A stretch of 64,000 nucleotides of DNA from Squalus acanthias (taxonomy: Eukaryota). How positions within the stretch are numbered: position 1 is the first letter of the stretch; each line of letters starts with the position of its first letter. The stretch covers positions 188,046,001 through 188,110,000 of the forward strand of contig CM059427.1 of NCBI GenBank assembly GCA_030390025.1, in the 5' to 3' direction. Shown one piece after another: positions 1 to 64,000 of the stretch. Made by a program: the position numbers and the translations under genes. Below the pieces are notes generated by a model. It ran no database searches, had not been told where the DNA came from, and was given only the letters and a program-made list of their open reading frames with translations.

Positions 1-680
1 CTTCCAAAGGTGCACACAGACCTGTCCAAGAAGGCAAAGTGTTGAAAATAAAGATTTCAATGTTTGACAACACATTAACAGAAACTTTACATGAACATCG
101 GCTAAAAGACACAAGTCCCTACCCTTGTGTGTTGTTAGTTGGTTTGATTGCACTAGGATGAGGTTGAATGTGGCTTTGCAGTAACGTTTCGTGATCTACT
201 GAGATCATTGAAAGTTTTGCGCCTCCTGACGACATCCATGCTTGTGCCCTCTTGTGCAATGTGTAACCAGGCTGCGTTGATCTCCTGGGGAGGTCTCTTC
301 CGCCTAATGGAAGGGAAGAGAAACTCCCTGCATGCTGTGGCTCCCTCCATCAGCATATGGACGGAATCATGGGAGAGCCTGGGTGCAGCTGTGCACCTCT
401 CTGCAGAGCTTGTCAGTGTTTGCAACACCTCAACACTGACAGCACAACTGCCAAAATCAATTTGGGCATGGCCCCTTTAAGGAAACCGGCTGATGACATG
501 CCATCAAATGACGTCATCAGACCCGCTTCCTTTTAATTGGCCGGGAACTTGCTGGGCGGGCTTAACAAGCCCAATCAGGGGAAAGTCGTGTGGGAAGCTG
601 GCATGGAGACAAGAGCGGGACCGCGACCCGCCATCGACCCCAGCCGCCACGCTCCCGCCTCGGTAGGCGAAATCGCGGCC
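1..680 (-). mobile_element. Harbinger-type transposon remnant with Myb/SANT-like (trihelix) DNA-binding ORF fragment (153-428)
   Basis: ORF 153..428 reads 'APRLSHDSVHMLMEG...LFP...RKRP...AW..IA...RRKTFNDL', the typical Harbinger Myb-like protein pattern. Similar fragments occur at 5526-5765 and 54075-54300. Confidence 0.65.
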
Positions 681-735
681 CATGTCTTCAGCTGCCTAGC
701 CCCTAAGCTCTGGAATTCCTTCTCCAAAACTCTCT

Positions 736-1631
736 GGGGGAGAAATTCAGCATCGCCCCATTTGGGGAGCAATTATCGGCCGGGCGCAAAGATTAGCGCC
801 TGGCGCTAATTATCGTCTCCGACTGCAAACTTGACTTTTGTCGCCCCTGGAGGTGATTGGAGCGCTAAATCAGGTGCTTCACATCTGTCTTAAGGCGCAA
901 AGGCTGAGGAGCGAGGCGCTACCTCAGAGCGCTGGTGAAGCTCATGTGATGTCAGTCAGCAATGGAACACACACACAATGGCGCCGGCCAGTACTTAAAG
1001 GGGATGGTTGTTCTTGCTTTCCATCCACATCCTGCTCATTGCAGCCTTGAATCTCGGCCTGGAGAGACCTGCACATCAAATCTGCTGGAAAGAACAATGG
1101 AGAGGCCCAGAGAAAGAGCTCAGAGTGCAGCCCCCACAGTCTCTTCTAAATCAACACAAGGAAGGGCAAATCAAAATGAACCTGCAAAGTGCTGCTCAGT
1201 ACCCAAAACTCCTTCACACAGCGCTGAATCTCTCCAGAAGTCTCTCTCTCTCTCTCTCTCAGAATGCGTGGTTCAAAAATGTCACCAACAATAAAAGACA
1301 GGAAGCGGTCGCCTTTAAATAGCGCTCCCCCAGTCCCTTCCTGACTGCAAAACGCTCCCCTCAACCTGTCGTTGCTAGTGGCAGGCGGAAAGGCAGGGGA
1401 CGCCACTCAATATCTGCTCCGGGGCACTACCGGGGCATTGCACACTCGACTGATGTCACGATCTGCCGGCACAGGAGATCGTGGCGGTAGTGTTTAGCGC
1501 CGCCGCAAAATGTCTAGTTAATTTTGTGAGCGGCGCAAACATCGCCGCGCCCTGGGCGCTAGATGCTTTGCGCCCCATTAGCGCCCTCTTAAGGCGCTAA
1601 CGGGAGGTGCAACCAACTGAATTTTTCCCCC
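736..1631. mobile_element. Non-autonomous DNA transposon (Harbinger-like MITE) inserted in a SINE-like fragment
   Basis: Terminal inverted repeats GGGGGAGAAATTCAG / CTGAATTTTTCCCCC (1 mismatch); 3-bp TSD TCT at 733-735 and 1632-1634. The flanks join into the repeat also seen at 33650-33790. Confidence 0.8.
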
Positions 1632-2161
1632 TCTGACTCTCTGCCTCTCTCTCCTCCTTGCAGATGCTCCTTCAAACCTACCGCTTTGACCAACCTGTCC
1701 AAATATCTCCTTATGTGGCTCGGGGTCAAATTTTGTCTGATAACGCTCCTATGATGGCCTCAGAATGGCTGGTGTTTAAATACTAAACGAGATGGAAATT
1801 GCAACTGAAAATGTCAACTTTGTCCTTCACAAGGAGAGCAAGACCACCTCCGGACACTTGGGGGGCGATTGTCTGACGTCGGGAAAGGCGGGAAAATTAG
1901 ATTCAAAGAGGTCGGGTTCGGAACCCGACTCCAACCCGCCTCCGTGGGATTTTGCCGGTGCTGGTTTTGGAGGTCGGGAAACGCTCCCGCCTCCAGCTGG
2001 CCATTGCGCTAATTAACTTCGTTAAATGCTTGGTGAGGGTCTTTCTAAGCCTATTTTGAGAGGCCCTCATGAATTTCCCAGCATTATGTCATGCTCCAAA
2101 CAACTCCTGAACCATGCCAGGTAAACCTGGTGGGTTAACTCGTGGGTGGCCTCCTCACTGC

Positions 2162-3840
2162 TGTAGAATTCGCAATATAGCGCGATTTTATAAATAAGGA
2201 GAAAAACACATAGTTTCGTTCAAACAGCTTTATTTCAGCAGAATGCTGTCAGGTTTTCAAAGTGGACACAAGCAGCCTGTAAAATGGCCGCCACGCCTCG
2301 TGGCGGAACATTCTAGACTTTTCGACAAGCAGACAAGATGGCGTTCCAATAAACATTTGTGCGAGATCGATCAAGACTCAGTACATTTGAGATAATACAC
2401 GAGACATTATGGGTTTGCAGTATACACATAAATACTGAAATCGGTCTCCCAGGTGCGAATAAGGGCTATTGTACCAAGCAATCAAGAACCCATCCAAAGA
2501 CATTAATATGCAAAATCCCAACGACTCTACGATGAGAGAGCCGTTAGCGGGTAGTTACAGAGAACATGTGGGAGCCCCAAAACCCCTCCAGGGAGAACAC
2601 CGACCGATTAAACAATGGGAGAAATATTAACAGGTACTCAGACAGTTACGAGTATCCCCGAAACCCATTTAAAAACGGAGATCACCCTATACAAGAAATT
2701 TGAGCGCCAAACCCTAACAAAAGAAAAGACATTAAGGTTGGGCGGGAAAAGGAAGAGTTTTGCACTATAACTGCAAGCTCCAACCATCCATCTCTCTCTT
2801 ATTCTCTTATCCTGCTGGCGTTTATCCTCGTGGCTGCTCGTGACTCGCCGTCTTGTTCCTGCTTGCCTCGTGTCTCTTTTAAAAGACTGTTGAACTTTAC
2901 GATCCGCCCGGATCGGTCTCGTGGCTTGCCGCGAAGATCTGTGTGGAACTGGGCTGTGAAGCCTTGAAACGGGCGCACCATCCCGAGAAGTCGGTAAACG
3001 GTGTTGGAACCGAAGGCCCGAGACGAGATGAGACGAGATGAGATGAGATGAGATGAGATGAGAAGAGAAGACGACAATACATCTCGTCACGGTCAGTAAG
3101 CCCCGACCGCGCTCGATAAATCGGTAACTGCTACCCAACTGGCAGGAAGACTATTCTTCGAATTTTATCGCATCAGTGCGAGGACACAGGAAGACTCTTC
3201 TTTGAGTAGTATCGGAACTCCGAGGACAACACAGATCTTCATGACAGCAGACGTTCCAGCCTGCTAGCCGGAGCAGAAACGAGTAAACAAGTGGGGTACA
3301 GAGACCCCTGATCAACACGTGGGTGATCAGGTGCTGCGGTGAAAAACATCCGATCAGAGTTTTCGGAATTCTCCGAGTTATCACGAGTGGTGAGCATGAG
3401 TCTCGATCCTACATATCTAGTTTAGAGCAGGTATTAAATAGGGGAGGGTTTAAGTTTTAAGGATAACTGTAATGTGTGCCCCCATTTACGATGTGTCATT
3501 CATTCCTCGTTTCCCTGAAATTAGTTACATAACTGCGTGTAAGATTGTACTGTCATTAATCTGTGCTTATGACATGTATTTCGTAATCTTGAATAATATG
3601 CAATAAAGATTTTCCATTTCGTACCATTCAACCGGGTCTACCTGAGTTTTCTCTCCATTACTGCTCTTGCATCTAAGTCCAGTGTCAGAACCGTAAGGGC
3701 GAGTGGGTCGAACCACTCACAGGTGTCTAGTGCTCCCAGACTGGCTGGAGACCAGAACAGGCAATAAGGCCTAAACTCGCACTAGCATCCAGGCTGCACA
3801 GAGCCACACGAATCTCACAGGTTCAGAGGAAACCCTTACA
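2162..3840 (+). mobile_element. Solo LTR, family B (1679 bp)
   Basis: TGTAG...TTACA termini, 4-bp TSD CTGC (2158-2161, 3841-3844), AATAAA near 3602, internal (GAGAT)n. Homologous to 31967-33597 (-) and 23856-25582. Confidence 0.9.
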
Positions 3841-4013
3841 CTGCTACAGGTCTAACAAGACATCGTTTACTGCGGCAAGGATTACTTGCAGGTGCCAGAC
3901 TTTGGCTTTAAAAGGTCTCTGTGTACTTTTAAAAGGCCTTCCGAAGTCGGAGGTGCTTCAGCTTGACTCCATCCACTGTGGGACCTCCTTGGAAGACCCT
4001 CTGCCCGCTTGCA

Positions 4014-5339
4014 ATGAGCGCTTCCCCAAAGGAGACATCTACAAGCAGCATGGGAACCATTCATTTTCTTTCACCATGGACCTCAGATGAGGATGCGGAC
4101 CATCCACGGCAGCAGCAGAACCAGGCAGCTCAACAGCAACAGCAGCAGGAGTCCCAACCTCCTGCTCAGCCACCTGATGCTGCACAGAGCACAAGGCACC
4201 AGCTCATCGAGGCACCTCGCCACAGGAGATACCCCCGACAGAGCTACCTCAACATGAGTGAGCAGCAGTGCCAAAGGAGACTGAGACTTTCGCAAGAGGT
4301 TGTCCGAGAGATCTGCAGCCTGCTGCAGCAAGACCTGGTGCCCAGAGGAACGGGTGGACACCCCTTACCAGTGGCTGTCAAAGTCACCACCGCACTCAAC
4401 TTCTTTGCCTCAGGCTCCTTCCAGGGATCATCAGCAGACATCAGCGGCATCTCCCAGTCAGCCGCCCACAGTTGCATCACCCAGGTTACCGATGCCCTTT
4501 TTGCTAAGGCCCACAATGACATCCAGTTCACAAGGGATCAAGGAAGTATAACCGCCCGTTCGGTTGGATTCGCAAATATGGCAGGCATGCCAATGGTGCA
4601 GGGCGTCATAGACTGCACACATGTGGCTCTTAGGGCACCCCATCACAACCCAGCTATCTTTGTCAACCGAAAGGACTTCCACTCCCTCAACGTACAGCTG
4701 GTGTGTAACCACAAGAAGGAGTTCTTGCATGTTTGCGCCAAGTTCTGTGGAAGTTGCCATGACTCTTTCATCCTATGGCACTCTATTGTTCCTCCGCTTT
4801 TCAATCCATCAAACCAACTTAATGGATGGCTCCTTGGTGGCAAAGGCTATCCCCTGAAGAAGTGGCTAATGACGCCAATCAGGAGGCCAGCTAACGAGGC
4901 TCAAGAGCGCTACAACACCAGCCACACTTCGACCAGGTCCCTAATAGAGCAGACCATTGGGTTGTTGAAGATGCGCTTCCATTGCCTTGACCGAACAGGT
5001 GCAGCCCTGCAATATACACCATACAGGGTCTCCAGAATGGTCGTGGTCTGCTGTACACTGCACAACATCGCACAGCGTCATGGCTTGCAGATACCTGATG
5101 AGCAAGTGGCTCAGTTCCNNNNNNNNNNNNNNNNNNNNNNNNNNNNNNNNNNNNNNNNNNNNNNNNNNNNNNNNNNNNNNNNNNNNNNNNNNNNNNNNNN
5201 NNNNNNNNNNNNNNNNNNNNNNNNNNNNNNNNNNNNNNNNNNNNNNNNNNNNNNNTATCGACCAGCGGCAGTGGCAGCACACGAGCACATGGCTACCAGG
5301 AATGCAAGGGATGAACTTATCATGGCCAGATTTGCATAG
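4014..5339 (+). CDS. Harbinger transposase (HARBI1-like DDE nuclease), spans an assembly gap
   Basis: Motifs '[11 protein letters not shown]', 'GVIDCTH', '[14 protein letters not shown]', 'GSCHDSFI', 'LLGGKGYP', '[15 protein letters not shown]', 'CCTLHN'. N-run at 5119-5255. Confidence 0.9.
5119..5255. other. Assembly gap / masked run of N
   Basis: Run of N characters in the sequence. Confidence 1.
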
Positions 5340-5525
5340 GTTGCCCAAGTTGGCACATGTCCTTGGCTCCATCCTAGGACTTCATTGACAATGGACATGA
5401 CTCTCTGGCCTCATTTCACTCAGGCCACCTACCAGACAATGCAAGTGTGCCGGTGCCCACAATGTGGAGCTTCCTGAGGCGAAAGAACAGATGGCATAAT
5501 GCCAACATTTTGCTTCGAATCATTT

Positions 5526-5765
5526 TTATGCTTTCCAACAGGGATGGCATTTCATGAATACACAGAGACAGTCTCCCAATCTGCACACTGATCTGGAGGT
5601 TATATCCCTTGCCAGCTGTACCCTCACAGCCTTGGTTTCTTTGGCAGGCCTCTTTCTCCGCGATGAGTGGAAGAGCACCTCCATGCTAGCTCTCACCCCC
5701 TCAAACAACATTTGCAGCGCCTCATCTGAGAGCCTCGGGTAGGCCCTTGCCTTGGAAATGGACAT
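5526..5765 (-). pseudogene. Harbinger Myb/SANT-like DNA-binding protein, N-terminal fragment
   Basis: 'RAYPRLSDEALQMLFEGVR...EVLF...RKRPAKETK', convergent to the nuclease inside the same TIR-bounded element. Confidence 0.7.
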
Positions 5766-7204
5766 AGTGGTTTCTCAAAAGATGTTGGAGGTGGTGCAGG
5801 AGAAGCAGAAATGCTGTGGAATGAGCCAAGGGAGCAAGAAGCCATAAAATCAGACTGGAAAAGTGCTGTCATCAGAGGCGAGTTTCAGTCCCAGAACACT
5901 AATTGAGCACGGGCATCCCACACCTCTGAAATCAAGTGGACAATCATGGGAAAATCGCAACATTTTGAAACCTATCAGTGGAGGCGAGTTTCAGACACAC
6001 CCAAACTGAAACCCGCCTCCATCTCACCTCCAGTGGGAAAATCGCCCCCTTGGATCCGGACACTTGGATCCTGGCACTTTCCGGGTACTTGTTTGTTCAG
6101 CTGAGCGCTGCTGTCGGACTAATTTGCTTCTTGAGGGGAGTGAGCGGAGGAAGCATTTAAAAATACTTTGTGCTGCTTTTCAGTAATTCAGTAACCAGTG
6201 CACAGATGTCACTCGACATTTATAGAACTGATTTGCACCATTCCAAAGCCTTTTGGGATGAACTGAGGTCATGAAAGGCGCTATATCAATACAAATACTT
6301 TCCTTTTCATTTTACAGGCTTTGGTAATATTTTCATGTGTTTACAGCTTTTCATAAGTTTTGATGAATTTCTGCTTTGGAATAAATTTTAAAAGTCTCGA
6401 TAATCATTTGTTTGCTAATTGTACTTGTTATCAATTGTAATAAAAAGGTTGGTTTGGAATGGAATGGGTTGGTATTTCCTATTGAACCGCACTCTCATAA
6501 TGGGGAAGAGTAACTTTCCTTTTGAGTTCTATTCTCCGAGCCATTCATGGAAATACATCCAAGGCAATGGATCTGTGGGCTCGATAAACCGCTTCGAATC
6601 CAGCACAGTACATAATAAAATGTATCTGCTAAAACTTGAAATTATTCTGTTTGAAAGCCTCCTGTGATCACAGAAACATCTACTCACTTTAGTGGGGTCC
6701 GGAACAGAAACAATTGATCAAGGTTTCCCCAGCGGTTTGATGAGTTTATCCGCAAAACTAACAACAACTTACGATTATATAACGCCTTTAACATAGAGAA
6801 ACCTCCCAAGGTGCAGCGAAGAAGATATTAGGAGGGCTGACCAAAATCTTGTTCAAAGAGATGGGTTCCAATAGAGATGGAGAGGCGGAGGGATTTAGGG
6901 AAGGAATTCCAAGCATGAATTTGCGCCTCCTGCTATTTTGGATAATTAGGTTGTGCTGGTGGCCGGAGTGCATGACGTGTTTTGCAGGACCCCTTCTCAA
7001 TTTCCGAATCCCGCAACGCTTCATATTAAAAGAACACAGGCTGCTCCCCCACCCTCCCAATTGGCATCGCTCCCCCCGATCGGCATGGCTTCCCCTGACC
7101 AGGCCTCCAATCGACCCTCTTTCCCCCCCTTCCGACCCAGATCGCTCTCGATCCCCCCACCCCGGCCAGACGCCCAATCGCCCCACTACCCGCTACCAAC
7201 CCCT

Positions 7205-7865
7205 GCCACCCATGACCCGACACTCGCTCGATACTCCCCCTCACCGCCAGCCCCCTACCGCCCCCCCGTGACCCGACACTCGCTCGATACTCCCCCTCAC
7301 CGCCAGCCCCCCACCAACCCCCGCCCCCCTGTGACCCGACACTCGCTCGATACTCCCCCTCACCGCCAGCCCCCCACCAACCCCCGCCCCGTGACCCGAC
7401 ACTCGCTCGATACTCCCCCTCACCCCCAGCCCCCTACCAACCCCCACCCCCCGCGACCCGACACTCGCTCGATACTCCCCCTCACTGCCAGCCCCCTACC
7501 AACAACCCCGTGACCCGACACTCACTCGATACTCCCCCTCACTGCCAGCCCCCTACCAACCCCCGCCCCGTGACCCAACACTCGCTCGATAGTCCCCCTC
7601 ACTGCCAGCCCCCTACTAAACCCCGCCCCTTGACCCGACACTCGCTCGATACGCCCCCCACCCCCCTATCCGCTACCAACCCCCGCCCCCCGTGACCCGA
7701 CTCTCGCTCGATACGCCCCCCACCCCCCTATCCGCTACCAACACCCGCCCCCCGTTACCCAACACTCGCTCGATACTCCCCCTCACTGCCAGCCCCCTAC
7801 CAACCCCCGCCCCGTTACCCAACACTCGCTCGATACTCCCCCTCACTGCCAGCCCCCGCCCCCCA
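7205..7865 (+). repeat. C-rich minisatellite, about 60-bp unit (GTGACCCGACACTCGCTCGATACTCCCCCTCACCGCCAGCCCCCTACCAACCCCCGCCCC-like), about 11 copies
   Basis: Directly visible tandem repetition. Confidence 0.95.
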
Positions 7866-10349
7866 TCCCCCCGGTCGCTTCCCTTCTTCACTTAACTGAG
7901 GGCGGCTTCTAGCGTCACAGTTGCACAATGTTCAAACACACTTCGCCGGCTGAGTTGCCTCTTACTCTCTGCAGCTCGCTTACTTCATAGAAATGAGCCC
8001 AAAGCCCAATATCGGGGCCGCCTCAATCTTCACCATTCAAGGGTAGGGATTGAGACCAGCGGCCCCCTGCCCCTCACCACACACGCCCGAATTTCTAGGC
8101 CCAAATAACTAAACAACAGCCACCAATTTATGTTGAAAATTCACCTCAACTCTCCCAAACCGCCTCTCCTTCGAATTCACCACACTCCTATCCTCCCATA
8201 ATTTAATCCAACCACATGCTTGGCCACCCGCTCGATCTTGCTCGTTCTCACGGCCTCTCCGTAGATGCGCTCAGGATCTACGACAAGGCTGTTGCTGCCT
8301 ACTTCCTCAGTACAGCTATAAACCTGGAGCCACCCTGCTGTGCACACCACTCCAGTGTCCTGATTTAATCGGGACATCCCGCTTTTGTGGGTCAATTGCC
8401 GTTCTGCTCCACAGGGCAGCATTTCCCAAATGTTGATGTTCCTAAAACTTAATAATAAACCTGACAACCAGAACACTAAGAGCTGATTTCCCTCACAGCC
8501 TGGATGCAGATTTACTGCAGATAAAGCAACCTCCCTTAGAAGGAACTTCTGAGACTTGATAGCTGAGAAAAGCACCTGTGTCAATGAGAAATATGCTGTG
8601 GTTAACCACCGCACTCTACTTCAGGGTGTGGTGTGATATCGCAGCGTACAGCATCGCAGAGGCTCAATCTTCAAATACACTTCGCCGGGCGAGCTGCCTC
8701 TTACTCACCGCAGATCGCTCACTTCATGGATCGCAATGTCAAAAATAGCAGTGTTTACCACTAGAAGAAATAATAGGGTGGGGGACAACCCCTGAGAGAA
8801 AGCTCAGAGCAACAGTTCAGCAACAACGGAAGTCTGAAACCACTTGAAAAAGGTGGAGGCATCAACAATCGTACAAGCCTAGTACAAAGATTAGCCCAGA
8901 AACTAATGGTGAGTCAAATATTAAGGATGAATTCGTACAACGAGTCATGAAATTGGTTGGCCGTTCTGGTGAACTCCCGCTATAATTCTGAACAATTTCC
9001 TCAGGTTCTGGTCTTGCGAGGGAGATGCCTGTACGCACGTTTAGAGGGTAGAACCTCCGCCTACTCCAAACAAGTCTACTGACACAGAGGGGAGGGGTTA
9101 GGATGTGAGGACTCCATGACGAGGGTTTCCAGTCCTTGGCCCTCAATTTGGACTCAACGTACTATTGGCGCAGTTACTCAGCAAGCATACCTCGCTAAAA
9201 CTGATGGAGTGGGGCAAAAACCAGGGCCTCAACCCCCGAAGATTGGGAGATGGAGCTGGGGGAGAGCAGAAATTTAAAAAAAAACTGATTAACTTTTCTT
9301 TAACGCATTGCTGTTTGTGGGAGCTTGCTCTGCACAAATTGGCAGCCACGCATCCTACATTAGAACAGTGAATTCACTTCAAAAGTACTTCATTGGCTGT
9401 AAAGCGCTTTGGGATATCCTGAGGTCGGGAAAGGAGCAAATCTTTCTTTGTGCAAGTAAATTCTTTTGAGACAGGAGATAAGCTTTTTAAAGTGTTCTGT
9501 TATTCTTGTTGCTGTGGCCTGGTGGCGCTAGAGAGCTGCAGTAGTGTTGGGGCCGAGAAATGAATTTGTTCCTCTATAAACCACTTCCTCTGTGGCAGGT
9601 TTGGTTCACCTGATTTACCCATAGTCAAATCTCAGTCGATTCAAAAGAAAAGATTTTGTATCGGAGAGCCCTGTCGTGTTTGTGTTAGAGGAAGGAGTGT
9701 TTCAAAGCTGTGTGCTTTTGGGTGAAGTGAGTTGTAGAAACGGAACTATTGGGGTGAGAGGAACAGAAATGAGCTAACTAGTGGAAAGTTTGAACTTACA
9801 TGAATGGTCTGAGCAATGTTCCCTCTAAATTTCTTTTGGGGTGCACGGCCCCTTTAAGGGGCAGCGGGGCCCATTCGAATTCCCGCGCAGGCGCGGTTTT
9901 TCCATTGAGAAGCTGGCAATCGGCCACGCAGCTTAACGGGAACATTGGGTGTGAGGTCATCTGTATTGTTCAGAATGTTTCCATAGAATTACATAGAATT
10001 TGCAGCACAGAAACAGGCCACTCTCCAATGCCAGTGTTTCTGTTCCACACGAACCTGCTCCGCCATTTAATAAGATCACGGCTGATCTTTTGCCTCAATT
10101 CCACCTTCACGCTCACTTTATTAATCGACCACAGGGCAGCTCGGGGACGAGTTTCCTGAACCGGGGATTCTTCCGGGGACATTGTTTGCCCCGGGATACA
10201 GTTCCTCATCCAGGGAATGTCCACGGAAAACCAGGGACGTATGGTCACACTAATATTGGCCGAGTCTCCTCTATCTGTCCTCATAGGACAATTTTAATTC
10301 TAATGCATCTTGAAGTCCCAAGCCAGCTTTAATATTTAATATTCCAGAT

Positions 10350-10890
10350 TAGTTAAATTTGCAGAAGATACCAAACTAAAATCAGCAGTGGACTCGGAGG
10401 AGACAGATCAGAAACTATAGAGTGAGTTGGACAAAATATATAAGTGGGCAGAACAGTGACAGATGAAACTTAATGCTGACGAGTGCAAAGTGTTGCCGAT
10501 AGTTAGAGAAATGGGTGGCACACGTATGCCATGAAATAGCTAAGGAAGAGGTTAAGAGAGTCTTAGTGGACTCGACCCTCAACATATTAAACCAACGCAA
10601 AGCAGCAATCAGCAAGGCCAACAGTTGGTTGAACTACATAGCCAAAACGGTAAGGTATAAGTTAGAGGAAGTGAGAGTCAAACTGATCAGTGCTCCAGTC
10701 ACCAAGAAACAAAGCAGATGTTCAGACACTGAGATCATTGCAGCAAAGAGTCACGAGACTGGTTTCTTGTGTCAGAGGCTTGAGTTATTAGGAAAGAGTG
10801 GAAAAAATTGGGCTTTACCGCTCTGATAGGAAAGACCTGGTAGGTGATCTTAAAAAAAATAAAAGCTAGTTATAAGGACAGCAATCAGAG
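10350..10890 (+). mobile_element. Degenerate CR1 LINE RT 3' fragment
   Basis: 'KFAEDTKL', 'KWAEQ*QMKLNADECKVL' remnants with stops and frameshifts. Confidence 0.6.
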
Positions 10891-11295
10891 GAACGAACTG
10901 TGTCTGATTTTCCCCTTCCCGAATCTGCGGGCACAGAAACTGATCCCCAACACAGCATGGATCAGTGAAAAGAGGAAGTGAGACAGAGACTGCAAGCTTC
11001 CAGACACACTCCATAAACTGAGGGTTCAACTAACACAATAGGCAGTGTGATTTCATAAGAACATAAGAAATAGGAGCAGGAGTAGGACATTCGGCCCTTC
11101 GAGCCTGCTCCACCATTCAATAAGTTCCTGGCTGATCTTCTACTGAAGGGATAATTATACGTCCTAGCACATTAAGGGGCTGCGCGGCCCATTCAAAATG
11201 CAGCGCTTGCGTGGTTTTTCCCATTGATAAGTCGGTGAGCCGGCTGCGCAGGAGGACCAGAGCACTATGCGACCGTGCAGCTTACAGGGAACATT

Positions 11296-13443
11296 GGTGA
11301 GAGGGGACCATATAATCAGGGGATAGATACTGTTCTCTGTAGCCGTGACTGGGAGTTCTGAAGGTTGCCTGCCTTCGGGGTTAAAGATATCTCCTCACAG
11401 CTGGAGAAGAACTTGGAGTGTGAGTGTGAGAATCCAGTTGTTGTGGTCCACATAGGAACCAACGACATAGGTAGAACAGAAATGAGTTTCTGCTGAGAGA
11501 GTTTAAGGAGCTAGGGTCGAAATTAAAATGCAGAATCTCGAAGGTAATAATCTCTAGATTGTTAACTGAGCCACGTGCAAATTGGCACAGGGACAAACAG
11601 ATTAAAACATTAAATGCGTGGCTGAAAGAGTGGTGTGGGAGGCAGGGGTTTCGCTTCATGGGGCACTGACGCCAGTACTGGGGAAAGAGGGGGCTGTACC
11701 GTTGGGATGGACTCCACTTAAATTGGGCTGGGACCAGCGTTCTGGCGAATCAAATAACTGGAGCGCTAGATAGGACTTTAAACTAATGAAGTGGGGGAGG
11801 GACGATTCAGGAAAGGGTCAATTCAAAAGCAGTAAGAGAACTGTCAAGGCTCTAGAGCAGAGTAGAGATTTGGTTAAAATAAGGACAGTGGATCAGGAAA
11901 GGGCAGAGAGGTTATACGGCATTAGAGACTATTGTGACGTCAGGGAAAGAGAGAAAAAAGTTCAAGCTAAAGGCACTATATCTGAATGTGTGAAGCATTC
12001 GCAACAAAATAGATGAATTAATAGCGCAAATAAAAATAAATGGGTTTGATATAATAGCCATTATGGAGATGTGGTTGCAGAGTGACCAAAGTTGGGAACT
12101 AAATATTCCAGGATACTTGACTTTTAGAAGAGATAGGCAACATGCAAAAAGGGGTGAGGGGTGCGGGGGGGGGGGGGGGGGTGTGGGTGTAGTCTTGATA
12201 ATAAAGGATGGGGTAAAGACAGTCGAGAGAAAGGATCTTAGCTCAGAAAATCAAGATGTAGAATCACTTTGAGTAGAGCTAATAAACAACAAGGGGCAGA
12301 AAACACTGGTGGGAGTAGTTTATAGGCCCCCTAACAGTAATTGTAGTGTTGGGCAGAGTATAAGTCAGGAAATTAGAGTTGCATATAACATGGATAATAC
12401 AGTAATCGTGGGGAACCTTAATCTTCATATTGACTGGACGAACCAAATTTGTGGTAATAGTGTGGAGGATGAGTCCGTGGAATGTATTCAAGATAGTTTT
12501 CTAGATCAGTATGTCGAGGAACGAACTAGGGAACAAACTATTTTAGATCTAGTGTTGTGCAATGAGAAAGGATTAATTATTGGCCCAGAAATTAGACTTC
12601 GATGGTTGCCGCGGGGGTAAGGATCGCGCGCGATCTTACCTACCGCGCCTGCCTTTATGTTTCGGGCCCACACGAACTTCTGGTCCTGGGCCTCTCCCTG
12701 GTGCCGGCGCGCAGTGTGTGCGTGTCCCAGAGGCGCAGTTAGTTCGATGCGACCTCTGGGATCACGTGGGCCATGGAGAGCCAATGGCAGCACACCATCT
12801 TTCATTCATAGATTTGACAGGAGACCTGTCAAAACTATGAATACAAATTGCCCCCAAAAGAACAGCTAAACCTCAAATAATTTTTTTTTAATAACCATCA
12901 CATTAATAAAATAACTATAGTTAAATAAATTAACCACTTTAAACAAAAATTAAAATTTTTGAAAAAATTTAAATTCTTTTTAAAAGTTATAAAAATAAAC
13001 CTACCTTTCTTTAAAGTCTCTAAAAAAGATAAACCTGTTGAAAAAAATGTAAAATAATACTTAATTAACTACTTACCTTGTTAAAAGGGGGTCTTACGGC
13101 TCCTTTCTTCACGTGTAAAATCTTCAATACTTACCTTCGCGTTGAAACCTGAAAAAAAACCTATGTGTGCTGCGTGCGCACAGCCTGTAGTGCGCACGCG
13201 GTTCACTTAGGAACTGCCCCCTTAGCAATACCGGAAGTGCCGGTTTCCCGCGCATGCGCAGTGCATGCAGGAATCCGGCACTTCGGGACCGAATACGCGA
13301 GAGTACACAGTTCGTAATCTCCCGTATTCAGCCGAAGTTTTGGGCCAATAACCTTGTAGTAAAGGTGCATCTGGGGAAGAGTGAACATAATATGATAGAA
13401 TTTTATATTGGGTTTGAGAGTGATTAAGTTAAGTCCGAAACTC
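11296..13443 (+). mobile_element. CR1 LINE 5' part (ORF1 esterase-like end + ORF2 endonuclease), degenerate, interrupted by a MITE
   Basis: 'VVVHIGTNDIG...DGLHLN' (SGNH-like ORF1), 'WELNIPGY', 'GVVYRPPNS', 'ILDLVLCNEKGLI'. Continues after 13347 as 'NLVVKVHLGKSEHNMIEF'. Confidence 0.8.
12581..13347. mobile_element. Non-autonomous TIR element (MITE) in CR1 endonuclease
   Basis: Inverted ends TGGCCCAGAAATT / AAGTTTTGGGCCA. CR1 coding sequence resumes on both sides. Confidence 0.7.
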
Positions 13444-15079
13444 GGTTCTTAAATCTAGTATTGAGAGGGAGGAGGTACTAGCGGTTTTAGCGGGCTTAAA
13501 AGTGGATAAATCCCCAGGCCCAGACGAGATGTATCCCAGGCTGCTGTGTGAGGCAAGGGAGGATATTTCAGGGGCTCTGACACAAATTTTCAGAACCTCA
13601 CTGGCCACAGGGGAGGTGCCAGAGGACTGGAGGACAGCTAACGTAGTACGATTATTCAAGAAGGGTAGGTGGGATAAACCAAGGAATTACAGGCCAGTGA
13701 GCCTAACATCAGTGGTAGGGAAATTATTAGAAACAATTCTGAGGGACAGAATTAGTCTCCACTTGGAGAGGCAAGGATTAATCAAGGATAGTCAGCAAGG
13801 CTTTGTTAGAGGGAGATCATGTCTGACCAATTTGATTGAATTTTTCGAGGGGGTGACTAGGTGTGTGGATGAGGGTAGTGCACTTTATGTGGTCTACATG
13901 GACTTCAGTAAGGCTTTTGATAAAGTCCTGCATGGGAGACTGGTCAAGAATGTAAGTGCCTATGGGATCCAGGGCAACTTGACACATTGGATCCAAAATT
14001 GACTTAGTGGCAGGAGGCAGAGGGTGATGGTCAAAGGTAGTTTTTGTGACTGGAAGCCGGTGTCCAGTGGTGTACCGCAGGGAGCGGTGTTGGGTCCTTT
14101 GCTGTTTGTAGTGTACATTAATGATTTAGATATGAATGTAGGAGGTATGATCAGTAAGTTCGCAGATGACACGAAAATTGGTGGGGTGGTAAATAGCAAG
14201 GAGGGAAGCCTTAGCCTACAGGACAATATAGACGGGTTGGTCAGATGGGCAGAACAGTGGCAAATGGAATTTAACCCTGAAAACTGTAAGGTGATGCATT
14301 TTGGGAGGACTAACAAGGCAAGGGAATACACAATGAATGGTAGGACCCTAGGAAGGACAGAGTATCAGAGGGACCTTGGTGTGCATGTACAAAGATCCCT
14401 GAAGGCAGCGGGACAGGTAGATAAGGTGGTTAAAAAGGCATATGGGATACTTGCCTTCATTAGCCGAGGCATAGAATATAAGAGCAGGGAGGTTATGATG
14501 GAGCTGTACAAAACGCTAGTTAGGCCACAGCTGGAATACTGTGTGCAGTTCTGGTCGCCACACTATAGGAAGGATGTGATTGCATTGGAGAGGGTGCAGA
14601 GGAGATTCACCAGGATGTTACCTGGGCTGCAGTGCTTCAGCTATGAAGAGAGACTGGACAGGCTGGGGTTGTTTTCCTTAGAGCAGAGAAGGCTGAGGGG
14701 GGATCTGATTGTGGTGTACAAAATTATGAGGGGCATAGATAGGGTAGATAGAAAGCAACTTTTCCCCTTAGTAGAGGGGTCAATAACCAGGGGGCATAGA
14801 TTCAAGGTAAGGGGCAGAAGGTTTAGAGGGAATTTGAGGAAAAACTTTTTCACCCAGAGGGTGGTTGGAATCTGGAACTCACTGCCTGAAAGGGTGGTAG
14901 AGGCAGGAACCCTCACAACATTCAAGAAGCATTTAGATGAGCACTTGAAACGCCATAGCATACAAGGCTACGGACCAAGTGCTGGAAAATGGGATTAGAA
15001 TAGACTGGGCTTGATGGCTGGTACGGACACGATGGGCCGAAGGGCTTCTTTATGTGCTGTATAACTCTATGACTCTATG
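13444..15079 (+). mobile_element. 5'-truncated CR1 LINE, RT domain with one in-frame stop (14000-14002)
   Basis: ORFs 13502-14002 and 14024-14998 are in the same frame: 'KSPGPD', 'YRPVSLTS', 'DFSKAFDKV', 'GVPQG', 'FADDTK'. Ends in a (CTATGA)n-like tail. Confidence 0.95.
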
Positions 15080-15084
15080 ATCCT

Positions 15085-15193
15085 TTATAATCTTTTATCT
15101 CTATCTTCATGGATTATATTTCTGTCTTACTGATGGCTGCATCACTTTTTTCTACTGCCATTATGTTATCTCTGATAAGTATAGCTACTCCAC
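15085..15193 (-). mobile_element. Old CR1 endonuclease fragment, left flank of the provirus
   Basis: Minus strand reads 'GVAILIRDNIMAVEK', directly continuing 'LNIAGYNIFRKYSKGKRGG' found at 26125-26250. Confidence 0.8.
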
Positions 15194-16981
15194 TGTAGGC
15201 TTCGCAAAATCCCCCAGAAACTCGAACAGAACCCTAAAGGAGGTGATTTTTGGATTTTTCATACAAATTTGGGATGATGGGACATGAGTGAAGTGATTTG
15301 GGGTAAAAACCTCAGTTTTGGACATTCTTAAAAATCAGGGAAGAAAAACCCTGAGGAAAATGACTTTTGGATATTACTGTTGGGAAAAACACCTTTCACT
15401 GACACAAGACAGGCTGCAGAGGGGTGTGGTGAGGCAGTGGACAGCTTTAGGATATTGGGACCCAGTCAAGCTGGCTGGGAATTGTTTACACTGCAATCCA
15501 ACCATGGAGGAAGAGACAAACCCAAAACCTCACATACACATCCAAATATGAATGATCCAAGAACCCTTTTGAAATTCCCAGGCCCAAACAGGATGCCAGA
15601 AGCCTGAAAACAATGAAACATCTAGTACACCCATTACTTCATTAAAAAAACAATCAGCCCAGTATCTACAGGGACAGATTAACAAGCCCGCCAAAAACCT
15701 AAGACAAAAGGGACAAGATTTGTCGCGTAGATAAAGGCCCTGCCTAAATGGGAGACATTGGAAGCCATCAGGACAATTTAACACCAAGTTAAAGTCATCA
15801 AAATTTAACAAGCCCGCCAAAACCTCAGACAATGGAATGAACAGGCATCAACTGAAACCTAAATCACTCCAACACGAAACCGATTTAGTGAAGGGGTTTT
15901 GGGCGCGAAAAAGACAAAGGGCCTGAACTGTATAATTGAGGGCCTAATCCCCCAAGAAAGTTAGTTGCAGCAGGTTCCAGCAAGACACTACAAGCCACAC
16001 GACACGAGCAAGAGGAGGAAAGAAGCAGCAAGGCTACGAGGCAGACCCGAGGCGAGATCGGAGGCAGGGACAGACAAGGCCAGGCAAGGGCTAGAACTGA
16101 GACCACTGGGAGCGGGTCGGCATCGCTCAACATACCGTCCAGCTCTAGTAGGTACTAGCCAAGGCCACTGGAAGCTGGGAGCGAGTCAGCATCGCTCAAT
16201 CCACGGTCCAGCTCCAGGAGGTACCGCCCCGACAGGCCTCCAACGCAACAAACCAACAACCAGAGCCACCAAGGGCTCCACGAGGTGAACCGACACTCGA
16301 AGGTCCCGCGGAAACCAAGGCCCCGCGCAACCACCAACTACCAGGCAACCATGACCAAGAACCAGACCAACACCAGGGAAAAACCGAAGACACGCAAGTT
16401 TACACTCTGCAAACTATTCCTGACTTACCCCTGGGTAAGATTTTCCCTTAAAAAGCTCTAAACCCTACTTCTAAGGAAGAAAATCGGGTACTCACCTGAT
16501 AGTATCTAAAACGCACCTTACCGCATCAGCGGACAGACCCAAACTGACCTGAAGTGCAGCTAAAGTCTTCCACCACGTCCAGGGTACGGCAGGCCCCAAC
16601 AACCAAAAACCTCAGTGAACCCCGAAATCGCAAAATACATCAACTGTCAAGAACTGTCATTGGTGAGCATTATCCCTGATCCTTTGAAATTGAAACCTAG
16701 CTAGACAGTGGGATTGGGAGGGATAAGGGTTTTTGTATATTGTTGTTCTCCCTCTCCTGTACCGTGTGTTCCCCAACCTGTGTTTAAGCATCTAAGTGTG
16801 TTTTAAGTTTGTTACCTTTTTCTTTTAATAAAGACAAAATTCTTTCATCAGAACCTGTTGTCTACTGCATTTTTGTTCACAACCCCTAAATAAGTCCAAA
16901 GTCGAGAACCAGGGGCGTGGGAGCGATTCGAACCGCTCACTGAGTCAGAGGTGAGGCTGACCCCACACGCCACCCCCTACA
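15194..16981 (+). repeat. 5' LTR, family A (1788 bp)
   Basis: Begins TGTAGG and ends CCTACA (perfect inverted ends). TATAAT near 15932, GGTGAGC donor-like motif at 16662, AATAAA 16827-16832. Confidence 0.92.
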
Positions 16982-16983
16982 AA

Positions 16984-18805
16984 ATGGCGACCGTGGCAGA
17001 ACCTTGGCAAAAGGGTTGTGAAGCAGTAAACGCTGGTTTTGAGGAGAGAACAAAAATGGAAGAGAGGATGTCATCCTATGTGTACAAAAAGGTTAATATA
17101 ACCAACAAATGGGTAATCAGGCTGTTGCATGCTGAACGTCCTATGGACGCTGCAGCTACATGGATTGAGAGCAAGGAATATAATAAGTCTGTGGAAAAGG
17201 CCATATGGTTGGTCTGCTCCCAGAAACAGATGCAGCTTATGGGGAAGCGCATTCAGATTCTCACAGAAGAACGAAGGGAAGAAAGCCAACTGTCCCGTGC
17301 CAGAGCCATAGCAGGGGACAGGTTGTGAGCAGAGCTAAACTCAAAAGATCAGGAACAGTTGCAGATAATAGAGCAACACCGTGCCAGTAAGGGATACCTC
17401 CAGTGTCAGGCCACCAAGGCCAAAAGTAGTGAACTGGCTTGCGGGAAGAGAACACCCACCTTGCCAAGCAATTAAGGGAATTTAAAGAAAAGTTAAAAGA
17501 CGTTCAGACAGCTTACAGAGTAGCCAGTACTAGGGGGTTTGAGGTAGGAGACCACAGCCCCTGTCAGAAGCAGATTGAGAGTCTGAACCTTGCTCTGTCT
17601 AAGGCAAAAGGCATGGTGTGCCTGATAAGCCCGGGTGCGGCCCAGGAAGGCCTGGAAGAGCAAGGGGAAACTGTTCGACCACCACCTGTGGCGCCAAGGA
17701 GAAGCTTGGTTAGGCAGAAGGAGGAGCAGACAATCTGTGAGGCTGACAGGGAGTGCACACCAGCACCTGTGGCGCCGAGTTTTGACTTGGTCTGGCAGCA
17801 GGGAGAGGGGGGCAAACCGATGCAGGAGAGGTCGGAGCCGGGGCCGATGTGCCCAGCCCGGCAGCAAAGGTTTGGCCCGCCCGCAGTGGTGGAGGTCAGG
17901 GACCCCTTTAAAATCAATTTGTGGCTCCCCACGGTACACAACAGCTTAGGGCTATGGTAAGCCACCTGAGTAAACTTACACAAAAGGGGGACCCCTCAGT
18001 ACACTTCATGGAAGTGGAACAGCGGGCAGGCATCAATGACTGTGATGATGCCGAGATGGCAAAAATGCTCCTGTTCTCACTAGATGGCAAACTATACCAG
18101 TCCCTCTCTGCCGAAAGCAAGAGAGCGCAGAATGGGTATGCTGCCTTCAGAGAGGAGGTTTTAGAGGCCATGGGGATAAATGATGGTAGTCCCTTCTCCC
18201 GGGTGGAGAGGACAGTGCAGCTCGCAGGGGAGACCCCACAGGCTTTCGCAGACAGGCTGTGGCTTGTGTACAGGGGTGCTTGTAATGGGGATCTCGACCG
18301 AGCTAACCTGAACAGGGACGAGCTGGCCCACTGGCTCCGTAGCCTAGTTGCAAACAGCTTGCCACGAATCAAAGCCAAGGCTGAGCTTTGGTTTGACCCA
18401 AGAGATCCCCGGGTCACCGAGGAGGCAGTGGTCAGACAACTGACCCTAGCCGACCGGAACGGTAGGGGAGCTGAAGAGCCCCCACCAAAAGGAAAGGTGT
18501 ATGAAATAAAGCCCAGTCAGGATAAGAAGGAGTGGCACCAGGAATGTGGTAAAACTTCCGACACAAAGCGTAACTGCTTCGGGTGCGGGAAGAGTGGGCA
18601 CTGGAGAAAGGACTGTAGAAATCCCTGGAAGGATATGCTAACAAAGAATTCCCCAGCTTTTGCCCCAAAAGTAGAGGCACCGACCTCTTCCCCCACACTG
18701 GACACAATAGTAGCGGCCATCAGAGTCCTGTTTGGTGGCCCAGAGAAGGTAGCTACAGCCACTGGTGCTGTAATCCCACCTGCCCCCCCTAACGCAGACC
18801 TATGA
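16984..18805 (+). pseudogene. gag: gag region (N-terminal coiled-coil segment, capsid-like segment, CCHC zinc knuckle), with stop and frameshifts
   Basis: ORFs 16984-17328, 17439-17960 ('LREENTHLAKQLREFKEKLKDVQTAY' heptads) and 17921-18805 with 'CFGCGKSGHWRKDC' (Cx2Cx4Hx4C). Confidence 0.85.
16985..17002 (+). promoter_or_regulatory. Primer-binding site (TGGCGACC..., probably tRNA-Arg type)
   Basis: TGGCGACCGTGGCAG begins 3 nt after the LTR end. TGG complements tRNA CCA. The tRNA identity is inference. Confidence 0.75.
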
Positions 18806-19902
18806 CTAGAACCAGCGCAGCCCGTCTACCTGTGTTCCCCGGACTACGATGGTAAGAAGGGGGTGGAGACGGTGCAGGGGAGATGTTTGGTGGACACCGG
18901 AGCTGCCAGCACGGTGGTCCATTCAGAAGACCTGACCAATTCACCCAGGTCTAACAAGGTCCCATTTAGCATAATGGGGTTCACAGGGAACGAGCAGGCT
19001 GGGGCAATGTCCAAACCTTTGGACATAGATTTAGGATCCCTCCATACCACGTGGGAGGGTAACCAAAAGGCCGACAAATTGGCCAAGCAGGGGGCCAGGG
19101 AAGGAGAGTTCTGGGATCCCTATAAAGCAGGTCCGGTAGCCGCAATCCGGGACAAGGGAGGCACACAGGGGGTAGCTTTGCCCCCGGACTTGAAGCAGGT
19201 CCAAGCCCAGGATCCCGTCCTTAAGGCCGGCCTGGTAAAAAGAGAGAATGGGGAGTCCATAGAAGGTCCGTTCAGGGCAGCGGACGAGATTTTAAAACAG
19301 ATTCACTGGCAAGCAGCCAGTAACCTGGGGAGCCAGCACCAGAAAAATCGCCTGCTGTTAGAACCCCAGAGAACCCACGAGTGGGAGATTGACCAGTGTA
19401 AACTGTTTAAACTTGAGAAAAGGGAACAGCCAGCAAAGGTGGACTACCCCAAAGTTAAAAATCCCCAGCCAGCAGCTGTGGCAGACGCACAAGCTGCAGC
19501 GGGAGGGACAGTGTGCTGTTTCACAGGAGAGAACCCTCCCCCGATTACATGGGACTCAAGCACACCCCCAGTGGCCAGAGCCCTAAGAAGGTCTCCCCAC
19601 ACACCACAGCCAAAGCTACTGTGGCCACAGGTGTATCTGTTTAGAGGGTCCCACCCAAAGAGGGCTGCAACCCGAAAAGGAGCGCCCAAGAGCAGGGAGC
19701 GTTCTAAAGTTGGGGATCCCCAGCCTACAGCCTCCAACAGTGAGGGACTCACAGGAGAGGTAGTACTGGGAGAAGAGAGAGAGAAGGGTCTCCCGCCTGC
19801 AGCCTCAGGCTGGGAGGAGCCCACAGATATGAACGAGGGCGCTGCAGCCACACCAAAGGGGGTAGTGTGCTGCAGCACAGGACGCAGCTGGGATGTTAAG
19901 AT
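18806..19902 (+). pseudogene. pol: pro-pol remnant: aspartic protease fused in frame to RNase H C-terminal helix and integrase-flanking fragments; RT absent
   Basis: 'CLVDTGAASTVV' (protease), then at about 19054 directly 'EGNQKADKLAKQGA' (retroviral RNase H end) and 'LKQVQAQDPVLK'. No YxDD, HHCC or DDE motifs seen. Confidence 0.8.
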
Positions 19903-20162
19903 AAAATTGAGAGGTCGCACAACACCAGGTTATAGTCCAACAGTTTTATTTGAAATCACAAGCTTTCGGAGCTATCGATTGCTCCTTCCTCAGGTGAAGT
20001 AAATTAGATACAGAATTCTGTATCTAATTTACTTCACCTGAGGAAGGAGCAATCGATAGCTCCGAAAGCTTGTGATTTCAAATAAAACTGTTGGACTATA
20101 ACCTGGTGTTGTGCGACCTCTCAATTTTGTCCACCCCAGTCCAACACCGGCATCTCCGCATC
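19903..20162 (+). mobile_element. Penelope-like 3' end inserted as a perfect palindrome
   Basis: 113-bp inverted arms centred on GAATTC (20013-20018) plus a 34-nt tail. Flanking duplication ATGTTAAGATAA (19893-19904, 20163-20174). Sequence is nearly identical to the end of the element at 60087. Confidence 0.9.
20035..20080 (+). ncRNA. Minimal hammerhead ribozyme motif of Penelope-like pLTR
   Basis: CTGAGGA-AGGAGC(aatcgata)GCTCC-GAAA-GCTT: conserved CUGANGA and GAAA boxes around helix II. Further copies at about 30029, 34494, 37260, 62674 (+) and 19990, 33930, 38600, 60205 (-). Confidence 0.8.
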
Positions 20163-20482
20163 ATGTTAAGATAACCCCAGCGTTTTGGAGGAAGGCCTTC
20201 TGAGTCCGGCGGTACAGGCCGCACTACACCCAGGTGTACAAGCCATCCAGAGGCCACAAAAGGCAGAGGCTAAACAGGATTTAACCTGGCCGTCCGGAGA
20301 CGGGTGGCAAATGTACAGAGTTTTACGTTTTAAGTCATTGCAGTTTTGGTAGTTATGGGTTATCATTAGTTTAGTTATTTGTAGAGTTTTAAGTTTAAGG
20401 GCTCGATTAATTATCCAGCCAGAGAACCTTTCTGGGACATGGATATATGTTTTGTGTGTGCCCCTACAGAAAGGAATTCCGA

Positions 20483-22764
20483 ATGACAAGGGTTCTGCTC
20501 CTGCTCGCCCTGGTAGGGGTGAGCATCGGTGACCAAGGTGACGTAGAGGACTCCCACATCTATGGGTGCTCGGGAGAGAGAGCACCAGTCGTCACCGCAG
20601 GGGGTGGCGAGCGGGGAGTGGAGGAGCTCGCCATCTACTTCCACGAGGGAAGGTGGCCAGGGTGGCTGAGTTCCAACTCTACTAAATACTCCAACCAGCC
20701 CGGGTTCATGTACGGGGAGGCCTCCCTCCCATGCCCCAGAATACAGGTTGTTGCCACAAGGGTCAGTGTCACCGAGGGGAAGCGTGTGTGCCTTAGCTGT
20801 AAGGGACGAATTCCCCTGAATAGGTGGTGGTGGCTCAGAAAGCTGAGCAGGGACGCAGGGGACCATACAGCCCACTGGGAAAGATTAGGGAACGACACCT
20901 ACCGGACAATCACAGGGACCCAAGGGAGAGTGAGTGTTTGTTGGGATAAGTGGTGGGAGTCGGAACAGGGAGTCTATGTTTGTATGTGGGGATCAGAGGA
21001 AGCCTGCCCCACAGGGGTATCCATCATCTTCTCCAGCCAATGGCAAGATGCCGGGGAGGGGATAGGGTGGGATTCTAGCCTGCATGTGTGCGTGGTCCCA
21101 CACATTCCGATCCCAGTTAATGCCACTGAACTCGTGGCACACACCCGAAAGCCCCTACCCACGACCCAGGTACCAAAAACCCTGGAAGAAAAGTGTCCTA
21201 CCACAACCAAGGGACCAGGGAATGGGTTAGTCCTAGTACCAACTGAAAAGGTACTATACCAGGGGGTACACTATGCAGTAGCTTCAGTAATATTAAACCT
21301 TACCGAGGTATACTTACCTGAGTGGTGTCCTAAGGAGACGGAGCAGTTGTACCAGGCCTTGCTAAAGGAAATGTTTAGAAAATTTTACGAGTTTGATTTT
21401 GCCAATATAGACAAAGTAGAGCTATACAGAATACACCCTGAGAACCCTATGGGCACTGGGAGACAAAGAAGGGGAGCCTGGAATGATGTTTTCACTGCCT
21501 ATAGTACAGGATCCTCTGTGATAAATAGCCTGGATGGCATGGAATTACAGACACAGATAAATGGTTTAAAAACCCAGTTAAGAAAGATCCTGAAGGATGG
21601 GAACACAGTGGTAGGCTCAGAGCTACATGAGGACCAAGCTATGATGGTTCATTTAAAGGAAATTATTGCAGAATTGGAAAGGCATGCCAAAACAGTAAAT
21701 GCACTCATACAGGAGGATAGGAATGCATCGGATCAGGCTGCACAGAATGAGGTGTGTGTGCTGTACGGGGCATGGTTGCTGGACGAGGGCCATAGCAACC
21801 TGGAGGATTTAAAGCAAGGTTTAGTCCCCTCCTGGATCAGCAACAAGCACCTCGCAGCCCTCCACCCGTTTAGTAATTCGCTGAGCCAATGTCAATTTTG
21901 TCTAGCCTCTGAAGCCTACCCTGTCCCAATAGATTGTGGGCGTTCCAATCACACTATCATGGGGATAGTAGTGAGGATGCCGGTCATGAGTGGGACAGCC
22001 CGACCCGTACCGGTATACAGGGTGGAGAACATTGGGATCATTCAAGGGGGTGCACACATCCGTTTCACAGCGGTCCCACCTTATGTCATAAAGTGGGAAC
22101 ACGCTATGACAGGTACTGACCTCTCCGGGTGTTGGAGCCGGGGTTCACACATAATACTATGTCCCTAGCACTCAGGACTTCTAAACCACAGTGCGGGTTT
22201 AAAGCTGCTGGCGCACGACCTATAAACTGTACCATGGAGGTAATGGCACACGGCCATGTTTCCCCACAGGTAGCATATATAGGGGGTGGGACATATTGTG
22301 TCACCACAGGTGTGTCCCACTACCAGCATGGACACTTCTGGTGTCCGGTAAGTGACAGCAGTTTCTGCTTTAAACCCGAGGCAGAAGTTCAAGTGGCCCA
22401 GGAACGGATTGTCCCCATTCCTGAACCCTCCACTGTTCACCTCACTGTAACAGAAAACATCACCAACCTGCAAATGTATGTGACTTATTTTGGAGATAAA
22501 ATTCCCCCTCTACCCGAACATCTTACCATCCTACTTAAAGCTGTAGAGATTTCACAAAAACATTTCTACACCCTGGAACAGAAAACAGTTGAAATAGGGG
22601 CAGAGATTTTGGATATAGTAGTTCCACCCTGGTGGGATATTTTCGAGAATATAGAGGTGCCTTCCTGGATCAGGATGGCTTCCCATCTTCTGGTGGTCTG
22701 CCAGCTCGGGATAGTTCTCTACCTGCTGTGTATAAAGTGCAGTGGAAGGGATGGACAGCTCTGA
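20483..22764 (+). pseudogene. env: env: signal peptide + Ig-like domain + stalk + class I (F-like) fusion glycoprotein with TM; one stop/frameshift at about 22166
   Basis: 'MTRVLLLLALVGVSIG' leader behind a splice acceptor (AG 20468-20469); furin site RQRR 21461-21472; heptad 'MELQTQINGLKTQLRKIL'; Cys-rich region; TM 'HLLVVCQLGIVLYLLCI' in ORF 22129-22764. Confidence 0.85.
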
Positions 22765-23107
22765 TCCAGACACGAAGGGACTTAGAAAGTGCATCAAAAT
22801 AAAGGCTATGGCCAGGGATGGAACGAACCTTGATTTTGTTTTTCTAATAACATTTTTTGTACGTGTGTTGTGTCATTTTTGTGATGTGTATGATGTGTTT
22901 TCCCAAGCAGTGCAGGGGTGTCGGACCCTCTCCGTGCTTGGATGTGAAAAAGTTTGATTTTCTTACCTGTATGTACCTGAAACACCACATTAAAAAGGGG
23001 AATGTATGTTTGGGTTTTTAGTTTAGGTAATTATAGGGGAAGGTTGGTTTTCGGGGATCAGAAATTTTGCTCACCTGGTAATGATACTGATTCAGGTTCA
23101 GTATCAC

Positions 23108-23115
23108 AGGGGGAG
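23108..23115 (+). promoter_or_regulatory. Polypurine tract
   Basis: AGGGGGAG immediately before the TG of the 3' LTR at 23116. Confidence 0.8.
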
Positions 23116-26100
23116 TGTAAGCTTCGCAAAATCCCCCAGAAACTCGTATAGAACCCTAAAAGGGGTGATTTTTGGATTTGTCATACGAATTTGGGATGAT
23201 GGGACCTAAATGAAGTGATTTGAGGCAAAAACCTCAGTTTTGGACATTTTTAAGGATCAGGGAAGAAAACCCCTGAGGAAAATGACTTTTGGATATGACT
23301 ATTGGGAAAAACACCTTTCACAGACACAAGACAGGCTGTGGAAGGGTGTGGCGAGGCAGTGGACAGCTTTTGGTTATTGGGGCCCAGTCAAGCTGTCTGG
23401 AAAATGTTTGCACTGCAATCCAAGCAGGAGTAAGAGCCTCACCCAAAACCTCACAAACACATCCAAAATTGAATAATTCAAGACGCCTTTTGAAATTCCC
23501 AGGCCCAAACAGGATGCTAGAAGCCTGAAAACAATAAAACATCCAGTACACCCATCACCCCACCAATCACCTGTAATCAACCGAAGAGATCGACAGGACG
23601 CAAGCCATTTGACACTTAGTAAAGTCGTTACTGTTAACAAGGTCTTACAATGACCAGGATTTGATTTGGCTTTGACGAGGCCACTTCAATTTAGTATAAT
23701 TGAAGGCCCATCAAGCAGTTACAACAGTTTCAGTAAGAAGGCCCATCAAACAGTTACAGTTCAAGTTCAACAGAAGGCAGTTCTGCAGGCTGGAGTTACA
23801 GAGTTCAGGACAAGCAGGCAGAAGGCAGTTTCCACAGTTCTGCAAGAAGGCAGTTTGTAGATTTTCGCAATTATCACGATTTTAATAATAAGGAGAGAAG
23901 CAAGTTTAATTGAACATTTTATTGAACGAAAGGCTGCTACTTTAAAAAAAAAGGTATAGCAGCCTTGTAAAATGGCCGCCGAGCATCGTGACAGGCTTTC
24001 CAGAACATGGTGAGCACACAGCCACTGCAGTAAAAAAAACCGCGAAGACCAGTCGTAATGGCTCAGACAAGAAGGCGCTGAAAATACATTTATAATGAGA
24101 TCATGCACAGTACAGATTGGGAAGGCAGGATGCAACACATTTGTGTTTTGGACAGAACAATAAACTAAGTGCTTGACTCATTTTAAATGCACGGTGAGGA
24201 GTCGTTGCACCGGACGGTCGGGGCCCATCCAGACACATCATTATACAAATTCCACCCAGCTCAACAATGAGAAAGACATTGACGGGTGATTGGGCCAGTT
24301 TTGAGTGATCCCGAAACCAGTTGAGGAGACAATTATACAAATTCCACCCAGCTCAACAATGAGTAAGACATTAACGGGTAGTTGGGCCAGTTTCGGGTGA
24401 TCCCGAAACCAGTTGAAGAGACAATTACCCCATACCGAGAACTTTGGGCGCCAAAATTAAACAAAAGACAGCATCTTGATTTGAGCGGGAGATAAGGCCC
24501 GTTCCAACAGTATAACTATAGAAGAAGAATGTGCATCAGGGGTTCGTTGTGCGTTCGTTCATTGGTCTCGTTCGTTTGGTGCGGTTCGTTCGTTGGTTCC
24601 GTTCGTTCGGTTGGTTCGGTCGGTTGGTTGGTTGGTCGTTGTTGACCGTTTTGGGCAGAGGCTCACATTCGGCCAGGAGCGGAACCTCAGGACGAGCCAC
24701 CTCGACACGGCAGGCAGCAGGGTACACCATCCCGATCATCGGTAATCGGTGTCCGGATCCATCAGGGCAACGCAGCGGTGTGTTCCCGAACGACCAGCCG
24801 CTGTCAGTCAAGAAGGCAGGAACTTCGGCCAAACGAGGCCCGAGCGGCGAGAAGAATTCCACGTAGGAGCCGGCACGGTCAGTCAAACCCCGACCGCGCC
24901 CAAAGATAAACGACGAAGTAGGTTCAAACCCACTCTTTGAATCCTAACGAATATTTCATGACATCAGGAAAGACAGGCTTTTTCTTCTGGTTATTTGAGC
25001 GAATAGCCTGGGCCATCCGCGACGAACGTTCATCAGGGCTAACCCGAGTGGGTCCATCGTGGCAGCGAGAGTAAACAAGTCGTGCTCAGAAGCTCCCACC
25101 GCCACGTGGCAGCCAGGGGCTGCAACGAAAAGCTGCGAGCCTCATTTTAAATTCCGAAATAACCCGAGTGGTGAGCATGTTTCCCGATCCTACAAGTCCA
25201 GACTTAGTTTAGGTATTATAGGGGAGAGTGGTTTTTAAGAGTAATTTGTAATGTGTTATCCCCTTTACGATGTGCCGTGTGTTCCCCATTTGTATAGAAC
25301 AAGATTTATAGACGTGTGTATACTTGTAATTTCTTGGATCTGCGCATATGACATGTATTTCATTATTTTGGACACCGTACAATAAAGGCATTTCATTTCG
25401 TATTATTCAACCAGGTCTATTTGAGTCCTTCTCTGCATTACTGCTCCTTTGCATCTAAGTCCAGGTGTCAGAACCGTAAGGGCGAGTGGGTCGAACCACT
25501 CACGGGTGATTATTTCAAGAGGTCTGGCCGGAGACCAGAGCAAGCAATAGCAAAGAATCACAGGCCACGAAAACCCCTTACAAGTTCCACAGCTCGGAAG
25601 AAGACAGTTTAAACAGAGGCAGAGTTACAGCAAGAAGTTCAACAAAGAAGGCCAACAACTTCACAAGCAGACCGACACGCAAGAAGAAACCAGAGCGACT
25701 GCCTCAGTGACTATCGGACACCTCGCGGCAACAAGGGCCTCACGAAACCTTTTACTCAAATGACTCTAAACCCTAACTCTAAACCGTCAAGGATTCGTTT
25801 GGTGAGCATTATCCCTGGTTCTCCAGAGTCCAACCTAGCTAGTGAAGTGGGATTGGGAGGGGTGAAGTATTCTTCTAATGTTATTTCCCTCGCTTATACC
25901 AATGTGTTCCCCAACCTGTGTTTAAGCATTAAGAGTGTTTTAAGTTTGTTACCCTTTTCTTTTAATAAAAGTCAAAATTCTTTCATCAAAACCTGTTGTC
26001 TACTGCATCTTTGTTCACAACCGCTAAGTAAGTCCAAGGTCTAGAACCAGGGTCGTGGGAGCGATTTGAACCGCTCACTGAGTCAGAGGTGAGGCTGACC

Positions 26101-26124
26101 CCCCCCCACACACCACCCCCTACT
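23116..26124 (+). repeat. 3' LTR, family A variant, interrupted by a family B solo LTR
   Basis: TGTAAGCTTCGCAAAATCCCCC start matches the 5' LTR to about 23555. The end (25800-26124) matches 16660-16981. Terminal CA reads CT. Confidence 0.88.
23856..25582 (+). mobile_element. Solo LTR, family B, nested in the proviral 3' LTR
   Basis: TGTAG...TTACA, TSD AGTT (23852-23855, 25583-25586), internal (GTTC/GGTT)n repeat at 24540-24650. 5' and 3' parts are homologous to 2162-3840. Confidence 0.9.
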
Positions 26125-26250
26125 CCACCTCCCCTTTTTCCCTTGCTATATTTTCTAAATATGTTATACCCTGCAATGTTTAATTCCTCGTCCTGATTTT
26201 TGTGTAGCCATTTCTCAAAATCCCTACTATATCGGGTTTCTTGCAACATA
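26125..26250 (-). mobile_element. Old CR1 endonuclease fragment, right flank of the provirus
   Basis: 'KWLHKNQDEELNIAGYNIFRKYSKGKRGG' on the minus strand. Confidence 0.8.
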
Positions 26251-28299
26251 TTGGCTCAGAGTTTGCGGTGGGTATGACAGCGTACTCTGAGAGTACGCCA
26301 TCATAACGCCTTTGAAATACGCAGGAAGTTTGGGATTTCCGCATTGCACTAAATCCCGAACTTGCGATCTGTCAAGGTACGCCTAGACAGATGATCCACA
26401 CCGCCTTTGAAATCCCAATTGCTTCCGCAGATTTGGGCTATTTGCCCACCAACTGCCCAGCAATTACAGACCTTTTTCTTACGGTTAGTGAAAGCAGGCG
26501 CAGGAGCCTGTTTCACATCTTAAAGGAAGATCTATGTCTGTCTATTGTGTATGTTTTGGTGGAGGTAACTTTTTTGTTGGTCGAGTTTCATTTTAATTAC
26601 TTGGGAAGTTGAATAAGAAAGTTAAATAAAGTGAACATCTATCAAATTTAGTGACCAATTCTGTCCTTTCAACTCAAAAATGAACAACAAAACAAACAAT
26701 ATAATGCATCTATAACAAGGAAAATAGATTTATCTATTACCAGTCTAAATCAGATCTGAATAATATATTTTAATCCTGAAAATTAACATTGAATATATGG
26801 CTGGGAATCTCTTTCTGAAGTTCAACAACATTACTTGTCGGAGTGTTAGGCCTTTACTGAGTATCAAAACAGAAAGTTGTAAACATCGGGACTAATAAAT
26901 TGTGAGTTTGGATGAAAAAAGTAAAGGAAAATTATGTATGCTGGTTATTTCCAAAATCTAATAGAAGTTGTACAGTGAGGATGATTGTGAAAATGACCTG
27001 CTGACAAATCTCTGCACTTTTGATGGAGCCACAAGCTTTAATTCACATTGAACTTTGGTGTGACACGTAAACCTCTTTAAGATCATTCAGTGTCCTCTTA
27101 AAACCTACTCATTAAATGGTCGAATGTGTTCGTCGCCCTTTCAGGAAAGCATTGGAACCCATTTGAGTGCATCTGAAAGAATTGTTAATCATTCTGGTAT
27201 CACTTTACAATAAAGTACATGTTTTTAGAAGTTTTTTGAAGTTTTTAAAAGTTTTTTAAAAATTTTGAAATGTGATTTCAATTGAAGAAACTGAAAGAAG
27301 TTTTAGGCTTAGTTTTGACAGGTTTTGTGGGCGTGTCTTCCCTTACGCATAGGCTGTACGCTGCGCGCTTGGCCTCCGTGATGTCACACGCTGTGCAGAG
27401 CTGCAGTGGCGAACAGCAAGGGCTGGATGTTACCAGCCCTGAGGAGGCGGGTTTGGAGGTGGGGCTGCTGGGAAAATAGGGAAAATTGGGAGCGGGTCCC
27501 AACCCTGCTCCCATCCCGCTTCCGAACCATCTTCCCGGGGGGTGGGTCCCCGACTCGCGCAGGGACCCATCTCCTAGCGGCGGGAAGGGTATTAGAGCCA
27601 ATTAACTGCCTATTAACAGGTAGTTAACAGGCAGGTAAGAGGCTTTTCCCCATTTTACGCCTGCTGATGCGGGCTTCCCGACGTTGGGAAACCCCGCCAG
27701 GGTCAGCGAGGCGAGCTGTGGGTCTGCTGCAGTGTAAGTGTGCAAATGACAGCTGCAGAGGTAGTGTGATGGGTGCAATGGTGCACAGGTAAATATGACA
27801 GGTGAGAGAATGTAGTGAGCAAATATTTTTATTCTGTTTACATTTATCTGCAGGTGACAAGATTTGATGTTTCTGTTAAGCCTCATCTGATCGGGAGAAT
27901 AGACAGATGGCTTCTGCAATCTCACATGCAACTGCCATCTATTTTCTCCGAAGTAGAGAGTCATTAGTGACTCTGGGTGCAAGGGCTCACCTTTGAACAG
28001 TGATTGTCAAACACTGACAATTCATATGTCAAAAAATTATGGTGCCTGTCACATTAACAAAACCGGCAGATGAAGCGTCATGCACTGACGTCATCTGACA
28101 CCGGCTTTCCCTTAATTGGCCGGCAAGCCCAAAGGGCGGGCTTAACAAGGCCAATCATGGGAAAATAGCGTCAGGTCGTCCCGGAAACCAGCAGTCCCGC
28201 CCCCAACGCACCTCCTCAGGTAAGATCCCAGCCCAAGTCTCCGTTCTGGGCCTCGCACAAGGTAAGTTCATATTCTTTTCGTAGGTTGGTGGCATACTT

Positions 28300-28610
28300 C
28301 GTAGAGACTGGAGGGTCAGTGGTGTTCCCCAGGGGTCAGTGTTGGGACCACTGTTCTTTTTGATATATATTAATGACCTGGACTTGGGTATACTGGGCAT
28401 AATTTCAAACTTTGCAGATGACACTAAACTCAGAAATGTAGTGAACAATGAGGAAGACAGTAACAGACTTCAGGATGGCATAGACAGACTGTTGAAATGG
28501 GCAGACGCGTGGCAGATGAAATTTAATGCAGAGAACTGTGAAGTGATACATTTTGGTAGGAGGAATGAGGAGAGGCAATATAAACAAAATGATGCAATTT
28601 TAAAAGCCTG
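28300..28610 (+). mobile_element. CR1 RT fragment
   Basis: 'GVPQGSVLGPLFFLIYINDLD...NFADDTKL...WQMKFNAENCEVIHFG'. Confidence 0.85.
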
Positions 28611-28885
28611 TGCAGGAACAGCGAAACAGAGATTTCCACTCTGTGAAAAAGTGCTCGATTGCAGTAAAATATGTTTTGTAAATGACGCTTTTTCAGTAGA
28701 GGAAGTGCTCCATACAGATTTCAGAGAAAAGCCGGGAGATATGTGGTCGAGAACTCAGCATTGCCATAAATAGAAGACCACATTAGTTCTTTTCAAAGAT
28801 TGAAAAAGTCTTGGTGCGTTCTGTAACATCAGGATTGAAGTACAATGGGAATGCAAGAGAAAAGTGGATCTTTTTAAACGTGGTG

Positions 28886-29470
28886 GCCTGGAGTTTCTGC
28901 TTCGGGTGCAATCGGCGATCCCAGCGCAAATTGCAGCCAAAGTTGTGCTCGTTATCAGAAGAGCTTTTTTCCCCTCAAACTCATTTGCATATCGCCAAAT
29001 TTAAAACCTGCCATGACCAGTATTTTAGAACGTAACTTTTAAAAAGAATATTTTTGCTTTAAATAATAATCCCTGATATAATGAAGAGTGGTAATTGGTG
29101 CAGTTTTATTAACACAGATCACAATGGGTTTCTCACAAAGAATAAGCATTTTAATCAGTGTCTATCCACCACCTGTGAGTGACCCGATTTTAAAAAGCTG
29201 AAAATGAGGTTAAAAATCTGTACAGAACCATTTACTAGTTACATTGGTGTACAGCAGTCAGTTTCGAAGTAAATTAAAAAAAACTTATATTCAAAAACTT
29301 TTAAAACATGCCTATTAGTGTCCCTGCGCCTAAAAAACCCGCTTAATTTTAAGAGGCTCCTCGAAGGCCCACAAACAGGCACAATTACCGGAAACTCCCC
29401 ACGGTGATTAATTCGATCTGTGGGTTTGGCCAAGCTTCTAGTGCTATTTTTAAAAACTGTAGTTGAGCTG
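28886..29470 (+). mobile_element. Non-autonomous repeat family copy (also at 41794-42510 and 57320-58400)
   Basis: Shared 'GAGTTTC.GCTT.GGG..CAATCGGCGAT', 'CAAACTCATTTGCATATC', 'AATAAGCATTTTAA', 'CCTCGAAGGCC' blocks in all three copies. Confidence 0.7.
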
Positions 29471-29749
29471 AAACCACAGAATTTTGATCCCAGACACTTC
29501 GTGGTATAACACTCCTTTCATTATGAAACAGCAGATTCTCTGATTTACCATGAACTCTGCCATTTAAGATTCTCCAGTAATATTTACAATAATAGATTGC
29601 AAGACTGTCCCCTTTGCTACCCATACCGAAATGATTTTGAACATGATAGTTCCCATTTTGAGCTACCCTCTGTTTCCTATTTTGAGCCAATTTTCTATCT
29701 CAGCTCAAACGTCCACAGCACCAATGATGTCTGAACCCTGAGCTGAAAT

Positions 29750-29904
29750 GGAAGAGGAAGCTCGCCTGCCCTGTGGTTTCACAAGAGACAGCGTCAATTA
29801 CTTTGTGCGGAGCAATGACTGAGAACCTCAGTGTGTTGTGTGTCACTGTGCTGGGAGCTTTGCTGCTCAGTCTCTGGACTTATTCACTAGTCTCTTCCCA
29901 CAAG
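29750..29904 (+). promoter_or_regulatory. Candidate promoter / non-coding first exon of the Ig-superfamily gene
   Basis: Unique sequence with ETS-like GAGGAAG (about 29754) and RUNX-like TGTGGTTT (about 29772), ending in a donor-like AAG|GTAGGC at 29904/29905. Not verified by transcript. Confidence 0.3.
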
Positions 29905-30003
29905 GTAGGCAATCTTACTGCAAACATTCTTTTTAAAGGATTGATTTAAATGTGGTTTAAATAACTGATCACATTTTTCAAAGATGTTGCACCCTTCAGA
30001 TTA

Positions 30004-30151
30004 GGTGAAGTCTTAGATTAGACTGCACCTGACGAAGGAGCAGCGCTCCGAAAGCTTGTGATTTCAAATAAAGCTGTTGGACTATAACCTGGTGTTGTGC
30101 GACATCTCACATTTGTCCACCCGAGTCCAACACCGGCATCTCCACATCATG
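30004..30151 (+). mobile_element. Short Penelope-like 3' end insertion
   Basis: HHR motif plus tail; 11-bp TSD CCTTCAGATTA (29993-30003, 30152-30162). Confidence 0.85.
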
Positions 30152-31966
30152 CCTTCAGATTAAGCAGGGGCAACATGTACTTCTTTATATGGTTTCATCT
30201 CCTTTTTCATAAAATTAAACTAAGGTGGTTTCTTACAACTCAATGACTGCCGTCTGCTATTTTACACATTTTAAGCTTTCCTGCTTGTTGCCTGGTTAAT
30301 ATAAAATTTTTGTCTTTAACTGGATTTGTTTTTTCTGGTTTCCCAAGTGATGCTCTGGTTCTGTTTGAGGTTTTCATTGTCCTTCAAAGTTCTGCTTGCG
30401 ATTCAGTTCTTTGACTAATCAGTGATGCCCATTTTAGTTGAAAACGTCTCCCAGAGAAATAGGAAGTAAAAGAGTGAAAAACTAAAATGTAAGAGAAGAG
30501 ATGAACCATTACGGGCAAACTTGATTGGCAGCCCTTAATGTGGGCTTGACGACTGCCCCTACTTTTAGTTCAGCTGCTCCAGTGAATATGATACAGGGAA
30601 AAGCAGAAGCTCTAATTGAACTAAGGATCTGCCTGAAACCCGTTACCTTATAAATTTGCTCGGAAAGCACAGCAATTACACCTTGCAGTCTGAAATCGTC
30701 ACATTGAGTTATCACAGTTTCTCTTTATCGGCACAGTAATACAGTGTGTGTGAGATGGTATAATGCTCCTGCCCTTATAAACCAGCCTCTGACCTACTGT
30801 GAGCAGCACCATAGCAGATACACTACCTTTAAAGAATTCTGTTTGGAAATCTATAAACAGAAGGATCATTGTCTATTAACGGTCATTTGGGTCTTTAAAA
30901 TGTCTGACCATAATGAAATTGTTATGAGCTTGTGCAACTGGTTCTGACTCAGGTCATGTGAGTAACTCAAAGCAGTAGATGGTTATTTTAGTGTCAACAT
31001 TTGTTTCTTACCCAACATCTAAAATAGATGTTCTGGTCATATATTTCATTGCTATTTGTGGAACTTGCTGTGCGCAAATTGACTGCCGCATTTACTACAT
31101 TAAAAATGTACGTTATTGATTGTAAAGAGTTTTGGGATGTCCTGAGGTTGTGAAAGGCACTATAACTACATGCTACAGGTATCGTTGAGGCAGAGACAAT
31201 TGCATCTTTAAGGGAAAATTGGATAAATATTTGAAGCAGGGTAAGATTTAGGGCGATGAGAGAGAGTGGGGCAGTGGGATTAGTTTTGGATTGTTCTAGC
31301 AAAGTGCTGGCACAGACATAACGGGACAAATTCTTCTGTGACGTAATCTTCAATGTCTCTATAGAAAGGAGTGATGTCATTGAAGATTATATTGAGCAAT
31401 TATTTTTGTATCCATCAGAAAGAACCTTATCCTGGAGGTAGTCATTTACTTGTTAAGGTTCTGCCTGAGAACGTACACATGTATGTGTGTGCACATAGAG
31501 AGAAAAAACATGTATTTATATACTGCGCTTGACATCGAGGCAGCATTTAACCATGTGTGGCACCAAGGAGCCCCAGTAAAACTGAAGTCAATGGGGATCA
31601 GGGGGAATACTCTCCAGTGTTGGAGTCAAACCTGGCACAAAGGAAGATGGTTGTGGTCATTGGAGGCCAATCATCCCAAGATGAGGCCATCACTGCCCAT
31701 ATTTTGGTAGCTCAGGATGCTATTTTGTGCCCTAAAAATGGGGGCTGTGCGTTGGAATTTTTTGGACTTTCAGTCCCATTCTCAAGATAGACTGCTGCCA
31801 CCTCTAGGCTGCTGATTTGAATCATATGCAATCTCAATACAAGGAATTTCTTTGCTTAATACAGAGTGCACCAACCTGAGGGAAGATTATCAAACAGCTC
31901 ACAACAACAACAACAACTTGTATTTATATAGCGCCTTTAACGTAGTTAAACGTCCCAAGGGGCTGG

Positions 31967-33597
31967 TGTAAGGGGTGACCTGTGGCTCTGTGCTTAGCCT
32001 GGGTGCTAGTGCGGGGTTAGGCCTTGTTGCCTGCTCTGGTCTCCAGCCAGCCTGGTAACACTAGACACCTGTGAGTGGTTCGACCCACTCGCCCTTACGG
32101 TTCTGACACTGGACTTAGGTGCGAGAGCAATAATGCAGAGAAGACTCAGGTAGACCCGGTTGAATAGTGCGAAATGGAAAATCTTTATTGCATATTATTC
32201 AAGATTACGAGATACATGTCATAAGCACAGATTAATGACAGTACAATCTTACACACAGTTATGAAACTAATTTTAGGGAAACGAGGAGCGCACGACACAT
32301 CGTAAAAGGGGACACACATTATAATTATCCTTAAAACTTAAACCCTCCCCTATCAATACCTGTCCTAATCTAGATTTGTAGGATCGAGTCTCATGCTCAC
32401 CACTCGTGATAACTCGGAGAATTCCGAAACTCTGCTCGGATGTTTTTACCGCAGCACCTGACTATCCACGTGTTGATCAGGGGTCTCTGTACCCCACTTG
32501 TTTACTCGCTTCTGCTCCGGCTAGCAGGCTGGACCGTCTGCTGTCATGAAGATCTGTGTTGCCCTCGGAGTTCTGATACTGCTCAAAAAAGAGTCTTCCT
32601 GTGCCCTACACCGGTTCGATAGAACTCGAAGAAGGGTCTTCCTGGGCCAGTTGTGGAGTAGCCGATAGAATTCAAAGAAGTGTTTATTCGACTTACAGGC
32701 GCGGTCGGGGCTTACTGACCGTGGCGATGCATATTGTCGTCTTCTTCTCTTCTCATCTCATCTCATCTCATCTCATCTCCTCTCGGGCCTTCGGTTCCAA
32801 CACCGTTTACCGACTCCTCGGGATGGTGCGCCTGCCTCCAGGCCTCGCAGCCCAGTTCTCCACAGATCTTCGCGGCAAGCCACGAGGTTGATCCTAGCGG
32901 ATCAGAGTCCAGAGCCGTCAGGCAAGAGAATAAAAGTTCAGCAGCCTTCCAGCGAGTCAAAGCAGCAAGAGAGAGATGGACGGTTGTACCTTACAGTTAT
33001 AGTGCTGTAATTCCTCTTTTCCCGCCCAATCTTAATGTCTATCTTTTGTCAGGGTTTTGGCACTCAAAATTCTTGTATGGGGTGATCTCAGTCTTTAATG
33101 GGTTTCGGTGACACTTGTAACTGAGTACTCGTTAATATTTCTCCCATTGTGGAACCGGCTAGTAGTCTCCCTGGAGGGGTTTTGGGGCTTCCAAATGCTT
33201 GCTGTGAGTACCCGCAAACGGCTCTCTCATCGTAGAGTCGTGGGGATTTTGCATATTAATGTCTTTGGATGGGTCCTTGATCGCTCAGTACAATAGCCCT
33301 TGTTTGCACCTGGGAGACCGATTTCAGTATTCATGTTTAAAGTGTAAACCCATCGCGTTTTGTCATTATCTCATCATGTTGGATCTTTTCGATCTTGCAC
33401 AAATGTTTATTGGAACGCCATCTTGTCTGCCTACTGAAAGTCTAGAACTTTCTGCCACGAGGCGTGGCGGCCATTTTACAGGCTGTTTGTGTCCATTTTG
33501 AAACCTGACAGCATTCTGCTGAAATAAAGCTGTTTATACGAAACTATATGTCTCCTTCTTATTTTTATAAAATCGCGATAATTTTGTGAATTCTACA
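31967..33597 (-). mobile_element. Solo LTR, family B, inserted in a SINE-like repeat
   Basis: Reverse complement of the 2162-3840 family over its whole length, with TG...CA ends. Only a 3-bp flanking match (TGG). Confidence 0.9.
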
Positions 33598-33816
33598 TGG
33601 AGAGGAGTATTTTAAAACAAAAAATTTGACACCGAGCTACATAAGGATAAATTAGGGCAGGTGACCAAAAGCTTGGTCAAAGAGGTAGGTTTTAAGGAGT
33701 GTCTTAAAGGAGGAAAGAGAGGTAGCGAGGCGGACAGGTTTAGGCAGGGAATTCCAGAGCTTAGGGCCTAGGCAACAGAAGGCACGGTCACCAAAGGTTG
33801 AGTGATTATAATCAGG

Positions 33817-34566
33817 ATGCGGAGATGCCGGTGTTGGACTGGGGTGGACAAAAATGAGAAGTTGCACAACACCAGGTTATAGTCCAACAGATTTATTTAA
33901 AATTACAAGCTTTCGGAGCTGTCGCCCCTTCGTCAGGTAAAGGTACAATGAATGAATCTACAATATTACACAGTATATAAACACAGAAACTGCAGAGATA
34001 CAATCTTTCAGGGAGGCCTTACATCAAAGACACACCAGAGCACAGCCAAGACAATGAGATGAGTCACAGGGGGTCCAACGTGTCAAATCCTGCTGTCTGC
34101 AGTTGAGCTTTTAACCCTTTTTTTTGGGGTTTGTTTTTTTGTGCTTTTTTTTAAAAACTGGAAAGACAGACAACGATGTCGAGTCATGTTCTGTAGCGTG
34201 ACATGAACTCAATAGGGAGATCGGGTTCATGTCACGCTACAGAATGTGACTCGACATCGTTGTCTGTCTTTCCAGTTAAAAAAAAAACACCAAAAAAAAA
34301 ACAAAAAAAAAAGGGTTAAAAGCTCAACTGCAGACAGCAGGATTTGACACGTTGGACCCCCTGTGACTCATCGCATTGTCTTGGCTGTGCTCTGGTGTGA
34401 CTTTGATGTAAGGCCTCCCTGAAAGATTGTATCTCTGCAGTTTCTGTGTTTATATACTGTGTAATATTGTAGATTCACTCATTGTACCTTTACCTGACGA
34501 AGGGGCGACAGCTCCGAAAGCTTGTAATTTTTAATAAATCTGTTGGACTATAACCTGGTGTTGTGC
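33817..34566 (-). mobile_element. Penelope-like fold-back insertion (about 345-bp inverted arms)
   Basis: Arms about 33864-34210 and 34222-34566, short loop, TSD GATTATAATCAGG (33804-33816, 34567-34579), HHR motif in each arm. Confidence 0.88.
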
Positions 34567-35189
34567 GATTATAATCAGGGATGCTCAAGAGGGCAGAATT
34601 AGAGGAGCGCAAATATCTCGGGGGGTTGTGGGGCTGAAGGAGATTACAGAGATAGGGAGGGGTGAGGCCATGGAGGGATTTGAAAACAAGGATGAGTTGT
34701 CACACAACTCACAAGCAAAATATATTGGTGCACAGGTGTGATGGAACAAAGTTGACTCTGATTTGGCTCAGTGTTAGTGATGAACAAACCAAGACTACCC
34801 TTTTGGGAACTACTTCTTTTAACCCTAATCTTGTAATCTTGACCAGTCATTTATATTATTTTATATCAGGTTTTTAAACATTTTAAAAATGTATTCATTT
34901 ACAGGATGTGGGCATCGCTGGCAAGACCAGCATTTATTGCCCATCCCTAAATGCCCTTGTGAAAGTGGTGTCCTGTAATAGCCTTTCACTGAGATGCAAA
35001 ACAGCCTTGTAAAGGTTTTTAAAAAATGCACAACAAAATTGTTTTAAATCAATTATTCTCCAGATATTGGCATCGCTGGTAATGCCTGCATTTTTTGCCC
35101 ATCATCAATTGCCTTTGAGAAGGTGTTGGTGGGCCTTCTTCTTGAACCTCTGCAGTCCTTGTGGTGAAGGCACTCCCACAATTCTTTTA

Positions 35190-35697
35190 GGTTGCATGTT
35201 GGCCGTTATTGCAAGGAGGTTGGAGTACAAGAGTAAGGAAGTCTTGCTACAATTGTACAGGGCTTTGGTGAGACCACACCTGGAGTACTGTGCACAGTTT
35301 TGTCTCCTTATCTAAGGAAGGATGTACTTGTCTTAGAGGCCGTGCAACGAAGGTTCACTGTATTGATTCCTGGGATGAGAGGGTTGTCCTATGAGGAGAG
35401 ATTGAGTAGATTGGTCCTATACTCTTTGGATTTCAGAAGAATGAGAGGTGATCTCATTGAAACATATAAGATTCTGAGGGGGTTTGACAGGGTAGATGCT
35501 GAGAGGTTGTTTCCCCTGGCTGGAGAGTCTAGAACTAGGGGGCATAGTCTCAGGATAAAGGGTCGACTTTATAAGACAGATGAGGAGCAATTTCTTCACT
35601 CAGAGTGTTGTGCATCTTTGGAATTCTCTGCCCCGAATGGCTGTGGATGCTGAGTTATTGATTATATGCAAGGTTGAGATAGATAGATTTTTGGACT
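35190..35697 (+). mobile_element. CR1 3' fragment
   Basis: 'LYRALVRPHLEYCAQF', 'RGDLIETYKI', 'TRGHSLRI'. Confidence 0.85.
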
Positions 35698-36770
35698 TGT
35701 AGGGGGTGGTGTTTTGTGTCAGCTTCACCTGACTTCTGAGCGGTTCGAATCGCTCCCACTCCCTTGGTTCTAGACCTTGGACTTATTTGGGGGTTGTGAT
35801 ACAAAGGTGCAGCAGACAACTGAGTTTGATGAAAGAACTTCAATCTTTATTCAAGAAAGTAAAACACAAACACTCTTAACACTCTAAAAGTGGGGAACAC
35901 TTCGGTACAAGCGAGAGAAATAACATTAAAAGAATACTTCACCCCTCCCAATCCCACTTCTCTAGCTAGGTTGGGCTCTGGAGAACCAGGGATAATGCTC
36001 ACCAAACGAATCCTTGACAGTTGAGAGTTAGGGTTTAGAGTCTTTTGAGTAAAAGGTTTCATAAGGCCCTTGTTGCCACGAGGTGTCCGATGGTCACTGA
36101 GGCGGTCGCTCTGGTTTCTTCTTGCGTGTCGACCTACTTCTGGAGCTGTTGGCCTTCTTTGTTGGACTTCTTTCTGTTGAACTCTGCCTCTGTTTAAACT
36201 GTCTTCTTCCGAGCTGTGGAACTGCCTTCTTTCAGAACTGTAACGGTCTTCTTGCAGAACTGTGGAACTGCCTTCTCTTTGCTCCTCCTGAACTCGGTAA
36301 CTCCAGCACTGACTTCTGCTGAAAACAGGCTTTCAATTGAACTCGAAACTGCAGAACTGCCTTCTGTTGAACTTGAACAGTTTTACTGGAGAACTGCTTG
36401 ATGGGCCTTCAATTATACTAAATTGAAGTGGCCTTATCTACCTCAAATCAAATCCTGGTCATTCTAAGACCTCGTTAACAGTAACGACTTTTCTAACGTG
36501 TTATCTGGTTTTTGGGATGGCTTGCGTCCTGTCAATCTCCTTGGCTGATCACTGGTGATTGGTTTTGTGGTTTGTGTTTCTAGGCTGGACTCGGTCTTTT
36601 CTATAGAAATGGTCCTGAGTGATTTGTATTATGCATGTTTTCTGATGGGCCCTGTAATCGGTTTGATGGGACCTGTTGTTTTGGGTGGGACTGTCTGCTC
36701 CTAGGGTCTATTGTCAAAATGTTAATGCTTGCTGGGGCTTTGAGTGAGGTCATCCCGGCTCCCCAGACAT
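35698..36770 (-). mobile_element. Partial family A LTR (3'-LTR-type middle)
   Basis: Reverse complement matches 23560-23855 joined to 25587-26124, without the nested family B LTR. The U5 end CCCCCTACA lies at 35698. Confidence 0.85.
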
Positions 36771-36779
36771 TGCAAAAGC

Positions 36780-37355
36780 AATGAGGGGGACCCCGAGCTC
36801 CCGGTGGCCTGTCACTTTAATTCACCGCTTCACTCCCACTCTGACCTCACCGTCCTCGGCCTATTACACTGTTCCACGGAAGCGCAGCGTAAGCTCGAGG
36901 AACAGCACCTCATCTTTCGTTTAGGCACGCTACAGCCCTCTGGACTCAATATCGAGTTCAACAATTTTAGATCATAACCTCAGCTCCAATCACATTTATA
37001 TTTTATTTTATCCACCCTTTTATTTGTCCCCCCCACCCCTTTTTTTTCCTCCTAGAAGCTGGCAGCTGTCCTTCATTCTGCCAGTAGATTTCACACTTCA
37101 TTCAGCCTTAATCTGTCACATTAACACCACCTCTAGCCTTGCATATCTCTTAATGTCTCTTAATGTCTCTTCATCTCCTCCTTTGTTCCTTTATCCCCTC
37201 CCCCTTTTCCCTGCTTTACCCTGGCCTTAAATCTATTTGATTTCCAGCTCTTCCCAGTTCTGATGAAAGGTCATCGACCTGAAACGTCAACTCTCTTTCT
37301 CTCTCCACGGATGCTGCCTGGCCTGCTGAGTTTTTCCAGCGTTTTCTGTTGTTAT
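36780..37355 (+). mobile_element. Penelope-like element 3' fragment (GIY-YIG C-terminus + HHR), second family
   Basis: 'PVACHFNS...RKLEEQHLIFRLGTLQPSGLNIEF'; CTGATGA-AAGGTC..GACCT-GAAAC at 37260-37285. Confidence 0.85.
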
Positions 37356-37619
37356 TACAATATTATCACTCTGAGGTAGTTCCAAAGACCTTTTTCCTTA
37401 GGTTTTGGGGATCTGCAAATTTTGGAAACCTTACAGACTCTCAGGGAATCAAGGGATATGGGGATTGGGAGTTAAAGTGCAGTTGAGGTCAAAGGTCAAC
37501 CATGATCTTAATGAATGGCGGAACAGACTCGAGTGGCCGTATGCTCTATTCCTGCTTCTAATTCTTAAGTTCTTAAGTCAGGAGGAATTTCCAGGATTTT
37601 GAAGCAGCGACAATAAAGG

Positions 37620-38050
37620 AATTCAGTTAGGATGGTGTGTGACTTGGAGGTGAACTTGGAGGTGATGGTGTTCCCATGCACCTGCTGCCCTTGTCCTTCT
37701 AGGTGGAGAAGGTCCCAGGTTTTGGAGGTGCTGCCAAAAATGCCTGGCGAGTTGAGCACAGAGTCCTGTAGATAGGACACACTGCAGCCACGGTGCGCAA
37801 GTGGTGGAAGGCGGGAATGTTTATGGTAGTGGATATGTTGCCAATCAAGCGGACCGCTTGTCCTGGATAGTGTCAAGCTTCTGGCAAGTGGCCAGTATTC
37901 CATCACATTCCTGACTTGTGCCTTGTAGGTGGAGGAGAGGTTTTGGGGAGTAACTTGATACAGCAAACCCAGCATCTGACCTGTGCTAGTAGCCACGTCT
38001 TTTATATGGCTGGTACAATTCAGTTTCTGGTCAATGGCAATCCCATGGAA
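37620..38050 (-). mobile_element. LINE RT 3' fragment (CR1/L2 group); related copies at 46480-47025 (+) and 31525-31690 (+)
   Basis: 'YKAQVRNVMEY', with 'YKAQVRTVMEYSPLAWMSAAPTTLKKLDTIQDKAARLI' in the other copy. Confidence 0.7.
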
Positions 38051-38518
38051 GTTGCTGGTGTGGATTTGCGGATAATAATGCCATTGAAAGCATGTTATTG
38101 TGCAGATATTATCAATAAATGGAGCAGCAGTGAATAAGGAAGTGCTAATTGCTGTTAATTCATATCCTCAGTTAAATAAAATTCATAGGTTAACTGATCA
38201 GTTTTATTTAACTATGTGGAAGGGAAAATGATGTTTTAAAAATCTTTGCAAGTGTATTTTTTGTCCATTCTTCCTATAATAGGTAATTACATTTCACTTT
38301 TTATTTCTACTTCAATGACTTTATTGTCAGTTGGAAAGTCTATGTGGCTGGTGGATAAGAGGTGGATTTTGCATGGTCCATTGTTTATTAGGATGAGTAA
38401 CTTTTATTACACTTCTCACAGGAAGAGGTGGAGAAGAAGTTTATAAAGAAATTTACTGAAGAAGTTTATTGTATATTTTACAGTTCCAAGTTACAATGGG
38501 GAAATAATGTGGAAATAA

Positions 38519-41398
38519 CAACAGAAAACGCTGGAAAAACTCAGCAGGCGAGGCAGCATCCGTGGAGAGAGAAACAGAGTTAACGTCTCAGGTCGAGACC
38601 TTTCATCAGAACTGGAAACAGCAGGAAATCAAATAGATTTAAGGCAAGGATAAAGCTGGGAAAAGGGGGAGGGGATGAAACAACAAAAGGAGAGATTAAG
38701 AGACATTAAGAGATATTCAAGGCAAGAGGTGGTGTTAATGTGACAGGTTAAGGCTGAAAGAAGTGTGAAATGCACTGGCAGAATGAAGGACAGCTGCCAC
38801 CTTCCAGGAGGGAAAAAAAAAGGGAGGGGGCAAATAAAAGGGTGGATGAAAAAATAAAATATAAATGTGATTGGGGCTAAGGTTATGATCTAAACTTGTT
38901 GAACTCGATATTGAGTCCAGAGGGCTGTGTAGGCTTCGCAAAATCCCCCAGAAACTCAAACAGAGCCCTAAAGGGAGTGATTTTTGGACTTTTCATACAA
39001 ACTTGGGATGATGGGGCCTAAGTGAAGTGATTTGATGTAAAAACCTAAAGATCAGGGAAGAAAAAAACCTGAGGAAACTGACTTTTTGAATCTTACTGTT
39101 GGGAGAGACACCTTTCACAGACACAAGCTGCGAGGGGCGTGGCCAGGCAGTGAACAAATCAAGCTGTCTGGGAATTGTTTACACTACAAATCCTACCAAG
39201 GTGCAAGAGACAAAGCAAAAACTCACAAACACATTCAAATATGAATCCCCAGGGGCAAACAAGATGCTGGAAATCTAAAAACGATTCCGGACAATAAAAC
39301 TTCGATCACACAGTTTCATAGCCATTATCCCATCAAAAAAACCAATCAACCAGGTATCCACAGAACAGATTTAAAAGCCCACCAACAGACCTAGGACAAA
39401 AGGGGGAGATTTGGCACGTAGATAAGGCTGTGTTTAAATCGGAAAACGATCAAGTATTGTTTAACACTGAGCAAAAGCCATCGGAACTGGCAAGCCCGCC
39501 AAAACAAGACAATTGGACTAAGCAAGGTTCATTTGCAACCAAAAGGAATCCGTTTTAGTAAGGGTTTTTTGGGAGCGAATAAGAAACAGTATAATTTGAA
39601 AGCCTGTGCCATAATCTCCCTCTCTTTCGGACTGGCTGACCACATGGACACAGCTCTCTCCCTGCTCCAGCAAAACCTACCACAAGCCACGAGGAAGAAG
39701 GCCAGAAAACAGACCAGCACGCAAGAAGAAACCAGAGCGACTGCCTCAGTGACCATCGGACACCTCGCAGCAACAAGGGCCTTACGGAGTCTTTTAAACA
39801 AAAGACTCTAAAAAATCCTGTCAAGGATTCGTTGGTGAGCATTATCCCCGATCTCCTGAATCCAAAAACCTAGCTAGATAGTGGGATCTTTGGGAGGGAT
39901 AAGGTTTTGTTTGATATATTGTCATTTCCCTCGCTTGTACCGTGTGCTCCCCATCTGTGTTTTAAGTAATAAGTGTGTTTCAAGTTTGTTACCTTTTTCT
40001 TTTAATAAAGTAAAATTCTTTCATCAGAACCTGTCGTTTAATGCAACTTTGTTCACAACCCCTAAATAAGTCCAAAGTCCAGGAACCGGAGGGGTGTGGG
40101 AGCGATTAAGATACCCCTTACAGCTGTAGCGTGCCTAAACGAAAGATGAGGTGCTGTTCCTTGAGCTTGCGCTGCGCTTCCGTGGAACAGTGTAATAGGC
40201 CGAGGACGGTGAGGTCAGAGTGGAAGTGAAGCGGTGAATTAAAGTGACCGGCGACCGGGAGCTCGGGGTCCCCCTTATGGACTGAATGGAGGTGTTCCGC
40301 AAAGCGGTCACCCCATCTGCGTTTGGTCTCCCCAATGTAGAGGAGACCACATCGTGAGCAGCGAATACAGTATACTAAATTGCAGGAAGTACAAGTAAAT
40401 CACTGTTTCACCTGGAAGGGGTGTTTGGGGCCCTGGACATTGGGAAGAAGGGAGGTATAAGGGCATGTGTTGCATCTCCTGCGCTTGCATGGTAAGGTGC
40501 CGGGTGAAGGGGAAGGGGTGCTGGGGGTGGTAGAGGAGTGGACTAGGGTGTCGCGGAGGGTGCGGTCCCTGCGGAATGCTGAAAGGGGAGGTGAGGGGAA
40601 GATGCGTTTGGTGGTGGGATCACACTGGAGGTGGCGGAAATGGCGGAGGCTGATCCGTTGAATGTGGAGGCTGGTGGGGTGAAAGGTGAGGACAAGGGGA
40701 ACTCTATCGTGGTTCCAGGAGGGAGGGGCAGGGGTGAGGGCAGAAGTGCGGGAGATAGAACGGACATGGTCGAGGGCCGTGTCGACCACGGTAGAGGGGA
40801 ATCCTCGGTTGAGGAAAAAGGAACACATGTCGGAAGCACTGGTATGGAAGGTGGCATCATCAGAGCAGATGCGGCGGAGACGGAGAAACTGGGAGAATGG
40901 AATAGAGTCCTTACAGGAGGCGGGGTGGGAGGAAGTGTAGTCCAGGTAGCTGTGGGAGTCAGTGGGCTTGTAGTGAATGTTAGTCAATAACCTATCCCCA
41001 GAGATGGAGACGGAGAAGTCGAGGAAGGGAAGGGAAGAGTCGGAGATGGACCATGTGAAGGTGAGGGAAGGGTGGAAATTGGAAGCATAGTGAATGAAAT
41101 GTTCTAGTTCAGGGCGAGAGCAGGAGATGGCACCGATACAGTCATCAATGTACCGGAAAAAGAGGTGAGGGAGGGGACCCGAGTAGGACTGGAACAAAGA
41201 GTGTTCCACATATCCCACGAAAAGTCAGGCATAGCTAGGACCCATGCGTGTACCCACAGCAACACCTTTAATTTGGAGGAAATGGGTGGAGTCAAAGGAG
41301 AAGTTGTTCAATGTGAGAACAAGTTCAGCTAGGCGGAGGAGGGTGGTGGTGGATGGGGACTGTTTGGGCCTCTGTTCAAGGAAGAAGCGGAGCGCCTT
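38519..41398 (-). mobile_element. 5'-truncated Penelope-like retroelement (RT + GIY-YIG), interrupted by a solo LTR
   Basis: ORF 40400-41218 with 'FFRYIDD', 'LPFLD', 'YKPTD', 'SIPFSQFLRLRRICS'. Its 3' end matches 36780-37355. Confidence 0.9.
38928..40122 (+). mobile_element. Solo LTR, family A (1195 bp, mosaic type)
   Basis: TGTAGGCTTCGCAAAATCCCCC...CCCTTACA; TSD GCTG (38924-38927, 40123-40126). Confidence 0.92.
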
Positions 41399-41575
41399 CT
41401 CAGGCCATCCTGATTTGGAAAGCTATTTTACCTCATTTCTTTCTGTTCACAGTCTGAAGTGTTAAACATATTCAAGAAATGTGCCTCGGTTTTACTTCTG
41501 GTGGTTTTCTGGTGCTATATATATATCTATATCTATTCGTATATTTCTTACAGGGAAAGAGACGGAATCTGTGAA

Positions 41576-41663
41576 ATGAGGCTACGATTTTTCTGCAACA
41601 AAATGCCAGCTGGTTTGATGTTCAGTTTCTTGGTGTTTCTACATCCGTCTGTTTTCACACAAA
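41576..41663 (+). CDS. IgSF gene leader exon (MRLRFFCNKMPAGLMFSFLVFLHPSVFTQ)
   Basis: Acceptor ttcttacAG at 41553, hydrophobic signal peptide, donor A|GTAAGT at 41664, phase 1 matching the next exon. Confidence 0.7.
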
Positions 41664-41793
41664 GTAAGTGCCTTATTTCCACCAATCACAGTCATATTGT
41701 TTTACTTTATCAGAGTGTTTAATGAATTCACCCAGCTAGTATTCAGCAAGCAAGTAAGGTCTTTATTTTCCTGTCCCTGCTCCTTTAAACAGG

Positions 41794-42510
41794 GGGTAGA
41801 GTTTCTGCTTTGGGCACAATCGGCGATTCCGGTGCAAATTGCACACAAAATTGCGACCGTTTTGAAATTTTCTTTTACTCGAGTTTCCGCTCAAACTCAT
41901 TTGCATATCGGCAAAAGCAAAATCTGTCCTGAAGCAGCGCAATTGGGCAACGTTTTAAAACATCATTTTACTTTTTAAAGTTGCTTTAAAAAGTATTCCT
42001 TGATATATTTAAGAGAGGTAACTTGGTGCAGTTTGATTAATACAGCTGGAAATGGGTTTATCAAAAAATAAGCATTTTAAATCACAGTATCAAAGCCAGC
42101 TGTGAGTAATCCGATTATAAATTATTAAAATTTGGGGAACAGTTGTGAGTTCCTTATAAAAAATAATCATTCAAAATCATTCAAAAACATACCTATTAAT
42201 GTCCTTACGCACAAAAGTTCCAGCTTATTTTTTGGAGCCTCCTCGAAGGCCTGCAAATGAGCGCAATTATTGGAAACTCCCAATGCTGATTAATTCATCC
42301 TGGGGGCGTGGCCAGTTTTGTGGGCGGGGCCAGCTTCCAGCGCGATGATTTTAAAAGTCACGCAAAAGATCGTGGAAACTATAAATCTGTTGAACGCAAT
42401 TTCGGCTTAAAATTCCGCGATCTTTTGCACCGTTTACGCCGATATCGGGGAAATCGTGCAGAAAAAAACAGCGTGATCTAGCGGAAACGCCAGGCCGCTG
42501 TGTAAGTTCA
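41794..42510 (+). mobile_element. Non-autonomous repeat family copy
   Basis: Homologous to 57320-58400 and 28886-29470. Confidence 0.7.
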
Positions 42511-44892
42511 CTTTTCAGAGTCCAACAGTGGAACAACTTAATAAAATGAAAAATGTTAGCAGATTTCTCATTGCTCTTCAATTCCTTTTCCCGATCTATC
42601 TATTAATCTCTCTATCTGTCGATACATCTACTCTTGTATGTAGCAAACGTCCATCAGAGCATTTTCTGTTTTCTATGATATGTTATATTTGATCAATCAA
42701 CAGCTGAACAGATTGCATGTGGTATAGAATGGGTCAAAAGTAAAAACAATATTAAAATGTTAATAAGCGTTAAAATTCAGAATTATTGAGAATCATTTTT
42801 TGTGTTCGAGGCTGTGCAACATATAAAAGTTACATTTGGGTAAAACATCATTTGAAAAGGTTTGAAGGTTTGTCGCTGATCCTCACTTCGGGTCACATCT
42901 TGGTTTAGTGTCCAAAGATGTTTAAACATCACTGTGAATACAGTGTGCACAGAGCCATTGTGGTTTTGGTAATTGTGATGTGAGCTGGTATTTAATCAAG
43001 ACTTACAGACACATGGGATTTACTGCTTTAGATCACTTCCCTTGTGAAAATGTAGATAAAATAATGGTTACAATGAGGATTAATTGACTGTTACCCTTGA
43101 AATGAAGGAAGATAATGATTCAAAGGTGGAAATGTAGTTCAGGGAATGGTAACGATGAACTATTGACTGAATGATGTGACCACTGTCACCAGAGGCCACC
43201 TGGAAGTATCCAAATGCATTAACGTTAAATGTCACCGTCACAGCCACAGTTGTCACCTTTCACAGATAAGGCAAAGCACCTGGTGGAAAGAGGCTGCAAG
43301 TCAGGTTCCAAGAGCTGGTTTATCTCTGTCACGGTGTCTCATCAGACAAGGGGGGAGGATGCAGGAACTGCCTGATCGCTGCCCACCTCAGGAAACCCCG
43401 TCACAGGACAAACGGGGTGGAGACCCGACGTAACCGTATCCTGCACCAATTTCACTCCCCAAGTTCCACCTTGATAATTCCCCCTGCAGACCAGGAGTCG
43501 GGAGGAGATTTGGAGCCTTTATTTTCAGTAACAAGAAATTTAGCCATGACCTCTCTTTTTATTTTGATTACTTTTTGTAATAATAATGTATATTACATAG
43601 AATTACATAGAATTTTACAGCACAGAAACATCTCTCTCATGTGCCTATCTATGTTCAGAAAGCTCTGCTAATAGATACACAGAATATCTACTGGAAGTGT
43701 TCTGTTTTTCCCTATAACCGTGCCTGCAGTGAAGGTGACATGATACAGTGCTTTCTCCTCATGTATTAGTGCTTCATTGTAACCTTCTCTGGACTGAACT
43801 CCTCAATGAACGAGCTTTGCCAGCTTCTTGGGATTGTAATGGGAGAGGATTTTGCTCTCCCTTCTTGCCCAATTTTGGATAGATTGTGGTCGGCAGGGGC
43901 AGAAAGTGGGGATGGGGATCCGGCGGGCTGCTCCCTGCAGATTGTCATCACTTCACTGAATATATGGACCCAAATATGGAGAGATTTATTCAAATTGCGT
44001 GGAGTGGCCAAGTGTTATCAGATGTTACATTCACCGTCATTACCGCCATAACAATGCTGGAACACAAGGGACAGCAGCATGTTCCCGGCATCTAGTGTTG
44101 TGTTGGCTTGCGGGAGTGGATTTCAATTTCAAATATCTATCTGAAGCAAAGCAATTGATCATGATCAAAGCAATTTGATCCCTCCCTGTCCCAGGTGGGT
44201 CCCTCAGATCAAAGCACGAGTCCTGCTGGGAGCCCACAATAATTATGGAAATTATGCTGATCTCAGGAAATTCCCCAGGGATCACGGTTTGGGAAGACAG
44301 GCGGGCACGGAGTCTGTCACACTGACCTACAGGCAGATTATGGCCAAATGGAAAATCCTGCCTCCCTTTGTTATCGGTAATCCTGTGGGTTGCCTGGTCA
44401 CTGGTGGTCCAGGAGAACCAACAACGTACTGGGCATTGCACAAGAGGAGGGGAGCTCACTTGTAGAGATCGCTGACCTGATTTATGAGCCTGAAGTGTTA
44501 TGACTGCACCAGTACTGTATTCAGTTTTAGGAGAATACTGATTATTGTGATGGTATTTCAGATTTCTTAACAATGTCGGAGTAACGATTCCCCTTCCACA
44601 CTCCCAGTAAATGCTGGAAATACGGATTGTGAAATTGGACACTGGAGGCCCACAAGGTCAGAGTGCAGTGGCAGAAATTCACCCTCTAATGTCCTAAAGT
44701 ATCACTGGATTAGGCCAGATTATTCCAGACAGTCAGCTCTTCACCGGGGTGTGTATGTGTCATTGCTGAATCCATTGTATATAAACAATATGACTGTAAA
44801 TAAATGAAGTCCAATATTAATCATTACAAACATGGGATTAAGGAGTTACAGTTTAAATATTTAAATACTTACATTGTTCCTCTTTCTAACAG

Positions 44893-45234
44893 GAAACACA
44901 AATCATATTTATTTTTTGGATAAGCGAGATGACATTCCATTAAAAGGACCGGACAATCCTGGGAATGGCCCTGTTGTCTGGGAATGGAAACCACACTCAG
45001 GGCAAGAAATCCAGCGGCTGGTTACTTTTCACAAAGGGGGTTCGGGCTTGTGGGACGCACAATGGAACGATCACTTTAGCAACAGCGACTTGTACTGGAT
45101 AGTAGAATGGAGTCCTTGGACCATTAATCTGAGAATTAGAAAACCCACATTTAAATTTGCGGGATCGTTCATCTTGACTCAAACACAGCCGAGTAATAAA
45201 ATCCTGAAACAGTATGAAATATTTGGGATCAAAG
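44893..45234 (+). CDS. IgSF gene exon, domain 1 (V-like, no cysteines)
   Basis: Acceptor tctttctaacAG, donor G|GTGAGT, phase 1-1, open frame. 'IPLKGP...VVWEW...INLRIRKPTFKFAGSFILT' follows V-set spacing. Confidence 0.75.
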
Positions 45235-46129
45235 GTGAGTGGGACAAAGTCTAGAAAAGGTTCAATAAAATGATTCTCAGTGAATAATTTCATGTGTAAC
45301 GATGAGAGATTGCCAGGATCACGTGAGATTTATATCACCCAGTGCAGAGAGCATCTCTCATTAAAACAACCAGGGGAAAGATTTTGTTCATTGTTTCTCC
45401 TGAAATGGTCAACATGAGTAAAAACATTTTGACAATTTCACCAGAAATAGCAAACCGAGTAATCTACCCCACAGAGAGTATTATGGTCTGTACACTGGCA
45501 CACTCTCTGTCAGATGTACTGAATTATGTTACCAAACCAATAGATCACTTGAAGTAATAAGCCTGAGCGCGATGGGACAAGAATAAGATTGGCCAGAATC
45601 ACTGCTCCTGATTGCTGTCCAGTGAACCTGTTAGATGTGTCACTTGGTTGAGGTCCCACAGGATGTCAAGTGTCCCTGGAACTTGTACTATGCCAAGGAG
45701 TTAACGCCTTCAGGAAAGCAAGAAGAACATGGCAGAGAAAAAGAGATACATTGGGGGGAATTTTAACCCCAAAAAATGTTTGGCTTGGGGTCGGGTGGGA
45801 GGTTCCAGAGTTAAAAATCTGAATCCTGGCCCCAACTCGCCTCCAACCCGCCCACTTCTAGTTTTAACGGAGGTGGGACGGGGGTGGGGGGGCAGCTAAC
45901 CTGCTCGCAGGTGGTGAGTTCACACTTTAAATATTCTAATGGGGTTGGGTGCCTCATAGTGATCCACAATTTTAAATTTAACTGTAGGCTCGGGGAACCC
46001 GCCAGCTAAAGGGTGATGAGGACAGCTGGACCCAGGGTTTCTGCCTCGCCACCTGCCCACTATCGGTCCCCTCCCCCCGACCCTTTTGATCTCCCCCAAA
46101 CTACCCCTGAGGCCTCCAATACCCCCACA

Positions 46130-46325
46130 TGAGATCTCCGATCTCTGATCCCCCCTCCAGCCTTCCGACCTCCCCCCTCCGGCCTTCCAACTTCCCCCCT
46201 GCAGCTTTCCAACCCTCCTCCGATCTCCGATACTCCCTCTGGCCTTCTGACCTCCCGATCTCTCCCCTCCGGCCTTCTGACCTCCCCACTCGGACCTCCG
46301 ATACCCCACTCCTGCCTTCCAACAA
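46130..46325 (+). repeat. Degenerate C/T-rich minisatellite (CCGGCCTTCTGACCTCCCC-like)
   Basis: Visible imperfect tandem units. Confidence 0.7.
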
Positions 46326-48119
46326 CCCCACCATTCCCTCACTCCCTGCTCTCTGTGGCCTGGTGCCCCAGGCCTTTACATTCGAGCCTTTCCTTCTGGC
46401 TGGCTGCGGGAGGGAAACAGAGATTTAAAATGTTGATCAGGCCCTGTCGCTAAATTCAGTCTCGCCACTCCCTATCTGCCTCCAAAGCCTTTCCTCCATC
46501 TACAAGGCACAAGTAAGGACTGTGATGGAATACTCTCCACTTGCCTGGATGAGTGCAGCTCCAACAACACTCAAGAAGCTCGACACCATCCAGGACAAAG
46601 CAGCCCGTTTGATTGTCACCCCATCCACCACCTTAAAAGTTCACTCCCTGCTCCACCAGCGCACTGTGGCTGCAGTGTGTACCATCTACAAGATGCACTG
46701 CAGCAACTCGCCAAGCCTTCTTCGGCAGCACCTCCCAAACCTGCGAACTCTACCACCTAGAAGGACAAGGGCAGCAGGCGCATGCGAGCACCACCACCTC
46801 CAAGTTCCCCTCCAAGTCACACACCATCCTGACTGAGAAGTATATCTCCGATCCTTCATCATTGCTGGGTCAATCTCCTAGAACTCACTACCTAACAGCA
46901 CTGTGGGAGTACCTACACCACACGGACTGCAGGGGTTCAAGAAGGCAGCTCACCACCACCTTCTCAAGGGCAATTAGGGATGGGCAATAAATGTTGGCCT
47001 TGCCAGTGACGCCCAGATCCCATAAAATTCCGGCCATTGTATCTACTCAAAAATATTTAAAAAGCTTTAGTATAAATATATCAAAATCTTTAGTTTCTGC
47101 CAACTAAGGATGCTGCTCAACAGCTGCACTTTCTGGTTGATTGATGTGTGTAACATCTAAATGAGGCTGAGGTCACTGTCATATGTACTTGATACAAAAT
47201 ATAATCCAATCCTGAAATGTCGAAGTGGCCAAAATATCATCGTGACTGTACTGGGCCTGGACAATTGCTCCTGAGGTGTTAGCCCAAACTGCACCAGAAT
47301 GTGTTGACCATAATAGAAAGTCAACTCATTTACATTTATTAGTTGCACTCATGGTACATAGTGCATGGTACACGGGGAATGTCACATGGGTCGGGCACCA
47401 GAGTGTTGGGCGCCAGCAGCTAATTGATGCCCACCATTGTTTTGGCCTGACGTTGGAATGAAAGTCCCTGTTGAAGATTTGATTCTTACTTGTCATGTTG
47501 TAGGTGGGACTGAAAGTCAGGGTGGGCATTTTTAGAACAAGCCTCTCCTGAAGTGCCATTCCTCATGGACGCTCAATGATTGGAGCCCTGCTCAGGAGCA
47601 TTTTGGGAGCCCACTAATTTAAATAACGTAATGACTTTTGACGTGGATTTTGTGCACAGGCTCCCAGTGCGTGTGTTGGGTGGTCTTACTGAAGTGTGCG
47701 AGGCACATTGAGAACAGAGTGGGACTGGAGCCTTCTCCATGTCTGATAATATGGGCGCTACATTTCCATCACACCCTCCTCTGGTGAGATTCCATCACCT
47801 GTCCATTGTGGTGTCGGCTTCCACAAATGTCATCCAAACCATGTAACCTTAACCTGACCCCGGATACTCCAGCAGGGTCAGGGGTAAAGGTCATCGGCCG
47901 CACTCTGGCTCACTTACGCTGGCAGAGCTGGACCGAGAATTTTCAGGCTCACTGTGTTATTCTACTGATAAAATGCACTTGTGTGTAATCTGGCCTGACT
48001 CTTTAATGCAGCAAGGTACAAGTGCTGATGATGGGCACATCCTACGGTCAGTTAGAACCTAATCATTGGATTGTACATGTCACTACTTACACTAAATCTT
48101 ATTGATATGTTTTTCACAG

Positions 48120-48389
48120 TTGAGTCAAGTCCACAGAGTGCTGTGGTGGGCAGTGACGTTACACTCAGCTGTACCATCTCCAAACTCTCAGATACAGTCA
48201 GTCTTCAATGGAAACAGAGAGACTCATCTCAGCAGAACAGGAGCAACACTGATCAGATCCGACTAAATAACACAGTCTATCTGATAGTCAAACATGTTGC
48301 AGTAGAGGATAAGGAGTTGTACGCGTGTGAAGTGCAGGAAGATGGATCCATTATTCTCACAGGAAAAGCAGATTTTTCTGTGGCCCAGG
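48120..48389 (+). CDS. IgSF gene exon, domain 2 (C2-like)
   Basis: Acceptor ttttcacAG, donor G|GTAAGT, phase 1-1; 'GSDVTLSC...LQW...YLIVKHVAVEDKELYACEV'. Confidence 0.9.
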
Positions 48390-49331
48390 GTAAGTGCAGT
48401 TACCTCACAGTAGATATTAAAGAGTTACTAATATAAAACTGTTACATATAAAGTGGAGTCATACATGTCAACCATCAGCACTTCATGCTTACAGTCAGCA
48501 TGTGGGGGCCTGGTGCACATATCAGCATTGAACAAAAAACTGGCCTCTCGCCCCTCAATGCCACTTCTAACCGAGTTCTGCTGCTATTTCAAGTGATTCC
48601 AGCTGCTGCATACTCTAGGCTTCAAATAAGCATTCAGCTGGAGCAGGACTGAGGGAAGCGGGAAGGGCAGGGAATCAATGGCCATGAACGGAGAGGGAAG
48701 GATGGAAATGATGGCAATGTAGAGGAGAGATGGTGGGCAGAGGGAAATGACAGAGGCTGGGAGTGGGGCTTTGGGGGAGGAAGAGGGGAAAAGCTGAGAG
48801 TGGAACTTTGGAGTAGAAGATAAGAATTTGCATTTGTGTGAAGTGTAGAAAAAAGACTCTGTTATTAAAATAGCATCAAAACTATTGATGTGGATCAGGG
48901 TAAGGCCAGAACTACCTTACAGTAGATATTAAATAGTTACTGAAATAACACTGTTACACACAAAGTACAGGGAGCACAGAGACAGCATATGCTTTTACTA
49001 CAGACTGGGACCTTATTTTCTCTTTGAAACATTGGTGTAAATATAACATTGCAATACAGTGGGCAAATATCAACAACCAGGTCTTGATGGATCTGACAAT
49101 AAATAGCAAAAGAGTTGAAGGTGGACAACAACATTCTCACACAGCTCATCAGTTACCAAAACACAGAGACAATTCTTTTCTAAATATGGTTCACTTTATT
49201 CACTGCAAGGGCACAGCATTAAAGTCCATCCCTGAATATCTATTCAGTGCTCTTCCAATACACACACATATGGCCGGAGTTTTCCAGGGTGGTAGTGGGG
49301 GCGATTGGTGGCGGGTCGGGTGGGAAAGTTA

Positions 49332-52095
49332 TTTATAGAATCATAGAAATTTACAGCACAGAATGAGGGCATTCAGCCCATCTTGTCCGTGCCGGCCGAC
49401 ATAGCTATCTACCCTAATCCCACTTTCCGGCATTTGGTCCGTAGCCTTGGAGTTTACGGCACTTCAAGTGCATTTCCAAGTACATTTTAAATGTGGTGAG
49501 GGTCTCTGCCTCTACCACCCTTTCAGGCAGTGAGTTCCTCTGGGTGAAAAGAATTCTCCACAAATCCCCTCCAAACTTCCGACCAATTACTTTAAATCTA
49601 AGCCCCTGGTTATTGATTCTGCTGCTAAGGGAAATAGATCCTTCCGCTAAGGGAAATAGGTCCTTCCTATCCACTCTATCTAGGCCTCTTATAATTTTAT
49701 ACACCTCAATTAGGTCTCCCCTCAGCCTCCTCTGTTCCAAAGAAAACAACCCCAGCCTATCCAATCTTTCCTCATAGCTAAAATTCCCCAGCCCAGGCAA
49801 CATCCTCGTAAATCTCCTGTGCACCCCCTCTAGTGCAATCACATCCTTCCTGTAATGTGGTGACCAGAACTGCACGCAGTATTCTAGCTGCGATTTAACT
49901 AGTGTTTTATACAGTTCAAGCATAACCTCCCTGCTCTTATATTCTATGCCTCGACTAATAAAGGCAAGTATCCTGGATGCCTTCTTAACACCTTATTTAC
50001 CTCTCCTGCTACCTTCAGGGATCTGTGGACATGCACTCAAAGGTCCCTCTGATCTTCTACACTTCTCAGTGTCCTACCATTTATAATGTATTCCCTTGCC
50101 TTGTTAGCCCTCCCCAAATGCTTTACCTCACACTTCTCCAGATTGAATTCCATTTGCCACTGTTCTGCCCACCTGACCAGTCCATTGATATCTTCCTGCA
50201 GTCTGCAGCTTTCTTCTTCATTATCAACCACACGGCCAATTTTTGTATCATCTGCAAATTTCTTAATCATACTTCCTACATTCAAGTCCAAATCATTGCT
50301 ATTTACCACAAAAAACAAAGGACTGAGTACTGAGCGCTGCGGAACCCCACTGGAACCAGCCTTCCAGTCACAAAAACACCCTTCGACCATTACCCTTTGT
50401 TTCCTGCCTCTGAGCTAATTTTGGATCCAACTTGCCACTTTGCTTTGGATCCCATGGGCTTTTACTTTCATGACTAGTCTGCCATGCGGGACCTTATCAA
50501 AAGCCTTGCTAAAATCTATATAGACAACATCAAATGCACTACTGTCATCGACCCTCCTTGTTACCTCCTCAAAAATTTCAACCAAGTTACTCAGATACGA
50601 CCTTCCCTTAACAAATCCATGCTGACTCTCCCTGATTAATTTGTGTCTTTCTAAATGAAGATTTATCCTGTCCCTCAGAAGTTTTTCCAATAATTTTCCC
50701 ACCACCGAGGTTAGGCTGATTGGTCTGTAATTACTCGGTCTATCCCTTTCACCCTTTTTAAACAACAGTACCACGTTAGCAGTCCTCCAGTCCTCTGGCA
50801 TACACCTGTAGCCAGAGAGGATTGGAAAATGATGGTCAGAGCCTCTGCTATTTCTTCTCTTACTTCTCTTAACAGTCTGGGATACATTTTATCCGGGCCT
50901 GGGGATTTATTCACTTTCAAAGATGTTAAACCCCTTAATACTTCCTCTTTCACTATGTTTATTTCATCTCATATTTCACACTCCTCCTCCCTGATTGCAA
51001 TTTCTGCATCGTCCCTCTCTTTTGTGAAAACAGACACAAAGTATTCATTAAGAATCATACCCATGTCTTCCGCTTCCACACACAGGTTACCTTTATGGTC
51101 CCTAATAGGCGCTACTCTTTCTTTAGTTATCCTCTTGCTCTTAATGTATTTATAAAACATCTTTGGGTTTTCCTTGATTTTACTTGCCAATATTTTTTCA
51201 TGCCCTCTCTTTGCTTTCCTAATTTACTTTTTAATTGCACCCCTGCACTTTCGATACTCCTCTGGGGTTTCTGCAGTATTGAGCCCTGTCATAAGCTTCC
51301 CTTTGTTTCTTTAACCTTCCCTGTATGCCCCTTGACATTCAGGGAGCTCTAGATTTGTTAGTCCCACCCTTTTCTTTAAGGGAACTACTTGCTCTGAACC
51401 CTCACTGTCTCCTCCTTGAATGCCTCCCACTGCTCTGACACTGATTTACCTTCAAGTTTCTGCCTCCAGTCCACTTTGGCTAAATCACTTCTCAGCTTAG
51501 TAAAATTAGCTTTTCCCCAATTGAGAACTTTTATTCCTGGTCCATCCTTGTCCTTTTCCATAACTACTCTAAATCTTACTGAATTATGATCACTACCACC
51601 GATATGCTCTCCCACTGATACCCTTTCCACCTGCCCAGCTTCATTCCCTAAAACTAGGTCCAGAACCACACCCTCTCTTATTGGGCTTGCTATGTACTGG
51701 CTACAAAAGTTCTCCTGAATGCATTTTAAGAATTCTGCTCCCTCTATGCCTTTCACACTAATTCTATCCCAGTTAATATTAAGGAAGTTGAAATCCCCTA
51801 CGATTACTGCCCTATTTTTGCATGTCTCAGAAATTTGCCTACATATTTGCTCTTCTATCTCCCTCTGACTGTTCGAAGGTCTATAGTACACTCCCAGCAG
51901 TGTGATTGCCCCTTTTTTGTTTTGCAGTTCAACCCATATGGCTTCATTTGATGATCCTTCTAAGATATCCTCCCTCCTCACAGCTGTAATTGAATCTTTG
52001 ATCAATATTGCGACCTCCCTCCTTTTGTATCCCCCTCTCTATCTTGTCTGAAAACCCTGTAACCAGGAATGTTGAGCTGCCAGTCCTGCCCTTCT
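49332..52095 (-). mobile_element. CR1 LINE ORF2 (EN + RT), frameshifted
   Basis: ORFs 51385-52005 (endonuclease: 'VYYRP', 'GDFN', 'SDHN'), 50415-50801, 50037-50390 ('FADDTK'), 49414-49923; tail repeat at about 49335. Confidence 0.95.
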
Positions 52096-52989
52096 TTCAG
52101 CCATGTCTTATTTTTGGGAGTGGTTTGGGAACCTGCTGTCATCCCGCCCCCATCGCCTTTCCCCCAGGCGCCTCTGTCATCGCGGAGCCGACCCGACTGG
52201 TAGAGGTGGGCGGCCCAATTGAGATGATTAACAGTTAGTTGTCAGACCATTAACAGTCTTTTTTAACGTTCTTTGTAAATTTAACTGCATGGCCAAGGCA
52301 ACCACATTGCTCGGGAAGCACGTCTGTCAACCTGAGGCGGGAGTTCCATGGTCATTGCTCCAGCTGAATTCTTGACAGCATCTAATGTACAGTAAAAGCT
52401 TCCACCTGACAGATGATCACTTTCCTCAGGCAGAAACTGTTGCTCAGTCCATTTCCAGCACAGATTCTGTAGGCTGCAAAAGTTTCCAGCAAAGTCTCAA
52501 TCCAGTCTCACCTCATTGGTAGAACTCTCTCACCATTGACAGAATGCTTCTGTTATCTGTACTTCACCTGCCATCTATTCCATCAACAGGGGTGCCATTT
52601 ATACTGTCTCAACTTGGTCCTCAGAATAGGACCACAATGAGCCCCAACATCAGCAGCACCAGGCACACCAGCAGCACCAACAACAACACCAACCTTCTCC
52701 ACAATCACCTGATGGTGCACAGGACACCGGGCATCAGCACCCGACGACATTGCTGTCCAGGAGGGCAGGGATGGCCTCATCATGGCCAGATTTAGTTAGG
52801 TTTACGCTGTACACCTATATGGCAGCCACATGATGCGCCAGGTTGGCACCACCCCACACCAACACCACAAAACATCCCTACAATGACCAAGCCATGATCT
52901 TATTGAATGGTGGAGCAGGCGCGAGGGACCGTATGGCCTATTCCTGCTCATATTTCTTATGTTCTTATAAGCCATTCATTTCATACTCA

Positions 52990-54310
52990 TCACCATTGCG
53001 GGGGGGTACAGTTGTGTTTCACCATTCACTGCAACTCACTCAGTCACTTCCAAAGGTGCACACAAATCTTTTGAAGAATGGAACGTGATGTAAATGAAGA
53101 TTTTTATGTTTGACATCACACTAACAGAAACTTTACATAAACATTGGATAATGGTTACCCTTGTGTGTTGTTAGTTGGTATGATTGCACTAGGATGAGGG
53201 TGAGTGTGAGGGATGGCTAGTGAGATTGGCATGTGAAAAGGTAGATAGATAGAGAGGGATAGGTGGAGGTGCAAAATATGTTGGTGTGAGTAAGGATACA
53301 TAGATACATAGATACATAGAACAGTACAGCACAGTACAGGCCCTTCGGCCCTCGATGTTGTGCCGAGCATTGTCCGAGACCAAGATCAAGCTATCACACT
53401 CCCTATCACTCTGGTGTGCTCCATGTGCTTATCCAATAGCAGCTTGAAAGTTCCTAAAGTGTCCGACTCCACTATCACAGCAGGCAGTCCATTCCACACC
53501 CCAACCACTCTCTGAGTAAAGAATCTACCTCGGACATCCCTTCTATATCTCCCCCCATGCACCTTATAGTTATGCCCCCTTGTAACAACTGCCTCTACCC
53601 GAGGAAATAGTCTCTGAACATCCACTCTATCTATCCCCCTCATCATCTTATAAACCTCTATTAAGTCGCCTCTCAACCTCCTCCGCTCTAAAGAGAAAAG
53701 CCCCAACTCCCTCAATCTTTCCTCATAAGACCTCCCCCCCAAACCAGGCAGCATCCTGGTAAATCTCCTTTGCACTCTTTCCAATGCTTCCACGTCCTTC
53801 CTATAGTGAGGTGACCAGAACTGCACACAATATTCCAAATGTGGTCTCACCAAGGTCCTGTACAGATGCAGCATAACCTCACGGTTCTTAAACTCAAACC
53901 CTCTGTTAATAAACGCCAACACACCATAGGCCTTCTTTACTGCTCTATCCACTTGAGTGGCAACCTTCAGAGATCTGTGGATATGAACCCCCAGATCCCT
54001 CTGCTCCTCCACGTTCCTCAGAACCCTGCCGTTGACCCTGTAATCCTTATTCAAATTTGCCCTACCAAAATGAATCACCTCGCACAGGAGTATGTTAGGG
54101 AAGGCTGAGTGCTGGGGATGTGATGAGAGGCACAGCAGGATGAGGTTGAGTGTGGCTTTGTACTAACATTTCCTGATCTAATGAGATCATTGAAATGTTT
54201 GCGGCACTGCACCCAGGTCCGCCTGAACACATCCCTGCTTGTGCCCTCCTCTGCAATCTGCAACCAGGCTGTTTTGGTCTACTGGGGAGGTCACTTTGAA
54301 GGCAGACTGT
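52990..54310 (-). mobile_element. Harbinger Myb-like remnant interrupted by a CR1
   Basis: 53050-53200 resembles 1-170; 54075-54263 reads 'RTWVQCRKHFNDL'. Confidence 0.6.
53297..54084 (-). mobile_element. Young 5'-truncated CR1 LINE
   Basis: Open ORF 53386-54078 and (ACATAGAT)n tail; nearly identical to 59020-59805. Confidence 0.95.
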
Positions 54311-56938
54311 AAAAAGCCTTTGGTGAGGCTTGACCAGAAATGAATTGTTAAACTGTTTTATCTCACAGCGAGTGATAAATAATGAACACGGTACACTTTG
54401 CCACACCAGTGGGTCAACGATTGATTTAAACAATTGGGCGAGAAAGTTGTCGGTGTCACCGCAACTGGAGTTAAGGGCCGCTGAAAATGGCCGCAGAGCT
54501 AATGAGAATAAATTTGTCTGGGGGGCTGGAGATTGGTGGCGCAGCACTAACCTTCCGTGCAGCGCCCCCTGGTGGCGTTAGTGGAGACCTCCGAGGTGAA
54601 GTTCCCGTCCTGACGTGGTGTTCGAGCTTCGCACAGCCTCTGGGAGCGAGGAATTGTGGGCCATTAAAAGGGCTGTGAATTAAAGGGGCCACGTACTCGG
54701 AACTGATACAAATTAAAATGCAGTGAAAAAATGCAGTTTTCAGCCCTTACTGCCTGTCAAAAAAAAAATATAACATTAAAAAGAAGTCCCAAATGTGATT
54801 GTTCAGTTCTTAAAGCTGAATTCCCTTCAGAACCTCAAAAAATAGGAAATTTGCTTCAGCACTAACACAAATGGCTCAGCAAGCCAGGGAAGGGGCACCC
54901 AGCATCTCGCACGCAGCACTCCAGCTTTGTGCAGGGGGTCAACACTGCAAGACAGCTCCTCTACCCACAGGGGTCAGGAGACCCTCCAGAAAGTAGGATG
55001 AGGAACTACATCACCGAGGCAACACTGCCAGCAGTGTCGCCCCCACCACCTGGCTCCAGTGCCGAAGGAAGCTTCATGACCTCAGACCACTGGTCAAGGT
55101 CAGTAAATGCATCTTCAAAAGCCCTCTCCTACCAACTGCAGCAGCAGCCTCACACATTGCTCAATGCACGACTCCCCTCTCAATCACTCACCTACCAACA
55201 ATCTGCACCAATCACGAGGCACATCTCCGATTCCTAGCCTCACCTCACCCCTTGGAGGAGACGGTGTAGGCCATTCTTGGCAAAGGCATGGCTGAGCCCT
55301 TGGCCAGCGGTGCGGCTGAAAGGATACAAGATGCTGGTATCCTCACTTGTTAGCCTCCTTCTGGCATGCACCTCATGCTTTCTTGCCCTCCCATTACCAC
55401 AACTCCACACTTGTCCCATCCTCATTTCACAAACCCAAGAAATGCAGCCTGCCCAGCCAGTGGTTGGCCAAGAAGAGGGAGGGCGGAGGAGGAGGAGGAG
55501 GAGGTGATGATGATGATGATTTGACACTCCCAGCCACCAGCCCCTTAAGGCCAACCAGCAAGGCCTTTTGCAGTGTCCCCCACTGAAAGTCAGAAGCTTT
55601 CCACCAGCCATGCTGCAGCCACTGGGTGGCACTGCGTCACATCAGTAGGATAGGCAAAGGCATGCATAAGGGTAATGAGTTGATTTCTTGATGTCAAGAT
55701 GATGTTGTGATGCTCAATAACAGATGGAAGGAAAGTTGTGGAAACGGGAATTGGGATTGTGGTCACTGGTACCGCAGGCGGATGATTCTATCCCGGATAT
55801 CCCAGCCAGAACGGGACTGTCTGGGTTGTATCCTTCCTTCGGATGCTGTAAATCTGAAATGCAGGAAATACTCAGCTGGTCAGGCAGCATCTCGACCTGA
55901 GACGTGAACTCTGTTTCTCTCTCCACGGATGTTGCCTGACCTGCTGTGTATTTGCAGCATTTCCTGACTTTTCAGAGTCCTTCCTTTACCATCCGAGGGC
56001 TTGCAAGCATCCAGCAGCACTCCCTACACACTTAACAAGCTTTTAACATCGAATGCAGCAAGCCACTACTTCAATAAAATAAAAAAACACAGTCCAAAAG
56101 CTTAAATCCAAATTTACCTGAATGATGTATGTGCCACTTTAAGAGGTGCTGACATTGCCACTGTCAGCCTGCTTGCAAGCCAGGTTTCACTGGCGTGCTT
56201 AGGACCCCGCACTGAATTCAGCGCTAGGGTCGAAGTTCTGAGTGATGATGTTCAGTCGACATTGCATTTTTTTCTCCAGGGCGCTGCCAGTCACCGACAA
56301 CGCAAAGCAAACGTCGAAAATGGAGGACGCTGCAGGACCCGCCACCAGCTGGTGAAAGAGCGGTGGCCGCCGCCCTTTCGCCATTTTTTGCCAGTAACGG
56401 GTGGCGTAAAGCCCCCGAATTTTTCACCCATTAACTCCTAACTACCCTCCTACATGATAAACCTCTGAGCCTGGACCAGGCTTGCCCTTGCAACTTTCTG
56501 TATCAAACCAGACTGACGATGCACCCTTTGATGGACCTGCCTGTTTGCTTCTGTCTGTCTCTTTGTTTTATCTCCTTCTGTTAACAACCTGAGGGGACCA
56601 GATGTGCCCAACACAATGGGTATGAGGCGTTTATTGACAATCGATTGCTGAGACAGTTTAACAAATTGATTATCTACACTCCATGGGGAAACAACATCAC
56701 ATTGACGGGGGCCATGTTTGGAGCAGATGGACTTTGTAGCACAACCCGACGTTTAAACAATAGGCAGCCTGGGCCGGCAGCCAGTGTATCCGGGTCCCAG
56801 CCGATTTCCCTGTCCCAATGCTGCACTCCCAGCTGGCTTATGCCAGGAGGGCGCTGAATGGCCCTGTGGGATTTCAGAACATCTGTATCTCAGCAGCTAT
56901 ATAAATATAACACCTTGTTTCCTGTCTCTCTATTTCAG

Positions 56939-57277
56939 ATTTACGCAATAAGAGTTACACACTTTATCGGTCAGGCACAGATCACAGTGAACTCTCCCTG
57001 ATTTGTGAAGCTAAATCTGAATTCAGTAAAACTAAATGGACTTGGAGGTCACGTCATTTTCAGAATCAAGAGAAAGAAATAGCTTCTACTTTCAGATCTA
57101 AGCCTATCGAAGTAAACAGGACCTATTTTGGGAGTCGACTTGTGCCCACAGTGGGAAATCTTAATGGCAGGAACTTCAGTGTGAGGATTGTCCCCGTACT
57201 GTTTGAAGATGCTGGAGTTTACACTTGTTCTCTGGGGTTATTGAATTATGTGACCATTAAACTAATCACAGTTAAAG
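56939..57277 (+). CDS. IgSF gene exon, domain 3 (V-set)
   Basis: Acceptor tatttcAG, donor G|GTAGG, phase 1-1; 'ELSLICE...WTW...NFSVRIVPVLFEDAGVYTC'. Confidence 0.92.
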
Positions 57278-57319
57278 GTAGGAGACAGAATGCTGCAGGT
57301 GTTTTCAATGATAAAGTTG

Positions 57320-58400
57320 GGTAGAGTTTCCGCTTTGGGCACAATCGGCGATTCCGGCACAAATTGCGCCCAAAACTGCGCCCGTTTTGAAAAGTGTTTC
57401 CCCCCCACCCCCCGAGGTTCCACTCAAACTCATTTGCATATCACCAAACGCGAAATCTGCCCTGAACCAACGCAATTGGACAGTGATTTAAAACCTAATT
57501 TCTTTTTGCTAATATTGCTTTAAAAATATTCTAGGCTACATTTAAGAATGGTAACTTGGAGCAGTTTGCTTAATACAGCTGAAAGTGGGTTTGCCACAAA
57601 AAATAAGCATTTTAAATCACAGTATCGATCCGCCACCTGTGAGTAACTGATTTTAACTGACTGAAAATGACATAAAAAAATATACAGAACTATTTTCCAG
57701 TTAGATTGGGGCACAGTAGTCAGTTCCTTAGTAAATTGAAAAAAAATAATTTCAAATCCTTTCAAAACGTACGTATTCGTGTCCTTGCGACCAAAAGATC
57801 CAGCTTCATTTTTGGAGCCTCCTCGTCGGCCTGCAAACGGGCGCAATTAGTGGAAACTCCCGATGGTGATTGGTTCACCCTGTGGGCGGGGCCAATTTTG
57901 TGCGCAGGGCCAGTTTTATAGGCGGGGTCAGTTTTGTGGGCGGGGGCCAGTTGTGTGGGCGTGGCCAGTTTTGTGGGCGGGGGCCAGTTTTGTGGGCAGG
58001 GCCAGTTTTGTGGGCGTGGCCAGTTTTGTGGGCGGGGACCAGTTTTGTGGGCAGGGCCAGTTTTGTGGGCGTGGCCAGTTTTGCGGGCGGGGGCCAGTTT
58101 TGTGGGCAGGCCAGTTTTGTAGGTGGGCCCAGTTTTGTGGGCATGGCCAGTTTTGTAGGCAGGGCCAGCTTTTTGGGCGGGGACAGTTTTGTGGGCGGGG
58201 CCAGTTTTATAGGCGGGGCCAGTTTTATAGGCGGGGCCTGCTTCTAGCGAGACGTCTTTAAAACTAGCGCAAAAGATCGCGGAAAATCAAGTTGCATTGA
58301 ATGCAATTTGCGCTTAAAATTCTGCTACTGTTTGCGTTGGTTACGCCGATATCGGGCGAATTGTACCGAAAAAAACAACACAATGAGGTGCAAACTCCAG
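57320..58400 (+). mobile_element. Non-autonomous repeat family copy containing an expanded minisatellite
   Basis: Homologous to 41794-42510. Confidence 0.75.
57881..58238 (+). repeat. 21-bp minisatellite (GGCCAGTTTTGTGGGCGG-like), about 17 copies
   Basis: Directly visible tandem array. Confidence 0.95.
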
Positions 58401-58446
58401 GACATTCTTTAAAATCTAAATGATTTTCTTGTTTACACATTCACAG

Positions 58447-58710
58447 CTGAACCATCTGATGCAGTGACTGAGGGAGACACCGTTACCCTGACCTGCTCTG
58501 TCTCTGATGTCACTGAATCAATGAGACTTGTTTGGATCAGTAGCGATGGCAAAACTGTTGAAGAGAAAACTTTTAAGGACCAGAAGCAGGAAGAGGATTT
58601 GTTACGGCTGATTATTCAAAAAGCTGATCGAGACAGAAGGAACTGGACATGTGTTTTGTTTCATCAAAACACGCCCAGCATTTTAATTCCATATTATCTG
58701 AAGGTTAACA
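58447..58710 (+). CDS. IgSF gene exon, domain 4 (C2-like with WxC motif)
   Basis: Acceptor tcacAG at 58446, donor A|GTAAGT at 58711, phase 1-1; 'EGDTVTLTC...LVW...LRLIIQKADRDRRNWTCVL'. Confidence 0.9.
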
Positions 58711-60086
58711 GTAAGTGTCTCACATTTTGCTCATTGTAACCTCCATAGAAATTTCTTGCTGCTCTTTTGTTATGATAACCTTTTACTTTTCATATTCTAT
58801 TGCACTCCACATTACTCAGAGTTTAATCAGAGGTGTTGACATACAAACAGTTTAACATCAAAAGTCAAACTATACAGCTCAAAGCAATGGAAGAAGAAAT
58901 ACAGTGCGGTGTTGGGTCATAGAAACATACATAGAACAGTGGAAGGAGCGCACGTCATCCCAAGCAAACCACCCACCCGCCCCTTCAACCACCGTCTGCC
59001 CCACCTGTGACAGAGAATGTACATAGAACATAGAACATAGAACAGTACAGCACAGTACAGGCCCTTCGGCCCTCGATGTTGTGCCGAGCATTGTCCGAGA
59101 CCAAGATCAAGCTATCACACTCCCTATCACTCTGGTGTGCTCCATGTGCTTATCCAATAACCGCTTGAAAGTTCCTAAAGTGTCCGACTCCACTATCACA
59201 GCAGGCAGTCCATTTCACACCCCAACCACTCTCTGAGTAAAGAATCTACCTCGGACATCCCTTCTATATCTCCCCCCATGCACCTTATAGTTATGCCCCC
59301 TTGTAACAGCTGCCTCTACCCGAGGAAATAGTCTCTGAACATCCACTCTATCTATCCCCCTCATCATCTTATAAACCTCTATTAAGTCGCCTCTCATCCT
59401 CCTCCGCTCTAAAGAGAAAAGCCCCAACTCCCTCAATCTTTCCTCATAAGACCTCCCCCCCAAACCAGGCAGCATCCTGGTAAATCTCCTTTGCACTCTT
59501 TCCAATGCTTCCACGTCCTTCCTATAGTGAGGTGACCAGAACTGCACACAATATTCCAAATGTGGTCTCACCAAGGTCCTGTACAGTTGCAGCATAACCT
59601 CACGGTTCTTAAACTCAAACCCTCTGTTAATAAACGCCAACACACCATAGGCCTTCTTTACTGCTCTATCCACTTGAGTGGCAACCTTCAGAGATCTGTG
59701 GATATGAACCCCCAGATCCCTCTGCTCCTCCACGTTCCTCAGAACCCTGCCGTTGACCCTGTAATCCTTATTCAAATTTGCCCTACCAAAATGAATCACC
59801 TCGCACTTATCAGGGTTAAATTCCATCTGCCATTTTTCGGCCCAGCTCTGCATCCTATCAATGTCTCTTTGCAGCCTACAACAGCCCTCCACCTCATCCA
59901 CTACTCCACCAATCTTGGTGTCATCAGCAAATTTACTGATCCACCCTTCAGTCCCCTCCTCCAAGTCATTGATAAAAATCACAAACAGCAGAGGACCCAG
60001 CACCGACCCCTGTGGCACACCGCTGGTAACTGGTCTCCAGTCCGAAAATGTTCCATCCACCACCACCCTCTGCCTTCTATGAGATA

Positions 60087-62761
60087 TGATGCGGAGATGC
60101 CGGTGTTGGACTGGGGTGGACAAAATTGAGAGGTCGCACAACACCAGGTTATAGTCCAACAGTTTTATTTGAAATCACAAGCTTTCGGAGCTATCGATTT
60201 GCTCCTTCCTCAGGTGAAGTAAATTAGATACAGAATCTCCAAAGCATATATAGATGGAAAACAAAGAATGTGTACTTTACAATTGCAGACCAATAAATTA
60301 AATCATCCTGACTATCTGCCGAGGTGTGATAAAGTTAATTAAGTCAGCCAGGAAGGTACCACATCAAAGACATAGCAAGATACAACTGAGACAATGAGGT
60401 GTAGTCGCAGGGGTTCTAACGTGTCAAAAGCTGCCGTCTGTATGTAAAACGAAAAGCTTTAACATTTTTTTACTTTTTTACTGGGAAAATTTTTACTTTT
60501 TTTACTGGGAATCACATCTGTGAACAAGCTAACGACGACTCGAGTCCGGATCACGTCATGTATCGTGACATAAACCCAAGATCCCGATTGAGACCGTCTT
60601 CATGAGTGCGCAACTTGGCTATCAGTTTCTGCTCGATGATTTTGCGTTGTCGTGTGTTTCTAAGGTTGCCTTGGAGAACGCTTACCCGCAGATCCGAGGC
60701 TGAATGTCCTTGACTGCTGAAGTGTTCCCCGACTGGGAGGTAACAATCCTGCCTGGCGATTGTTGCGCGGTGCTCGTTCATACGTTGTCTCAGTGTCTGC
60801 ATGGTCTCGCCGATGTACCATGCCGCGGTGCATTCTTTCCTGCAACGTATGAGGTAGACAACGTTGGCCGAGTCACATGAGTATGTACCATGTACCTGGT
60901 GGGTAGTGTCCTCACGTGTGATGGTGGTGTCTGTGTTGATGATCTGGCATGTCTTGCAGAGTTTGCCATGGCAGGGTTGTGTGGTGTCGTGGTCGCTGTT
61001 ATCCTGAAAGCTGGGTAATTTGCTGCGAACGATGGTACTTCTGAGGTTAGGCGGCTGTTTGAAGGCAAGTAGTGGAGGCATGGGGATGGCCTTAGCGAGG
61101 TGTTTGTCGTCATCGATGACATGTTGAAGGCTGCGAAGAACATGGCGTAGTTTCTCCGCTCCGGGGAAGTACTGGACGACGTAGGGTACCCTGTTGGTTG
61201 TGTCCCGTGTTTGCCTTCTGAGGAGGTCTATGCGATTTTTCGCTGTGGCCCGTCGGAACTGTCGATCGATGAGTCGAGCGTCATATCCCGTTCTTACGAG
61301 GGCGTTTTTCAGCGTCCGTAGGTGTCCATCGCGTTCCTCCTCGTCTGAGCAGATCCTGTGTATTCGCAGGGCTTGTCCATAGGGGATGGCTTCTTTAACA
61401 TGGTTAGGGTGGAAGCTGGAGAAGTGGAGCATCGTGAGGTTGTCCGTGGGCTTGCGGTAGAGTGAAGTGCTGAGGTGTCCGTCTTTGATGGAGATTCGTG
61501 TGTCCAGGAATGAGACTGATTCTGAGGAGTAGTCCATGGTGAGTTTGATGGTGGGATGGAACTTGTTTATGTTATCGTGTAGTCTTTTCAGTGATCCTTC
61601 GCCATGGGTCCAAAGGAAGAAAATGTCGTCGATGTATCTGGTATACAGCGTTGGCTGGAGGTCCTGTGCAGCGAAGAAGTCTTGCTCGAACTTGTGCATG
61701 AAGATGTTGGCGTATTGGGGTGCGAATTTGGTCCCCATGGCTGTTCCGTGTGTTTGGGTAAAAAAATGGTTGTCGAAGGTGAAGACATTGTGGTCAAGGA
61801 TGAAGCGGATGAGTTGTAGGATGGCGTCTGGAGATTGGCTGTTGTTGATGTTGAGTACTGAGGCTGTTGCAGCGATGCCGTCATCGTGGGGGATACTGGT
61901 GTAGAGTGCCGATACGTCCATCGTGGCAAGGAGTGTTCCTGGTTCAACTGGTCCGTGGGTGCTGAGTTTCTGTAAGAAGTCTGTAGTGTCGCGACAGAAG
62001 CTGGGGGTTCCCTGTACGATGGGTTTCAGAATGCCCTCGACGTATCCAGAGAGGTTCTCACACAGGGTTCCATTGCCTGATACGATAGGACGTCTGAGAC
62101 AACGTATGAACGAGCACCGCGCAACAATCGCCAGGCAGGATTGTTACCTCCCAGTCGGGGAACACTTCAGCAGTCAAGGACATTCAGCCTCGGATCTGCG
62201 GGTAAGCGTTCTCCAAGGCAACCTTAGAAACACACGACAACGCAAAATCATCGAGCAGAAACTGATAGCCAAGTTGCGCACTCATGAAGACGGTCTCAAT
62301 CGGGATCTTGGGTTTATGTCACGATACATGACGTGATCCGGACTCGAGTCGTCGTTAGCTTGTTCACAGATGTGATTCCCAGTAAAAAAAGTAAAAATTT
62401 TCCCAGTAAAAAAGTAAAAAAATGTTAAAGCTTTTCGTTTTACATACAGACGGCAGCTTTTGACACGTTAGAACCCCTGCGACTACACCTCATTGTCTCA
62501 GTTGTATCTTGCTATGTCTTTGATGTGGTACCTTCCTGGCTGACTTAATTAACTTTATCACACCTCGGCAGATAGTCAGGATGATTTAATTTATTGGTCT
62601 GCAATTGTAAAGTACACATTCTTTGTTTTCCATCTATATATGCTTTGGAGATTCTGTATCTAATTTACTTCACCTGAGGAAGGAGCAAATCGATAGCTCC
62701 GAAAGCTTGTGATTTCAAATAAAACTGTTGGACTATAACCTGGTGTTGTGCGACCTCTCAA
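60087..62761 (-). mobile_element. Penelope-like retroelement with about 670-bp inverted terminal arm
   Basis: TSD TTCTATGAGATA (60075-60086, 62762-62773). 62094-62763 is the reverse complement of 60124-60793. Confidence 0.93.
60551..62093 (-). CDS. Penelope-like RT + GIY-YIG endonuclease (5'-truncated, open frame)
   Basis: 'DVSALYTSI', 'GTAMG', 'RYIDD', 'FLD', 'YRKPT', 'NVVYLIRC...YIGET...RMNEH', 'GLN'. Confidence 0.93.
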
Positions 62762-63268
62762 TTCTATGAGATAGCCAGTTACTTATCCAATCGGCCAAAT
62801 TTCCCTCTATCCCACAACTCCTTACTTTCTTCATGAGCCGACCATGGGGAACCTTATCAAACGCCTTACTAAAATCCATGTATACGACATCAACTGCTCT
62901 ACCTTCATCTACACACTTAGTTACCTCCTCAAAGAATTCAATCAAATTTGTTAGGCAAGACTTACCCTTCACGAATCCGTGTTGACTATCCCTGATTAAG
63001 TTGCCCCTTTCCAAATGGTCATAAATCCTATCCCTCAGGACCTTTTCCATTATCTTACCAACCACCGAAGTAAGACTAACCGGCCTATAATTACCAGGGT
63101 CATTCCTATTTCCTTTCTTGAAGAGAGGAACAACATTCGCCACTCTCCAGTCCTCTGGCACCATTCCCGTGGACAGTGAGGACCCAAAGATCAAAGCCAG
63201 ACCCATTGTCAGGCAGATATAGATGGAATACATCATTCGAGGTACAATTATGGGGAAGGAGAGAGATG

Positions 63269-63500
63269 CCCTGACCTGCTCTGTCTCTGATGTCACTGAA
63301 TCAATGACATTTGTTTGGATCAGAAACTAAAGCAACATTGTTGAAGAGAAATCGTTCAATGGATGGAATTGGGAAGGGAAATCATTGAGACTGATTATTC
63401 AGAAAGCTGACAGAGACAGAGGGAACTGGATATGTGTTTTGTTTTATCAAAACAGCCCCAGGTTTTACCCCTGTACTATCTGGAGCCCAGTGCTAAGTGA
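63269..63500 (+). pseudogene. Decayed duplicate of the domain-4 Ig exon
   Basis: Matches 58488-58710 ('LTCSVSDVTESM', 'LRLIIQKADRDRGNWICVL') but lacks the 5' end and acceptor, has an in-frame TAA at 63328-63330 and a 3' frameshift. Confidence 0.85.
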
Positions 63501-64000
63501 CTCCGCGTTTGCGCTCAACAGAAAATTCTTGTCACTAATTGTTCTTTTTACCAGAGATGACCCCTCATCCTTTGTGTCCTATTTCTCTCCACTATTGCTC
63601 ACAGCCTCCACATTCATAATTATTCACACCACAGTTTGAAACCACAAGAAATGCCACACAGTGGCTCAGACACATTGGGGGTAATTTTGACTTCGGGCGA
63701 TAGAGTCAAACGAGCGATATCGGATCAGCCGCCCGTTATACATCGCTCCTGATTTTCAGTTCCATTGATTTCAAAGTCAAAATTGTATCGGAAGGTTGGA
63801 AGGAGTGTGCAGTTTCAGATATGGAGGCTGAAGGCATGTGGCCTGATCAGAGAGTAAGGAGAGGGAAGAGTATGGTTCCTGTCTCGCCGCCCATGATTTT
63901 CTGATCAGCACGGGCTGTGTGTGAGGTTCTATCACTGGTGCAGAGCCTCAGAAAATCTACCCTCAGATAACTCAGCACAGCCTGGGATCGAGTTTGGTAC

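Follow-up and report, generated by a model that had tools for sequence, protein, structure and literature searches.

A dead, polymerase-deleted provirus in Squalus acanthias from a young retroviral family near SnRV with a predicted F-type envelope

The stretch of Squalus acanthias DNA analysed here (the window; 64,000 nucleotides, positions 188,046,001 to 188,110,000 of contig CM059427.1, assembly GCA_030390025.1) contains at 15194-26124 a provirus that an initial annotation, made from the letters alone, described as a lokiretrovirus (Loki) or a relative of one, with an F-type envelope in a cartilaginous-fish host. The locus raises the question of whether a shark genome harbours a lokiretrovirus, or whether an envelope of this type sits on another retroviral backbone. 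We conclude, with a probability of roughly 0.88, that a young, high-copy endogenous retrovirus (ERV) gave rise to a form without pol, likely dependent on a helper, and that the locus is a dead copy of this form; the reverse transcriptase (RT) of the virus falls within Retroviridae, where it belongs to a deep clade near snakehead retrovirus (SnRV), and its Env is predicted to have an F fold.

The provirus is real, but it is dead and polymerase-deleted, and by itself the locus is an ordinary dead copy. Except for a palindromic insertion, its features lie on the forward strand. The flanks carry target site duplications (TSDs) of CCAC (15190-15193 and 26125-26128), and the 5' LTR (15194-16981; 1788 nt, TGT..ACA, AATAAA at 16827) is delimited by genome matches, 38 of 43 of which cover nearly its full length. 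Because the TSD of the family is 4 bp (16/20 LTR loci and 2/2 proviruses), a plain 4-bp reading is favoured over a coincidental identity of 4 bp and over a TSD of 5 bp in which the LTR had lost its last base; the LTR terminal base is T instead of A. The primer binding site (PBS; 16985-17002), whose first bases are overlapped by the gag ATG (16984-16986), is complementary to tRNA-Arg(TCG) at 16 of 18 positions here and at 18 of 18 in 3/21 copies. A short polypurine tract (PPT; AGGGGGAG, 23108-23115) precedes the 3' LTR (23116-26124), which is of a subtype unlike the 5' LTR and measures about 1.28 kb without its insert, a nested solo LTR (23856-25582; 1727 nt, TGTAGA..CTTACA) that belongs to a related high-copy family and has its own 4-bp TSD AGTT. 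Alignment of the two LTRs is limited to segments of 444 nt (89%) and 348 nt (85%), and they are no pair, whereas the LTR pairs of two other family proviruses are 96.3% and 97.5% identical. The palindrome (19904-20162), 5' of env, is a later insertion of about 260 nt belonging to a high-copy repeat, with 116-nt arms that are 99% complementary and a short duplication at its flanks, and it is missing at a 99%-identical duplicate locus. The order LTR-PBS-gag-PR-env-PPT-LTR with a TSD stands as initially annotated, but its description as intact does not, gag, pol and env all being broken.

The gag gene (16984-18805), about 605 codons in open-frame copies, is disrupted here by one stop and two frame breaks. 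It encodes an N-terminal heptad region, where a coiled coil ahead of the capsid had been proposed, a capsid region assigned by position, and a CCHC knuckle (18572-18619); in blastp comparisons with the Gag of SnRV, WDSV and Loki, no similarity was found except at the knuckle. At the gag/pol junction an in-frame TGA is followed by CTAG (18803-18809), likely a readthrough signal, and TGA-CT(A/G)-G occurs there in 21/21 copies. What remains of pol is a protease remnant (18806-19054; pol aa 1-89, DTG at 18893-18901) without its C-terminal part, joined to a remnant of the RNase H tail plus linker (19055-19281; pol aa 779-857), followed by C-terminal integrase remnants whose core is deleted (19295-19583). 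The deletion removed RT, the tether and most of RNase H. The annotated protease is therefore reduced to these 89 residues, which continue in frame into the RNase H tail, and the motif GNQKADKLAK, read as that tail, does match pol from aa 779 onward.

The env gene is split across two frames (20411-22168 and 22120-22764). Its 5' part, up to the stop (20483-22168), encodes a signal peptide, a likely Ig-like domain, a T/P-rich linker, an F2-like region, the furin site RQRR (21461-21472), a fusion peptide region, a long heptad and the start of the Cys/beta domains; the 3' part, in the other frame (22120-22764), carries the Cys/beta domains, a second heptad and the transmembrane helix. The furin site, weak fusion peptide (best 19-aa hydropathy after cleavage 0.35), heptad, Cys/beta stretch and TM had all been noticed, and the stretch assigned to them (21220-22764) is indeed env, but the gene starts about 240 codons further upstream with the signal peptide. 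The Ig-like domain is likely N-terminal in Env, at 20735-20983, to judge from Pfam matches below the cut-off (E 0.003-0.03) and an atlas score of 0.92. A gamma-type Env, with CX6CC and an immunosuppressive domain in TM, is not what we see: CX6CC is absent, as annotated, and hhalign to gamma-type Env gives 2.2%, although one CxxC (CLSC/CLTC), said to be lacking, does occur in the Ig-like part. Env is closest to relatives in Pristiophorus japonicus and Rhinoraja longicauda (55-76% identity), which supports the proposed cartilaginous-fish host indirectly, and related Envs are present in frogs and several sharks.

The family is young and high-copy, with one pol-bearing and two pol-less forms. Among 20 fetched copies, RT is present in 8, the deletion of this locus recurs in 7 with an identical protease/RNase H junction, and pol is absent in 5; these proportions are biased, because the copies were chosen for long open env frames. 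Identity between the pol remnants and pol-bearing copies is 67-81%, against an env dS of about 0.065, which implies recombination; env dN/dS is 0.22-0.51. In four presumed-RNA contig sets, relatives occur in 30/30 bins, mostly 90-99% alike, with no GT..AG joints among the joints listed, which is uninformative on expression; a search of viral contigs for related loci returned no relative.

The pol-bearing relatives allow the family to be placed by RT, on which lokiretroviruses are defined as a clade sister to all other retroviruses; an RT tree of such relatives had been set beforehand as the test that could overturn the lokiretrovirus call, and its outcome goes against that call. The family lies inside Retroviridae, with Loki outside, in trees of 52 rows (100/98), 68 rows (100/99) and 33 rows under a C20 mixture model (98/96), the Loki references being natural loci recognised by the published motif, and the sampling leaving out ERV-L, ERV4, fish foamy-like ERVs and CmiERV. 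A clade uniting family and Loki is rejected by the AU test (p 0.0013 and 0.0041). The RT motif common to 24/24 published Loki consensus RTs is absent from the family RT, and a DNA pattern for it has 0 matches in this genome. The candidate P0008 was rejected as Loki-Lch. With the frog and coelacanth Pol proteins the family forms a clade in all three trees (96/90, 86/96, 89/85), while its relation to SnRV is an open polytomy in each. SnRV is the best named RT match (42.5%, 212 bits, against 35% and 160-171 bits for Loki), and in a 49-aa RT core compared by eye the agreement is 39/49 with CmiERV scaffold 2, 34/49 with SnRV and 27/49 with Loki-Lch. The second RNase H after the tether in pol-bearing relatives, as in all retroviruses, and the order LTR-PBS-gag-pro-pol-env-PPT-LTR are likewise those of Retroviridae; the in-frame gag/pol stop, zinc knuckle and tRNA-Arg primer are SnRV-like. 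Foamy viruses stand apart at 100/100, and the family RT is neither foamy nor epsilon; the Gag knuckle also separates it from Spumaretrovirinae. ERV4 is defined by a 5-bp TSD, a Gag without zinc finger and no GPF/Y-type motif (Chong 2014), whereas the family has a 4-bp TSD, a CCHC knuckle and SH3-like matches in the integrase C-terminus.

In our view it is very improbable that the family is a genuine lokiretrovirus, which would be the first from cartilaginous fish (Wang and Han detected Loki in 0/6 chondrichthyan genomes; PMC7947760). The family shares with Loki a coiled-coil Gag, the tether with a second RNase H, an F-type Env with furin site, heptad and TM, and a TGA-CTA gag/pol junction, found in two natural Loki loci (L073/L074). 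Yet beyond the RT evidence, the Loki pol, with its long N-terminus, is much longer (1745 aa, whereas the family has about 1240-1280), no CCHC knuckle was found in the Loki Gag scanned, and Loki has no Ig-like extension at the Env N-terminus (568-aa frame in L074). What survives of the initial annotation is a loose kinship in other domains. The tether scores 39% and 94-99 bits with Loki against 50 bits with SnRV, the integrase 42-44% and 206-209 bits against 129, and Env is nearer Loki by profile (56-58 bits against 8) and by hhalign (98.5% against 88.8%).

These conflicting domain scores would fit a recombinant in which an SnRV-like RT backbone gained its Env, and perhaps its integrase, from a lokiretrovirus, so that neither is ancestral. 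One integrase tree groups the family clade with Loki (94/93; 8 of 53 rows dropped, 7 as short matches and 1 without a match), but a larger one gives no resolved placement, CGIN1 being absent from both. Identity of Env to Loki is only about 18-23%, related Envs occur in frogs as well as several sharks, and the Loki pattern finds no match in this genome. We regard such an acquisition as unlikely, though a serious contender.

No F match emerged when the Env sequence was compared with PDB and Pfam, and Baculo_F was matched weakly (E 0.0011) in 1 of 42 Env homologues scanned. A single-sequence fold was unusable (pLDDT 36.8); the model used has pLDDT 68. Foldseek returned 228 PDB matches at E<=0.001 for this model, all F proteins among the matches listed, the best being hPIV3 F (E 2.2e-9). 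Structural alignment gave Z 8.8 with Langya F (rmsd 6.2 over 249) and Z 7.9 with foamy Env (PDB 8RM0; rmsd 4.8 over 209), Z values near 8 being middling and TM-scores low (0.2-0.34). Env is thus predicted, from modelling, to adopt the paramyxo/pneumovirus F fold, likely with an Ig-like domain in front, and the annotated F-type envelope is borne out as a fold of the measles/RSV type. The model also matches the Envs of WEHV-1 (E 1.7e-10) and WDSV (E 1.6e-6), and SnRV Env is homologous to that of the family (hhalign 88.8%, E 2.5e-6, 337 columns; MLV-type control 2.2%). Since such matches extend to the Envs of SnRV, walleye epsilonretroviruses and foamy viruses, an F-type Env is no Loki hallmark, which also weakens the case for its capture from Loki; the distribution suggests an old envelope type that occurs widely in fish retroviruses. 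The top atlas matches of Env are Baculo_F/Gypsy env clusters, F-type envs are common in invertebrate Gypsy elements and the TSD is 4 bp, but a Ty3/Gypsy element of errantivirus type has a negligible chance of being correct, as Gypsy stands apart at 100/100 in all RT trees and the family carries a second RNase H after the tether.

CmiERV lineage I of the elephant shark, another chondrichthyan host, clusters with SnRV (Han 2015, PMC4422223) and by eye resembles the family in RT core, integrase core, in-frame TGA at gag/pol and Gag knuckle. It differs in its PBS, in LTRs of about 0.8 kb (1.3-1.8 kb, with a tRNA-Arg PBS and pol-less derivatives, in the family) and in a gamma-type Env (immunosuppressive motif and CX6CC, by eye from Dataset 1). 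Envelopes therefore appear to have been swapped within the clade, a point that also lends itself to the recombinant reading. SnRV shares the in-frame stop, the tRNA-Arg PBS and, by eye, an Ig-looking N-terminal stretch of Env, but has a TAG junction, an Env frame of 1134 aa with a long tail, accessory ORFs, and an integrase and tether more distant than those of Loki. Foamy (PMC11468914) and walleye epsilonretrovirus Envs share the F-like core; the family Env has a cleavable signal peptide where theirs is a leader peptide with TM, and an N-terminal Ig-like domain in place of a large inserted RBD.

The Loki-like traits of the family (Env, tether, UGA-CUA junction) are probably ancestral. Tentatively, at somewhat short of even odds, we propose that F-type Env is ancestral to Retroviridae and Loki, and that the shark-frog-coelacanth clade branches at the base of the orthoretroviruses and retains it, along with an Ig-like receptor module and a tether, integrase and UGA-CUA readthrough like those of Loki. 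Gamma-type Env would have replaced F-type Env repeatedly, once within the clade (CmiERV lineage I), with SnRV and the walleye epsilonretroviruses still F-type. The recombinant shares this RT placement and differs solely in the origin of Env. The pol-bearing form would make Gag-Pol through UGA readthrough and prime on tRNA-Arg; Env, if the model holds, would be a class I F-type protein that fuses membranes after furin cleavage, the Ig-like domain likely serving as its receptor-binding module. The pol-less forms may retain gag and env under purifying selection, be copied by helper Pol, and exchange env and LTRs with the helper via recombination.

Four scenarios for the origin of retroviral Env were left open (Wang and Han 2021, PMC7947760), and the foamy Env structures of 2024 divided F-like from orthoretroviral Env as two classes (PMC11468914). 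With F-type Env on an orthoretroviral-side RT, and gamma-type Env in a close relative by RT, the class split runs through single clades, and the scenarios become testable by trees. Screens such as that of Han 2015, which demand a known retroviral Env 3' of pol, would overlook such elements, and the young pol-less forms that keep env provide a natural example of spread that depends on a helper.

The element at 15194-26124 is a real provirus, with long terminal repeats (LTRs), a 4-bp target-site duplication (TSD; CCAC, the last LTR base being T) and a primer-binding site (PBS) for tRNA-Arg(TCG). The 5' LTR (1788 nt, TGT..ACA) gave 5427 first-look candidates as a genome query, and the 40 scored yielded 43 matches, mostly full length, at 91-95% identity; an exact 4-bp TSD flanks 16 of 20 LTR loci of the same type and both proviruses checked. 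The PBS (16985-17002), which the gag ATG overlaps, is complementary to the 3' end of the tRNA-Arg(TCG) genes of the Squalus acanthias genome (identified with ARAGORN), a pattern matched 431 times in the genome and 0 times in the control. The gene for this primer is present in hundreds of copies, and tRNA-Arg(TCG) and tRNA-Ser(GCT) genes form long tandem arrays with a 1.62-kb period (loci L151-L153, contig C26 of genome G000). The 9 nt CTACTCCAC, found both before the 5' LTR (15185-15193) and across the 3' end (26120-26128), exceed the 4-bp TSD and may reflect chance or microhomology at integration.

The initial annotation listed an intact LTR-PBS-gag-PR-env-PPT-LTR order, but the copy itself is not intact. 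It is a dead copy because gag (one stop, two frame breaks) and env (split across two frames) are broken and the pol frame, 1282 aa in full, is reduced to remnants (aa 1-89, 779-857 and C-terminal scraps). The 3' LTR is of a different subtype, alignable with the 5' LTR at the ends only (444 nt at 89%, 348 nt at 85%), and contains a nested solo LTR (1727 nt, 23856-25582) with its own AGTT duplication. This solo LTR, from a related family, carries a 92-nt tandem pair and GTTC repeats and is 81% similar to the LTR of a pol-bearing copy (L026); more pieces of the same group (70-86% identity) lie at 3372-3766, 32027-32507, 35697-36563 and 38927-40107. A palindromic repeat of 260 nt, which inserted ahead of env (19904-20162), is absent from a near-identical second locus (99%, flanks included) about 478 kb away. 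That duplicate also includes the LINE reverse transcriptase (RT) frames (13433-14998, presumably CR1-like from their motifs) that immediately precede the provirus. The palindromic repeat is of high copy (1202 candidates), with flanks duplicated over ~10-12 nt and further pieces at 30022-30151, 33813-33942, 34488-34568, 60086-60236 and 62651-62767; its head-to-head layout may resemble that of Penelope-like insertions.

An env query of the genome returned 8760 candidates, and all 124 scored were 92-100% identical. Of 20 copies, selected because their env frames are open over long stretches, RT is present in 8, the deletion junction of the window copy in 7, and gag and env without pol in 5; gag, pol and env were all open in none of the 20 stretches, several of which end short on the 5' side. 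Pol-bearing relatives have the order PR-RT-tether-RNase H-integrase. The gag/pol junction reads TGA-CT(A/G)-G, in frame, in all 21 copies; UGA-CUA is an alphavirus readthrough context (PMC13517186), and Gag-Pol may be made by readthrough of this TGA. Within and between forms, env dN/dS is 0.22-0.51 (13 sequences). Identity between the pol remnants and pol-bearing copies is no more than 67-81%, whereas env dS between the same forms is ~0.065. From this we infer that the backbone of the pol-deleted form is old and defective and that its env was exchanged recently; the mismatched LTRs are consistent with such recombination. The pol-less forms would spread helper-dependently; gag-only derivatives of lokiretroviruses (Loki) are reported from zebrafish.

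The assignment to Loki was not borne out by the RT of pol-bearing relatives. Trees were built with natural records, three Loki loci being picked by a motif common to published Loki RTs and viral references labelled by eye against Dataset S3 of Wang and Han and by length (snakehead retrovirus, SnRV, 10,688 nt; the walleye epsilonretrovirus WDSV, 12,708 nt). All three RT trees recover Loki as the sister group of retroviruses. The shark family falls inside Retroviridae (100/98, 100/99, 98/96), where it groups with Pol proteins from frog and coelacanth (96/90, 86/96, 89/85); its branching order relative to SnRV and foamy viruses is not settled by these trees. Among named references, SnRV matches the RT best (42.5%, 212 bits; Loki 35%, 160-171 bits), and topologies that join the family to Loki are rejected by AU tests (p 0.0013, 0.0041). 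The Loki RT motif pattern had 0 matches in the Squalus acanthias genome, in agreement with the 0 of 6 chondrichthyan genomes in Fig. S1 of Wang and Han (PMC7947760). However, tether and integrase score nearer Loki, which counts against the RT-based placement, and one integrase tree joins the family with Loki (94/93); a larger one does not settle the grouping. Another deep retroviral lineage in the same genome (L062:1-4601) is sister to gamma/epsilon/class II in RT trees.

A further point against the RT-based placement is that two Loki loci share TGA-CTA at gag/pol, where SnRV has TAG. The SnRV PBS, like that of the shark family, matches a tRNA-Arg. SnRV-like endogenous retroviruses (ERVs) are already known from cartilaginous fish, the elephant-shark CmiERV lineage I clustering with SnRV in the account of Han (2015, PMC4422223). 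Read by eye and outside the trees, the RT core reported for that lineage is identical to ours at 39/49 positions (SnRV 34/49, Loki-Lch 27/49), but its own Env has an immunosuppressive motif and CX6CC, unlike the F-type Env here.

The F-type fold proposed for Env is supported by modelling. A structure model from 27 sequences (pLDDT 68) gave 228 PDB matches at E<=0.001 to paramyxo-/pneumovirus F (best 2.2e-9) and aligned with F at a middling Z of 8.8 (rmsd 6.2, 249 aligned, low TM-scores); all structural matches listed are F proteins or foamy Env, itself described as F-like (PMC11468914). A viral model library returned Env of the walleye viruses WEHV-1 (1.7e-10) and WDSV (1.6e-6), baculovirus F and feline foamy Env, and the atlas agreed (Baculo_F, Fusion_gly, 0.94-0.95, with low recognition). 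Env profile scores were 56-58 bits for Loki, 22 for WDSV, 8-16 for foamy and 8 for SnRV, and hhalign gave 98.5% for Loki and 88.8% for SnRV against 2.2% for a gamma-type control. Env would be a class I fusion protein activated by furin. Its N-terminal 240 aa look Ig-like (atlas V-set 0.92; Pfam Ig_3 E 0.003-0.03, below cut-off), and this predicted domain may bind the receptor, a role suggested by the IgV-like RBD found in gamma Env.

SnRV Env (L139:1076-4480), with an Ig-looking N-terminal stretch, and WDSV Env (L127:5962-9648) appear homologous to F-type envelopes. Env homologues (45 matches) occur in sharks, one skate and frogs (8 of the 10 sources looked up could be named). An amphibian, the frog Mantella aurantiaca, has a cluster (P0079) of 16 near-identical members of a related Env, most of 677 aa, which represents a young element with F-type Env. 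Four annotated host proteins fused to pieces of the window-family Env (P0004, P0005, P0046, P0073; named Niban 1-like and cadherin-related 5-like, or assigned by Pfam as zinc-finger and F-box) are probably gene-model artefacts.

In the literature covered, which leaves out most subscription papers, we found no report of F-type Env in SnRV-like retroviruses, epsilon retroviruses or shark ERVs. The shark family is a variant within a known deep retroviral group, and is of interest for the history of retroviral Env.

Follow-up and report, generated by a model that had tools for sequence, protein, structure and literature searches.

The window, i.e., the 64,000-nucleotide stretch of Squalus acanthias DNA analysed here, contains an LTR element with an env gene. 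The element extends from 15194 to ~26123 and is flanked by a target duplication of 5-6 bp (6 bp if the 3' LTR end is placed one base earlier). The Env frame is uninterrupted from 20411 to 22168, with a likely start at the ATG at 20483. Residue numbers refer to P0001; Met-based numbers are lower by 24. The following features were assigned:

15189-15193 (+): left copy of the target-site duplication, 5 bp; equal bases at 26124-26128 after the 3' LTR end
15194-16981 (+): 5' LTR (TG...CA), with pairwise matches to the 3' LTR
16984-18805 (+): gag, three broken frames with a CCHC knuckle; ends with TGA then CTAG, in frame with protease
16985-17002 (+): primer-binding site, overlapping the gag ATG (16984); first 8 bases shared with sister copies
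18806-19888 (+): pol remnant with protease start, end of the RNase H region and integrase C-terminus, located by tblastn with natural pol frames taken from a sister copy
19900-20162 (no strand): non-viral palindromic repeat insertion, arms 19900-20015/20016-20131; missing at the same place in sister copies
20483-20530 (+): predicted Env signal peptide, hydrophobic peak at residues 25-41
20561-20731 (+): conserved N-terminal flank of the head (residues 51-107), with Cys53, Trp82/85 and sequon N89
20732-21031 (+): predicted Ig-fold domain (residues 108-207), with Cys130/Cys191, Trp139-141 and the also conserved Cys108, Cys127, Cys177 and Cys199
21032-21121 (+): conserved C-terminal flank of the head (residues 208-237), with Trp211, Trp220, Cys227 and sequon N237
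21122-21193 (+): Pro/Thr-rich linker, 39% P+T over residues 238-268 (~21122-21214)
21194-22168 (+): putative F-type fusogen, N-terminal two thirds, with C...GP-x-x-G start, furin site, fusion peptide and heptad region
22120-22764 (+): remainder of env in another frame, transmembrane segment near 22675-22740
23116-26123 (+): 3' LTR, preceded by a purine tract; interior 23559-25781 (~2.2 kb) non-matching

The Ig motifs and the Pro/Thr-rich stalk quoted in the initial annotation all lie within this one frame. The codon of the B-strand Cys130 is located at 20798, the Trp run at 20825-20833, and the motif E-x-G-x-Y-x-C at 20963-20983 (residues 185-191) with Cys191 at 20981, giving a Cys130-Cys191 spacing of 61 residues. 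The domain had been placed at 20738..21100; the position held, while the end was moved to near 21031, inside a larger conserved head of 190 residues (20561-21121), absent from the initial annotation, of which the predicted Ig-fold domain is part. The furin site at 21461-21472 corresponds to residues 351-354 and is followed by a heptad/Cys-rich region. The frame terminates at the stop codon at 22166-22168 and, as the C-terminal part sits in another frame, the env of the window is broken.

The window copy of the provirus is dead: pol is deleted, and gag and env are broken. RT and the integrase core have been deleted from this copy; sister copies carry PR-RT-tether-RNase H-IN, with MLV, foamy virus and Ty3 RT as their best PDB matches, in this order. 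We take the primer-binding site to be of the tRNA-Arg type; snakehead retrovirus (SnRV) also primes with tRNA-Arg. The TGA-CTAG at the gag end is presumably a read-through-type context, and the count of TGA-CT(A/G)G was 23 in the 40 sampled loci. The two LTRs match at 89% (15194-15637 vs 23116-23558) and 85% (16642-16980 vs 25782-26123). The env region is 93-96% identical to the closest sampled sister copies, whereas the LTR pair reaches only 85-89% with differing interiors. LTR conversion or recombination in this element seems likely and, because of it, LTR dating would be misleading here.

Elsewhere in the window, three host exon-like frames were found on the forward strand (44865-45254, 48056-48436 and 56911-57324), two of which match Pfam Ig families; they resemble parts of CD4/LAG3-type genes, and a PDB search with one of them gave weak JAML and IgNAR matches only. 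A 530-codon RT-like frame (60551-62143, reverse strand), presumably Penelope-like, lies between perfect 670-bp inverted repeats (60124-60793 / 62094-62763), and the palindrome within the provirus has sequence in common with 60086-60199. A 468-codon frame at 3933-5339 (forward strand) reads, in our estimation, as a Harbinger-type transposase.

Fold of the Env head

In a Pfam scan of the segment against 24,736 families, as proposed in the initial annotation, Ig_3 was the sole family listed; its E value was 0.0028, but its score of 18.6 bits remained under the cut-off of 30. The curated Pfam Ig cut-off was reached neither by the window segment nor by its best relative (19.1 bits). An env-only profile compared with the PDB at E<10 gave 19 matches, 18 of them Ig-superfamily chains and none significant (best E 0.13). 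With a profile of 26 host Ig domains, the head region outscored 200 of 200 shuffles, over the first strands only. Furthermore, the B-strand Cys, the C-strand Trp and the F-strand D/E-x-G-x-Y-x-C are present at Ig spacing. From these comparisons, the Ig likeness appears to exceed chance moderately.

A structure model of low confidence, combined with a fold search, predicted the two-sheet topology of an Ig beta-sandwich. The top fold matches tie at 9-21% identity and include BTLA, CD8a and CD79b; the Z score is at a level described by the tool as common, and the hhalign probability was <10%. The fold alignments begin at model residue 10-11 and the N-terminal flank has low pLDDT; this flank may contribute the sandwich's first strand. 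A predicted immunoglobulin-fold domain N-terminal to a class I fusogen is supported, in agreement with the initial annotation. Its designation as V-like is tentative: V-set and I-set structures tie in the fold search, the C-D region has a pLDDT <50, and Pfam V-set gave no match for the head segment.

The domain had also been called captured. A host donor was not found: among only 29 host Ig domains the best comparison gave 22/77 identities, with 1 of 200 shuffles scoring equally high, and domain-based genome searches were filled by viral copies. The intronless state is uninformative in this respect, because the gene is retroviral. Host capture of the head domain is nevertheless plausible.

Related copies, fusion core and affiliation of the element

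A search of the 3.7 Gb host genome with the domain yielded 5,749 candidates; the 150 for which scores were obtained all showed 89-100% identity, and 20 of these 150 had a stop within the match. A second abundant env family, ~70% identical in Env, is present in the genome, and the closest protein relatives come from a sawshark and a skate. Conservation was assessed in 32 copies selected for long open frames, 16 per family. The nine cysteines from residue 53 to residue 262 are each retained in at least 31 of these copies (Cys130 and Cys191 in 31 each), and Trp139-141 in all 32; the F-strand motif starts with Asp in 16/16 family-B copies. For three family-B pairs, dN/dS was 0.067, 0.029 and 0.21 in the Ig region and 0.057, 0.094 and 0.071 in the fusion core. 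Within family A the selection figures were 0.27 (p 0.04) and 0.37 (p 0.18), on small counts. When the window copy is compared with family B, synonymous changes have reached saturation (pS 0.77-0.86), against a pN of 0.21-0.22. The Pro/Thr linker is under weaker constraint than the fusion core in the between-family comparison. The head is under purifying selection and is retained in both abundant env families, in a sawshark and in a skate; the initial annotation had proposed this check of other copies and species. It was replicating virus lineages that experienced this selection, rather than the window copy.

Regarding individual copies, a 99% identical env copy (L002) with the same 585-codon open frame lies ~478 kb downstream on the same contig and probably stems from segmental duplication rather than a new insertion. 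An RT motif was found upstream in just 19 of 40 sampled env-bearing loci (L021-L040, L059-L078), in a sample that favours long env frames. Several pol-less copies of both families have one unrelated frame in common, placed behind the gag stop; non-autonomous subfamilies that keep env have thus spread.

For residues 236-700 of a natural full frame, Atlas gave Baculo_F and Fusion_gly clusters (0.91-0.93), and relatives showed weak Pfam matches to Baculo_F (E 0.0011) and Fusion_gly (E 0.035). A profile search of the PDB with the fusion core reached none of the solved fusion proteins. The Env layout matches the F type in its signal peptide, furin site, heptad regions, Cys-rich domain and C-terminal transmembrane segment, and a paramyxovirus-F-type (class Ib) fold of the core is likely on these grounds. 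A gamma-type Env was rejected, as the full-length natural Env frame gave no TLV_coat match and has no adjacent Cys pair (CX6CC).

A profile search of 1.84 billion proteins returned 55 matches at E<=0.001, one of them spurious. Among the records of 34 of the 55, the hosts that are named comprise sharks, a skate, coelacanth and frogs of Pelodytes, Mantella, Bombina and Xenopus; teleosts were not among them, and the name SnRV was absent from these 34 records. Nine distant matches keep the N-terminus: five show Ig-like motifs, two an unrelated Cys-rich module, and two (P0043 and the coelacanth P0053) no module. The Ig-like motifs are statistically supported in P0035 and P0017, borderline in P0023 (9/200), and seen by eye only in P0047 and P0056. 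P0017, a bamboo-shark relative, carries the UniRef name 'Ig-like domain-containing protein', and P0035 has a CD2/CEACAM-like V domain by motif (V-set E 0.045). The genome of the window itself contains no fewer than four additional, older lineages of F-like env (L119-L134; core 22-28% identical to that of the window), most of which bear a diverged Ig-like head. Among them, L122 gave a single genome-search match and an Ig_3 E value of 0.0019; L122, L132 and P0035 each outscored 200 of 200 shuffles against the Ig profile. The distant lineages preserve the same Ig motif spacing, and between lineages divergence is far greater in the head than in the core. A quick, provisional core tree places the V-like P0035 together with the headless P0043 (support 94) and puts the Cys-rich type close to the family of the window; this topology would fit repeated gain, swap or loss of heads.

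Two further observations concern these matches. The clusters of P0047 (Mantella) and P0056 (Bombina) comprise 16 and 3 near-identical, mostly full-length F-like Envs, respectively, suggesting a recent spread in frogs. In P0007, P0008, P0015 and P0038, env pieces are joined to zinc-finger, Niban, cadherin and F-box gene models; these fusions are either annotation artefacts or exonised proviral sequence.

A lokiretrovirus was first suggested by the F-like Env, but the RT comparison points elsewhere. By hand count, the RT is identical to SnRV at ~65 of 111 positions (~59%) and to the first Loki RT shown at ~44/111, with the other references compared by eye; it has the LPQG motif of canonical retroviruses, whereas the Loki RTs shown have PFG. 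The RT_RNaseH(_2) and RNase_H matches of sister-copy pol (tether + RNase H) are also a canonical-retrovirus trait and so not Loki-specific. The available text of PMC7947760 reports lokiretroviruses in none of 3 chondrichthyan genomes and makes no mention of immunoglobulins for them, and SnRV-like ERVs are known from the elephant shark (CmiERV lineage I; PMC4422223). The element is likely an SnRV-like endogenous retrovirus, a reading based on the RT comparison, the elephant-shark ERVs and the apparent tRNA-Arg primer.

Proposed function and comparison with known systems

Our preferred reading, to which we assign a probability of roughly 60%, is that the Ig-fold domain in the 190-residue Env head of this likely SnRV-like ERV is a receptor-binding module for an F-type fusogen otherwise without one. 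Paramyxovirus-type F normally depends on a separate attachment protein. Once furin has cleaved the Env, the head would remain on the surface subunit and bind a cell-surface protein, and this binding would tether or trigger the fusion core, as for the foamy virus Env RBD and the IgV-like RBD of MLV. The role fits best because the head is conserved, dispensable, lineage-variable and N-terminal on a Pro/Thr linker. We infer that the head is an exchangeable module, since the same core occurs in relatives with a diverged Ig-like, a different V-like or an unrelated Cys-rich module, or with none.

The head might instead be a structural or regulatory cap, a chaperone or clamp on the prefusion trimer, with receptor contact made by the F core or another part of the head. 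Such a role would suit a head that is conserved as much as the fusion core within family B, with many invariant Trp and Cys and constrained flanks. It is nonetheless unlikely, since the core folds without a head in P0043, in coelacanth P0053 and in 22 of 23 published lokiretrovirus Envs, in which GP-x-x-G directly follows the signal peptide (PMC7947760; judged by eye over the first few hundred residues, one being a fragment), and since between lineages the head is far more diverged than the core.

Rather less probable still is an immune-modulating mimic that engages an inhibitory or adhesion receptor on host immune cells and is not an entry RBD. The immune IgSF domains among the closest folds, the V domain of P0035, and the known capture of a host IgSF gene by ERVs (nectin3; PMC4299795) speak for it; but tied matches at such identities single out no immune ligand, no donor was found among the 29 host Ig domains, and the location at the tip of a fusion protein on a Pro-rich hinge resembles entry RBDs. 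Receptor binding fits better than an immune decoy. In a last alternative, about as improbable as the mimic, a Trp/Cys-rich beta domain with a different fold would resemble Ig motifs by chance and would have been modelled after the commonest beta-sandwich. The sub-threshold Pfam and hhalign values, the low model confidence and the common Z level accord with it; but four methods agree on the Ig family, distant lineages share the motif spacing and some of them score independently against Ig profiles, and UniRef independently labelled the bamboo-shark relative as Ig-like.

Extending the receptor-binding reading, a broader scenario is tentative and falls somewhat short of even odds: an undescribed SnRV-like clade in sharks, rays, frogs and coelacanth would possess an F-type fusogen with no sequence relationship to the retroviral Envs described so far, with heads repeatedly gained, swapped or lost, at least two of them from host IgSF genes. 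If true, the combination of Ig RBD and proline hinge would have been invented independently a second time, on a different fusion scaffold, and fish and amphibian genomes would have kept a whole series of intermediates. The Ig-fold head would be a third receptor-binding solution on the F scaffold, beside foamy virus Env and coronavirus spike, and convergent with gammaretroviruses on an unrelated fusogen. The natural pairs with and without it (the headless coelacanth Env, other heads in sister lineages) make the origin of a retroviral RBD testable. Moreover, an F-type Env is suggested beyond foamy viruses and lokiretroviruses, in SnRV-like ones, which bears on the ancestral retroviral Env.

An Ig-like head on an F-type or SnRV-like Env was not encountered in the open-access full text covered, with subscription papers, Repbase and bioRxiv supplements outside this scope; the Hotzel supplements could include Envs of fish. 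The layout was likewise not found in the accessible portions of PMC9040795, bioRxiv 10.1101/2023.10.26.564294, PMC11089739, PMC12440569, PMC13709493, PMC12193657, PMC8672886 and PMC12583693, and those of PMC4422223 and the PMC7947760 supplement (the source of the SnRV RT row) contain nothing on an Ig domain or an F-type fold for the Env of the SnRV clade.

The arrangement itself, not known to the initial annotation as a standard Env architecture, is the standard one of type-C gammaretroviruses. According to the available text of bioRxiv 10.1101/2024.03.17.585361, MLV, FeLV and Env-Pb1 likewise have an Ig-like (IgV-like) RBD after the signal peptide, a Pro-rich linker and a class I fusogen, and heads were gained, lost and exchanged among lineages; the fusogen there is gamma-type, whereas it is probably F-type here, and the canonical B-F cysteine pair kept here is lacking in RBD-C. 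The same source describes a SIRP-derived IgV head on the alpharetrovirus-like Env-Dbi of mammals ('RBD-C SIRP-like'), a typical N-terminal Ig domain that has the B-F disulfide plus one more pair of cysteines. It can be aligned clearly with host SIRP; here, in cartilaginous fish, no donor is recognisable. CrocERV31 also has an IgSF sequence under purifying selection at the env position of a non-class-I/II ERV, but there a complete three-domain host cDNA, nectin3, stands in place of env with ~76% identity, as opposed to one highly diverged domain joined to an intact fusogen (PMC4299795). Foamy virus Env similarly combines the F scaffold of paramyxo- and pneumoviruses with an added receptor-binding module; its RBD, of novel fold, is an insertion upstream of the furin site, whereas the present head is N-terminal and Ig-like, and class Ib scaffolds are described as bearing such modules N-terminally (coronavirus spike) or internally (PMC11468914). 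Lokiretroviruses share the F-like Env, the pol tether + RNase H and the GP-x-x-G at the start of the fusion core, but differ in the head and in RT signature motifs, which are missing here (PMC7947760). Thus, an Ig-like head with proline linker and class I fusogen is already known, while an Ig head on an F-type fusogen looks new.

Follow-up and report, generated by a model that had tools for sequence, protein, structure and literature searches.

About 30 neighbouring shark genes for CD4-shaped surface proteins, likely paired on/off immune receptors

The window analysed here, a stretch of 64,000 nucleotides of Squalus acanthias DNA, carries on its forward strand a leader exon (41576..41663) followed by exons for four Ig domains: D1 (44893..45234, 113 aa), D2 (48120..48389, 89 aa), D3 (56939..57277, 112 aa), and D4 (58447..58710, 87 aa). 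AG/GT sites throughout, phase-1 junctions, and a spliced open frame of 434 aa (leader and D1 to D4) bear out the preliminary description of a leader plus four phase-1 Ig exons, in which long (V) and short (C2) domains alternate. The transmembrane exon (G000:C3:188114400-188114503) and the exon for a cysteine-free tail of 35 aa (C3:188115517-188115624) lie 4.4-5.6 kb past the window end; together, the seven exons have canonical splice sites and an open frame of 504 aa. The conserved translation start is probably the second ATG of the leader (41603): of four further leader copies read, two are interrupted by a stop after the first ATG but ahead of the second, and another is frameshifted in that interval. 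The forward strand also holds a deletion junction with a 7-base microhomology (54290..54296), where intron 2 of an eight-domain gene is fused to intron 6, and a further, broken copy of the final C2 exon (63268..63486), with its 5' end missing, a stop, and a 1-base gap. This broken exon is of the type that the Lys-type neighbour carries, and its presence indicates a rearranged locus. Outside the gene, the forward strand bears an isolated, diverged copy of the family's transmembrane exon (6047..6148), with Gln where Lys would stand. We found neither a hydrophobic-type membrane exon nor an ITIM exon from D4 to the next gene.

D1 and D3 are IgV domains, and D2 and D4 are C2-type domains. The translated exons contain the features noticed earlier: no cysteine in D1, YxC (YAC) in D2, and WxC (WTC) in D4. 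The lack of an intron splitting D1 also stands as an observation, but not as a difference from CD4 and LAG-3, since the shark versions of these genes likewise lack that intron (PMC10768021 section 3.2). D2, D3, and D4 match Pfam Ig families, whereas D1, the domain that varies among paralogues, has no match. Searching Pfam, PDB sequences, and the ESM Atlas with D1 alone yielded no useful match, and it was placed by fold only: its AlphaFold model (pLDDT 81.5) matches IgV domains, and D1 is thus predicted to be a cysteine-free IgV. In a Foldseek search with a family model, the nine best matches were LAG-3 and CD4, and LAG-3 was also the best non-titin match of a broad family profile among PDB sequences; profile matches further included CEA, pIgR, and NCAM. 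In the model, strands run continuously over both V-C2 junctions. An ESM Atlas search with a four-domain relative returned generic V-set clusters with LAG3 third at 0.91, which we treat as a lead only. Judged by these models, the closest solved folds to the family are LAG-3 and CD4.

The gene belongs to a tandem cluster of about 32 units over 3.1 Mb, beside an ARAP3-like gene. With split fragments counted, 57 of 60 D3 matches and 60 of 65 D1 matches fall within C3:186.4-189.5 Mb; a satellite copy lies at C26:26.27 Mb, 4.4 Mb from class I-like matches. No identifiable single-copy gene was found in the 100 kb to the left of the cluster, and no description of the family was found in the literature searched. 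The units carry either four Ig domains (15 of 32) or eight, and they have two kinds of end. One combines a lysine in the membrane segment with a short tail; the other is a hydrophobic segment followed, where its tail was read, by two ITIMs. Tails were read in three units of either kind, and the remaining hydrophobic-type units are assumed to bear ITIMs. The membrane exon of the window gene has 17 close copies (14 with Lys, 3 with Ile) and 5 diverged ones. The hydrophobic type has 16 copies, 15 of them on C3, and one was traced to a tail whose motifs read IHYGSI and VIYAQI. At the DNA level, a Lys neighbour and an ITIM neighbour share 85-99% identity across their ectodomain exons. For D1, dN/dS is 1.10 among 24 distinct copies, with dN exceeding dS in only 78% of 60 bootstraps (14 sequences), and 0.90 in its most variable stretch; the D1 ratio is thus not significant and does not establish positive selection. 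For the D7 type, dN/dS is 0.68 (10 copies).

Comparison with the neighbours shows that the four-domain form of the window gene is secondary. Its D2 is 89-98% identical to D2 of the eight-domain neighbours, its D3 is 92-95% identical to their D7 but 70% identical to their D3, and its D4 matches D8 of the ITIM-tailed neighbour at 98% identity. The window copy is an eight-domain ancestor minus domains 3-6, deleted at the 7-base microhomology. A twin copy (C3:188.56-188.60 Mb) with 99.5% identity over 27.5 kb may be an uncollapsed allele. D1 frameshifts occur among the two next neighbours checked, one of them in the ITIM-tailed neighbour; part of the cluster is therefore decaying or misassembled.

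The end of the window gene is of the activating type, but with Ile in place of Lys, and it has no ITIMs. The Ile codon, ATT instead of AAA, is common to three copies, one of them diverged, and is therefore not a base-calling error. Because of this substitution, the window copy is likely a non-signalling decoy or decaying. We give a functional decoy an even chance; decay is the less probable outcome, and signalling in some other way is less probable still. A related possibility, which we consider rather unlikely, is that the family is one of paired receptors but this copy was recently crippled and is becoming a pseudogene. The deletion, the broken extra exon, the lost Lys, and the frameshifted neighbours speak for it. 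However, the frame stays open through the seven exons and their splice sites are canonical, the Ile change is retained in the diverged third copy, and four-domain forms are common in the cluster, the D1-D2-D7-D8 form also being annotated in catsharks (P0051, P0052).

Relatives were found in sharks, rays, chimaera, bichir, sturgeons, bowfin, and eels, none of them with a family name. Among 120 database relatives, 51 have an ITIM-type tail, 29 have a Lys segment, none has both, and 40 have neither or are truncated; no ITAM occurs in any tail read among them. In sturgeons, a Lys form occurs along with an ITIM form homologous to it, and the bowfin relative has Lys in its membrane segment. In the tree, from which P0136 was left out (it has no anchor motif) and in which several far rows are long-branched, Lys and ITIM forms from one species or genus pair together at six starred forks. 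CD4, LAG-3, DICP, and G6F-like sequences are absent from this tree because a search for database relatives of D1 of the genome's CD4 found none. The earlier suggestion of a separate, lineage-specific paralogue thus holds in that the gene is separate; it is not a lone paralogue, however, but one of about 32 clustered units, and its family extends to ray-finned fishes.

Two kinds of end on similar ectodomains are the arrangement seen in paired activating and inhibitory receptors, and the shark cluster is very probably such a family. That the window copy within it is a likely non-signalling decoy, lacking both the membrane lysine and ITIMs, is also probable, though less so. The exon structure, the cluster, the two end types, and the Lys-to-Ile change were observed directly, and the steps of the pairing mechanism follow the established biology of paired receptors (KIR, LILR, NITR, and DICP). 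By this analogy, the near-identical ectodomains would bind one shared ligand; ITIM members would recruit SHP phosphatases and inhibit, whereas Lys members would activate by way of an acidic adaptor, for example DAP12, with which they would pair. Although unable to signal, the window copy would still engage the ligand by its D1 and thereby be a competitor of its sibling receptors. A pathogen or MHC-type ligand is our guess.

That the gene is instead a shark CD4 or LAG-3 co-receptor acting on LCK is very hard to reconcile with the data. The preliminary description of a CD4/LAG-3-like gene was right about structural kinship, as the V-C2-V-C2 order, WxC in D4, the continuous strands, and the top fold matches show, but not about identity. 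CD4 carries WxC in both D2 and D4 (PMC10768021 section 3.6), whereas the window gene has it in D4 only. The transmembrane and tail exons, which the preliminary description proposed to seek downstream, were located there, and the tail has no Cx(C/H) and no FxxL, nor (F/Y)xxL(D/E) in general; among the 80 relatives with a typed end, none has Cx(C/H) and two have a loose (F/Y)xxL(D/E) match. The proposed test of synteny with the CD4 locus failed as well: the genome's own CD4, with tail YCPH, is on C3283, and its domains are only 17-34% identical to the like-numbered window domains (its D3 coincides with an assembly gap). The window gene is therefore neither a single intact gene downstream of LAG-3 nor directly upstream of CD4 but part of a multicopy cluster, and we reject CD4/LAG-3 identity. 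LAG-3 was not found in the assembly: its tail pattern had no genome matches, and the first 83 kb of C3283 contained no LAG-3 exon. TPI and MLF, which we take to be CD4-region genes, are on C2106 and on C5 and C7, respectively, with none on C3; this is weak evidence because the TPI contig is 15 kb. CD4 is expressed most highly in the thymus.

A closer contender, though still an unlikely one, is that the family is a cartilaginous-fish branch of the DICPs or shares their ancestor. DICPs, found in ray-finned fish and coelacanth, have V and C2 units, single or doubled, and clustered inhibitory, activating, and motif-less forms (bioRxiv 2021.06.11.448072); the satellite copy on C26 also lies on the same contig as class I-like matches. 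On the other hand, DICPs carry C23 and C104 in D1 and D2, whereas the window D1 has neither; none of the 50 MHC class I matches is on C3; the D1 profile matched bowfin, sturgeon, and eel proteins, of which none of the 20 looked up was named DICP; and activating DICPs of bowfin use Arg, whereas the bowfin relative of the shark family uses Lys. We think it improbable that these are adhesion molecules or Ig-binding (Fc/pIgR-like) receptors and not sensors of foreign or altered-self ligands. CEA, pIgR, and NCAM among the profile matches, and eight-domain rods long enough to span cells, fit that explanation, but the two kinds of end, the homogenised ectodomains, and the variability of D1 suit receptor pairs, and with an Ig ligand the mechanism would remain that of paired receptors.

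In cartilaginous fishes, few clustered activating/inhibitory receptor families are known by which NK-like or myeloid cells could sense self and non-self. The cluster supplies about 30 concrete candidates; they include both signalling ends, are conserved as far as sturgeons and bowfin, and have a CD4/LAG-3-like fold that informs the origin of those co-receptors. It also advises caution: V-C2-V-C2 order together with WxC does not by itself make a shark gene CD4 or LAG-3. More tentatively, the family may be an ancient third branch of the CD4/LAG-3 structural type, paired before the shark/bony fish split, with a KIR/LILR-like cluster in sharks reading MHC or pathogen ligands, and lost in tetrapods and most teleosts. 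If so, this family would share one V-C2 receptor stock with CD4 and LAG-3, which would have survived from it in single copy.

Compared with known systems, the window gene shares with CD4 and LAG-3 the V-C2-V-C2 rod with strands continuous across the V-C2 junctions, WxC in the last C2 domain, an unsplit D1 exon, and phase-1 exons, and these are its nearest solved folds. It differs in its D1 without both cysteines and its D2 with YxC, and the cluster differs in being multicopy at another locus, with four- and eight-domain forms and Lys or ITIM ends in place of a Cx(C/H)/FxxL tail. DICPs, compared by description only, are likewise clustered, with doublable V and C2 units and inhibitory, activating, and motif-less forms; however, they often have extra cysteines besides C23 and C104 and are MHC-linked, whereas the window D1 is cysteine-free and no MHC class I match shares a contig with the main shark cluster. 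The G6F-like receptors of teleosts have a four-domain layout and a CD4-like ectodomain, and as Ig-type receptors they resemble the shark family; they are reported to carry an ITAM (Ohashi 2010), which the tail of the window gene, like those read among the relatives, lacks. KIR, LILR, and CHIR are paired receptor clusters, and with these and NITR the shark cluster shares tandem expansion, charged-segment activators next to ITIM inhibitors, and homogenised ectodomains, although their domain build is different and the analogy is functional only.

The window gene is real, and it is neither CD4 nor LAG-3. Its leader exon (41576-41663) and four Ig exons, D1 (44893-45234), D2 (48120-48389), D3 (56939-57277), and D4 (58447-58710), lie where the preliminary description placed them, are bounded by AG/GT sites with phase-1 junctions throughout, and splice into an open frame of 434 aa. 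D2, D3, and D4 matched Pfam Ig families, and D1 matched none; because its model (pLDDT 81.5) matches IgV domains, among them those of MPZL1, 2B4, and NITR10 (TM 0.67-0.75), D1 is, as modeled, a cysteine-free V domain. The window spans C3:188046001-188110000 of the genome. In the 200 kb searched beyond the window end, a membrane exon was found 4.4 kb and a tail exon 5.5 kb past that end; all seven exons together encode 504 aa. The tail is short, lacks tyrosine, and contains neither Cx(C/H) nor (F/Y)xxL(D/E). Between the window gene and the next gene there is no second membrane exon and no ITIM exon. Orphan leader-exon copies, one of them inverted, also lie there (L011-L014; approximately 92300 and 99700 in window-extended numbering).

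Shark CD4 and LAG-3, neither of which has the D1 intron, are told apart by locus and tail motifs (PMC10768021). Searched with a pattern from the shark CD4 tail, the genome gave a single hit; it is on contig C3283, where a gene at 83100-97100 (L116-L117) has canonical Ig exons (D1, D2, and D4, with D3 falling within an assembly gap) and a tail exon with the motif YCPH. Its like-numbered domains share 17% (D1), 34% (D2), and 29% (D4) identity with those of the window gene. LAG-3 was not found in the assembly, nor was it seen in the 83 kb upstream of this CD4 gene. The cluster containing the window gene, on contig C3, is bounded on the right by a minus-strand ARAP-type gene (189.55-189.62 Mb, L100-L106) whose RhoGAP exon best matches ARAP3, and none of the 50 MHC class I hits in the genome is on C3. 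Synteny with the CD4 locus fails, and with the genome's CD4 on C3283 and neither tail motif in the window gene, its assignment to CD4 or LAG-3 is rejected.

D1 and D3 have at least 65 and at least 60 genome matches, counts that include split fragments, with 60 and 57 of them, respectively, in C3:186.4-189.5 Mb. When V-type and membrane exons were placed in order, approximately 32 units proved to have a membrane exon, of which 17 have eight domains and 15 have four, and there are partial or diverged pieces besides; C2 exons were mapped in the fully read 264 kb only. The window-gene type of end occurs in 17 close copies (lysine at mid-membrane in 14, isoleucine in 3) and in 5 further diverged copies with glutamine. 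The second type, fully hydrophobic, occurs in 16 copies (15 on C3), one of which was traced to a tail with IHYGSI and VIYAQI. Each of the 120 listed database relatives comes from a shark or ray and bears no more specific a name than "uncharacterized," "obscurin-like," "CD276 homolog," or similar. An ITIM-type tail is present in 51 of them and a lysine segment in 29, never the two together; the other 40 have neither or are truncated. No ITAM was found in the tails read. A lysine neighbor and an ITIM neighbor of the window gene are 85-99% identical in DNA, exon by exon, and in a tree of 42 rows, lysine and ITIM forms from one species or genus pair at six starred forks.

D1 is the most variable domain: across 24 distinct copies, a position takes up to 7 different residues. 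Its dN/dS is 1.10, not significantly above 1, and 26 of 30 copies are ungapped and open. A distant family member (C3:173.796-173.802 Mb, L085-L086) lies 13 Mb from the cluster, with 42-47% identity in D2-D4 and no WxC in its last C2 domain. Satellite copies were also seen at C26:26.26-26.28 Mb, on C1512, and at C9:7.336 Mb; one exon of the C26 copy contains a stop, and 4.4 Mb from this copy there is a series of approximately 17 MHC class I-like hits (C26:30.7-38.4 Mb).

Comparison with the eight-domain neighbors, whose last V and C2 domains are D7 and D8, shows that the window gene lost domains 3-6 by deletion, because its D2-D3 intron tracks the neighbors' intron 2 to approximately 54296 and intron 6 from 54290, the two joining at a 7-base microhomology. 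Its D1 and D2 are 81-98% identical to the neighbors' D1 and D2, its D3 is 92-95% identical to their D7, and its D4 is 98% identical to D8 of the ITIM neighbor. From a broken second C2 exon 3' of D4 (63268-63486), the DNA is collinear with the lysine neighbor through the membrane and tail exons. The lysine codon AAA is replaced by ATT in the window gene, in a diverged third copy, and in a twin that lies at a distance of 0.48 Mb, is 99.5% identical, and may be an uncollapsed allele. The D1-D2-D7-D8 build also occurs outside this genome, in catshark P0051, which has the lysine.

The window also holds LINE-type reverse transcriptase fragments (13433-14995, 49417-52038, 53389-54162, and 59218-63326), 99% identical copies on either side of D3-D4 (53297-54085 and 59020-59806), and a 670-base inverted pair (60124-60793 and 62094-62763). 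A plus-strand retrovirus-like element (17912-22761) has three frames. One is gag-like and includes a zinc knuckle (Pfam E 8e-4); another contains a protease-like DTGA motif and no longer makes coding sense after it; the env-like one spans 585 aa and weakly matches an Ig domain (E 0.028) ahead of a furin-like site. An Ig-like domain within an env-like frame is unusual.

A profile built from 11 D1-type exons matched 43 representatives among 1.84 billion sequences. Of the 20 looked up, 17 were named, none as a known family, and came from chimaera, sharks, rays, sturgeons, bowfin, bonefish, and eels; two of the three unnamed were noise-like, and this search of limited depth returned no tetrapod among the 20. 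Another search extended the range to bichir and paddlefish. Sturgeon P0173 carries a homolog of the shark ITIM tail, and the GYLxVK segment of the shark lysine forms is also present in sturgeon P0146 and bowfin P0142; thus, judging by sequence, the lysine/ITIM pairing likely predates the shark/bony-fish split. In eel relatives P0125 and P0140 the four-domain unit is repeated, with as many as six D1-type domains over 2139 aa.

The model obtained for a catshark member with four domains (pLDDT 78) has strands that are predicted to run unbroken through both V-C2 junctions, as in CD4 and LAG-3 (PMC10768021, section 3.6). Its best nine Foldseek matches were LAG-3 and CD4 (E 4e-18 to 6e-14), with CD4 D1D2 at TM 0.71-0.79 by target. 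A broad family profile placed LAG-3 top after titin (3e-13), with CD4 at 1e-8; a shark-only profile placed CEA slightly ahead of LAG-3. Because common domain order and length favor such matches, they speak for likeness only; common descent with CD4/LAG-3 is what we infer. In the literature searched, neither this CD4-shaped shark cluster family nor any of six locus tags from it was described, DICP/G6F-like subscription papers lying outside the search; under the terms tried, the family was not mentioned in the consulted parts of PMC3964593 (including one supplement file) or in the ten supplements of PMC10768021. Prior mention is possible. The window gene leads into an apparently undescribed, ancient family of probable paired receptors with a CD4-like fold.

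It is established for paired receptors that ITIM forms inhibit and that those with a charged segment rely on an adaptor, such as DAP12, to activate. By analogy, ITIM members of the shark cluster would inhibit and lysine members would activate by way of an adaptor of this kind, whereas the window copy, because its activating-type end lacks the charge, would bind ligand and not signal. Against so tidy a picture stand the D1 frameshifts in two neighbors of the window gene and the reading of cluster tails in three units only. Among DICPs and NITRs, likewise, ITIM forms inhibit, charged-segment forms activate via an adaptor, e.g., DAP12, and motif-less forms occur (bioRxiv 2021.06.11.448072).
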